From Neoechinorhynchus agilis (Eukaryota; Animalia; Acanthocephala), in assembly GCA_051530055.1 (NCBI GenBank), contig CM121343.1:4372389-4436388 (forward strand): a stretch of DNA of 64,000 bases. Direction: 5' to 3'. The position numbers and the translations under genes are program-made. The notes beneath the pieces were generated by a model that had not been told where the DNA came from, ran no database searches, and saw only the letters and a program-made list of their open reading frames with translations. This document shows, one piece after another, positions 1 through 64,000 of the stretch; the first letter of the stretch is position 1, and each line of letters starts with the position of its first letter.

Positions 1-590
1 GTTGACCAACAATGCGGTTTACAACGATTAATCAATGAAAATCTAAGCAGAAACACTTTTCTATTTGAAATCAATTTTTACTTTCTGCGGTCTAACTCAT
101 GTTAACCGAAATTTTGAACTGCTGTGAGTTTATTACCAATAAAATGTACCGACGAAAAGATATACGGATTTAATGTTGATATCTTAAAGAGTTCACGAGT
201 CGTGCTTTTCCAAAACGATTAAGAGTGCGTTCCTGAGTTTCATAAATTCTCTACAATACGACCACGCTACTCTTTTGAAAGCGGTCGCTATAATCCAAAT
301 CGCTTCCTACTTCTTTTTTTTTAATTCGGGTAACAGTGAGTGATTTCATGTCTAATCTAATGCATCAAAATTTAATATGTGTGATTTATCCTCTTGGCTT
401 TAAAATAGCCAAGCTTGCAATCTTGCCATTTAGGATGGCCTCAATAAAAAAGCTTAAAAGTAGTCATTCCACTTTAAGCTTCATTTTTACATAAAAGATG
501 GTCTCAAAATACTCTCCTATGGCGTTATGCGCTACATTTCAGCAGTTTATGAGAGATTAGTCGAATCACTCTAAGCAACTACGAATTTAG

Positions 591-1733
591 TTATATTTGA
601 CTATCGAAAGAGGGCGGTAGGAACAATGATAACATTCTCTTTCTGAGAGCGGATTGCCACCACTGATAAGACGGAGTTGTGATTGTCATCAAGTTGTACC
701 AAGCGTTGAAACTGAACGCAATCGTGTAAATCAGAGCCCTCTTCAGAGTCTCATATTTTCGATCACATTGCGTATCGATTTGATAGCGATAAAGATAGGC
801 ATTTACAGTGACTAACAAGATTGATGTGACACATCCTAAGAGGTTGCTTCCCAAGGAAAGCAGAGCTGGTCTGATACGCACGAACCACTGACTTCGAGAT
901 AAGCTCGTCTTCACTTGTCCAAGGCAAGTAATCTTTGTATAAATGAGACTTAGAGCGACTAATGTACCAACTGAATAGACCACAAATGCTATAGCCGGGA
1001 TAAAAATGGCATCGTGTGTGAATCCATCAACGTAGTAGTGATGTATGCCGTAGCCGATTTGGACTGTAGTGTTTTTATATTGCCAATAGACACAAATGTC
1101 ACTTGAGTACAGTGTAAACAAGTTCCAAGCTAAACACATAAAGAATGTGGCGGTACAGACAATCTTGGCTTGGCCAGGATGCATCCGTTTACAGGATCTT
1201 CTGGTGACATTAGCTTTGAGTTTGGCGATAGTTGACCAAAGGCAAATGAATGCGATCGATGAAAAAAGTACATTGTCGAAATACGACGATATTTTATTGA
1301 TCACTAGAGTAGTCTCGGATTGCGGGACGCGTGTTCCCGTCACTGTCAAGTATATTCCTGAGTTGATCATAAAAAAAGCAGATAGTTGAGTGAGGTAAGC
1401 TAAATAGATGGAAAAGTAAGCAACTCGCATGTTGTCCTCGTGATAAACGAAATGTCCTAAACAAGCGGACACGATGCCGAGGACGGTCGTCAGTATAGAG
1501 AATACCAGAAATATGTTTGATAAGGCTGCTGAATCATTGCATGTGTCCGATCGAGTTCGGCATACCGGTAGCAGAAAAGATATATTGGTAGTTGCAGAAA
1601 GGAAGACAAGTGTTTGTGGTTTCTTTACTTCTGCGCGATTAACAATTGGAAGTGTAGGCGGCAGCGGTGGTAGTGGTGGTGGTGGCAGTGGCGGCGGCGG
1701 CGGCGGCGGTGGTGGTGGTTTCATATTGTTCAA
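591..1733 (-). CDS. Intronless seven-transmembrane (GPCR/chemoreceptor-like) protein with N-terminal polyproline tract
   Basis: 380-aa ORF with about 7 hydrophobic segments spaced like a class A receptor, N-glycosylation sequons (NIS, NDS, NTT), and a TM7-like NAWYNL at the NPxxY position; no clear DRY motif. Confidence 0.55.
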   Translation of the reverse strand: MNNMKPPPPPPPPPPLPPPPLPPLPPTLPIVNRAEVKKPQTLVFLSATTNISFLLPVCRTRSDTCNDSAALSNIFLVFSILTTVLGIVSACLGHFVYHEDNMRVAYFSIYLAYLTQLSAFFMINSGIYLTVTGTRVPQSETTLVINKISSYFDNVLFSSIAFICLWSTIAKLKANVTRRSCKRMHPGQAKIVCTATFFMCLAWNLFTLYSSDICVYWQYKNTTVQIGYGIHHYYVDGFTHDAIFIPAIAFVVYSVGTLVALSLIYTKITCLGQVKTSLSRSQWFVRIRPALLSLGSNLLGCVTSILLVTVNAYLYRYQIDTQCDRKYETLKRALIYTIAFSFNAWYNLMTITTPSYQWWQSALRKRMLSLFLPPSFDSQI

Positions 1734-1898
1734 TGAATTTTCAAATGGATCGTCCTTTGAGTACCACGAGGCACGAAATTATTGATACCGTTCACTAAGC
1801 GTCGTACATTTTGTGGGTGTATTTCAAGAATGGTGATAGTAAACGAAACGCAAAAGGATCCCGTGTACTAATGCGAAAGTGAAATCAGCACCAATGGG

Positions 1899-1935
1899 AT
1901 GCAGCAGCAGCAGCAGCGGCGGCGGCGGCAGTAGC
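1899..1935 (+). repeat. (CAG)n/(CGG)n compound microsatellite
   Basis: gcagcagcagcagcagcggcggcggcggcagtagc read directly. Confidence 0.85.
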
Positions 1936-2752
1936 GATCATCGCGTTATGTGGGAGTATGTGAGCGATATACGAGATGAGGTCGTCGTTGCAGTTCCGAA
2001 TAGTAACTTTGAAGATACCAACACAAATGTTGATCGATGCTGAAGAGCACTACTTCTGACAGATTAGGTGGTATCCGTACTCGTGCCACCAACTCTTTAA
2101 GATAACATAAAAAGCACGGTTCGGATCAAAGTTTTGGTTTAAGTATAGTCAAGAAATTGAGTGCTTTTTAGGAAAACTTTACAAGGAGTTAATCTTGAAC
2201 CACAATTTGCACTATCTGGATTTATGTTCTGTATCGCTCACATCAAGAAATCACTCCGATTAAAATGCTCATATTTGCTGTCAGCATGTGATTACCGCAT
2301 ATGTCATGCACCCACGGGTGTCCCAGAAAAGAAATTATCAGTGACAACAGCACTAAGATCTTTTGTTGCACTTGAAGTTATGCTTTTTACAAGCGAGAAC
2401 ATAAGTAATTTGACGGAAAATATGAACAAAATTAAGAGTGCGTCGTTTCACCCAATTTTAGTTTTAGTCCTCAAACAAAAGGCATCCTCAAATATGCGCT
2501 GAATATTTACGCGAATCGTCAAACCTCCGTGAAGTTCCGACAAAGGATTTTTCCTTCAAGTATCAGGAGATTCGCTAAGCGTTCCATCATTGAAAACCGT
2601 CTAGTCAATTATGTCGAATACTTTTGATCCTTCGAAATTATGGACGCACCCAATTCGATATGTGCGACACGGTAACAATAAACCCGTTGTTATCCTTTCT
2701 CGAATCAAAAACTGTAACTACCTTGAACTTTTTTCTAGAATTTTTTATTAAA

Positions 2753-2870
2753 GGGAACGAAATACCTCGATGAAGGGAGGAAACTCACAGTCTCGCCTCC
2801 CCGGGAGGTATCTGAGAATCCGGAGGGATGTACAAACTTATAACCGTCTACGGTCTTGGGCATTGAGCAC
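2753..2870 (+). mobile_element. Partial copy of the SINE/hammerhead-core family (CUGAUGA core disrupted by a 5-nt deletion)
   Basis: gggaacGAAAtacctc...ggaaactca-cag-tctcgcctccccggGAGGTATCTGAGAATCCggag aligns to 52019-52130. Confidence 0.75.
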
Positions 2871-4531
2871 AAACCAACGCTTCCCAGACACTAATAGGCT
2901 TAATGAATGTGGTTATTGATTTGTTGATTTTGGAGTGGTTACGGGTATGGCCGGGTGGAAATCAGGAGAGTTTGTGAGGTTAAGTCTTTCCTCAGGTTCA
3001 TTTCGGGTTATGATATCCGAGAAGATTGAACAGTACAGAAAATGGAGCGTATTTAGAGGAAGATGCAAGATGAGAAAGGATAAAAAGAAATTGGGATTGC
3101 GAGTGTTATCCTGATAGAAATAAAATATGGATAAAATTGTGGTGGTAGGGTTGAGAGGCGTTTCGATTGTTTGCTGAAAGCCGGGAAAAATCAACTGCGC
3201 AAGATGAGATCGTCGGCAAATAAGAAAAGTTTACGGTCCTCAAGGTGTGCATTGAAGGAAGAGTACTCTAGAAGGATGGTTGAATTGCCGTTGGTAAGCC
3301 ACAGCTCTTGAAGCAGATGAAATCAGTGAAATTTTATCTAGTTTAGGGAGGAGGCTTCCAGTGTTGGAGTAGATTAGGTGGGGAAGGGTATTTTGGATTT
3401 CGGCAAATCTGGTGTGGAGTGAGGGAGATTGAGGTTCCATTGGTCGTCGTGGGTGATAAATAAAGGGAGCAATCGTTACATTTTGTCGATCTAGAACGTA
3501 ATTAGTGATTGGCAATGATTGAAACGAGTTTAGAGTTGAGACTATGTGTAGATCAGTTACGATTGGTCAGGCCGATTTGTGGTTTCGTGTAGGGGTAGAG
3601 CGATAATTATTTACTTGATTTGGGAGAGTGTTTTATGTGGAAAGGCTGCGAGATTGACCGTTGCTGTTTTTCGGGCGCCGGTGCATTTGCACGTAATCAA
3701 AAAAGCTGGGAAATCCCTCACTCTTCGAGTTTTGGGATGGAGAAAATGTTCGGGGATGTTCGCTAAAAGTGAACGATTATATTGGGAAGATGAGAAGGGC
3801 GATGGGAAGATTTTATGAAGAGCTTTTAATGGATAGGTACGAAAAGAAAGTTATGAAGTAAAAAAGGAGTTTGTATCTCTTGTTAAGAAAGAGTTAGTCA
3901 TCGATACAAGTTTTCAATCTCAAAGGACTGTCGATTTCGTTGATTGTAACTAGAGAGATATGATTTCGCCATTGCTATAAGCAAGCCAAATCAGTTATCT
4001 ATAATAAATATTTTAAAGAATAAGGCAGTAAAATTTCAGCGTTCTAGATGGTCAAATATTGAACATTTTATTTTGAATGAAAGATAATTTACGGTCTCTT
4101 TTGGTTATGCAGCCTACTTAGAGCTCGATAATGGAGTTTGTGTCCAACCAAATGAAAAGAGCAATAGTTATGCTCTCGTGAACGCCAGATATGGTTTCAA
4201 TTCATCCAGGAACATTATTGTGCATGAATTCTGTAATTATTTATAAGTCATATCGGAGTAATCGCTTCTTGTAGAACATAATAAAGTACAAAACGTTCAA
4301 TCACCACCGTCCGGCAAAATTGAAGCTTCTCTCCTTCCTTGGCTACGCTAGCAGCATTGCCTCGTTGTACTGAGAGCGAGATATTTTGTCGCAGGAATAC
4401 ACCTGCTCGTTCGTTCTTAAAATGGATGAAATCCTTGCTGATAGTAGCGTCTTCTTTAAAAGGAGGATTTCTAAAAATGCTTGCTCTGATATTAACGATA
4501 ACTTTTCGAAATTAGACCCTTAAAGAAAGAT

Positions 4532-4716
4532 TTAAATTTTAGTCTATCCCTTTCTTGTCCGGCTTATTTTTTTTAGGCATAAAGCCAAACCAATTACATC
4601 AGAGAAGTGATATAACCACATAGTCTCTAATGCACGGTTAAGAGTTTGTACATTCCTCCGGATCCTCAGATACCTCCAGGAGGCACAATCAGTAGATTCT
4701 TCTTCTATATCGTCCC
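4532..4716 (-). mobile_element. Copy of the SINE/hammerhead-core family (core region plus 3' tail)
   Basis: Reverse complement closely matches 52060-52215 over about 170 nt (…ggaggtatctgaggatccggaggaatgtacaaactcttaaccgtgcattagagactatgtggttatatcacttctctgatgtaattggtttggc…). Confidence 0.8.
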
Positions 4717-6065
4717 TATAAACAATGGTTCAATTGATTTTGGAATTCTTGGTAACTTTTTAGTTTTGAAACCGAAAAATACCTCCTTGGGTGTCACAAT
4801 CTCCGAGGGGAAAAGATCCACGAACATGAGAAAAACGGAACGTGTCTATATTGTGACATTCAGCAGCAATTTGGGAAGATACTCTCATTGAATAAATCGC
4901 CACGGAAGAATTCGTAAGGATCAATGGCTACTTAAATATTCACCGTTTAAAAACCATGCATTCTGTTATTGTGTATTGACGAAGCGTGGAAAATACGTTC
5001 AAAAATAAAATTCTTCGTAAAAAGGTTTTTTCGTTTACACACACAACAACAACAAAACATTTAAACAATCACCACCGTCCACGACGAAGAGGCATCGCTC
5101 TCCCCGTCGCGACCACACTCGCCGCGTTTCCCTGTTTTCTATCGCGAGACCAATGTTTTGGCGTAGGAAGGCACCTCACTTCCTTAAAAATGATTTCGCT
5201 TATGATATACACAAACGACTTGCGCGAATGCAATAACTTCAAAACTCACCAATTATTTTGGTCGGTCCTCAACACCCGAATAAATATATTTCGACTGATC
5301 GATTCACTCATTTTATCAATTCAAATCTAAAAAAATAAGCACGAGATGAGCGTTCGTTTTTGGAACCCGGAAACTGCCTAGAAAATGAAAATGCCCGAAT
5401 TTGTTTAAAAGCCGAAAGAACTATACCATTTGGTCAGGTGATTTGTACATGCGGCGGTGACGTAATCAAAATGCGTGTAAACTTTTTCTGCTGGTTTTTT
5501 CGTCTTCGAATTTAATTGTAGTCCAAGTCAATGGTTGTTCACGGAAGACTTTCACGATTAAAGGCTCTGAACGTTCGATGACCATAGCGAACTATTTGGG
5601 ACGATGGAATGAGTTTTCATGACGTCACATTTTCCAGCGACGTCTGGAGTTCATTCCTTGAGGTGATCGCGTTTTTGCTTTCCACTCATGTGCAAAAAGT
5701 CGTAAAAATGCACATCTTTAACTAATTGGCGTTACGTCACAACTTCGGTTTTGTTTTCAATCACGATTGTTATCCGAGCAAGCAATATTTATTCAACCAA
5801 TCTTCATTTCTCGACAATTAACACACCACCTCCCGCAGAATTCCAGCTTTTGTCCTTCCTCGACCGTCGCCATATCTAAAAGCACGTCTTTGTTGTTCAA
5901 AATAATGAATAATATGCCGTTATTTTAGTAAACTGGCAGCGGACTCTTTTATGAACATGAAACCATGTTGACATGAGATCTCTAGCATCTTCAATGAGTT
6001 ACACTTAAAGATTATATTTTTTGAAGTCTGGTTAGCCGGTAACTTTTTTTTTCTGAGCACGAGTT

Positions 6066-6135
6066 CACGAAATACCGCTCAAGGAAGAAGGATAAAACTC
6101 ACAGAGTCCCGCATTGCCGATCCGGCGGGATATAC
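6066..6135 (+). mobile_element. Degenerate copy of the SINE/hammerhead-core family
   Basis: cacGAAAtaccgc…aaactcacagagtcccgc…ggcgggatat has the same motif order as the family. Confidence 0.4.
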
Positions 6136-6272
6136 TAAGCAAGGTTTTAAGTGCGGTTTTATGGTGAAAAAGGCCACACCTAAAACATAGAATAAAGATT
6201 GTATTTAACATCCATTCCTTTCTAATGAGCACTGTAATCTCTCACCGAAGTTCAATTGCCTAATTTGATGCC

Positions 6273-6300
6273 CACGTGATGTCCACGTGATGTCCACGTG
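6273..6300 (+). promoter_or_regulatory. Three CACGTG E-boxes at 11-bp spacing upstream of the capping enzyme
   Basis: CACGTG at 6273, 6284 and 6295 (unit ccacgtgatgt), about 110 nt before the probable ATG. Confidence 0.4.
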
Positions 6301-6408
6301 GTGCTGCAGTTCTATCGAGAATAAGTCCATCTCGACAGGTCGATTCTAAAAGTGTGTGTTTTTCTTTTAATTTTCGTCGTGATTGATATTATTGTTCAAA
6401 ATTTTAGA

Positions 6409-8202
6409 ATGGCAAGCCGATCATCTTCTCTGAGAGAAACAATAATTCCCGACCGGTGGCTTGACACACCGCCGATGTGTTCATCCTTGATCAATGGCAT
6501 GTTTCTCGTATTCAAGACTCCTCTTTCATCTGAGTATGATTCAAGTGTTTCTGAAGAAAAGCGGTTCACTCCTTCGGACGTGGTAGATCGGATGAACATT
6601 TTGACCGATGGAAAGAAAATTTCAGCAATTATAAGTCTTGTGAACACAAATCGGTATTATGACCCACGAGAGTTTAGCGATAATCATGGCATCCGTCACT
6701 TTAAGCTTCCATGTGTGGGACGAAACAAGTATCCAGAGACGAGTGTTAAGGAAAAATTTATAAGCATTTGTTCCGGAATTGGTGAAAGTTCGCCAGGTTC
6801 TGTTATAGGCGTCCATTGTACTCACGGTTACAATCGATCCGGATTCTTAGTGATCTGCTATTTGGTTGAACACAGCGGAATGAAGTTGGATGACGCCCTT
6901 CTAGTTTTTTCGAGAAGCCGCTCTAGGGGGATTTATAAGCGGGATTATATCCATGGTCTAAGATCGATGTATGCTTCTAATCCGCACAATACCTTAAGTA
7001 GAAAACGAGATGCAAACAATGAAGACGATATGGAGGATCGTGAAGCAAAGCGAAGAATTTCCACTTCGGCCAGTTATGATCATAAGGATATTACCTGCGA
7101 ATCGCCGCATGAATTTGCTGTTGATGTTCCGAATGTTTTCCCTCTAATGTGTCACCGAGATGAAGAAAAGATTGAGGAAATCAGACGAAACATAAAGCAA
7201 CTATGCCCCGAGACATTTGGTAATGGATTCATCGGTAGTCAACCAGTTTCAATGACTTTACGAAACATAATGAATCTCCAGCAATTGGAGTATCGCGTGA
7301 GCTGGAAAGCTGATGGTACAAGATTCCTGTGTCTTATAAAAAGTCAAAATGAAATTTATATGATCGACAGGAGAAATTGTATTTTCGCAATACATAACCT
7401 TTCATTTTTATCGTCGAAAAGTCCCACTGAACATCTTTCACAGACTTTGGTAGATGGAGAAATGGTGACTGATATCGTGGATGGAAAAGCAGTTCATAGA
7501 TATTTAATATACGACGTATTGGCATTCAATGGTCAACCAGCAGGACAAGAATTAGATTTTGATCAACGGATGGAATTGATTAGCCGCGAGATTGTGAATC
7601 CGCGATATCGCGCAATGCAACTCGGACTCATTGACCGACAACAAGAACCTTTCGGAGTTAGAAGAAAAGATTTCTGGCATGTTATGGCAGCTTCTAAAAT
7701 CCTGGGTGAAAAGTTTCAGCAACAACTTAGTCATGGAATTGACGGTCTCATTTTTCAACCTGTTCACATGCCCTATATATTCGGTACATGTTATGAGGTT
7801 CTAAAATGGAAACCTGAAGACATGAATTCTATAGATTTTAAGATGATCATTCCGAAATCAGTGATGGAGAAACGAGATATTGGTTCTGCTGGCTATTTGC
7901 ACGTTCGTAATCTCAAGAAACCATTCGCAAAGATCAGACTGACCGAAGAATTGTTTAACTGCAATGAAAAAATCGTCGAGTGTATCTGCGCCGATAATCG
8001 GTGGAAAATGCTGAGGATTAGATCCGATAAAACAACGGCCAATACACACCGGACGGCCTTAGCTATTGCGGAAAGTATCCAGAACCCGGTTACAAAGGAT
8101 CTCCTTTTGGAAGCAATCAAAGCGATTCGACCAGAACGTTTTGTTATTCGAAGCTTAAACGACTATCGGCAAGCAGACGGAAATGCGGCAGGCATGGAGT
8201 AA
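6409..8202 (+). CDS. RNGTT: Bifunctional mRNA capping enzyme (cysteine-type RNA triphosphatase + guanylyltransferase), intronless
   Basis: VHCTHGYNRSG P-loop; GTase motifs WKADG, DGEMV, YDVL, DGLIFQP, LKWKP. ATG at 6409 is preferred over the GTG at 6352. Confidence 0.95.
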   Translation: MASRSSSLRETIIPDRWLDTPPMCSSLINGMFLVFKTPLSSEYDSSVSEEKRFTPSDVVDRMNILTDGKKISAIISLVNTNRYYDPREFSDNHGIRHFKLPCVGRNKYPETSVKEKFISICSGIGESSPGSVIGVHCTHGYNRSGFLVICYLVEHSGMKLDDALLVFSRSRSRGIYKRDYIHGLRSMYASNPHNTLSRKRDANNEDDMEDREAKRRISTSASYDHKDITCESPHEFAVDVPNVFPLMCHRDEEKIEEIRRNIKQLCPETFGNGFIGSQPVSMTLRNIMNLQQLEYRVSWKADGTRFLCLIKSQNEIYMIDRRNCIFAIHNLSFLSSKSPTEHLSQTLVDGEMVTDIVDGKAVHRYLIYDVLAFNGQPAGQELDFDQRMELISREIVNPRYRAMQLGLIDRQQEPFGVRRKDFWHVMAASKILGEKFQQQLSHGIDGLIFQPVHMPYIFGTCYEVLKWKPEDMNSIDFKMIIPKSVMEKRDIGSAGYLHVRNLKKPFAKIRLTEELFNCNEKIVECICADNRWKMLRIRSDKTTANTHRTALAIAESIQNPVTKDLLLEAIKAIRPERFVIRSLNDYRQADGNAAGME

Positions 8203-9739
8203 CCTATCCAAGTTTGTAGTTACGGTAAATACACACGAAGAGCGATTGTCTTGTTCACTTTTGAACACGGAGGTGTGAGATAAAAAAAATTTTTATTTTT
8301 TTGTTCAATCCAAAACGAATCAACGCGGCGACTGGAGAGCCGAGATCGACGTCGTTCTTGGCGCAAAAAATAAGCATTGCGGTGCGGCGGAGCAATGCGG
8401 CTAGCATTTTGGCCAGCGCCGATGAATAGGAGCGTTGAAGAAACTATAAATTATGTATGCTTGCTTAAAAAAGCCAGTAAATCATCAGAATGTAACTGTT
8501 TTTCATAAAAAAGATATCTCAATTCAAAAAATCCAAATCTATTTTTAGGATCGCTTAGGTCAGTTGGGAACAGTGAAAAGGTGCCTGATTTTAGCTATTT
8601 TTTGTTTGGTTGCATTATACTACGGATTTTTCGTTCTTAATTCTGACGATCCGAGGGCAGGAGCATTCCTCCTGCAGAACATGGCTTTGTAACTGTAAGG
8701 GAACGATGAATCCGTCCTTTCGACCATTAAAACTCCAGGACGGCAGCTGAAAGATCCAGAGGGGTTTTTAACTCTGTTTTGAGTAAAAACTCGTCTAATC
8801 TGAAAAAAAGTTGTTAACCTAATGGACAATGCCAAAAAGTCACGATTCATTATTTCCATTCTTTGATGTCAATGCTTATCGTGTATTCCTTGGGTTTGAC
8901 TTTTCAAATGCACTTTTACTGCACTAGTGAGGATTTTTTGATTTGTAACAATTAACTCGAGACTAACCATTGAAACTGTTCTTTATCAGATTTGTTATCT
9001 TGGAACACTTCATTACTCATCGAGCAAATCGATATCGCTTTTCTGATCTCAACTGCAGTCAATAATTCGTGTTTATTTTTTGCAAACTCCTTTATTCGAC
9101 TGAAAGTGTAAGAACGTGAAAGGCTTTTAGTAGTATCTGAGAATTGTGTTTTCTATTAAAATCTTGTGATCATGAGAGCATCAAATCAAAAAAACGAATT
9201 AAGGATGCAATAATTTTAAATAGACTAAAAAGTGCGCTCAAAAATTACCCCTCTACATAATCTATTCGATTTTTTTAAAAATCAAGGATTGCATCTAATC
9301 CATTAACATTTAAGCACTTATTTAATCGACTATCTTGAAGATGATATTTTTTATCTTTTATTCGTGATAAAATTGTATTTATAACAAAGATAAATCAAAC
9401 TTTCCTAATACGATTTTGACAGAAAATAAACCATATTTCCCAGGAACATTTACCGGAATTGCATGCTAAAAATAAAAGGTCAAAATGAAACTTTGAGCGA
9501 CTAAAAGATTGAACATTCGATATCTTAACAAATTCACTGATCGGGGCCTACAATAAAACATAAATAAAAACTATCATAAGCTGAGATTTTGGTATAATTT
9601 CCAATTTACAAACAAAAATCGATGATCCTAGAAACTTCGAGAGAAATCAATTGCTCTCTCTCACAAAAATATACATAAATGCGATACAGAATAATAATCG
9701 AGGGCACCGTTCTCTTTTTAGCTTTAGGAATCAATCGTA

Positions 9740-10070
9740 GCAAACAATCAGTTTGGGACTCACCCATGGTAGCGAGAATTCACAACTCTTTAATTTCAGA
9801 TTCTCGGGACCTGGTGAACCAAACTCGATTGGCGGCAGTTTCTACAAGAGAACCGGGTGCTTGGCTCAACGCTCTCCCAATCAACCTTCACTCCGACGAG
9901 ACAGCAAGGAACACATTGTCCCTGATACTCGGGGTCCGTGGAACTATTGGGACGCCATGGTCTCTTCTTCTGCCACCGGTAATAAGGTACTCAGGATACT
10001 TCTTAGAATGCGCCCAACTTCTTAGAAGCGAGCAATCTTTGCCGATTCGATGGCCGCCGTAGACCGGACG
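9740..10070 (+). mobile_element. CRE-like (RLE) non-LTR retrotransposon 3' fragment, near-identical to 39308-39638
   Basis: KQSVWDSP…TRLAAVSTREPGAWLNALP, then frameshifted GRHGL..C and DGRRRPD motifs; 331-bp match with few substitutions. Confidence 0.75.
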
Positions 10071-10123
10071 AACGTATTAACCGATACAAGTGACCGTCTT
10101 GTCAATTTTATTTTTCGCAATTT

Positions 10124-11891
10124 TCACTCGCCAAGTCCACCGCCATCATCAATATCTCTAACGTCATCGATTTTCAAGATCATTCTAACGACCTGTGTAG
10201 CGAGCAAGATCTGTTGCTTCTTGCTGAAAAACCCTTCGACCACATAATTTTTAAGGAGATCAGCGTAGCCGAGTGCACAATCATCGTCAACGCAAATTCC
10301 AAGATTGTGATTTGACTGTTTGATTTGTTGAGCTTTGATGCTATAGACGTGGTCGATCGGAGCATATCCTAAATTTTCGGCCAAAGCCATTGGAATGCTT
10401 TCAAGTGCTTTCGCGAATCCTTTATAAGCATACTGCAAAGAAGATGCCAACTGATCCATTTTTCTCTCAACAGCGATTGCACACGACAACTCGCTGGCTC
10501 CACCGCCCGGAACCACTCTATTGTCGACAATTAAGTTTCTCACAACGCACATCGCATCATGGAGAGCTCGTTTGGCCTCTTCGACGATCATCTTATTGCC
10601 TCCTCTTAAGAAAACAGTAACCGCGTTTGAATTAGGACAGCCGGTGATTGCAATCATCCGCTCATCATTTGTGCCAAACGTGATTTCTTTTGCCGATTCG
10701 GCCCTTCCTAATTTCTCGGCAGTTAATTCCTGAAAGCGAGGAACTATCCGACCGCCGGTAGCAATGGCGATCAACTCTATCTCAGGACCACCAACCCATC
10801 TTACAGCCGGCAATTGATGACGATGAAGGAGATAATTCGCTTCGTCGTCAAATCCCCATTGACAAATGATCATATTAGCACCGGCGGATTTGCACTCTCT
10901 TATCATCTCTTCAAATTTATCCGTTTCATACCTATGAAGCTTTGAATATTCTTCCACATTCCCAATCTCCAATTTATGCTTTGTCTTAGGCTTCGGTGGC
11001 TCAAAGGGGCACGTTAGTATAGCCATTTTAGCGTTTTTGACTTCCTTTGGCATTTGTGGATGACTAAAATCTTTATCTAATGCAAAGAATCTCTTAAATT
11101 GTTGCTCCAAAGAGACTCGTTGAACATATCAAAATTCCTTTAATTAGCATACTTTCATCCAAAGACCCTCCAGTTTTGCCTTCCACTTTTATAAGATCGA
11201 AGTTCACATCGCGTCTTTCAAAATCAGCAACGCTCAAGACGGCATCGACGGCTATTTCAGCCAATTTTCTATGAACACGGGTAACAACTTTAGATCCAAG
11301 TGACGTCATAGCGCATTTAATCAAATAATCGCGATGCTCAGGGGTAATCAATGACGGCGACGACGACGATGTAGTACCCTTTTCGGCTACTCCAAACACA
11401 GCACCAATCTCTCTAGATACAAATCCATCCAAATGGTCTATAGCGGTTAGGGCTGCTTGTTCATAACCTTCGGCTATACGGGTCGCATGGAGTCCTTTAT
11501 CAAGTAATACCTCCGCTTCGTCCAATAAAGCACCAGCTAAAATAACAACACCGGTCGTTCCATCGCCTACTTCGTCATCCATCGACTTGGATAAATCAAC
11601 CATTAGCTTCGCAACTTCATTATCTAGATCCAATGAAGATAAAATAGTGGCACCGTCATTAGAAACAGCAACTTCACCATCGCAATTAACCAATATCTTG
11701 TCCATTCCTTTCGGTCCGAAACTAGTACGAACGATTTGAGCCACGGATCGCGCAGCCTTGATGTGAGCTCTGTGCGCCTGAAGACCAGTTAGACGCTGCC
11801 GCTTCTCCTGATCCTTGAGCACAATCACCGGACGTCCAGAGGAATCGAACGATAGAACGCCAACAGTCGCTACCGGACCACCCTGATGCAT
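10124..11891 (-). CDS. CCT5: T-complex protein 1 subunit epsilon; two exons, 49-nt interruption at 11077-11125
   Basis: [81 protein letters not shown]. Confidence 0.95.
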
Positions 11892-12497
11892 TCAGACTAA
11901 CAGAATATGAAGCGCTGCGCAACGAAGTGCATCCGATTTTCGGGAAAGAAACACGAAAGACTCTTACGAGGAGCGCGAATTCAAACGTTGACGTCCGGGC
12001 TGACGTCGCTCCCAATTGATTCGTACAATTATAGAAATCATTGAACATCTGCGATCCAATTTCAGTCATTGTTTTACTAATAAACTAGCGCAATCCCCGA
12101 TGCTCACGTATTGTGACGTCAGTGAGTGTGGTAAACAATATTCGTCATTCAAGGCAACGTTGTGCCTCTCGTAGAAATTATAACAGAATCCGGAATCTAC
12201 GATATTTCCTCGTCGTTTGAAACACGTTTTTGCCGACTTTCCTAACATTCGGCTGTTATTAATTTGATGAGCTTTTCTTGCAGTAAACTTTGCTTCTACA
12301 ATACAAAAAACCCAAATCACTCAAGATTTTCAATTCATTTTGAAGATTGGCCAGCCGGTAACTTATATCAATGCGTGGCCCCCGAAAATTATCAGCCGTG
12401 TGATAAAAATATCCACACATTGATATTTTCAATTCAGTTGTTTATTTTTTGATGTACCTTAGAAAGCGCTCAAAACTCATTGTTTGGCAATGTAATT

Positions 12498-12669
12498 TTT
12501 TGTTGAAAAGATAATTCATTAGGAGAAAATAAATGAAATTAAGATTTTATTGGATATTTCGATCCAATATCTCGGATTCGCTGAAGAAGATCTGAGATAG
12601 CTAATCGAAATATCTAATAAAATCTTAATTTCATTTATTTTCTCCTAATGAATTATCTTTTCAACAAAA
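12498..12669. mobile_element. Palindromic foldback element, internally deleted relative of 50163-50432, with a degenerate minimal hammerhead at 12581-12614
   Basis: About 65-bp near-perfect inverted arms; ctgaagaagatc…atcgaaatatc followed by aataaa. Confidence 0.75.
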
Positions 12670-13634
12670 TGTTCATGTCATATTTTATAGCGGCAAAAAA
12701 TTGGCGAATTTGGGTTTCACCAGCTTTTGTGCCTAAATAGTAGATTCGCGGATAAATACTTCTTTAAAAGTTTTTTGCAGATATTACCTTAGCTGTGTAG
12801 AAATAAGGGGGTAAATTGTTGCCAAATTCCCGTTTTTTTATTTGCATTAAATGACTTTGCAAACGACGCATGATTCATAGAATCATCGAGAGGAAATCCT
12901 TCAGGATGATTGAGATGTGGTGTTGATCATAATCGCCCCCCCCGCTTGATAAAACATAATTTATTGAGATATTTCCAAAGAGGAGGAAGTTTCATCAGTA
13001 ACTAAGACCTTTTCCTTCTTTTGGTAGTTATTCCACTCCTCGGATTCAAATTGACTAATTTATTACCGACACTTCGTCGATTCCGACATTATAGCACGGT
13101 TATTCATTATTTCTAGCTAAAAGCTTTAATGAGAAACCTTGGGGAATTGTCAGCATTGATTGAAATGAAATATCGGTAATAAATTTGTTAATTGCTAGAT
13201 TTGAGTGATGATTTAACTCTTAAAGAAGACAATAGAACGAAATGTTTTTTGATAAATGATAAGGCGAGATTTGCGAAATATTTTAATAAAATATCTTTTA
13301 TCCAGGATTATGAAGATGAATATCTGCGATTAGCTCATACTTCATTCGCCTCGACGGTCGATGGCTTCTAACATTATATTTGCATCATTTTACCCTGTAA
13401 AACTCCAATTGAATTTTCGGTTTGTTTTTGGCTGCACAATTTTTTCAATATTCTCGATGAAAACGACGAATTACCTAATTTTGAAATTTAACCTTTAATT
13501 CGGTTCTACATTATATGATTATTATAAAAAAATGTGCTGACATGAACATTTTTGCTCTCGTGTCTAATAGAGACAACTACCAAAGAATTCATTTCCGTTT
13601 AAACTTCTCTCTTATTTAAGATTCTGCCTCTTTT

Positions 13635-16600
13635 ATGAGCGGAGTTGGAACGAATCTACAGGTTGACTGTGCAAGGCAAATATCTGATCGTCTTTACCAA
13701 ATCCATTCAAACGCTGTCAAGTTTTTCGATATATTTACTCCGGAAATAACAAGATTGAGGGAAAAGCTAGGATTCCTCTTGCGCGACATATTGGTGAACT
13801 CAAACAATTGTTCACCCGACGAGTTCTTGAATCGAATCTACGAAATGATGCGTAATCGACTTGTACAAGACATTGTCAAAAAATATAGATCCTTGCATAA
13901 ATTCGAATCTAATGCAGAAGCGGATGAAATATATTTAAGGCATATCAATACCATGATTGGCTTTTTGAGCTCTCTCGTACATGAGTTAGAAGCTGAAGAT
14001 TCACACAACTATCAGCTTTTGTGTAGAATAAATATCACAATTGGAGACCTCAATAGATATGGCTATTCTTGTCATTGTTCTTTGGAAGGTGAACGGGAGG
14101 ATTTTCTTATTATGTCCGATCAAGTCTATCGGATAGCGAGCGCTTATGATCCTGATTATGGCTGTTGCTACAATCAATTGGGCATTTTGTATGAGAATTA
14201 CGGCAGGGCTCTTGATGCTATATATTTCTATCTTCTGGCACTTCAGTGTCATAAACCTCTGAACGCGGCACGAGATAATCTCATTATTCTGCTCAGTAAG
14301 TAGCGCTTTTGGTATCATTTTCGGGTAATCCTTCGAAAGCGAAGATTAAAATGTTAGAGATGATACCCTTAATAAAAGTAGAATATTGTCACTCTCATTA
14401 TTTCCATCAACCTTCTCAAGTGTCCGAGAAATAGTGTTTAGTTTCTTTTTTGCCATTCCATTCGGATTTATGGATTTAGAAATGGCCCTGTGTACTTTTC
14501 TAGTTAACGTTCGCAATTTGGGAATGTTATTGTGCTAATGGCGACCATTTCTACTATTATGCTTGGAAATGATTCATAAATTAGCTGTAATTCGGCTAGA
14601 TGTGATGTTCCATTTAGCATTTTGTGGCTGCTCTGCGACAGATGGGATAGGTACCGTCTCCCATTTGGGAATGATTTATTACACATGCCGGAGGTTAATG
14701 GTGTTTTATCCAGAATTAGGTTCTTCAAAATCATCGGACAAATATTAAAATTTATTTTTGTGGTAAAAATAACCGTTGTCTACTACAATTTATGAAATCA
14801 TTGTGATTAATTGAACTAAGCGTTTCTTTTGATGAATTACAAGTTTCCATATATTGATTTCCTGTATTAATTATTCTATTGAAATACGATCAATAATTGC
14901 TTCGCTTATAATTATTGGACTTGTCGTAAAAGTTTTAAAGTGCAATAACTCAAAGCGCTGCACAAAGACACGAGTGATCCGTTATTGACCACGCTAAAAC
15001 CAGTATTAAAGATATTTTTGGATGCTAATGTAAAAGAATGTGCAACATCTATAGTGACAGCATTATTGAGCAAAATACGCGAACAATTACATCCAGGGAC
15101 CAGCGTCGATGGTTTTGTTCATCGATTACTAATAATTTCAATTTTTATGTTTGAGCACTTAAGAGACCGGAGTCAGAAACGTAACGGCATCGGTAAAACA
15201 ATTATGCAGTCGTGTTTGGCGTTTTCGTTCTCGATTTTCGATTTGGCAATATCCTATTTGTCCGCTCGATTGGAAACACCAACTGATTTTGAAAATGATT
15301 CTGGTTATACTGACATTGATTACAATTCCGTAGAAAGAAATACGGGCTTATTTGAGCAGATGATTGAAGATTTGGATGTTTTAAACATGTTGCCGCCTAG
15401 TAACAACAATGATTTTAATTCGGATGCATTTGATTTGCTTAATGATAGCATTGAGCAGGACGATGATCAAGAGTCACTCGAAGCACAGATCCTAGCCCGC
15501 AAGATGCACCAATATGACGTATCTACGGATACTGATTATTACATGGAGGGATTCGATGATTCAGTATTTGAGGTGGAGTGCCAGAAACATATATTGGGAG
15601 ATGGATTTAATTTTGTAAAAAGTGAGAAACTATTTAAGGCAGTTCGGATATATTGCATTTGGCTATCGTTAAACAGACGACTTATTAAGCAACTTAGTCA
15701 GTATAAATGCACGAAATCTCAATTTTGTGCCTCGGATCCTTTATTCAATTGCAATCTCGACCTGTCCATACTTTTAAGAAGTGCTTATTTCCAGAAGGGG
15801 TAACCCAACCGCCAACAATTAGTATTCGTGATTTTATTAAAATTTAAAAGACTGGAATTTATATTGAAACGCGTCTCACTTTCGAGTGGAGTATTGCATT
15901 TGTATTTTGTAGTTTCTTTTCAATAATTGAGGTTATCGAGCTCCAAAACTACATGGATATCTTTCGCTCAAATTCTTAACGCACTCCCAAATGAGCAGAC
16001 AATCTTAAAAAGTCGCATATGTAGTCATGAAAAGGTGATTGATTTAATTGAAGAAAAGCGGCTGCAGTATCGACCACCACCGATAGAAGACGACCTTGAA
16101 CTACGATCTTGCACTGCTTTTAGGAAGCATTATTCTGAAATTCAATTCGGGAGAGTTCCTCAGTACTGTGTTAAATTGGATGAGAATGAAGAAGCGGTTG
16201 TGATTATTTGTACTCTGAGGTATTTCGCATACTGGCAATGCAGATCTCCTGGGTGTTTTTTAATCTTAAAGGTTTTACCGATTTTTGACTGTGAAGATGA
16301 CACTTTGTTGTTCCGTTTGTACACTTCTATGCCAGCAGGAACTGATTATTCGTTGGATACTCTAATTGCAAAGGCATTTCCATCATGGAGTGAGGTTCCT
16401 GGAATTCTTGAAGAAGACGAAGAAACCATCACGCTTTTTAAGCATGCACTCTCAATCGAGCAAGATGAGAGTAAAACAACGGCGTTCAAATTGAACGACC
16501 CTGTTGTCACTGTGGTGCACTGTTCGGTATTTAATGCCGACTGGAAGGTTCTTATTGGAATACCTAAAAGATTGCCATGTACGCTCATATTTCCATACAG

Positions 16601-16931
16601 TACTTTTGATTTCTTCGATAGTATAAAAGAAACTGAACCAGAAATTCAACTAATGAGTTTCTGGATCATGATGCATTCTGGTAAACATGGCCGTTACGTT
16701 CGAACTTACTCAAAGTTACCTTCTTATACTACTGAAATAGATTACGATTTGATGCTCAACGAGGCTATGGAGGTCTATAGAAAATTACGCAGTGACGATC
16801 AAAACCAATCAACTACACAATATGCCATTATGGTATCATCAAAATTTTATGAAACGAACGGAGATAAATTTGGTAGCGTTATCTCAAAGTGTGACCGAAG
16901 TCATCTAATTCTTGTTGAGTTAAATGAATAA
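13635..16931 (+). CDS. SMG5: SMG5-like NMD factor (EST1/14-3-3-like domain plus degenerate PIN domain); at least three exons, inner boundaries approximate
   Basis: FTPEITRLREKL, IGDLNRY, YNQLGIL, DAIYFY…ARDNL; EDDLELRS, EEAVVIICTLRYF; C-terminal PIN-like segment lacking the catalytic DTN. Donor GTAAGT at about 14297. Confidence 0.8.
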
Positions 16932-17280
16932 GATTTCGAAATTATTGCATGCTACTCGCTTGTGAATTATTTATGATGTTTCTCGATGTGTTTGGTTTTT
17001 GAAGATTCTTTGTTCATTATGGATATCTTAGCCCTAAGCTATAAATTGGGCAAATTTGTTTTCTGAATACTGATTGAAAATAAATCGTGATAGCGTTCCA
17101 TTTGGATTCTGAAACTTTTGATTTATCGCCACCATCATAAACATTGCTTGACTCAATGACACCTTAATGATGGCGTTAAAGGTTTCCAACTCACTTAAAA
17201 CCCAAATCACTACCAAAAATAAGCATATATTTCTTGACTTAAAAATATGTGATCTTAAATCGGCTTAATAATAAGAATCT

Positions 17281-17526
17281 GAAAAGGAATCAGAGGAGGG
17301 CAACGCTGTCAGTCATCTCATCCCTCTTATTGAGCAAAGAGGGATGAGCTGACGGACAGCGTTGCCCTCCTCTGATTCCTTTTCAGACAACCGAAGAAAA
17401 GCTTCCTGACGAAGACGCAAGGCGTCGAAAATTTGAAGCAATAAACAAATAAAACACCCATTTTCCGTTCGATAATAAATCTGGAATAAACATGAGGGTG
17501 TTGGGAAAAGAGGCTTTTCATAATAT
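17281..17526 (+). mobile_element. Penelope-like pseudo-LTR remnant: 51-bp hairpin + minimal hammerhead + AATAAA, flanked by a 12-bp TSD
   Basis: TSD taataagaatct at 17269-17280 and 17527-17538; hairpin 17278-17387 has 2 mismatches. Confidence 0.7.
17401..17439 (+). ncRNA. Minimal type I hammerhead ribozyme
   Basis: GCUUC-CUGACGA-A-GACGC/AAG/GCGUC-GAAA-AUU-U-GAAGC: 5-bp stem I, 5-bp stem II, palindromic AAUU in place of stem III. Confidence 0.7.
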
Positions 17527-17673
17527 TAATAAGAATCTTACAGGTACAATAACCTAAAATATATAGTGAGATTCCAAATGTATCCTGTCCTTGGATTGTA
17601 AACTTTTATAAATTGAAATCACCTCGAATATCAAAACATTCGCACAAGGACTTATGAAAGTGGAATTATTATG

Positions 17674-17760
17674 CCGCAAGTTCATAATCTCTGAGTTTGT
17701 TTGTTAGTTATCGATAGAGTCTATAACTAACAAACAGACTCAGAGATGATGAACTTGTGG
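17674..17760. repeat. Inverted repeat (about 38-bp arms)
   Basis: ccgcaagttcataatctctgagtttgtttgttagttat versus ataactaacaaacagactcagagatgatgaacttgtgg. Confidence 0.8.
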
Positions 17761-19318
17761 TGAGACGTCTTTTTAATCGAAATAATCATTTATTGCGGGT
17801 TTTAGAGCTCTAATCATAATAATTCTCAAATCACATTCCCCTCCCCGGCACCTCCTCTCACATATCGACACCTATGAAAATGATTTCGAAACTATTTGTA
17901 ATCACAGAGCGGTTAGTAGCCTCAGTAATTTCAAAATATGAATTTTTATGTTTCAGTCGCCAATAATATTTAACCAATACGATGCACTCAAATTTAGAAA
18001 ATCAAATAGGACGAGTAAATGAATACTTATTTGAAACGTGATGCAAATACCCTGTTACCATTTTTAGAATACTTTCCACATTCTCAGGATGTATGAATCA
18101 TTCCTCGGGCTTTCTCGTAATCCCAATTCAATTCATCCTTCCCGCAACTTCTCCCCTTTTCCATACTGCCTAATTTTCTTGGATATCATGACTTGAAATG
18201 AACATGAGGAAAGACCCAAGCTCTCCTGCACACAATAACCATCAATATCCGTCCGAACAAGCCTTCCGACCCGACCGAAACCGTAATCCACTTCACAATC
18301 AAAAAACTGCATTAATTGACCCAATCTGAACCCGAGTTTTTATGAGAACCCAAAGATACATGGGTCCTTTTCATTGTTAACTAACAAATAAGCGTGTTAT
18401 TATAAAGGCACTGATCGTCCATAAATGCTGATTATACATTTCTAATTACACATATAATCGTTGTAGCAGAATATCTTTAAAAAATATTGCAATTGACATT
18501 CGATTTTGCTTTAAAGAACTTGTATCATTGTGTGCGAGTTAATACACAACGTCCTGATATTATAATATTATCTCTTATTTGATTCGGTTTAAAAAAGAAA
18601 TTCACTGTAAACTTTATCGCTTTTTCTTATATAAATATTTAATTAAAATTGTCGTGAGCATATTTTATTTTCATTTCACGAATGAGTCGAGGTTACCTGG
18701 TGAAATCCCCAAGAATATGTACAGTTTTCAAATCTTTTCTAGGACTAACTATTAGATAGATATTTTCTGCCGAAATGCTTTAAGTCATTAAGTAAAAAGT
18801 GATCGGCACTATTTAACTGGCCTTTCAGGGCTAATGATAAAAACTATTACTATGTTTACTCTAATATCACTCGCCAATATTCTTTGAACATGCAATAAAA
18901 TTGAGCGATCAAAGCAGGTTGCTGCCTATTAAGAGTCGATACTTATCAAAAAAATCAAGCTTAAACAAAATTGCATTTCTCCTTTTTTTTCAAATTCAAC
19001 TTTGCTGCCATTTCGCCCATTGTGCTTATAAACCGTCCTTCATCACTTTGTCCCAACAAATCTTTTAGAGCTATGAATTAGCTTAAGATTAAGAAGGAAA
19101 TTCGAGCGATTGTCCAATAGTAATCTTCGACCTGTAAAGACTGAAAATTCAAAGTGCTTGGACGAATCAAAGTAAATTTTAATAGAGCTTTCACGATAAA
19201 AATAAAATTTAACATCTATTTGAGGACAAGCGCAATTAAAGAGGGATTTAAAACACACAAGCGTACAAAAGCTCATTTTATCCAAAAGGGCTTCGTATTT
19301 GGAATTCATTTACCATCA

Positions 19319-20964
19319 TTAAAAGACCCTGCGTTTAAAATATGATGTGCGAGTTTCCCATTTGCGAAAATTGCTCTTTCGATTCCATCTAGTCCATTTC
19401 TTCAGAATTTGTCGGCTTTTTTTCACATTGTGGACCTTGACGGGATCACTTTCATTGTCTACCTGAATAATAATGGCTTTTACAATTTTGAGAATATCGT
19501 TCTCGTCTCGCTTGAGTGTGGATCTGTAAATCAGTTCAGATGCCCATAATCGCAAATGAGGTTTTAGATAATGCATTTTGTTCACAACTACAATTTTTCG
19601 TGGTAAGCATGCGAACAAGTCAAGACAAATCGATTGATAATCTCGATAAATAAGTGGATAATACATACCTTCATTTAACAGCGTGCGTAAAATCTTTGCA
19701 AATTTATACTTAGAAAATAACTCGGACGATTTGAGATTTAATACAAGAGGACCTTTACCCGGTGCTAAACCTCAAACTACCAAAATTTGTATTTTGGCGT
19801 TCGACGGGAAGCTTCATTTATATGATACAGAGCTTCAGTCCTTTCTTCAACGGTTGAGCTTTGTAAAAGTTTCTTAACTAGAGAGGCCGTTCTCATTCTG
19901 ATGCATTGAAATTTAGGCCTAGAATATTTTTTCTTTATCGAAAATGCTTCTAATTTAGCTAGATCCTTTTTGGAGCAAAATGTTTTCACACATTCGGGTG
20001 CTCCACATCTACATGTCAATAATCCATCGATATTCTTTGCAGTAAACAAATAATTGTACGTTATCTCCTCGCCTTCTTCGATATCTCTATTTGCAAACAT
20101 TCCAATTCGATCGGTGCCATTGATTGTCCAAACATCTGCTCGAGAGTTTGGATCGCAACTGTGATTTATGAAACGACTAATATTGCCCTTAAGTGTGGCA
20201 TCCAACGTCAAAAAATCCCCGTATGTCATTCCATGAATTAGAGATCAGGTAATCATTTTAAAGGATCAATATACTATTAAAATATGTTTCCAGTTTAAAT
20301 GTTCAAAAACAATAAATCACCATTTATTGCCTTACCAAAAAAATTACGAATTACTAAGAGCGCCGTTTATATATATTCTTCAAAAGCACTAATCAGCCAA
20401 CATTATTCTATATCATTTAATGTTTTTAGAAGGCAATAATAAAGAAGACCGCGATTGAATATAATCAATCGTTAACTAATAAATTTTTTACGTAGATACG
20501 AGTTTGCTGGCCCAGGCTAACTGTTCTCCAATATAAGGATTGAAATTTGCTGGATCAATGGCGCGAAGAAGAGCGGATCTGCATTCAGCTTCTTTTTTTG
20601 TAACAACCTGTCCAACATATTCAACAATGAACTCATCGCATGATATTTTGTTCAAAGTTCGAACACCCCAACCCTTCATTTCGGTTTTAATAATTTCCAA
20701 CTTTACCTTGCTCCCTGTCTGCATCCTGCGATTAGTGCAGTATTTTCCGCAATCGCAATCATCAGGGCATTCAACCCCTATACTACGATTAATACATGAG
20801 ATACCACATCCAACCTTACGTCCCGATTCTATATCCTTGGTTATAGTACATGAACACTTGCCTGCGAATTCGCAATGCACTAAACCAATTCGTTTACTCA
20901 CAATCCATTCGTTTTCTTCGATGGGAATATAAACAGGAGGAATACTTTCTACAGAATAGTCCAT
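19319..20964 (-). CDS. SETD2: SETD2/Set2-like H3K36 methyltransferase (AWS-SET-postSET plus helical region); SET domain interrupted at 20230-20530; 3' structure uncertain
   Basis: CINR…ECP…CGKYCTNRR, KGWGVR, FIVEYVGQV, LDATLKGNISRFINHSCDPN, EEITYNY, CRCGAPEC; CLDLFACLP…LW resembles the post-SET helical region of SETD2. Confidence 0.65.
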
Positions 20965-22534
20965 TCGTGGGTTTTAATACATTCTCTCACAAATCAAATA
21001 GCTTCCGATGATCATATCGACCACAATACGTTTTGTACTCACCAAATCGTCGTTACTTGTTTACGTAATTTTAAATATTTATATAAGCCATTTTAAATGG
21101 ATCGATGCAAGATAGCTTAAATGGAACGTCGTTGTCGCCACATTTTGTCTAGATTCGGCGTGAAATATAATCAAGCGAGTGACATGGATAAAATGATCGC
21201 GGCAATCCACAAATACTAGTAATATTTGGAAACAAAATGATGGAACGGTGATCAATCCGAAAAGGCGGTTCGCTACTTTTCGTGCTTTTGTTAAAGAAAC
21301 GATAAAGCTTTTATGAATGTCCAGATAAAACATTCTCAAATTCATCATGGATATTTAATGTCATTGATCGCTACTACCAATCACTTTCTAATGTTTAGAA
21401 AACTCATTCAATCCTAGAAATTTTCAATCATATTTTTGTGATTCGGATAAGAGCGGTAAATATTTGAGTAGAATTTAGGAGAAAAGGTGTTTTGTTTGAA
21501 ATCAAGTTCATATTCCCATATATAACACATCATCCATTGAAGATTTACAACTTCCACAATTTGGAGGAGATATATAAATGTCAAACATTGCGATAGGTTA
21601 TTTTTAGGTTATGCCTTTGTTTTGCTAAAAAATGTTACTCAAAAATGGAAATCTTTATTGAAGTGAATTTACTGTCAATGCGTCTGAGCAATAGACCTTT
21701 CCAATTACAATACTAATTTTAATTCTCAAACTAATTGTCTTAGTATAAACATTTCACTTATAAAAATAGTCCAATTCGTTTTCAGCTAAATTCTGTTATA
21801 TTTTAGTATTTTCTGCTTCAAGACTTTGAATTTCTTTTTTTAAGTGGTACTATGTGAAAATATTATCCAGTACTTTTTCATCCATAGACGTGCTTTCAAA
21901 AGTAAATTTTTTATATTTTATGCTTTTGCTAACATTTAAAAATTGAACTTTTTCCAAAAAATAGGCGCTTAAATATTTTTATTTCCGAAATTCCTTCTAG
22001 TTTTCATTGTCGATATCTTCGTTTATTACAATAAAAAACAGCCGGTGTGAAGGAGATGGATTTAAAACAATGCGTGAAAGTTTGATTTGCTGCGTGGATT
22101 TACTGATTATTAACCTTTTAATTTACGAAATTCCATTCATCATTCAACCGAAGATCTCTGACTCATTAGTCCAGAGTTATCGTGACTTCCAAATCAATTA
22201 AATTTTTCTTTGTAAATTATCGCAATACGCTTTTGGTGTCAAATTTATGCTGAAATAAATCCGTATACACAATAAATCATTTAATTGATTTTAATTTTTC
22301 CTTAAAATACTTATACGGTGTTTTGTAATTTTTTTATAATACGTTTGTCTGTATCATCAAAGTTTTCATATTTAAAATTGAATTTTACGACACACACACA
22401 CACTGCCTCACACTCGCGGATTTAAAAGATTGTTGCCTGAAATGAATTGATTGAATTATTGATTGGGACTACCAAACGTTTGCAAAGTGAGAATGAATGT
22501 ATAATGGTAATGCTGCTTGTATTGTAATTGTACT

Positions 22535-25500
22535 TCACCACTTTCTAGACGAAGTTCCTGTCGCAATACCCATATCAATCACTGACGGTCGATGCGGGAC
22601 GCTGCTGTAGAGATCGGCGGTACACACTCTGCATCTAGACATTCTAGCTCTTCGCCTAGCGTCAGGCTTTAGAGTCTCTTCTCGAATATCAGTGGTGAAA
22701 TTAGTGTTCTCAGGTAGAGCTGCGACATAGAACGACATAAAATGCGGATAAAAGTTGCACTGTTGTGAACTTTTACAATGGAAGTACGGGGTTCCAATGT
22801 GTTGCTGCAAGCAAGAACCAGGAGATGAAAGTGTTTGTGCCCCTCCATGTCCACCATCAGCACTTGCAATGAAATGACTGAATCCATCCCATAGAGCCAT
22901 GTAACCACTTGGACATTGTGGTATTTGAGAAGTCTGACTGTGAACAGCGAATACCTTCGATCATTTGGTGAGTAAAATGCTCAAACATTTCCTCTGACTT
23001 ACCGGAGCCTTGTTTTCACAAACGACGCATCGACTCACATAAGGTTCAATCTCCATCGCGTTCCACGTACTCATGTCACTCCTCATCGGGTTGTTAGTAG
23101 CCAACCAATACGAGTAATCATTGCGTGTGGCATAATGACAGGTATTCTGAATGTCGCAAAATAAAAATGGCATTGCACTAAACTTAATCAAACAACTTCC
23201 GGCAGTGCCTAAATTACTTGAATCGTATATAATTTTATTATCTTACCACTCACCCAAGTCTTGTAAATGAGCGTATGAATCTCCTTGAATTCCCATAAAA
23301 GAATATCCTCTATAAATTTCTATCGCATCCAATTCACATTGTGGAATGTCTGTACTCTGGCTATGCCTTAATAATCGCAATTTTACAGAATATTGTTCCG
23401 TTTTTATGCCCCCCCTCTTTACCGTGCGTAAACAAATGATCCATCGAAAAATCCATCTGTGCCAGGTGATCCCGGCAATCCTCGAATACCCATCTGCCCC
23501 GTCGTACCGACTAACCCACGGGCACCCGCATCTCCAGGTATTCCTTTCATGCCCGCAGCTCCGGGCATACCATGGGTACCCGGTGGGCCAGATCTACCCT
23601 GACCTCCTGGCATTCCAGCATCACCTTCTTTTCCAATAGGGCCTTGAATGCCTATGTTAAGTTCGGCATTTATCGTGGAACATTTTTTTCATGTGAAAAT
23701 ACGAACCTCTATGACCAACATCGCCGCGATCGCCCTGATCTCCTGAAACCCCAACAATCAACTTCGCAACAGACGGAGGGCCCTGCAATCCTGGAGCGCC
23801 GGGTATTCCAACAGGTCCGGCCGAACCCTTGTTGCCTCTTTGTCCTTTGTTCCCAGGTGCCCCTAACATTCCTATAAGGCCCATATCACCTCGCATTCCT
23901 TTTATTCCTGGAAGTCCGCTAATCCCAGCTCGGCCAGAAATACCCATGTAGCCTGGACGTCCACGATGACCACTATCTCCCGGATAACCTTTAAGTCCGC
24001 GTGAACCAGATTTACCAACTAATCCAGGCTTTCCAGGTATACCAACGGGTCCCTTTTTGCCAGGAACACCAGGCATACCTGGCATACCGGGCCTTCCTGG
24101 TTCTCCCGCCTGTCCTTTGACGCTCGGTAACGCGATTCCAGGCAGCCCAGGCAAACCAGGCAATCCTACATCACCGATGTCTCCAACCAATCCTCTAATT
24201 CCAGGTTGGCCGCTATCACCGACATCTCCCGTTTCCCCTCTAGATCCCTGTCCACCTATAACGGATTTATGGAGAATATATTAAGCAAATAAAAATCAAA
24301 TAATCTATCTTACCAAAATCACCATGTTCTCCTGGTCGTCCAGTTGATCCTGCATCTCCACGTTGTCCCTTAATACCAGTATCTCCTCTGGAACCCTTGA
24401 AACCCATTAATCCTAGCAAGCCAACATCACCGGGCCTTCCAGGTGCACCCATTATACCAGGGATACCTACGATACTCATCGTCAGCCATATGTATAGGGT
24501 CCAAAGATCGCTTAACACTAACCTTGTCTTCCCGGAGCACCAAGCATTCCAGGCATGCCTATCATTCCAGTATCTCCACGTTCTCCTGATATTCCAGCCA
24601 ATCCAGTGTCGCCTGGAGAGCCACGCACACCCGGTTCACCAACTTGTCCATCACTTCCATGTCTGCCAACCAATCCCGGCTCGCCAGGCAATCCAACTCT
24701 ACCAGATTCACCTGCTGGTCCTTTTCTACCCTAAAATAGAACATGATCATAGCATAGTAAGCTCTATTCCTATACATACTGGAACACCCGGAACTCCTTT
24801 GGTACCAGCTTGTCCAGGTATGCCTGGTGGACCGATATCTCCGGGACGCCCAACTGCTCCACTTGAACCATGCTTTCCATTAAACCCAGGTTCGCCTTTT
24901 GAACCAGGAACACCTTGAGCTCCTGGTCTTCCGGGAGGACCGGGGTATCCGGGTTTCCCAGCAACACCCGGTGGGCCCGCTTGTCCTCTATCTCCTCTCG
25001 GTCCAGTTATTCCCTTGTATCCAAAGCCGATAACTCCAGGTATTCCAGGCAGGCCGTGCATTCCATCTCTGCCTCTACCACCTTGGGGTCCTGGAGGTCC
25101 ATCTGCTCCCCTATCACCGTGTAATCCCGGTAAACCGGGAGGGCCAGGTTCACCAGGAGATCCTCTATATCCCATCACACCTAAATCTCCCGGCATTCCT
25201 TTCGGGCCAGGCTTTCCATCCAAGGGGACCTCTGCACTGAGACCAGGTTCACCAACGTCTCCTTTTTGTCCAGCCATCCCCGGAATCCCATCACGTCCAG
25301 GTGCTCCAGGTGCTCCAGGGGTACCCATATCGCCAATTATACCCGGAGTACCAAGCATTCCAGGCGGACCAGGAAATCCTACATCACCCACATCACCACG
25401 CTGTCCCTTAATTCCTATAAAACCAATTTGGCCGTCGATTCCTCGTCCTCCTTTAAATCCAGGAACACCCGGCATTCCCGGCAACCCGGGTGTTCCAATT

Positions 25501-28500
25501 TGTCCTGTTGATCCCGGTGGACCAGGTAATCCATCGATTCCGGGTGGTCCTGTATCTCCACGAATTCCACGCACGGATGAACCAATTTCTCCCTTTTGTC
25601 CTTTCTGTCCACCTAATCCAGGATGACCGTGAAGCCCAGGACTTCCGCGCGGTCCAGGAAGACCAATGTCTCCTACTTCACCAGCTTCCCCGGCTGCACC
25701 AGGTGAACCAGGCAAACCCCTGATTCCTTGTAGACCTGGTACGCCAATTAGTCCTGGCACGTCCATAGCACTTGAGTCGCCCTTTTCTCCTTTGGCACCC
25801 TGCAATCCAGGCAAACCAGGTAAACCGGAGGTTCCCTTTGCTCCAGCAGGTCCAAGTCGACCTCGTAGACCGGGCTCACCGGGATATCCGCGATTTCCTG
25901 GTTCTCCACGTGGACCAGGCAACCCCATCAAACCAACATCACCGGGTTCGCCTTTCCGACCAGCAATACCTGGCAAACCATGTTTCCCCTCTCGTCCTGG
26001 CATTCCAGGCAAGCCAACGGAGCCTGAATCACCCTGCACTCCCTTTTTCCCATCCACGCCAGGGGTTGATAGTGGCATCGGTGCTGGCTCCCCGGGTTCA
26101 CCTGAATATTAGATGTAGCTTGTATATCTCATTAAGGCAATCCTATAAGATACCTGTTTGGCCTTTTCTTCCCCGCTTGCCCATTGGACCACGATCTCCA
26201 ACTTGACCGGCTGGCCCAGGCATTGGATACGGCGCCACTTCTCCTTCCTCACCAACAGCTCCTTGAGATCCAATTTGTCCAGCCGGGCCTGGAGGTCCGG
26301 TCTCCCCGGGAACACCCTTAATGTATGTAATTTCTTAACTAACTCCAAATTTGATGATTCTCTTACATCAGCACCAATTTCACCTTTTGCGCCATAGCTT
26401 CCGGGTCTCCCAGGAATTCCGAAATCACCAACTTCACCGAAAACTCCCATAGGACCGGGTTCGCCCGGCACACCTTTCATTCCTTTAACCCCGTCTAACG
26501 AAATGACTTCTCCGGCATCTCCTTTTTCGCCTGCTAATCCATCATTTCCCGAACGCCCATCGTAACCCTTTTAAACAAAAAGTTAAACAACTCACATGCG
26601 TAAAAAAGACTAACTTGTGTGCCTTTTGCACCACGCAATCCAACCGCTCCGACAAATCCTTGATCGCCTTTTAATCCGCGTAATCCCGGTGGACCTACGG
26701 GACCTGTACGTCCCGGATATCCAACGTCTCCAGCATCACCGCGCTTTCCGGGTGGCGGCCGCGGACAGTACGGGCATGGTCCAATGTCACCTATAAAACT
26801 TTTTGACTCCCTTCATATTGTTAATATGCGCACCTTTGATTCCTTGTGGTCCGGATACGCCTGGTAAGCCCGGTGCTCCAGGATATCCTCTTGGTCCGGG
26901 CATACCAAGGAAACCTTTCGGTCCCCGCCCAACGAATCCACCATGCGTGGCAGGAATTCCTACGTTTGCATATCATAGTGTATTCCACTAACTGCAAGTC
27001 CCTCTTTACCTGGCAATCCTTGATATCCAGGTTCACCCATGGGTCCCGGCATTCCTGTTGATCCAGGGCGTCCCTGTACTCCAGCAGTGCCCATTGGACC
27101 CTGAGAAGAATCTCCTTTAGCTCCTACAACTCCAGGCTCTCCTTTCCTTCCAATCCGACCAGCCGGGCCTGGTTCACCATACACACCAGGTAAACCTATA
27201 AAAATACCAATGTTGAAAGTTGATTTCCGGACGAAATAATCCTACCATCGTCGCCGCGAGAACCCTTTTCAGTATCGCCAGGGCTACCAGCTGGACCACT
27301 GACTCCCATTGGCCCAATATCTCCCTTTTCTCCTTTGTAACCTACATCGCCTGCGATACCAACAGGCCCTGGTTTTCCCATCCTTCCTGGAGCACCTTGC
27401 ATTCCCATCGGACCTTCCTGTCCAGTTACGGTGGTAACAGAAATCGTTCCTTGGACCTGCAATATCCATTGAGTTCAATGAGAATTATGCATCCCCAAAC
27501 AAACATTTTTTCCAGGAGGTCCTTGCAATCCAGCGTCTCCCTGATAACCCTTTATTCCTCTTCTCCCAGGAATGCCATGTAGACCAGACTGTCCGATTGG
27601 ACCTTCAGATCCAAGTTCGCCTTTTTTACCAGGAACCCCAGCTGCTCCTGGTTTTCCTCGTTTACCTATGGGACCTGGCGACCCAATGTCTCCCTTTTCT
27701 CCTTTTGACCCTTGTAATCCTCGACTTCCCTATATAGAAATCATTATCATGAGTACAGAGCATCTGTCGAAATAACCATATATCCTTGGTTTCCCATTGA
27801 ACCAACCGGACCTTGATCACCCGTGTCGCCCTTATATCCTTTGATCGTTGTTACACCTGAATGGGTTAGAGCTGCAGCAAGGTGAGTTCAGTATCATCTG
27901 CTGAGCGGCAAGGCAAATCATACGCGAATCGCTGATCGGTAACGTTCTCGCAAGCGATTTCTAATTTTTAGCTTTGACCAATTTTTATATATTAGTATCA
28001 ATTTAAAAGGCTTAAACATTGAGCACTAATTTTAAGGCTAACAACAGTAAGGCATCTAGTATTGACACTTACTACACTTCTCCGAGGACCAATCAGCGCA
28101 ATCTTAAAAATAGAACGTATGAAATTCATGTTGGCAAATTAGAGATTTGCAACGACCTCATGTTGTCACATTGTACAGAATTGGAAATCAATATACTCAC
28201 CGGACACTTCAGTTACACTCCTTCCAGGAGAACCTGGAAACCCAGGATCTCCGCGAATTCCCTTCATTCCCTTAATTGTCTCGCCTTGCTCGCCTTTCGT
28301 CCCACGGCTTCCTTTATAACCGGGTGGTCCCTCACAAATAGCAACAGTTTTACTCGTTCAACGTGAAAGATAAAATTGTGACTTACGATTGGTCCCATCG
28401 GGCCAGTGTCTCCTGGTATCCCTGGCTCTCCCGGATAACCACGTGAGCCCTAATTAAGTGCTGAACAGATGTCTTAGCCCAAAAGTGACTAACTGTTCCA

Positions 28501-29523
28501 CCGGCTTGTCCTGCCTCTCCTCTTGAACCTTTAAGGCCAACTACTCTATCGTACAGGTAAGCATCGCCGGAATCTCCCTTATAGAATAAGTCAAACGTGT
28601 TGCACTATTAAAATACTTACTTTTAACCCGGGAGATCCTGATCTACCTGGCAGGCCTGGAATGCCGTCCCTTCCTGGTTTACCGGGTTCTCCCGTTGCAC
28701 CGGCTGATCCATTACATCCGGGAACACCGGAAACGCCCATTGGGCCCATGACTCCTTTGGGACCCTTTAAGACGAAGCTTTAATTTCATGCACTTAAAAG
28801 TATTAGGGAACATACGTGGAATCCTGGTATTCCGTCTCTACCCTGCAATCCCATATTTCCCTAATTATAGAAATCGAAGATATAACTAATAAGATCATGG
28901 GATAAAAACAGACTCGTTCGCCTTTTCGACCGTAAGCACCTCGTTCCCCATTGTCCCCTTTGACGCCAGTAGGTCCTAAGTTTCCAGTAGGTCCCTGAAG
29001 TCCACGTGGGCCGGGTGCGCCCGCATATCCTTTTACTCCAATTTCTCCCCGTTCTCCTTTTCCTGGACAAGGACAATTCCGCATCGCACCACATCCCTTT
29101 CCACAAGCTCTTTTACTTCTGCCAACATCGTGATCATCGTCTGAATTATCAATTATCTTTTTTTCAGACCTCTAAATAAGTGATGCAGGCAGGATTAATA
29201 ATATTGAGATCAATGTTATTGAAATGCGGTAAGCCTTAAATTTTGAAACCTAATAAAAGTATTACCGTTTAAATATGATTAATTATAAGCTTCATAATGG
29301 AAATGTTATAATTGGCTTTCATATAAATGGATTTTGTGATTTTTTTCGGGACTTTGCACTCTAGTAGATGCAAGTAGTTTTCCTTCTTTCAAGAACAATA
29401 AAGTAGATAATTAATATTTCGTCGTTCTTAGTAGTGGTTACTGTTTGTGTTTACCTTTGAATGAATAGTCAGAAACAAGGAGTGCACAATGATAACAATC
29501 AGCGTGGACCGTAAAAGCAGCAT
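22535..29523 (-). CDS. COL4A1: Collagen type IV alpha1-like chain, multi-exon; 5' exon structure tentative
   Basis: Long interrupted Gly-X-Y domain; N-terminal ACGKGCG…[10 protein letters not shown] (emb-9-like); NC1 with [26 protein letters not shown]. Candidate signal peptide [22 protein letters not shown] from 29523. Confidence 0.85.
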
Positions 29524-31362
29524 TTGTCGTAGCGCTAAGCTGCTTGCCCAATCTTTAGATGAATGGCAGCAGTGTCTCTATGGGCAGTTGTGAGTTGGAA
29601 GAGATGATTGTAACTGTGAAAGGGCTCCACGCTTGTCTTATGTCTTTTCGAGTTCAGCGTACGGATAAGAAGAGGAAGGTATGTGTGTGTATGGTGGTAT
29701 TCGCTGGTAGGTTTATTGTCTCCTCTAAAATTCGGATGAGGAGCGCAACTGCAGAAGCGTGCAGTGTGTGTGTGAGCTCCAGGCCGGAAGGTTTGTCATC
29801 GGCATCAGAGGAAAATGATGTATTCAGAGAAAAGAACCAGACTGATGAGCGGATTTCTAGTAGTGCATGAGAGACAGGACGTATAGTCTGCTTCTAAGAG
29901 GTGCTTCCGGCGGCTATGAACATATCATCCCTTTGTTGGCGGTACGTTCAGTGCATAATGATTTGTGCGTTCCACGGTTTGATGGATTTTCGGTGCAGAA
30001 AATCCATAGTTAAGAAGGATGTAGCTATGCACATGCCTCTCCAGATCTCCCGTTTCACCACCACCACCGACATCAACTACCGTTAATAAGCCTTCATAGA
30101 AGCGCAAATCGGTTTTTCGTCGTCGCCGTCGTCGTTCCGGTTCAGCATTTTATTTAGCTGTATTCTGGGTGCATTTTGTGGAAGACGGGTGCGTTTCGGG
30201 AGGTCTCTATATGTGCATGATGGTGGTTTGTAACCGTTTACCAAAGCATGCTGGCAATATGTGCTGTCACAGCAGCCCCAGCAGCACCGCTACGGCGCAT
30301 AACCCCTGCCTTCTTTTATGTATATGTAGTCTCTAGAAGATCTTATATATAAAGAAGATGCCTGAAGTGATCCCCGTACGCAGCACCACTTAGTCCCATT
30401 GCCTCTTTTTTTCTGACTTTTCGTCATTTTCTCATCATCCAATTGTGGTGTCTTCTTATGTCAGCAGAGAACTTCGCCGATAGTGGCACCAAATCGGATG
30501 CCACGTACGGTGGAGATAGAAACATACCTCAACAAATGAAGCCTCGCTGTAGATCTACTACTTGTAATAATTATCTTCGTTCTGCTAGAACCACACCAAC
30601 GACGCCGCTTCTTCTGATTTGCCTGATAGTGCTACTCTTCCCCACATCAAATGCCACCACCACCACACAACAAACCCATTGTAAAGCTACCAAATAGTGC
30701 ACCATGGGATCATTCTTAGCCTTATATGCTCCCTATATTTGATTTTGTATATTTTAAACGGTGCATACTCGCTTGGTGTACCCACCACCCACACAACTTG
30801 CAAACTATATCCCACGAGTTTTAGTAGATCCCTACATTCATAGTCCAATTTTTCCTTACTCGTCCATTCTAAGTACCTACTGGACGCAGCAATTAGACAA
30901 AAGAAAATCGTTATAAGGGCATAAGCAGCAGAGATCGCGTTTATTCCTACTTTTAGATACAAAGTAGAGAGAAAGGAGAGGGGTATACTAACGGACAGCG
31001 GACACTGGCTAAGTTCAAATCCATCATATTCACAAGGACAGACCTGCGCGCGAGAGAGGGGTTTGCGTAATTTTCAAAAAAGGGCAAATTTCCTCCATCA
31101 ATTAGTAGAATACAATTGGAGATCTGTAAGTTTTGAGTGAAAGCCACCGTTGAACTTGTGTGTGCGTATATGTAACTAATTAAAATTTTAAAGGAATTAA
31201 TGGACTCAAGGAACGTCGTCGTATTTCCTGACGATGAACTGCGATTAAGTAATAGCAATTTTGCTTCCAAAACAAGAAGGCGGCGTAAGAAGCCTTTCAA
31301 TTCTTCAAATGGGTATGTAGTTGACTGAGCGGATGCACACACACATGGCAACCGTATTTGTG

Positions 31363-34300
31363 ATGTCTCGGTATTTTATCGGACGTCTAGTCGAATTGCT
31401 CGCTCGTCGCACAGTTAACGGTTTCCATGCTCATCGCTCTCTCTCACACACCGCCATTCTCTTGTTTGAAATCTTTAAAGTAGTTCACTTACTCTTGTCG
31501 TTTGTTAGATTAATATCGAAAAATCAAATATTACTTATCTACTTTGTTGCGATTTGGATTAACCAATGCCGGTGTCAACAAGTATGCTTTCTCTCTTTAT
31601 GCATTAGCGTCTCACAATTAATTTTACAGCATAATAGAGGTCCTCTCCCACCCGGCTACCATTATGTGAACAACGTCGCGAGTCCTTACGTACCGGATGC
31701 CACTTCCGACTGTGGAAACTGCCAGTATCCCTGTTTCTGCATTGCACAAAAAGGCGAAAGAGTACGTCGTACTCCCATATTCTCCTTCGTCTGTATATAT
31801 CCTTCTTTGCTTTAAAAGGGATACATGGGTCCACAAGGATCTGTAGGACCCATTGGCCCACCCGGTATTCCCGGGGCTGAAGGACCGGAAGGTCTGAAAG
31901 GTGATAAGGGAGATCGCGGTGTTCCTGGATTAATAGGACCAAGGGGTGAAAGGGTAAGCAAATTTGTCTTTTGTCTTTGTACGTGTATGGGTGACTAGGG
32001 TTCGAGTGGAATTCCTGGACACCCTGGTATTCCTGGCTTACCTGGCTTACCTGGAGAAACTGGACCTACAGGAATTCCTGGAAATGATGGCTGCAACGGA
32101 TCGACGGTAGTACCATCATGATGTTTCCCATTATAAAATCAACTCATGACCGTAGGGGCAACCCGGCATTTCTGGTCTACCTGGAAAGCCTGGTTTAGTC
32201 GGTGTCCCTGGCCTACCCGGAATAAAGGGAGCAAAAGGTGAACCAGCGTCGGCGCTTCCAGGAATGAAAGGCGAAAAGGTAAGTCGCTTAAATGAGATCA
32301 TTCTTACATTTCTGGTTTCTTAAAAGGGTGATTCCGGACTACAAGGAACACCTGGCGCCCAAGGAGCACCAGGAGAGTCCGGACTACCCGGACCAATCGG
32401 TCCACCTGGATTACAAGGTGTTATGGTAGGCCAGCACTTAATTTCAGAAATATCTACACTCGTGCATTGGTAAAGGGTCCTCTGGGCATGAAAGGTGACA
32501 AAGGTGACAAGGGAATGCCCGGTCTTGGACTTGAAGGACAAAAAGGTGAAAGGGGTCCACCAGGACCCTCTGGACCACCGGGAGAATTTATTGAACTTAC
32601 TGGAAATGTTACGATCGTTTCAATGCCTAGTATCATGGCATCTCGTGGCGACAAAGGAAATATGGGTCCTAAGGGTGAAGCAGGAATGCCTGGGCGTCCA
32701 GGCATGCCAGGCGAACATGGTTTGCCTGGTGAAAAGGGTGAAAAGGGACTTTTTGGATCCGCTGGACCAAGAGGATACCCCGGAATGCCCGGACCGTCAG
32801 GAATTCCAGGTCAGACCGGTGCAGTTGGATATCCAGGACGCCCTGGAAGAGACGGTGCGGCTGGACGGCCCGGTGAAATGGGCGAGAAAGGAGACCGCGG
32901 CCTTACTGGCCCTATAGGTGTGCCGGGGCAATGCATTCCTGTAAGTAAAATACTAACATCTCGCTGTGAATACGCTATGCTTAATGTACAGATTGATGGT
33001 CAACCTAGATATGGAAAACAAGGACCAATTGGTCCCCCCGGTCCACCGGGACCACCGGGTGTACCTGGGTTTGAGGGACCAAAGGGAAGCATGGGATTGA
33101 TGGGACCAAGAGGTGATACTGGAGATCAAGGACTTCCTGGCATGCCCGGTATACCGGGTATGTCTGGTAAAAAAGGTGAACGAGGTGAACCTGGTCGAAC
33201 AGGTATGAACAGTCTTTCAAACAAAAATCTAATGGTCAAGTTGTTCACTAGGTAATCGTGGAGCTGCTGGTTACCCAGGTAGCCCTGGACTACCTGGACC
33301 GAAGGGTGAACCTGGCCCAAAAGGAGAACCAGGATACGGAATCCCTGGAATGCAAGGGCCACCAGGAATGGACGGTTATCCCGGAGAAAGAGGTGTAAAG
33401 GGCGAGCGTGGCTTACCCGGCATGATGGGGGCGCCTGGCAATTCAAGTTTTGGACTTCCTGGACCGCAGGGCAACACTGGTCCTTCTGGTTTGCCTGGTT
33501 TGCCTGGTAGCGATGGTTTGCCAGGTCCTCGTGGTCCAAAGGGAGAAACGGGTTAGTTAGTTAGGAAGTGATAAATGTTTACATTGTATATAGGACCCGT
33601 GGGAATATGTGGTTGCACCGACGGTATCAAAGGAGAGAAAGGAGAAGCAGGTGCTCCAGGAACACTGGGTCTTCCTGGCTCACGTGGAGTCATGGGGGAC
33701 AAGGGTGATAGAGGAGATATCGGATTACCTGGACCACCAGGCGCGGTCGGTGAGCCGGGAGATGTTGGACGGTCTGGTACACCCGGACGACACGGCGAAA
33801 AGGGTTCAAAAGGAGAACCGGCATATGCTGAAGGCCTTCAAGGAGTTCCTGGGCAAAAAGGTGATCCCGGGCTACCGGGCATGAAGGGAGAAAAAGGTCG
33901 ATCTGGTTTAAGTGGACGAGATGGAATACCTGGCGTTTCTGGAATCAAGGGCGAAATGGGCCGTAAAGGAGAACCGGGTTACCCTGGCATGCCAGGTCCT
34001 CCTGGACAGACTGGACCTACTGGATTGCGTGGACCATCTGGAAGGTCACTACCCGGTGTATCCGGCGAGAAAGGCTTACCTGGCCCAGTTGGACCTCATG
34101 GACCATTTGGACTCAAAGGAGAAAAGGGCGAACCCGGTATGCTCTCGCCGGCTGTTTTATTGCATTTACTTTAGCGTTATAAAACATAGGTCGGCAGTAC
34201 GCTGGTCCACTGATTGGTACACCTGGCTTAAGAGGCGATAAAGGAAACACGGGATTACCCGGTCCCATGGGACCACCGGGTCACCCAGGAAATGACGGAA

Positions 34301-37300
34301 TGCCTGGGGTTCCTGGATTGGCTGGACAAAAGGGAGAACGTGGACCTGCAGGACAACCCGGTTTGATTGGGCCCATAGGTATTTTGCAACGAATACAAAA
34401 TGTAAATTATTTTTACATCCTTTGTAAATAGGAATCACCGGCGCTCGAGGAGAAATCGGCCAACCCGGGTTGCCCGGTTTTGTTGGTCAACCAGGACCAA
34501 AAGGTGATGATGGTTTGCCTGGTATGCACGGTTTGAAGGGATCAAAAGGTGAATCTGGAATCGTTTTACCTGGTTCAAGAGGACCTCCTGGACCTAGAGG
34601 CCCACAGGGGGAAACTGGATTACCTGGGCTCCCAGGAGCACCGGGTTCTAAAGGATTTATTGGACGCCCGGGACCGAAAGGAGAACGTGGGGTTCCTGGA
34701 CAGAGTGGTATCCCAGGATTACCTGGTCTTAAAGGAGACAAAGGAGCACAAGGATTTCCAGGGCAGAAAGGCGATATGGGAATGCCTGGTTTGCCCGGAA
34801 AACCTGGGCAAATGGGACCAACCGGAATGCCTGGACCGCAAGGCAATGTGGGATCTCCGGGAGAGCCTGGTCGCATGGGTCAAAGGGGAGATGATGGCTT
34901 GCCTGGTCCTATCGGAATGCCAGGACTCAAGGGAGACAAGGGTCTCAGAGGTCTGACGGGAAGTCCCGGTATGCCTGGTTTGCAAGGTGCCAAAGGTCAA
35001 CACGGATTGCCCGGCTTGCCTGGTTTGAAAGGCAGAGATGGTACGTTTGGCGTGCATGGGATGAAGGGAGCGAAGGGCGAATCTGGAAGGCCTGGAGAGG
35101 CATGTGCAAGATGTCAAGATGGAGTACGAGGACCGAAAGGCGAACCAGGAATGACAGGAATGCATGGTGCAAAAGGCGAGCCAGGTCTAATGGGTATACC
35201 TGGCCCTAAAGGTAATAGAGGACCATCTGGTATGATGGGTCCAATAGGAGCCCTTGGGCCCCCTGGAAAGGATGGAATGCCAGGCCTACCTGGACCAAAA
35301 GGCAAAGACGGAGTGGGACCAACAGGAGAAAAGGGCTACCCAGGATTACCGGGCAGGCAAGGCGCTCCAGGTCTTATAGGTATGGTAGGACCCCAAGGCC
35401 TTTCAGGAACACCAGGTCCACCTGGTCCCAAGGGACAGCAGGTAAACATCAAGTTTATATGATAAAAGCTGAATTAGCATCAAAACATTCAGGGAATGGC
35501 TGGTCTACCAGGATTACCCGGCGAACCGGGAAAACAAGGACCAATGGGGCCGTCAGGTTTAATGGGTCCTGCAGGTGTAACCGGACAAAAAGGAGAAGCA
35601 GGTTTACCTGGTTTTCCTGGCGTACCTGGTTTTCCGGGACCAAAAGGATCAAGCGGTTTACCAGGCCCCCCTGGTCGAGATGGAATAAGAGGACTTCCCG
35701 GAGTTCCTGGTGAAAAGGGAATACAGGGATTGCCAGGTACAAGCCGAAATATTAAGTTTATGGCGTAAATACTCAATTGCTTTAGGAGTGCGAGGTGTCA
35801 AAGGTAATATTGGTATAGCAGGTCCTCCTGGAATGCCGGGACAACAGGGACAAGCGGGGCCTGTCGGTGCTCCAGGACTACCAGGATTGAAAGGTATGAC
35901 TTGGAAATATAGATCATTAAATTTTGACATATCTTTTAAATTAGGTCAACGCGGTAAGGATGGATTACCTGGAATGACTGGTCCAAAAGGTGATCGGGGT
36001 TTCAGTGGTGAGAAGGGAGAAACTGGACTGGCTGGAATGCCTGGATTGAAAGGAATGCCCGGCATAGCTATACCAGGACCCAAGGGAGATAAGGGCCGTC
36101 AAGGTTTTGATGGTCTGCATGGAGAAAAGGGTGATAAAGGTAAAACTTTGCCAATGGCCGAAATATTTCACATATGACTATAATAATTGTGTTATAGGCC
36201 AGAGGGGATACCCTGGAACACCCGGAGCAAAGGGTGATGATTGTAGATTCGCGAGTCAAGGACAGAAAGGAGAACCTGGTCTGCAAGGTCAATCCGGCGC
36301 GCCTGGATTGCCAGGAATGATTGGACCAATAGGCGATGCTGGCCTTCCAGGGGCTGTGGGCCTACCAGGGCTGCAAGGAGAACGAGGTGAAAAGGGAAAT
36401 ATTGGACCGATGGGTGTTGCTGGAGAGCGCGGCCCAGCAGGACCACCGGGACCACCAGGATTGATGGGTCAACCTGGGCCGAAAGGTGATAGTGGTTTAC
36501 CTGGACCGATTGGTCCGCGTGGATTGGATGGCTCGAAAGGTGACCGTGGTGAAAGGGGCGATGCAGGTTTTCCTGGTGTTCCAGGATTACCCGGACCAAC
36601 TGGGTTGTGTGAATCTGGACCATCTGTTAAAGGAGACAAAGGTGCTAAAGGTGAAAGAGGATTCCCGGGTCCTCCTGGTGTCGCTGGACCTCCTGGTATG
36701 CACGGCAGTCCTGGATTGCCCGGTGAAATTGGTGAACCGGGTTCACCTGGTAAACCAGGTTTGGTAGGTCGAATTGGAGAAAAAGGAGAGCCTGGATTGG
36801 CAGGTATGACGGGTTCCCCTGGTTTGCCTGGTCAGCCTGGTCCTCCGGGTTTTCCTGGTTCACCTGGAGCCAGTCTGCAGCGTACTGGGTTTATGTTGAC
36901 TCGTCATTCTCAATCGACGACCGTTCCTTTCTGCCCACCGGGAACAATAAAAGTATGGGATGGATACAGTCTTTTGATGATTCATGCAAATGAACATGGA
37001 TATGAGCAAGATTTGGGATCTGCCGGATCATGTATGCAGAAGTTTTCCCCATTGCCATACATGCGTTGTGATCAGACAAACGTTTGCTACTACGGTCAAA
37101 CCAACGATGTGACCTATTATTTGTCTACAAATGAGCAAATGCCAATGATGCCAGTAGAAAATGAATTGATTAGACCATATATCAGTCGCTGTGCCGTTTG
37201 TGAGACCCCTACCAATGTTATGTCTTTCCACAGCATGTCAATGCAAGTGCCTAGTTGTCCAGGTGGATGGGAAGCATTATGGCAAGGCTACAGTTTTGTA

Positions 37301-37659
37301 ATGGTAAGTTGTTTGTCAAAACTCAATTGAGTTTAATGCTGGTTTTTGTTTAGCATTTGGGTCGTGGTAGTCAAGGCGGAGGTCAGTCTCTATCAAGCGC
37401 AGGAAGTTGCCTTGAAGATTTCAGAACCACTCCATTTATCGAATGTTCCGGTACAACTGGACAGTGCATGTTTTACGCCAATAAGATAAGCTTTTGGTTA
37501 ACTACAGTCGATGAACGTGAGCAGTGGAACCGGCCTCAGCAGCATACACTCAAAGCAGGACAACATCGAAACAAAGTTAGTCGTTGTGTTGTATGCATGA
37601 AACGACAGGACCGCCCCGATGTTCAATATGGTTCTCCATATCGACGAAAAAAGCTATAA
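31363..37659 (+). CDS. COL4A2: Collagen type IV alpha2-like chain, multi-exon, divergently transcribed from the alpha1-like gene
   Basis: Spliced signal peptide [19 protein letters not shown]…; [14 protein letters not shown]; Gly-X-Y exons with GT-AG introns; NC1 [45 protein letters not shown] (alpha2-type Cys spacing). Confidence 0.9.
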
Positions 37660-38425
37660 TGAACATATTGTAGCTAAAGTGATTTTTTAACCATAAAGAA
37701 ACAAAAATTTACAAACCAACGTGTATATCGAAGAGCGCAGCTATCCTCTGTGATCATCGGGTAGTCTTAACCCTCTAACCCTCACTCATCGCACTATTTT
37801 GTACTCATGGACATCAACAGCAACAATCAGACAAATTCAGTTGCAAAAAACACGACTTGTGCGGTTTGGTGTGATTGCGTCTGTGAAGCATGGATCCACC
37901 ATCTACCGGAACCAACGAGCAACCGTAATGAATACAATTTAATCTTCCTGCAACAGCCTCCATGCACCATGTACGCTTTCTCAAGTCAGTCTTATGTTGC
38001 TTTTTAAAATAATTATTTTTTTCTTTTCCTTTGAAGAGATTTTGTTACATAAATCTGTACTTTTTGTCAACATCGTATATTAATAAATTAAAAGTATCAT
38101 TCCTTACCAGCAAAATAACTCCCATCCATGGAAAATCAACATTAAGACAAGGATCAAACAATCATTCAAAATTTAGAAAGGAGGGGGAAATATCCTCGCT
38201 ATTGCCATTATAATAAATTTTACTTAATAAGAGCTTTTTAATTCCTTTATATCTTTCTCTTGAGCCTAATTTACATTAAGAAATAGATTGAAAGATATAT
38301 ATATATACAAAACCGTACATTGGAGGACCTAAGAAACAATTTTCAAAAACCGATATGCGATTTATAATTGTAAAAAAGACCATAAATCCGACAGTGAACC
38401 TTCGAGTATCTCTCACAATTGAACC

Positions 38426-38970
38426 ATTTATAGCTTTCAATACTAAAGTATATTAACTTTTGCAATTACATGACAAACGAATATATTAAATCGATTAAAT
38501 TCAAAAAACTGAAATTAATCACACTGCGGAGATTTCCTAATATTTATAAAAGAGCTTATCTTAAAAACAAAAATTATGCTCAACATTCGAACATCATTCA
38601 CCAATGAACTATTTATAGCTTTCAATACTAAAGTATATTAACTTTTGCAATTACATGGCAAACGAATATATTAAATCGATTAAATTCAAAAAACTGAAAT
38701 TAATCACACTGCGGAGATTTCCTAATATTTATAAAAGAGGTTATCTTAAAAACAAAAATTATGCTCAACATTCGAGCATCATTCACCAATGAACTATTTA
38801 TAGCTTTCAATACTAAAGTATATTAACTTTTGCAATTACATGACAAACGAATATATTAAATCGATTAAATTCAAAAAACTGGAATTAATCACACTGCTAG
38901 GATTTTTCAATATTTTTCAGAAGTTAACTTAAAAGAAAAACGTTATAGTCAACATTCCAGAATCTTTCAC
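38426..38970. repeat. 185-bp tandem repeat, about 3 copies
   Basis: Unit start atttatagctttcaatactaaag at 38426, 38611 and 38796; the third copy is diverged at its end. Confidence 0.9.
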
Positions 38971-39061
38971 TTATAAATGATTTGTAGCTTATTAAAGTAT
39001 TTGTACAAATTTTCATGCTACAAATTATATACAAATTCCAAAATCCCAGCTTTACAAGACT

Positions 39062-39680
39062 TTTTTGTAAATCTCAGCTGTCACACGAGGCCTGGCGTCA
39101 AGTGCCCGTGTCTGTGTCGTCCGGCGGTTTGGGTATCTGAAAAGACAGTCGATATTTCTCTGATAGCTTATTTGGGATCGTATGAAGCAAGCGGCAAAGT
39201 AGTTAAAACGGTTCTTGGCGAGAATTACACTTTGGATGAAGATTTCGTGGAGGCGCTTAATCTTTGGTGTGAAGATTCAGGCTGCGAACAGGTACCCGTC
39301 AATGGTTGCAAACAATCAGTTTGGGACTCACCCATGGTAGCGAGAATTCACAACTCTTTAATTTCAGATTCTCGGGACCTGGTGAACCAAACTCGATTGG
39401 TGGCAGTTTCTACAAGAGAACCGGGTGCTTGGCTCAACGCTCTCCCAATCAACCTTCACTCCGACGAGACAGCAAGGAACACATTGTCCCTGATACTCGG
39501 GGTCCGTGGAACTATTGGGACGCCATGGTCTCTTCTTCTGCCACCGGTAATAAGGTACTCAGGATACTTCTTAGAATGCGCCCAACTTCTTAGAAGCGAG
39601 CAATCTTCGCCGATTCGATGGCCGCCGTAGACCGGACGGTGTCATAGTATTCCCTTCTCTGAGACCCCACGGACACGCTC
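39062..39680 (+). mobile_element. CRE-like non-LTR retrotransposon 3' region, frameshifted
   Basis: QLSHEAWRQVPVSVSSGGLGI*, AYLGS, RLVAVSTREPGAWLNALP, GRHGL, RRPDGV across frames. Confidence 0.75.
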
Positions 39681-39879
39681 GCAGCCAAAAATAGTTGATT
39701 ATGTTATAACCTTTTTTATCTTAGGCTTTTGGTGCTCTATTGGGCACAACATCCATAAACCTTTGAAAATCATGAGGGTTTGGGTTTGCGATTGCTAGAA
39801 TTGGTTCCAAACATCCCAGATACTACGGTCAGCAGTATTTCGAAGAATCCTCGTCCTTCGATACGATACCAGATTTTTT

Positions 39880-40190
39880 ATCAACCAAATCAGAAGTGAA
39901 GATGGTAATCTCCTCGTCAACGGATCATCTCGCGGACTTGACGATACCAGCACAAAAATATGACTTGATTTTTCAGTAGGTGACACTGCTCAGTCCCTTC
40001 AAGATGCATTGGCGTATTTAGTGGACCAATTTCAGGGGGAAATTTGATTCCAAAAGCAATTGAGCTATTTTTTCCGCGTATCGCTGTGTACCCTCGCGAA
40101 AAATGAAGATGGGATTCGTCCCATTGCAATTGGAACAACTCTGTGCCACTTAAAAGCAGAAATTTTGAATAAAAGGATTGCCGAAAAGGT
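39880..40190 (+). mobile_element. CRE-like reverse transcriptase N-terminal relic
   Basis: …FFRVSLCTLAKNEDGIRPIAIGTTL resembles the CRE-clade LxKxDGGIRPIAVG motif; contains stops. Confidence 0.6.
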
Positions 40191-40789
40191 ATGGTTCCAC
40201 GGGAAAAGCCGTTATGTAGTGCGTACGGAACCATTTTGTCTATTTACCAGTTAACAAATAACTTTTTGTTAATTTATCGGCATCATGGCCAAATGATGGC
40301 TGAGGATTGACTGGTTTGAATGAAGAAATCGCAGAAAATTAAACCGTTTTGGATTGACTTCTCAAATGTCTAGCATCTTCGATTTTAATATTAAGCGCTA
40401 AGATCTTCAATTCTTAGTAAGTCGAACTTATAGTCGTCGCCTTGGAGCTTAGCAAACTTGTGCTGATATTTAAAGTGTAAGCGTTGTTAAGGATGCACTA
40501 TAAAAAAGGTCAATAAAACATGATAAATCATTTGGGTTCGATTTATAATGAGCGCCTTCATGAATTTCCTATAATTTGCACTTGAAATTAACAAGGACTT
40601 GCTCACTAAGCAACTGCGACCCATTTTTACGAGTTCCAACATTCGTTTAGTCTTTTGAAATTATAATCGTAATGATCGTCGCATTTAAATTTACTTTATT
40701 ACAAAAACACAACCACTTAAATCATTCCGATCATTGTGAATGGTGTTTTGAAATTTTCGTAAATCGGTTTATAAAACCCAGTCGCGCTA

Positions 40790-41927
40790 CACGACGCTCT
40801 TTATATATATTAGGACGATGTCTCTCGCTACCGAAGATCGCTGCTTACCTTCTGAGGACTTCTCCATGCTTCAAGTCGGTACTCACAAGGGATTTCGACA
40901 ACCGCGTTCGATCAACCCTGTCAGAAGTCCTTAACCTACGACTGTCCGACACAGCATGGAAATAGGTGATCCTTCCCATTCGATTCAGCGGTCTTGGCAT
41001 CCAGAGTGCCACCGAGTAGCGATTGCTGCCTTTTCGTCGTCGATTTTGGTCTCTTCAGACCTGGTGCTAAGAATCATCCCACCACACATTCGACACGAGT
41101 CACATCCACCGCCTGAACTGGTCGAAGCGCACGCTCAATGGACGTCAGTGTTCGGACAGGTCGTTCCAACGGAAACAAACTCCCAAAAACGTTGGACTGC
41201 CTTGCTCCACACTGCATATTATCAGCAGCTTCTTAACTCATGCTCATCTCCCACCGATAGAGCTCGTCTCCTGGCAGTCTCAGCTCCACACTCGAGCGAC
41301 GTCTTGAAGGCTTTCCCGGTCACGGCTGTTGGCAAGCCATCACCGTCGCTGTGGGACTTCGGTTGGGCATCGATTTCTCAGGCTCGTATACACGTCGGTG
41401 CGGTGAGACAGTGATCGGGAACTCACGGCCTTGACTGCAAGCGTTCAAACGCTCGCCAAGCACGGCACTCAGCAGTCAACCGCATAATCAAGGAAGCCCT
41501 CTCAGCGGCCGATTTTCCCGCTCGACTCGAACCAGTTGGACTCTCCCGGAACGACGGTAAACGCTCTGATGGAGCGACTCTCCTTCCATTGTGTTCCGGG
41601 AAAATACTGGTTTGGGATTTTACCTACCCCAACACGCTCGCGGCGTCCCATTTACGGGATGCCACCTCAAAGGCGGGAGCAGTCGCCAGTCTCAGCGAGG
41701 AAAAGAAGTGGCATAAGTACTCCTCGCTCGATGGGCATCAATATATATTCACCCCGATTGCGGTGGAAACGCTGGGACGCCTCGGAAAAGAAACCGATTA
41801 TTTCCTTTCTCGACTGGGAAAGATGCTGAAATATGCCACCAGCAGCTTCCTGGTGCAGCGAATGAGCGCGGCGATCCAACGCGGCAATGCCGCGGCCATC
41901 AAGGAAGCTGCCGAACAAACATAACAT
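40790..41927 (+). mobile_element. CRE-like non-LTR retrotransposon C-terminus with restriction-like endonuclease, frameshifted
   Basis: LSDTAW, RARLLAVSAPHSSD, HGLDCK…RHSAVN, DGKRSDG, WDFT, EEKKWHKY, AVETLG, QRGNAAAI. Confidence 0.8.
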
Positions 41928-42407
41928 TTGAAGACAACAAATTTTTATTTACAATCTTGAAATTACTCACATATCGATAATTTACAAGACGGTATCCTCA
42001 AATCCATAATTACGCATTTTGTGATCAAGGAACGCACCAACATTTTAAGAGTAATAACGACCAAATTAGATAAAAATAACAAAAGCATTCTTACTTTTTA
42101 TGGATTGTTAATCAAAATCAATAGCAAACCTAGTTGAGATGCCAGAATCACCCTGCATAACTACAGTATATGAATTTCATATTCCTTACTAACTTGAGAC
42201 AAATTAACCGAAGTATTTGCGGTTGCACATATTAACATATATAAAAAAGACGTGCCTTGGATCTTGAGAATTGCTGAATAATAAGGAAATTTCTCAGTAC
42301 AATCTGATACAACAAAATCAGATATTCTGACTGCAAATTATTCTTAATTCGCATTTGGTAAGTTTAATTTTTTAAATCATATCGAAAAAATCCATCGGGA
42401 TGGTAAA

Positions 42408-42566
42408 TTTTGACTTGCGGTGAAGATAATCATGTTAAAAATCATTTTATTGAACTGAAATATTTCGCGAGGATCTAAGTTTTTAAATACGTGAGCTTCC
42501 CTCGCAAAATATTTACGTACAATAAAATGATTTTTAACCTGGAATTATCTTCACCAGAGGTCAAAA
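42408..42566. repeat. Imperfect inverted repeat (about 65-bp arms), MITE-like
   Basis: ttttgacttgcggtgaagataat…gcgagg versus cctcgc…attatcttcaccagaggtcaaaa, about 85% complementary by eye. Confidence 0.7.
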
Positions 42567-42610
42567 ATATATTAAATGCATTTTTTACCGGTAACCCGGT
42601 TCTACTGATT

Positions 42611-42985
42611 CTGACTTAGGAAATCCCTTCCCCGGCTTTTTTGGTTTTCCTTCTTAGCACGAAGCCACAACGATCTCTTACGTCAGAGAAGTGATTGAAT
42701 CACTTAGACTCGGCTGCATACGATTAAGAGTTTGTACGTAGATCTAAATACCTCCAGGACGCGGGACTCATCAGTGAACTTGTTTCCTTGGGCGGGATTC
42801 GTCTCTTTGGTTGTGCTACGCCATAGGCGATCGTGGATTAGAATCCGGCGGGATGCAAAAAAATCGTATACCGTACGCATCAGAGTTTTAGTGATTCAAT
42901 CACTTCTCTGATGAAAGAGATATGTTTTGGCTTCATGCCAAGACGAAAAACTAAAAAGCCCACAAAGGAATGTCTTAAATCTGAG
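42611..42985 (-). mobile_element. SINE/hammerhead-core copy bracketed by an inverted copy of its own 3' tail
   Basis: Minus strand reads ggattctaatccacgatc…gagacGAAtcccgcc…ttcaCTGATGAgtcc…ggaggtat…; 42871-42985 is a plus-oriented tail matching 42611-42722 in reverse complement. Confidence 0.7.
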
Positions 42986-43216
42986 TTATTCAGAAGTTTT
43001 AAAACCGGAACTCGTCGGGTTAGAATGTTAAACGTCTTTAGTAATGAATCTGAAAGCACAGAAACGACTTTAATAAACTCTTAAAAGGGGTGTTCCAACC
43101 AGCCGGATTCATCAACAGCCATTGATTGAAGGAAACTTATTTGTATTTCCCTCTGTAAACAATGGCCGAAGGTGAATCCGACGAGGTAAGATACGTCTTT
43201 AAAAAGCTCTTTAAAG

Positions 43217-43972
43217 GGTTGTCTGCTTCATGTTGGTGCTATCCCCGGATTTTCTGATTCTTAATGGTCCCATTCCCACCCCAGGTTGTCTCCTTCCTGT
43301 TCATGCCATCCTCGGATTTTCGGTTTCTTAATAGCCATATCCCCACCTAAGGTTGTCTGCTTCCTGTTCATGCCATCCTCGGATTTTCGGTTTCTTAATG
43401 GTCAGTGCCATCCTCGGATTTTCGGTTTCTTAATGGCCATATCCCCACCTCAGGTTGTCTGCTTCCTGTTGGTTCTATCCTTGGATTTTCTGATTCTTAT
43501 GGTCATCCCCACCTAAGGTTGTCTGCTTCCTGTTGGTTCTATCCTTAGATTTTCTGATTCTTAATGGTCAGTGCCATCCTCGGATTTTCGGTTTCTTAAT
43601 GGTCATATCCCCACCTCAGGTAGTCTGCTTCCTGTTGGTTCTATCCTCGGATTTTCTGATTCTTAGTGGTCCCATCCCCACCTAAGGTTGTCTGCTTCCT
43701 GTTGGTTCTATCCTTGGATTTTCTGATTCTTAATGGTCACTGCCATCCTCGGATTTTCGGTTTCTTAATATTCATATCCCCACCTAAGGTTGTATCCTTC
43801 CTGTTGGTGCCATCCTCGGATTCTCTGATTCTTAATGGTCCCATCCCCCCCAAGGTTGTCTCCTTCCTGGTGGTATCATCCTCGGATTTTCTGATTCTCA
43901 ATGGCTTCATCCCCATCCAAGGTTGTCTGCTTCCTGTTGGTGCCAACCTCGGATTTTCTGATTTTAAATGGT
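43217..43972. repeat. Minisatellite, 10 units mixing about 66-bp and 102-bp variants
   Basis: Unit starts at 43217, 43284, 43351, 43453, 43517, 43619, 43686, 43788, 43854 and 43921. Confidence 0.9.
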
Positions 43973-44941
43973 TTAAAAAAGTTCTGTTCTGGTCTTTTGG
44001 GTAAGCACACAAATTCAAAATGAATTACTTAAACTTGGCATTGTAAAGAAAAATCAGTAAACGCAAAGCGTTATTAAATTGGAAATGGAATAGAGAATTT
44101 AACTCTACTTCATAAATTGAATTGTGATTTTTGAATCTAGACAAAGAACCCGATTAGGTAGTAATGCAGCGGGAATCTTAAACGTATCTCAAGAACATAG
44201 ATTCTGTTGACGTCCTTTTTATGGATTATTGAAAATAATAGCTCAACCGTTTGAAATGATGCTCAAAATCATTATATTGAATTCTCATAACGATTTTCGA
44301 CAACATGAAAAGTCGATATGAATTTTAGAGAAGCCTTTGGTCGCTTGTTTTATAAATTCGGTGGTGAATATTGTCAACTGGGCGTTCAATGAATTTGAAG
44401 TGAAATTGCCTTCGGCTCTTTTTCAAAATGAAATTCTCTTAGAAATCCTTGATGACTCATTAACATCTTCTTCATTTCGAATGATAACCTCTTTTGAATT
44501 CAGTAAGGAAACGATGCGTTTGATTAATTGGTGATTGTTTGTCCGTTTAGATGCCATTTTGTTATTGATAACAATCAAATGGGCAACTTTTAGAGTCACA
44601 AAAGCGCAAATTCCCATTTGCTTATTGATACACGAATTTTTGATCGTGTCAAATACATCAAGCAATCGATTAACATTCTTAGTTTCCAGAACATCGTCAG
44701 GAACATCTTTTTCATAAAATCATCGAAAAATAAAGGAAATCATTTTCTGAGCTGTGACCCCGTCACGAATACATTCTTTACTCTCAACGAACTTCAGGAA
44801 TATAGAAACAAAAGCCCTTTTGAACTCCATATCAGGCACAACGAATCGTAAATCCAAGAATATCTCCGAGAGCTCACAATTCATGGATTTTGCGTGCGAA
44901 TTTTGAACTTTTCGCCCTTGAGAATCAATCCCTTGGTGAAA

Positions 44942-45430
44942 TTAGGCTTTTAAATCAACAAATAGACGAAAAAGTCCCCGTGATTCACTGACGGAAAGCA
45001 TCAAGAATTTTGGTATATTCATCGTCTCCACACAAGGTAAGTAATCTTTCCGGTTTTCAACGCTCGAATTTAAAATTTGAAGATTAATAAAGTATTCGAC
45101 TAGCGGTCTAAAGTACTCGAAATGAAAAAGATTAAATAAAAGAAGTTCATTGCATTTGGACAGATCAATAAGATTTTCTTTGAATTTAATGCTTAATGCA
45201 GGCATATCGTTACTTTTGTCTTCACATGCGTCCGGCCATTTCCGAATCCATGTAATGGATATCGAAGCTGTTTTTTCGACGCATAAACTATGCGCCCCGA
45301 AACTGCGGAACTCAAGCATCTTATCTGCTCCGAGACTCCGAAAAGAAAAGGTTTTTCCCAGATGGATAAATTTGATGTCGGTATATTGAATGTAAAATAA
45401 TTTTTTAAAGTTGGAATTTTTGGGCAACAA
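44942..45430 (-). CDS. Hypothetical protein (possibly one exon of a longer gene)
   Basis: 162-codon ORF in AT-rich DNA; no recognised motif. Confidence 0.3.
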   Translation of the reverse strand: MLPKNSNFKKLFYIQYTDIKFIHLGKTFSFRSLGADKMLEFRSFGAHSLCVEKTASISITWIRKWPDACEDKSNDMPALSIKFKENLIDLSKCNELLLFNLFHFEYFRPLVEYFINLQILNSSVENRKDYLPCVETMNIPKFLMLSVSESRGLFRLFVDLKA

Positions 45431-45593
45431 AGAACCGGTTTTGATCGATGCAAGCTAAACCCGTTTGCGTCAATTACTAATAAGGGTTATAATTTTGCAA
45501 AGGAACGTTATAATTGCGTGAAGTCGTATTATGGAAACGGTTGAACTCGAATGGTAGTGAGTTTTAAACAATCACGCGTTATCCCTCGAGATA

Positions 45594-46311
45594 TTAGAGT
45601 CTATACAACTTCTCATATACGTTGGTTTTCGTTGTTCTCCGAATCCGAGGTGAAAAGTAACTCATTGGTCTAGAAGACGATAATGGCGAGAAAAGGTTTG
45701 TGCAACTTCGACTAGGTCTGAGTTCAATTTTTTTGCTCACTAATGTATACTGTCGACTTCGTATATTGTCAGTCATGTCGAAGCCAGGTTTTAAGGGAGG
45801 AATTGCTTCATAAATGGTCTCCTCAGCAAAAAATTCGCCCTCTTCATCCGAGCAAGGTTCCTTGATTATTGATTTGCTTACACTAGCGATCGATGATGAT
45901 GAGAAAAAGCCCAAATATTGACGATCCCTAGAACACGCTGGTTGTTTCACTGGTTATTTTTGAAGGTTGTCTCATTGAGGCATGGAGAAACGAATCGACG
46001 GACTCTACTCTTAAACATTGATTGAATTTCATGTCTTTTGCATAGGGATTCTTTGAAAGACTAGCTTGCCTGGCTGATATAGAGACATCTTTGTCAGATT
46101 GAAGTTTTTCATATCGATGTAGTGGACGACTGCCAGTGTAGTAGCTTTGTGATATACGGTTGCTTTGCCTTGGCGAAATTTCTGTGTTCAAGCGTGATCG
46201 GCTCGGCCACAATCCACTTCTTTTTGTCATTAAAGTTTCTGGCGAATTGAGTTCCCATTTATACAATCCATAGAGGTTATTTGGATCCAGATTATTGGCA
46301 GCTGAGAACAT
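45594..46311 (-). CDS. Ser/Arg-rich low-complexity protein in two overlapping ORFs, with recurrent Tyr motifs
   Basis: ORFs of 127 and 118 codons overlapping at 45928-45950; YEKL twice, YEAI, LYGL. Confidence 0.35.
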
Positions 46312-47070
46312 TTGTAAATGTGTGTGTGTGTCTACAATGGATTTGGAGTTTCTACTACTGAAGTGACGCCATCTATAAATTGTGGAACTAACTTGCTCAA
46401 GTATAGGTAGTGCCGGTTATGGGGTACGTGCTGCCGTCACCCACTAGGTTATGAAGTGCCATCCTTACACCCAAAAGCAGAATGTGTCATTTCTCAGCTC
46501 CATCATCGCCCCAAAGAGCCATCGTTTTCTACTGCTGCTGCTGCTGCGCCATTTCCACTTTTTGCGTTCCCACGACTCCCCGCACATTCTAAGCACTCAC
46601 ATGCACTTACGTGGAACTTAAATGGATGCCACTGATCGTGTACTGAGAAAGTTGTTCTGCCTCTTTACATTCGCGCCCTTCGACATTTCATAGTGCATTT
46701 TTGTGCCCTTCTTCAAAACTACCACCTCCACTGATCAACCACAATGAACGCAATTTACTTAAGCAAAATAACTTTTATTGACATTTTGTGACGGCATTTC
46801 TCACATTGAACATGGAGAAAATGGACTTAAAAGCACATCGTGATAAAACAGCGGCATAAAACTCATACATTAAGGCAGAACTTGGCAGCGAGAAAAAACG
46901 ATTATGTTCAATCTATCTGGATTGTGTTGATCGCCCTCTCCCTAGTACCGCCGAAATAGTTGGCGATTGAGGATGACGATGGAAGCATGGACGATTACAG
47001 TCTATAAAATAGGCGCGCTCGTTTCCGTGTACACTCATTCGATTGTAAATCACTATTGGTAATTGGTGTC

Positions 47071-48599
47071 CTAGAGGTTCAAGGCTTTTACGTGTCGGTT
47101 TCCTGTAAAATGCACGATAGAAAAAATGGAAAAAGCGATATACTTACGGTAAAAGCGCATCCGGAGCCGTGAACCAGATTCTGTTTCTATTTTGCGGGTT
47201 GTATATCCTTGAGCTGTACTCGAAGACGTTAATGAGCAAATATCGGTGCTCTGCACAGCAAAGATTCCAAATCCATCAAGCATTAGACGTTGGAATCACT
47301 GCCATAGAAAATGTGTTCATGTGCTTTGTCAGCATGTGCCTCCTGAACTAAAATCCGTAATCGAAAGTAGTAAATTTATTACTCGAACAGTACTTACGCG
47401 AAAATAGCAGCCGATTTCATAAAACGGGCATTTGATCACTGTCATTGGACAATTTCCTACGATCGGATCGATATGTTTGAAAATAATTTCTCTCTTATTC
47501 CAATATTCATTACACTGCGCGCACTCCATAGGAAAATGTTTGCAGTCGAACGCCAAGTGGTACTAGTGGAGAATTGTAATCAACAAAACATTTTTTAGCA
47601 CAATGATCAAAGTATTTTATTGAGGATTGCATTCGGGCGTGGATAGATGATATATTGTCGTTATTTAGGTCGCTTATTGATGACACCCCACCGGAGGGAT
47701 CATTAAAGACAAATGAATATACGTCGACTGATTTTATGAGTCATCTTATCAATTTTATTGTTTAGGTGTTTTATTCGGCTCAATTGAACAGTCGACGTGT
47801 ATACATTCGTCTCTTTAACGCGATCTCTCCCCTCGGATGTTCATAAGCGACCTAAACAACAAGATGATCAAAGTATGAAAACTCATTGGAAAAAAATTCT
47901 TGAAACTCTTTGGTTCAATGAGGATGCAATTGTTAATAGGGCACAAGTCAGTCTGGAAAGCAAAGTATCCTTACAGTCATTCGAGAATGGTTCACTTGAA
48001 TTGCACAAAATTGGCAAGGTACTCGTCTGAATTTACAAACAACAAGATGGTTCCCTAAATCGGACCTTCGGATTCGTTCGTTACATGCATCATTAGTGCA
48101 TTTGATCACCATCATTGGACACGACTTGGTGTGATTCTAGATCACATGGAGGTTTTTTTTCAAAATTAAAGGATTACACAAACGTCTACCTCGAGTTCTC
48201 TGTATTCACCTTTCCATTTGCAATCCTCATCGGCTATGCAATTGACTAATAAAGACTTAATTTCTCGTTCAAATGCCACATCATTGAAAACTTTATAGGT
48301 GTTCGTATTGTCCAGTGGACACCTTCGTGTACGGAAATTCCGATCGCTACAATTATTTATAATTGATATTGCCGAGTGAAAGTATTATTACCTATTGGAT
48401 CTTTCATAACATTCTCTACAAAATCGATGACCACATGAAGTTTGAATTGGCTGCTTCATCAGTTCAAAGCATATAGGGCATGTAAAAATGTTGTCTTCGT
48501 AAGGGGTGCCGCATGGCACCCTTAAGGCTACCTATTAATTCCAGAGCGACACAGAATACTCAACAATATAAATCTTACTGAAATCCTGCTCATTACCAT
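47071..48599 (-). CDS. TRAF-like protein: RING plus several TRAF-type zinc fingers, divergent or broken MATH-like C-terminus; multi-exon
   Basis: Hand-spliced exons give CPICFELMKQPIQTSCGHRFCREC, CPLD…DVAFEREIKSLLVNC…CKWKG, CPMMVIKC…C…HL..C, CQFC, HLAFDC…CAQC, CPFYEIGC; GT-AG introns of about 45-50 nt and about 410 nt. Confidence 0.8.
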
Positions 48600-50162
48600 A
48601 AAGTAAATCTCGATTTTTGATCACCGCACAACGTAAAATCGTTAAAATTTTAATACTTCACCGAACGTGCGTGATTATGATAATGGTCGACGTTATGGCA
48701 AATGATGTGGTCGCTTGGTTTAGCAAAAATTTAAACACTCACAAACACAAACACAGTTTCGACCAGAGTGCCAAAACGTAAAAACACAAGTTTGCGATTG
48801 AAGACCAAAAACTAGTTGAATCTACATTTTAAACAGCTTGCGGAGTAATCTTCATGCAACAAAATATGCGAAATAAGAAATTATACCAAAAAAAATCACC
48901 AATTTTTAAATTCACCGATAAGAACGGGTGCAAAGTGTTTTAGCGTTACGGGCAGTTATTCCCTTTATTATCGAGGAACATTTTTGTAAGCACACATCAA
49001 CTTTTACATTTACGAATCAGGAGGAAACCATCGTCAGGATAATCTCAGCCGCGAATATGCTCTACTCACTGTAGTTTATGATCCATTAGCTACAACGAAT
49101 GCATCCGAATTCCTTCCTTGAAATGTTACAATTTAAGAGATTTTTTTAAGGGTCCAGAAGTTTATAACGAAAACTAATCCTAATTATATGATGGGAACGA
49201 TCCCCTTTTGCTTCGAAGATGCATTTAGCATTCCCTTTCTCAATTGCACAGCAAACTCGAAACATTGGTCAATTTGTAGAACTCTCATTTGATAACAAGC
49301 CATTTATGGCATCGTACTAAAAAGATATGTACCGAACATTTTGCGTACCTCGATTTTCATGGAAGAGTGACAGAGTAATACAACTTAAAGCGATCAACAA
49401 GATGATCATGTTAATGTAATTTTTAATCAAGGAATACATATTTGAAGGTTCATAATTCAAGTATCATGAGCTGGCTAAAGAGACAAATTTTAGGCAAAAT
49501 TGCATCTGATTTGAGATGACGAAAACGGCTGATTTCCGAAATCACATGGAAAATATTGAAATGAAGCGCAGGTTCATTTTTTACACTTATCGGCCGCAGC
49601 AGGAATATATTGAGAGATTTGATATCAATTAAATACTCAAAGGCTTATCGAAGCCTTTTAAGAATAATTGATGGTTATTATTAATTAATTGTTAACTGTG
49701 TGTATGTGGAAGCGACATACGTTCCCTTCAATTTTTCGGCGGGCTGTATGGCAACAGATTAACATTCGCGAAAAATCATAATGATAAATTTTTAATGAGT
49801 GGAATCCGCGAAAAGCTGTTTGAATTGTAGAAAAAGGAGTTTTAAATTCTGTCAACCAATTTCATCTTTTTTTTAACATTTAAATAAAGTTGACTAACTC
49901 ATTCTTGTTTAACGCTGTTTTACTTATTAACGGCCACTTTTTCAAGTCTGTCTTTATGTGTAATCCAATGCTTGCTTGTTTATTGCAACAAAATTAAAGA
50001 CATTTATTTGTTTTTCGGCACAATCAAGTACAAAATTGTACCGAAATATTGGAACCAATAAATTCTTTTAATTTTGACGCCATAAACAGCAATGAATAGT
50101 CCAATCTTCAAACAATCCAAATTGTGTAAACTGATTTAGATTAATTTGACTACCAATGGTTT

Positions 50163-50432
50163 GTTTTGTTGAAAAGATAATTCATTAGTATTTGTCGATA
50201 GGAGAAAATAAATGAAATTAAGAATTTATTGATTTGATATTTCGATCCACTATCTCGGATCTTCTTCAGCGATTGTTTTTGATGTAGATACTGGTAATCT
50301 CTTGAGTATCTACATCAGAAACGATCGCTGAAGAAGATCCGAGATAGTGGATCGAAATATCAAATCAATAAATTCTTAATTTCATTTATTTTCTCTTATC
50401 GACAAATACCAATGGTTTATCTTAGTTAAAAA
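50163..50432. mobile_element. Large palindrome containing two outward-facing minimal hammerhead motifs (Penelope-like inverted pseudo-LTR)
   Basis: About 105-bp near-perfect arms around ggtaatctcttg; CTGAAGA-A-GATCC…GGATC-GAAA-TAT-C at 50328-50361 (+) and 50236-50269 (-), each followed by AATAAA. Confidence 0.75.
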
Positions 50433-50600
50433 TTGTAGGGCATTGTGGATTAAAAAACTTCGAAAAACAAATAATTTTCTTTTACGGAACCAAGGGAAGA
50501 AATCGACTATATATCGTTGTTGCCATAACAACCGTATTCTTTTTAGTTCATCCTGGATATGAATTCAATCAGTTACGCCAAAAATATCCAGCACCCCCGA

Positions 50601-50990
50601 ATGACTGAAATCGTGTCTTACCTTTACGTTGGATCGAAACGCGATTTGGAATATGTGAAAAAGTACAACAGTTACGATATACAATAAATCTTAAATTGCT
50701 GCGAAGTTGAGAAAACACCGATCGAGGGAGTCGACCGTAATTACATGTTCACAAAAAACGAAACAATCGCCGCCGCGTATTTAATGTTGGGCACGGGAGT
50801 TTCTATAGACGAAGCCTTAAGTGCCATAAAGAATCTACGACCTATTGCCAGACCAAACACTTCATTCCTTAGGCAATTAAATAATTACTCAAGATACCTG
50901 GAAAGTGATTCGAACGACAAAAGGATCGATCTTTTGAATTCGTCGATGTCTCTGAGAGACAGGACGCTGATAAGGAGATTGGCTAGATAA
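50601..50990 (+). pseudogene. Dual-specificity phosphatase pseudogene lacking the HCX5R core
   Basis: MTEIVSYLYVGS…IQ*ILNC…then TIAAAYLM…A…IK..RP.ARPNTSFLRQL in one frame; in-frame TAA and missing D-loop/P-loop segment. Confidence 0.7.
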
Positions 50991-51014
50991 AATTGATTTT
51001 AACATGATTATCCG

Positions 51015-51545
51015 TGTCTCAGTTGGTTGCCTTTTTATCGATTTTGGGCTAAGATTAGGATTTTTACTACCCATCGATTTGTTGTAGGGAAGCGCATGAA
51101 GTCACTTAAAACCCAAGAGCAATACGGTAATGAGTTCTTAGCTTTCCTCCCAATTCTCAAATACCTCCTGAGGAAGCTGGACTCATCAGTGGGTTTCCTA
51201 TTCCATTCAGCGGTGAAACATTCGAACCCCTCGGTCCACTTGACCTCCTCGGCACAACTGCGGAATGTGCCACATTAGCCCGGTAAAAGCTTTTCGACTT
51301 TAAAATCTAATGACTGTCTCAGTTGGTTGCCTTTTTATCGATTTTGCGCTAAGATGAGGATTTTTTACCAAACACGACTGAATTATGGATACACAACCGA
51401 TCGATTTGTTGTAGAGGAGCGCATAAAATAACTTAATACCCAAGAGCAATTCGATAATGAGTTCTTAGCTTTCCTCCGAATTCGAAACTGGACTCAGCGG
51501 TGGGTCTCCTATTCCCTTCAGCGGTAAAGGATTCGAACTCTGAAA
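51015..51545 (-). mobile_element. Head-to-tail tandem dimer (300-bp period) of the SINE/hammerhead-core family
   Basis: Repeat starts at 51015 and 51315; minus strand shows gcagttgtgccgaggaggtcaag (A-box-like), ggggttcgaat/gagttcgaatcc (B-box) and ggaaacccaCTGATGAgtcc…ggaggtatttgag. Confidence 0.7.
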
Positions 51546-51977
51546 CTCTCTGTGTTTGTTTAAGTTTATAAGAACCATAAAATCCTGAAAATATCTCCTT
51601 ACCAAATCATAACTGGAATTATTCATCATATCCTCTCTTTTCATGCGAATACCGAAATTCTCTTCTAATCTTGGAAGTCCCGGAATTATATCCTTCGATA
51701 AACGATTTTTTAGCAACTGAGTACTTGGGTGGGGAACAGGCAACCCATTAGCATCTATAACCACCTTTTTCTTCGCTTCGTTATGAATTTTTCCACAGAA
51801 ACAGGAGCAGAAACTAAACTGATCTTTTCCGCATCACATTCCATGTCCATATCCACACCTCCCCTGTCATCCGGAGGATCAGGGGGTTTGGACAATCCCA
51901 AAACATTACAACTAACCGGAGCACAATTTTTTACTGAAAAAATTTGCGCGCATGCCACGAATCTCGGTTTCAGGGTC

Positions 51978-52215
51978 AAAGGGTTCGAATCCACGATCAC
52001 CAATGACGCACAACCAAAGGGGACGAAATATCTCGATGAAGGGAGGAAACTCACTGATGAGTCCTGCCTCCTCGGGAGGTATCTGAGAATCCGGAGAAAC
52101 GCAGAAACTTTTAACCGTGCATTAGAGACTATGTGGTTATATCACTTCTCTGATGTAATTGGTTTGGCTCTTTGCCTAAAAAATAAGCCGGGCAAGAAGG
52201 GACAAGCTAAATTTA
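51978..52215 (+). mobile_element. Best-preserved SINE/hammerhead-core copy
   Basis: B-box gggttcgaatcc at about 51981; core at 52021-52092; tail shared with 4532-4640. Confidence 0.8.
52021..52092 (+). ncRNA. Putative hammerhead ribozyme with non-canonical strand order
   Basis: GGAC-GAAA-UAUCUC … GGAAACUCA-CUGAUGA-GUCC … GAGGUA-U-C-UGAG-AA-UCC; all three stems pair in register. Confidence 0.55.
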
Positions 52216-53760
52216 ATGATGTTATTTCCTCCAAATCAATTCGCATTTGAAAGATTGAGCAGTTTGAGAATCGTCAGAGCGTATGATATGGCGAGTTTTG
52301 AAAAAGCTCATACTATATTTCGGAGCGACATACATCAGTTCGCTAGAACCGGAAAGTAGTAGTAGATCATACAACTCTTGATCGCTCATCCACAATGCTA
52401 ATGAATTCTTAGTTTTAGGCAGAGCTTCGTTCATATATGGTCAGAGGGAACCCAATATTGCCCAAATCCGAGACACGAAGAAATTCGACCATATCACATC
52501 GAACGATTAATTCAAGTTAAGTCTTACCCTTTCGAAGCTCAACTTATTGCGGAAACCTGGACAACACCTCGGACTGGGGCAGAAAGGGAAAGTGACCCAA
52601 TTATCTATTTAGGCATAAAAACATTGGGCAAAATGATATTAATTTAGGCATTAGCCTTGGCGATAGCCGACATTCGCAGCATCCACGCAAGACTACCACT
52701 AGAAAAACTTTGAGCAAGCAAACTACATGGCTACTTTTTACAAATTAATTATTTTTATTAAAAATGGCGACAAATATTTAAACGTGCGCCAAAACCTTAA
52801 ACAGATTAGAATTCTGTCGTTTTTTCGTACCTTCCAAATCGCCGTCCGTTTTCTATCTTTGCTCGCTTGTTCCTCACTCCGCTCTGTTTTGTTCTCCGAT
52901 GAATCGAGCGGCTTTGGGCTAATGGTTGATTCGTTTTACCATTGTACCGAATACGAACGGAAGCGTCGCAATGCACGTGAGTAATACTTTGAAATCACTG
53001 AAAACTTCATTTTCCAATTAATGTTCTCGAATAAAATGTCCGTGAACTTTTTGAGCGATAAAACTTGGCTAGAAGGTCAGAGACCTGTCTCGTCTTAATC
53101 ACACAATTACTCAGATTCCCCGAGGAAGCGCAAGCTCTCAGCTTGTCGTTGTTTCTTGCTCAACTTTTTCTTTCAATAAGAGAAGAATTCGTCTAATTTT
53201 CTTCAAATCAAAATCACGGACACACAATATGTTTTATAAACGACGTTGTAGCGACCGTTACGTCGTTTTCATTACAGGCATTGTTCGAAATTTTCGCTTT
53301 CCTTGACCTACTACGTTACCATTTGCTGTAACCATTTGAAGTTCTTTTTGATTACTAATAGTTGATAATCTTGTGGATATTCTTGAAATTATAGGACAGT
53401 TCACCCTTACTTGATTAAACTAATGTTTTGTGCAGTTGTAGCTAAAGAAAATCCCTAAAAAGCAGCGCTTGAAAAAAACTAGGAAACGTTTAGGAAAATT
53501 TGACTTATGACTAAAATCCAAAACAATTTAAGGTTTGGCACAGCGGAGTTTGATTTCAGCTACTCGGCAGCATAACTCCTGCGATAAATTCTCTTACAAC
53601 TGAGTGAGTCAATTTATTTCACTAATTATGACCCCAATGCTTTTCAAAATGGTCAGTTTTGTTTCATCCCCCACGTCAATTATTGCAAAGAATTCGTTTT
53701 TTATTTTATTGCGCATACACTCAAGGTCTTTTTAAGGATCCATAAATTTGTAGTTAGTAG

Positions 53761-54505
53761 TTTGGCGGCGTCACGAAAAGAAAACCAAGTATATTAATCT
53801 GTGATACATGAGTTACCTGTATGTTGTTCTCTCGTCTTTCGGCTAAGGGAAACTTCTTACGGGTACACGTCAATCCCGTGAAAGAAGTTGCCGCCACATA
53901 CCTCCCCTCCAGTGTCGCCGCACTAATCCGTTCCGTCCTGGAAACGTGCCGGTCTTTTGAGTTTAACCTCGGTGTGATAACGGCGCGTTGCTTGTAGCTG
54001 GGCCTGGTCCGGACGCTGACCTGGCCGGTCTCGTCTGGGAGGATCGAACTACCAGGTGCCGTCTTTGGTCCGTTGTTGTGGGCTGCGCCGACTGCCAGTG
54101 CTGAGGCATCGGTGACATTGGCGAACGCTGCTTGGCTCGTTGGGTTGAGCAAGGAGGTCCGCGTGTCACGACGCTGCGCTGGGCCTGATGTCGAGCAACC
54201 GAGTTGAACCTCGGTGCGATGACGGCGTGTTGCTCGCTGCTGGGCCTAATCAGGACGCTGACCAGGCCGGTCTCGTTGTGGGACAGCAGGGTATTGGAGG
54301 AGCAAGGCCTCGTGGCTGTTGCTGGGCCTGATCAGGACGCTGACCAAGCCGGTCTCGTCGGGGTCACCAATTTGGCGGCGTCACGAAAAGAAAACCAAGT
54401 ATATTAATCTGTGATACATGAGTTACCTGTACGTTCTCTCGTCTTTCGGTTAAGGGAAACTTCTTACGGGTACACGTCAATCCCGTGAAAGAAGTTGCCG
54501 CCACA
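53761..54505 (-). mobile_element. Complete miniature LTR retroelement (TRIM-like, Gypsy-derived)
   Basis: LTRs at 54371-54505 and 53761-53898 (2 substitutions plus a 3-bp indel); PBS TGGTGACCCCGACG (complementary to the tRNA-Trp 3' end); PPT GGAGGGGAGG; 4-bp TSD CTAC. Confidence 0.88.
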
Positions 54506-54811
54506 GTAGTAGGAAGAGAAAGGAAGTCTCGAGTCAGAACGGATCTCAGTACTCCCCGGACTCCTTTCCCTCCATAGAAAAAACTAACCTGTTTATTAGT
54601 CTAAAATGAGGACTCAATTACACAATAATTTCGAGTTTGTCTTTTTGAATTAAATTAGTGAATAAAATATAAGCTTTTTGGAGGGATTAAGTTTTATCAG
54701 AATAAGATCAGGCTTGATATTTAGTGCCCTCGCATTAAAAGAGATTAAACAAATTTCATTGTTAAAAAGTAAAAATATTGCAAAGAAGTTTTTCATATGT
54801 ATATATGTATT

Positions 54812-54919
54812 TTTGGTGATGAGAAAAATAGAAATTGATTTATTAATTCTCAATATTTGGTCCGTCTCTTCGACGAATTGAAAATTAATAAATCAATTTC
54901 TATTTTTCTCATCACCAAA
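54812..54919. repeat. Hairpin with about 42-bp arms, possibly a decayed hammerhead-bearing foldback
   Basis: tttggtgatgagaaaaatagaaattgatttattaatt versus aattaataaatcaatttctatttttctcatcaccaaa. Confidence 0.75.
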
Positions 54920-55498
54920 GTCAATTATAGCGTCTTAGTTTTAGTATTGGCCATTATGAGTATAGAAATTTATCTTGTTCTAAAGTCGCTAAGCTAATTC
55001 CTTAGAACGAGATAATTCGAAACAACCACTCTGACGGAGATTTATGTGATCGTATTGATTTGCCTTGGAGTTAATCACGCCATGTATTTTTTCGGAAAAA
55101 GGTTCTATTTTTCATAGAAAAGTACAAGCGAGAGATGTCGGCGCTTAAAATTCGTTCTCTTACCGACCTCCATAAGAATTTTCTAGGCCGATGATACTCA
55201 GATATGCGCCTCGTCGAATACCGGACAAACAATTACCACATTACAAGATCTCAAACGCGATTTCGCGAATCGGCGCGTTCATTAATTAATTAATTTATTC
55301 GTAAAGGTGACACAAGATATCGCGCACGACGTCTAGAACCAGTTGCTCAACAGTAATAACACCAGACTCTACCTCCGACAATTTTTCTAGATTATTTAAC
55401 TTTAATAACTGGATCGATTGTGAAAATTATAAAAGAGATATTTCCCCATCTTTGCGTAACTTGGAATCTATAGATTCCAAACGTCCTAAATTCATTTA

Positions 55499-58141
55499 AT
55501 GAATTGTTCCAATTATAAGGAATGTCCTTTCTCTTTCATCACATATAATGCCTCTAGGGCTTCTAGTCTTCCTAATTTTCTTACTCCTTGTGTAGTTGAT
55601 AACTATGTTAACATGCTGTGTTTTCAAGAAACCGGCTTTTCTAAAATGCTTCTCTTCGATAATTATGATTCTCATGTTCTTCTCCCTTGCTCCACATCAA
55701 CCAATCAGCACATTGGATTTTCTGGAGGACTTCAAACATTTATTCTTAAATCTCACTCTTCTAAAATTTTATTTCAAACTAAAAATATTTCTTTTGCAAT
55801 GCAAATTATTTCTTTTAATAATCCCTTATATGGAACCTCATCCCTTTTCTCTCCTACTCTTATCCTTTGCAACTTGTATATTCAACCCAGACACGTGGGT
55901 ATATTTACTAAATCTTTTATGCATATCCTCCGTTACTGGAATCCTGACTTTATCGTAGGCGACTTCAATAGTAATTTTTTAAATGCTTTTAGGCCCTTTT
56001 TTAAGTTTCACAATTTTTTGCTCCCCAAATTTCCTTTTCATAATTTTAAATCTAATAGACATACCTTCTTGGATGGTGCAATTATTAAAAAGTCAATTCC
56101 TATTTTATTTTATCCTGCTTCCCAACTTCAGTCACAGAGATTGTTAGGGCATGACTTTATCCTTTTTAAATCTAATGGCATCGATCTTAAGGACACTTTC
56201 GTTTTTAATCCTAAAAGCTTTTCAAAATTTAATAATGATCTCCTTTCTTATATGAACTCTTCCACTTCATCCTCCTTATCTGACTTTAACAATGCCATTT
56301 TATCCTCTGTACATAAAAATTTAATTACTAAGTCTGTGATCAAGCGACCTCCTGTTTGTCATGAAGCCAACATATTTTATAAAAATGCTGTTATAGCTGA
56401 CTTGTATGGTAACGCTCCCCTTAAAAACTTATTTATGAAAAAATTTTACACAGCTAAGTTTTATCATCAAGTTTCGTTGGACAAAAAGAAGCTGATCTCT
56501 CTTAAGTCCTTTGGTAAGGACTTTTGGTCCTGTATTTTGAAAAGAAGACCGGTCTGTTGGAAGGCAAAAGCATCTAACTGGATAGGGTCTATATCTTATC
56601 CTGCAGTAATTGAGTCTATTTTGATGGCACATACTCTTAGTGCATGTTCTTCTCCTCCACTTCCCATCTTTAATAAAAAGTCCTTTTCGTGGAATTTTGA
56701 AGTTGAAGTTTTTCTGAAGGCCTGTAAATCTAACCCCTCTAAAGCGTATAATATAAATGGCACTTCACCCATAATTTTTAGTTCTATTTCTGATAAGGTA
56801 AAATCTATCTATTTTAGTAGATTTCGTTTATCGAAAATTGATTTTAATGATCTACTTAACATAAATATTGTTACGAAAATTTTTATTCCCAAAACGAAAG
56901 GACGTATATTTAACGCATCCCACATCAGAGTAATTTCCATACAGAACCCAATCGTCTCTTGCTTAGAAAGAGCGGTGAACGGGAAACTGTATGACTTTTT
57001 AGTATGTAGAAAGCTAATCCCCGACTTTTTCCATGGCTTCATTAGAGGTAAAGGTGTCACATCGCTTTTATCCTCTCTTAATTCTATGAATGAAGCTATT
57101 AATGTACAAAAACTTCTCATTCAGCTGGATATTAATAAGGCTTTTGATGCCTTGGATCGTGGCTTTCTTTATGAGGCTTTAGTTAATCTTAAAGTTCCTC
57201 TTAATCTTATCTACAAAACCAACTATCTTATGGAATCCAAGTCCTTTTACTATGAGGTGGACCCTTCTCACACTAAATTTTTCTCTAGATATGGTGTTCC
57301 TCAAGGATCTCCACTCTCGCCCACCTTATTTTTAATTGCCCTTATATATATTTTCAAAAATTTAAAGAAATCATCTTCCATATTTCCTTTAGTTTATGCG
57401 GATGATATATTCTTATTTTGTAAAGCTAGAACATCTTCTATTCTAACGAATAATATAGCCAATTTTATGCAATCTTTGTCGTCGGAACTTAGGAAAGCCA
57501 ATTTAGTTACGAACAATAACAAAACTTTCTTTATTCCACTGACTAAAACTTTGGCTTCGAGGAAGCTTCTAATTAATGAATTATCTTCTAATTTCAATTT
57601 CCCTAATATCAATTTTAGATCGCATTCCAAGATTTTAGGTGTTGATTTCCCCTGTAAAAATCATAGAATTTTTATAAACTCTTCCTTTAAAAGTCTTCTG
57701 ACAAAAACAGATATTTTTATCAAAAGAGCGAAAAGGTTATCAATTTCCCCACCTTTTATTTCTAAAGTGTTAAAAATATTTCTAGGGGGTTCAATATGCC
57801 TTTTCGCACGAAGCCGGCCCCCAGAAAACAGACTATCATTTTATCTTACTATGCTGAAGAAGCTTAGCAGTATTCTTATTAAAAATAATATTGATACGGA
57901 ACCCCTTTTTTCCTTTTTAACAAGAATTTTTTTGTCTAAAATTTGGTTTTATTCTTATTATTATTCTAGCTGTAAATATTTTAATTACAACTCCTCAATT
58001 CTTAGAATCTTTTTCAATAAACCATCCAGTTTTTTACCCATTAATCAAACTAATATACTTAACAGGAATGAGGTAAGTGATTTTCTCATGTTATTCTCTT
58101 TTTTACAGGATCAGGACAAGAAAAGGATTATTATTACTTAA
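55499..58141 (+). mobile_element. Intact non-LTR retrotransposon ORF (APE endonuclease + reverse transcriptase), 880 aa
   Basis: APE motifs TYNA, CFQET, GGL, VGDFN, FLD, GHD; RT motifs IPK, FHGF, LDINKAFD, GVPQGSPLSP, YADD, KILG; short (TTA)n at the stop. Confidence 0.92.
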
Positions 58142-58283
58142 GAATTAAAAGAAGGGTTTTCGAGGCTGCTGTGAGGGGATTTAAGAGATCGTCCCACAAC
58201 TCAGCCATCTTGGGCCCGAGACATTAGATCAAGCAAGAAAGAGGAATTAAGAGATTGATTGTGTGTATGTTGTATGAGGCGTG

Positions 58284-59000
58284 AAATAATAATAATAATA
58301 ATAATAATAACAGTAATAACCGGAATATTATTCAATTATGACGTTGCTGTTCCGATCCATCTCAAGGATTTGCTGGCCCAGTCCACAGAGGGAATCCACT
58401 CAAAAGGAAGTCTCGACAGAATTTGCAGAAAGACGCAGCGGAAGGTTAGGCGTCGTTCTGGGGGCCTTCCTCTGGAATAAAAGACCAGACCTGAAATAGC
58501 CCATGCGCACCATATCGTTTTACAATTCTTGGCGCTAAGTCCGATACGAGCGGCACGTCTGACCTTAACTCTTGCCGTTTTCAGAAGTTTTTTCATCTTT
58601 CGCATATCAGATGCTGTCGATAGGTTATTCGTGAGTGTATAACCCAAAATATCAAGCTTCTTATAAGCAGGGTCGAAATCTAACCCAAAAAACTCCTTTA
58701 TACACTCTGATATTCTTCTTGCCTATTCTAGATTTAGATTTTATTAAAAATTTCGTCTTCTTTTGGTTCAGAGACCCATTTGAGGTAGGTGGGATTTTAA
58801 AAAATTCAGCACGGCAGCCAATTTCGCACGTGCTCGTATGTAATTAGATTCTTTAATGACCACAGAGAGGTCATCGGCATACATCGTTATGCCCCGACAA
58901 ACGGTGCAATTTTGAATTAAAAATTGGGTTGCCAAGCAAAAGAGTATGGGTGATAACGGTGAGCCGTGTGGAACCCCCTTCGATGGATAAAACATAGTCC
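58284..59000 (-). mobile_element. Frameshifted relic of a related LINE, ending in a (TTA)n tail, tail-to-tail with the intact copy
   Basis: GVPHGSPLSP, YADD, and RAARIGLS…RGRPPERRLTF similar to RAKRLSIS…RSRPPENRLSF; (TAA)n run at about 58284-58310. Confidence 0.85.
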
Positions 59001-59260
59001 CTGCTGGATCGTCTACAAAATAAAATTGTTTGCAATTCAGTATGTTGTTTACCCCCGCAATAATATTAAAGGGTGAGGAATTATCGAGAGAGAAATTTAT
59101 CCGATACCATAGATAGACGCGATATTGATCAACTCGATGATGGTCAGTATTTTCAGAATAAAAGCCCCGACAGGATTACTTTCAAATCAGCACAAAACAT
59201 AAAATTATTTTTATTCGATAGTTAAAAAAGTGCATACATACGAATTGACCGAATTCCTAC

Positions 59261-59510
59261 GGGACAAGGGCCCAGTGGCCGTGTGGTGCGCGCGTTCATA
59301 ATGCGCTCTTATATGTCAAGGGTTCAACGCCACCGGTCGCTGGGTTCCACTGGGGTGCGATGTTGCTGGAAGAGGCGGGATCAGGTTTTGAGATCACCCA
59401 TCGGCCCATAAAAAAGTGAGTTGGCCCTGTCCCTTAGAGTGCGGTTGAGCGCTTCAGATGTGTGTAAGTTGAGCTGAAAGGCTTCCAAATGAATAAGATA
59501 TCAAAAGGAA
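59261..59510 (+). mobile_element. Second tRNA-derived SINE-like element
   Basis: A-box-like TGGCCGTGTGG, B-box-like GGGTTCAACGCC; gggacaagggcc pairs with ggccctgtccc at 59423-59433. Confidence 0.45.
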
Positions 59511-60177
59511 AGACCAATCAACTCAATATGAAGAACATAACTGTATGCGCCTTAAATAAATAAAAAACTACGGGACACCGGCGGAATTTAATCAGTTTAA
59601 AACTTCTTGATTCATATTAATTCTTATCTCGTGGTATAGAAATTCTTTTAAATAAAATTTAGACCTTTTTGTAAAAATAAAGAATAACGATTTTTGTTTG
59701 AAAATGATATTGATTCTGTGCATCAAAGTTTTTTTATTTTAAGCCGTGCTATCGGATGGTCAATTGAAGAACTACTTGAAATATCGGCAAATCATGGATC
59801 AAACAAAACGCCTTTCACTTGACAAATCCTACGAAGAATAAATTTAGTCTTTTACAAAATACTTTATTATGAAGAAAGTGTGTCGGAGACCACGATTTTT
59901 ATGAAGCACAACCGATCGCTAAAATAAAGACCACGAGTTAATATTTTCAGAGGGTAGAAAGTGACGTAAGGATTAGTGTTACTTTATGTAAGACGGTCGT
60001 GATTTGAAAGATGTTGAATAAATGACTTCTCGGGTTTGAATAGGAGTTAAACGACCGTGGTAATCGGTCAAACGTTTTATTCCCGATTTTTGAAAATACG
60101 AGACGAGCAAGGGAAAAGCATTTAAGAATTAAAGGCACTCACAGCGAGGTATAAAACTGGCCGAGTTTGTGCATTCC

Positions 60178-60444
60178 GTAGTTGTGCCGAGGAGGTAAAG
60201 TGTTCTTGAGCCTTGAATCTTTTCAAATCCACGATCGCCGATGACGCGGTACAACCAAAGGGGACGAAATTCCGCCCAATGAAGGAAATTCACTGATGAG
60301 ACCCGCCTCCTCGGGAGGTACCCGGAGAAATGCATACAAACTCTTGACCGTATGCAGCAGAGTTTGAGTGATTCAATCACGGTGTGGCTTCCTGTCAAGT
60401 AGGAAAAATTAAAAAGCCGAGGAAGGGATGTCCTAAATCTGACC
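60178..60444 (+). mobile_element. Full-length-like SINE/hammerhead-core copy with tRNA-Ser-like head; cleavage-site strand deleted
   Basis: gtagttgtgccgaggaggtaaag resembles the tRNA-Ser 5' end; ggggacGAAA…ttcaCTGATGAgaccc…gggaggta^cccgg; tail matches 42611-42722. Confidence 0.75.
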
Positions 60445-61079
60445 ATTAAAAAATCATGGCTCCTAAGTAACATTTTTTCAAATCCTCGTCATACATCGAC
60501 ACAAAATATTAAGAATTTAAAAGAAACAAATTTGTATTGTTATCCTAGTTTTCTTATTTGGGGACCGTGGGATTTTCGCAAACAGATTCACTAATCGCTT
60601 CCTCCCATAATTTTCTCCAAAGGAAGGAATCCTACACTCGGAGCATATTTCTATGAACTGCCTGGAATTGCGGAATCCCATTTTAAACTCCTATAGATCG
60701 ACTTAGAAAATTCCTTGCGGCAAGCACTATCTCTCAACAATTAGCTAAAATTTCGTTTTGTGGATTCGTCGATAGTGCAAATCTAGCACTCTAAGGTGCT
60801 ATAGACGTTGTTAATCCTTTAAAATGATCCATATTTTAAAAAGGCGCAAGACCAAGATCCTTGATGTCCAATTTATGGACTTGTATTGTTTTAATACTCT
60901 AAACAAGTGTGATACTTATGGCACCGATGTGCTCGAAAATGTTCACCTCATAAACAGCGGATTGATTGTTTATTGCAGATGCGCTATTATTATTTATAGT
61001 CGCCCTAGCCGTCTTTAACGTTAATTAGAAGATCCAGAGTGAACAGACTGATGAAGTTTCCAAGCTATCGATCACAAAC

Positions 61080-62867
61080 TTAAAGATCAGTCTTTAAGTA
61101 AGGTCCGTTTGCCATTTTCCTGAACTTGTTAACATGAGCAATACTGTTCGATGTACGTCCGAATCCATTGAAGAGAGAAACAACGTTCCATCTATTAAGA
61201 TAAGAAGGTACGCTCATTCCTTGTACGGCATCAGTCGTATTCGAAAACAATATATTAAATGCTGTTCCTAAAGCTTGCGTTTGGAGTCGTCCCCACATCC
61301 GGCACTTGTCGCAGCCAACACAATCCATTATTTTGGTAATGTTAACAAACTTTGTACTGAACAAACTTTTAAGATTATCGGCGTTTTCATCGGCGAACAT
61401 TCGCTTTTCATCGAAAGAGCATTGAATCGAAGAAAGAAGATCCACTAACTCAATGACGGCTTGTCTGGTGTTATTACTCTCTTCTTCATTTCCAGCATAA
61501 AACCTAAGACGCTTAAGGTCGTCTTTAGCTTTTAATATCGCTCTCTGCTCAATCATGTAAAGAAAATATAGATTTTTCAAGTATTGAGCACCTTGACCTT
61601 GAGTAGCGCTTGTGTCAAATCTTCGCATAAACTCCGGTAAATTATATCCCCAGTGATCAGAAAGTATGTTACCCGGAAAGTAAAACTCGGCACAGAGATG
61701 GACATTGATGCTCGTGTGAAGACCTGAAATGACCCGGTGAAACACTTGGTTTTCATAACAAAGCTGTGTATGGTTATCAGGTGACGGATAAGCAGTGATA
61801 TGGTCCTTCCAAAAACAGTTTTCACTATAAATCGCTCGCCATATCCGCCAAGCTGATTCACCTCGATATCCTGTACCATCGGCATTTCAATGGGTTGTAA
61901 TGATCTTATCCATGGAGCAAAAAAAATAATATTTGATGTTTCGTCCTGTACGCGTGAGATTTGTCCAGAATTTACCTTTTCAAGATTCTTAACATGTCTC
62001 ACAAGTACAGGACGAAATATTAAATCATAGAGGATTGTGGTCGCCTCTTCTTCAGTCATTGTAAAAATTAATCTAATCGACAATAAAATATCTTTTAATC
62101 GGACAAGGGAAACGATTATCATCACCACAATTCAACATTAAATTTTCTTTTCGATTTCGCCTGCCTTAGCAAAACAATTTCAAACTCTGCTCCATTGTAA
62201 TCGCATTTTGCTAACCGAAATATTCTTTTACTATGAGCAAAAAAATTCGTTTATATTTTTCGACAGCATTTGCACTGATAATCAAAAATTAGTTATTGAC
62301 AGATAAAACGATGGAAATGCCAATGTTAAATCGCTCAGGATTGCGTCTCAAATCAACAAACACTGAATTCGGATCATCTGCGTCATCAGGTAGCCTACAA
62401 AATAAAGCAGCGTTGTCGTTCTCAGTCCAATTCCGAACCGCTTCCACCGATTCAGCCAATTTCGTATCCACGTGACCGAGCGGATCATTAGACTCACATT
62501 CGCTATGAGTATACTGATGTTTTGCTTCATCATAAGTACGAATCCCATCAGGAAGCTCGGCTACGTCGCATGGAAACACCGCACAACCACGGCCAACACA
62601 ATAATCGGCGTCGTGCCAGAATTCACATTCTTTGTTCAATACGGTCTTGTAGTATTTAAAATATGGACGGTTCAATAAATCTTTCAATCGGTCATTCACT
62701 TGGACGTGGAGGAGATCAATCATTTCAATTTTACAATTAGATCCGAGGACATCGTCTTTCAGTTCACTAAATACGGATGTATCCATCAATACTACATTTA
62801 GGCACGAAAACAAAAGAAAAAATAAGATCGGACGTCCTTTAGCGTAAAATGTAGTGGCGTCTTCCAT
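61080..62867 (-). CDS. ERO1: ER oxidoreductin 1, interrupted by a 451-bp insertion at 61876-62326
   Basis: YFKYYK..L.KEC.FW, C…CAV.PC, VDLRRNPERF | TGYRGESAWRIWRAIYSENCF, FHRVISGLHTSIN, MDCVGCDKCRMWGRLQT. Confidence 0.9.
61876..62326. mobile_element. Non-autonomous TIR element (MITE) with TA target duplication inside ERO1
   Basis: Ends ccatcggcatttcaat and atggaaatgccaatgt (13/16 complementary); TA at 61874-61875 and 62327-62328. Confidence 0.8.
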
Positions 62868-63777
62868 TCGCTCTCTCCGTTAAACAATGTCTAAAACATC
62901 ACGATTTTCAACAACAAAAGAAACAAAACTCGGGCGTGCGCACGGATGCGAATACCGTAAACGATGTCGAATTTCTTCCGGATTTCTAATATAGTTACGT
63001 AATTTACACGTGCGCGCGCCAATCTTTCAGCATTTTTAATTTCGACGTCATTTCTCTTCCGTGTCATCGGGCGTGTATTTGATACGGTCGCGATGTGTTA
63101 TAACCGAGTCCATACGTCACTGACAAATATTATGAATTCTTCCGTGTAAACGGTGTTGTGTGCATTGCTATATATACACACACGTGCGAGCGCTCGTACT
63201 GCCTCCGAAGACGCGCGCGCGCTCTCGCCTCTTGTGTTGTGCTCTTTCGTTTTGTTAATGTTGGTCGCTTTGGTATTCTTTGCTATTTTTGTTGTATTAT
63301 TGGATCATCATCATCGTCAAGGTGTTTAATTATACGGACATGTTTGGTAAACGTCGTCAAGGTGCAATTAACACGTCACGATTATTCGTTCTTCCGTGTT
63401 TTTAATTTTTTTATGCTTCAGGGAGCAACGCAATGTTCCCTTACAATAAATCGGCTCTTAATTGAACGCTTAATTACACGGTGTGAGATTAACAGTGGCA
63501 CCACGTGGATTATTTGAAAGACACCGCTCCAATAAATGCAAATGACGGATCGAATGCTTGTAGGCGGACGCACCCAGTCACGGGTTGCTTTTGTTTTCCA
63601 ATACATATTGTTGTTGAAAGTATATTATTTTTTTGTTATCGTTAGGCTGCCCAAGGCCTTATAATTGACTGTATCTTTAATCATGATACTATCGAGAGCG
63701 TGCCTTCCGTTGATTGATCAAAATTAATCCATAAGCTTCAGGGGGTAACTTGGATTTTTCTGATTTTTGTGTTTTAG

Positions 63778-64000
63778 ATGGCACTAGCTGACAAACGATT
63801 ATCTTGTACAAAGGGTGAGGTTATACGTATGCAGTTCGGGATTTTCGGTCCTGATGAGATAAGACGCTATTCCGTCACGCCTCAGGGTATTCGGTATGCC
63901 GAATTTTACGATAACGGTAGACCGAAGATTGATGGTCTTATGGATCCAAGGCAAGGTCCATGGGATCGCGACGCGAAATGCTTAACATGTTCCGGCAACA
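63778..64000 (+). CDS. RPB1: RNA polymerase II largest subunit, N-terminus (runs off the window)
   Basis: MALADKRL…[17 protein letters not shown]…[14 protein letters not shown]…CLTCSGN matches the RPB1 start and first Zn-binding cysteines. Confidence 0.93.

Follow-up and report, generated by a model that had tools for sequence, protein, structure and literature searches.

ERO1 is needed for the formation of disulfide bonds in proteins, and in the acanthocephalan Neoechinorhynchus agilis the gene encoding it is interrupted in the middle of a conserved motif by a short stretch of non-coding DNA. The gene lies on the minus strand of contig CM121343.1 (GCA_051530055.1), with RPB1 adjoining it head to head. 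The locus raises the question of whether, and by what route, such a gene can still give rise to its enzyme. A preliminary description had left two answers standing, namely that the insertion is very recent or that it is tolerated through an unusual mechanism. We have analysed the gene together with the whole 64-kb stretch of the contig around it (the window, in whose numbering all positions below are given), and the indirect evidence that has emerged leans towards the unusual mechanism.

ERO1 is divided into two intact halves

The two coding parts on either side of the break (Table 1) are both readily recognised as ERO1. The N-terminal half (62867..62331, 179 aa) matches positions 1-111 of the Pfam ERO1 family with an E value of 1e-18 and aligns to residues 43-184 of human ERO1A (3ahq). 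The C-terminal half (61871..61083, 263 aa, beginning GYRGESAWRIW) matches Pfam positions 114-353 (E 2e-76), aligns to residues 187-460 of the human protein and has kept the CVGCDKC active site. Because the N-terminal half stops at human residue 184 and the C-terminal half begins at residue 187, exactly two residues are absent between them. The earlier claim that both halves are otherwise free of stops is borne out by these intact reading frames and their alignments. Reading through the break is a different matter, and here too the preliminary description, which had a stop following soon after, was right: the first ORF (62867..62289) runs through ...DLRRNPERF into the insert, continues as NIGISIVLSVNN and is then closed by TAA.

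The ORF calls on record for this region in the public assembly (61577-62867) consist of an ERO1 stump (192 aa) and a spurious ORF in the wrong frame (181 aa), and the true C-terminal half is uncalled. We also considered whether the insert might be bypassed during translation, or the two halves made as separate polypeptides, and rejected both, given that the C-terminal half lacks a signal peptide and shows no start codon close to where it begins. No second ERO1 of N. agilis appeared among the protein matches listed for searches with either half.

Table 1. Positions of the ERO1 parts, of the insert and its components, and of the other interruptions discussed in the text (window numbering)
Feature	Position	Strand	Description
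ERO1 5' coding part	62329..62867	-	ATG at 62867; signal-peptide-like N-terminus; shuttle-cysteine region; ends with ...NPER and the TT of a Phe codon
ERO1 3' coding part	61080..61873	-	begins CA, then GGA TAT (GY...); core of the FAD domain; CVGCDKC active site; stop at 61082-61080
TA, first target copy	62327..62328	-	after exact excision supplies third base of Phe and first base of Thr
Non-coding element	61876..62326	-	451 bp, between the two TAs
TA, second target copy	61874..61875	-	from sequence and excision test
5' terminal arm, sense RNA	62314..62328	-	UAACAUUGGCAUUUC, TA included; inverted repeat that closes the minimum-energy fold
3' terminal arm, sense RNA	61874..61888	-	GAAAUGCCGAUGGUA, TA included
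Internal hairpin of the element	61931..62025		95 nt: 41-nt arms, 80% complementary, 13-nt loop
CCT5 insert	11078..11128	-	47-nt hairpin, TA-flanked
SETD2-like insert	20230..20530	-	297 nt inside the SET domain, TGGA repeat at its bounds
Ordinary GT-AG intron, EST1/SMG-like gene	15800-15931	+	132 nt, GG|GTAACC...TTGAG|G, no terminal stem

The insert has the anatomy of a small DNA transposon

On the sense strand the break reads ...CGA TT[TA]ACATTGGCATTTCC...GAAATGCCGATGG[TA]CA GGA TAT..., and the preliminary description of a 451-bp element with terminal inverted repeats and a duplicated TA, splitting the gene within NPERF-TGY at 61874-62328, proved exact to the base. The two 15-nt arms, in which the TAs are included, form 13 Watson-Crick pairs out of 15 and one further G-U pair. 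When all 127,090 position pairs of the same spacing in the window were compared on both strands, the ERO1 element was the only one to reach 13 or more matches. As RNA, the duplex of the two ends has an energy of -18.3 kcal/mol against -5.9 +/- 2.3 for shuffled sequences, and none of 2000 shuffles equalled it. A terminal inverted repeat of this quality lies far outside chance expectation. When the whole insert is folded, the terminal stem closes both the minimum-energy and the centroid structures (z = -4.6). The stem's only pair outside the Watson-Crick rules, U-G in the sense RNA, can form in that orientation alone.

Between its ends the element is without a long ORF, and its G+C content is 32.5% with the TAs included, compared with approximately 40% in the flanks. 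It holds a separate internal hairpin, possibly a nested foldback, for which Rfam returned weak generic matches to miRNA hairpins alone, far below gathering scores; for the element itself no Rfam family was found at gathering scores. Neither another copy of the element nor a matching terminus is present within the 64-kb window. Of the features expected of a TA-targeting MITE, terminal inverted repeats, duplication of a TA target, small size, absence of coding sequence and AT-richness are present in the ERO1 element, and its likeness to the Tc1/mariner (Stowaway-like) MITEs extends to the shortness of the repeats and a length below 500 bp. When an ordinary MITE inserts into an exon, the result is a knockout.

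Base-exact removal restores the ERO1 motif

Excision of the element together with one TA (453 nt) gives a stop-free ERO1 of 444 aa, which carries RFTGY, as the preliminary description had expected of precise removal, and reads NPERFTGYRGESAW. Three such exact excisions are equivalent, with ends TA..GG, AA..GT or AC..TA, and the exact join 62329|61873 reads ...GAGCGATTTACAGGATAT....

We compared this outcome with those of conventional splicing by enumerating all GT-AG, GC-AG and AT-AC pairs within approximately 100 nt of the junction that leave the frame open. Among these pairs near the junction, no in-frame GT-AG pair preserves the motif, in agreement with the earlier remark that an in-phase GT donor is missing. 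The weak GC donor that had been pointed out at the same time (G|GCATTT, with the acceptor TACAG|GA) does form an in-frame GC-AG pair at 62320/61871, and its product is indeed RFNIGY. An AT-AC intron of the U12 type was rejected: the in-frame pairs start with ATTTAA, ATTGGC and similar sequences, without a consensus of the ATATCC type, and every one of them removes or changes residues of the motif.

The relatives of the enzyme leave little latitude at this point. In all 231 ERO1 relatives fetched, exactly two residues, [FYH][TS], stand between NxE[RK] and GY, and the second of these is Thr in 230 of them. Since the spacing is the same in all 231, that of RFNIGY is seen in no relative. The closest relative listed (P0001, 66% identical) is uninterrupted at this point and reads NPERFTGYKGESAW. 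Before the insertion the site thus read TTT ACA, with its TA as the target, and base-exact removal alone yields an enzyme that conforms to the family.

The position of the insert is specific to the acanthocephalan lineage

To see whether the interruption is an inherited intron, we examined gene structures in a rotifer and an annelid. In the rotifer Adineta vaga the only intron of ERO1 lies at residue 388, and there is none at the motif; the ERO1 of the annelid Dimorphilus has introns on both sides of the exon bearing the motif and none that splits it. Because neither gene has an intron there, the position of the insert represents a gain in the acanthocephalan lineage, like that of transposon-born introns already known, and these two structures rule out an inherited ancestral intron.

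Other genes of the window carry comparable inserts

The ERO1 insert is not the only interruption of a conserved gene in the window. CCT5 is broken by a far shorter insert (Table 1), which has a stop in frame and forms an internal stem of 9 bp. Aligned to human CCT5, the part before the insert ends at residue 228 and the part after it begins at residue 230, and exact TA-to-TA removal joins ...GILI to DKDFSHPQ. The Asp at this junction is invariant in 96 of 96 relatives, and the GT-AG pair that is available would replace it with Tyr. CCT5 is indispensable in the eukaryotes in which it has been studied, and the insert must therefore somehow be removed. In the public assembly the calls for CCT5, like those for ERO1, are fragmentary (265 aa and 195 aa).

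The third case lies in a SETD2-like gene, where the minimum-energy and centroid folds of the insert are each closed by a terminal stem and where neither an in-frame GT-AG nor an in-frame GC-AG pair was found for the insert. Since it lies in a variable loop, this junction is less exact. The ORF of this gene ends at a TAG (19771-19779, minus strand), and an open frame of 150 codons begins 8 nt further on in another frame; either another short interruption or the true end of the gene may account for this.

Conventional splicing coexists with these odd inserts, as the ordinary GT-AG intron of an EST1/SMG-like gene (Table 1) attests. The genes seen in the window hold few introns: the mRNA capping enzyme (597 aa, 6409-8202) is one uninterrupted ORF, RPB1 (63781 onward) is called as one product of 1870 residues, and ERO1 and CCT5 have one interruption each. 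Taken together, conserved genes here appear to contain a mixture of conventional introns and stem-closed, repeat-bounded interruptions that do not follow the GT-AG rule. A scan of the entire window for TA-flanked, stem-closed deletions that join ORFs was too permissive, and TA was not enriched in it relative to other dinucleotides.

The window also contains an 880-aa ORF (55499-58141, plus strand) with an RVT_1 reverse-transcriptase domain, which is likely to belong to a non-LTR retrotransposon. Its G+C-rich part holds two collagen genes placed head to head, at approximately 22500-27500 on the minus strand and 31300-37330 on the plus strand, the latter ending in type IV C4 (NC1) domains.

Searches for transcripts and for earlier reports

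We looked for a same-species transcript protein spanning the ERO1 junction, using as queries each of the two halves and also the opening 60 aa of the C-terminal half, this last against all cluster representatives, and found none. The matches listed in the ERO1 protein searches were the 192-aa piece from the N. agilis genome itself and foreign orthologs of at most 66% identity. For CCT5 the matches listed were foreign orthologs only, with no same-species protein among them. When the capping enzyme, the N-terminal part of CCT5 and the ERO1 pieces were looked up by exact sequence, each came back solely as a singleton from GCA_051530055.1, and metagenome scans with the ERO1 exon ends gave no match.

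The paper describing the N. agilis genome reports an assembly from pooled worms and takes its low BUSCO completeness as a sign of gene loss (PMC12690905). It makes no mention of introns, nor does its supplement mention ERO1 (PMC12690905), and in our literature search we came across no publication on non-canonical introns in acanthocephalans.

Discussion

We consider it just on the probable side that the ERO1 insert is a MITE-derived non-canonical intron, which may be cut exactly from the ERO1 RNA. In the mechanism that we propose, a small non-autonomous DNA transposon of the MITE type would have entered the TA of TTT-ACA, within the codons for RFTGY, in the acanthocephalan lineage. The insert would now leave the pre-mRNA as a non-canonical intron, and the gene would have stayed functional. 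The two ends of the insert would pair into the terminal stem and in doing so bring the duplicated TAs together, upon which one TA and the 451 nt would be cut out exactly, giving ...NPERFTGYRG.... That this removal takes place at the level of RNA is something we infer, as is its agent, which could be a relaxed spliceosome or another enzyme.

Several observations speak for an intron. Both halves of ERO1 are intact, and only exact removal gives the motif of the family. In addition, CCT5 and the SETD2-like gene carry inserts of a similar kind, which break the frame, are closed by a stem and are bounded by short direct repeats, and for these GT-AG splicing either cannot work or would destroy an invariant residue. 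It is implausible that three conserved genes, CCT5 among them, should have been knocked out simultaneously within 64 kb. On the other side, it is generally known that ERO1 is dispensable in some animals, its loss being tolerated in mouse and worm. A segregating allele could moreover have been captured, given that pooled worms were assembled (PMC12690905).

These last two points lead to the alternative that has to be weighed most carefully, although we hold it to be unlikely: that an ordinary MITE has recently inserted and produced an ERO1 allele of no or strongly reduced function, which is polymorphic or heterozygous among the worms and entered the assembly from the pool. Worms may tolerate such an allele, with ERO1 function coming from other oxidases or from the second allele. 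The anatomy of the insertion is that of the textbook, with a TA duplication, terminal inverted repeats and a target that removal restores exactly, and the intactness of both gene halves is what one would expect of a young event. That a pool of individuals was assembled (PMC12690905) agrees with this, as does the absence of an ERO1 transcript protein from the species in our searches, which is likewise the case for the other window genes searched. However, the inverted repeats are imperfect (13/15) and the element has a separate internal hairpin, neither of which suggests a very young copy, and the lack of a second copy in 64 kb is unlike what a young family in a burst would leave. The majority allele is what a pooled assembly usually reports. 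Furthermore, CCT5 and the SETD2-like gene are similarly interrupted, and these interruptions cannot all be null alleles.

It is improbable, in our estimation, that the ordinary spliceosome removes the insert by joining 62321|61870 through the GC donor ATTG|GCATTT (62320) and the acceptor GGTACAG|GA (61871), so as to produce RFNIGY. This pair is the sole one with spliceosomal dinucleotides that preserves the frame and keeps most of the motif, its TACAG acceptor is good and is preceded by a run of T approximately 55 nt upstream, and ordinary introns are present in the N. agilis genome. Yet its product would replace the Thr found in 230/231 relatives and add a residue, giving a spacing found in 0/231; the context of the donor is unlike the spliceosomal donor consensus; and GC-AG splicing would leave unexplained that the family motif is perfectly restored when the insert is removed exactly from TA to TA.

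Least probable of all, and in our judgement very improbable, is an exact excision at the level of DNA, by a transposase or as a programmed somatic event in the manner of the TA-bounded sequences that ciliates eliminate, after which expressing cells would carry a restored ERO1: the TA boundaries and inverted repeats are features that a cut-and-paste transposase recognises, and exact excision alone restores the gene, but cut-and-paste excision normally leaves footprints, the ends TAACATTG and TACCATCG do not fit the ciliate TAYAGYNR consensus, and to our knowledge programmed DNA elimination has not been described in acanthocephalans.

If the intron reading is adopted, the insert can be placed beside several known systems. 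The MITE-derived introns of the tunicate Fritillaria borealis resemble the ERO1 and CCT5 inserts in having lineage-specific positions, terminal inverted repeats and target-site duplications and in being without GT-AG ends. The likeness extends to the host, which is in both cases an animal, and the window genes of N. agilis have few introns. In the accounts of Fritillaria given in PMC11282704 (for Henriet et al. 2019) and PMC13326754, its introns are mostly AG-AC or AG-AT and follow an exonic TAC. The ERO1 insert differs in that its ends are TA..GG, AA..GT or AC..TA, none of which is AG-AC or AG-AT, with a TA duplication. It differs also in the phylum of its host, Acanthocephala.

The nonconventional introns of euglenids share with the ERO1 insert non-canonical borders, direct repeats at the junction and a terminal complementarity that joins the ends, and both they and the N. 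agilis inserts coexist with conventional introns. In euglenids the stem is typically formed by positions +4..+6 and -8..-6 (CAG/CTG) (PMC11282704, PMC12501133, PMC11170887), whereas the 15-bp stem of the ERO1 insert begins at the duplicated TA itself and its host is an animal. Introner elements and invasive intronic elements are likewise DNA transposons with terminal inverted repeats and target duplications that become introns in coding sequence. Hosts named for them are Micromonas, Aureococcus and dinoflagellates such as Amoebophrya and Polarella (Huff 2016; Farhat 2021, PMC7789003; Roy 2023; all through PMC11282704). They occur, however, in many near-identical copies and mostly create GT/GC-AG sites or bring them along, while the ERO1 insert has no second copy in 64 kb and no canonical site that fits.

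Transposon-derived introns with terminal inverted repeats, target duplications and non-canonical borders are thus an already known class, for which Acanthocephala would be a new host phylum. In its sequence, the ERO1 insert presents features of this class: borders other than GT-AG, inverted repeats combined with a direct repeat within a conserved gene that is otherwise intact, a lineage-specific position, and the occurrence of similar cases (CCT5 and the SETD2-like gene) beside ordinary introns. We put forward more tentatively, as a possibility that falls a little short of probable, that the ERO1 insert is a clear-cut case, 'caught in the act', of a TA-duplicating MITE working as an intron in a non-tunicate animal, whose own inverted repeats and TA may define an excision that is guided by structure, independent of splice signals and restorative of the frame.

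Should the insert turn out to be a plain knockout allele, the finding would be an ordinary one. If exact removal from RNA takes place, a non-canonical intron of a bilaterian parasite would be tied directly to a recognisable DNA transposon, and the insert would offer a clean substrate for the study of excision without splice signals, with 451 nt, a 15-bp closing stem and RFTGY as an unambiguous read-out in the protein. If the intron reading is true, the insertion of a MITE into essential genes of this animal would be harmless. Gene models broken by such inserts would then be wrongly counted as losses, which may add to the low BUSCO completeness and might account for some of the core genes (40-45% of metazoan BUSCO orthologs) that are missing from the published N. 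agilis assemblies.
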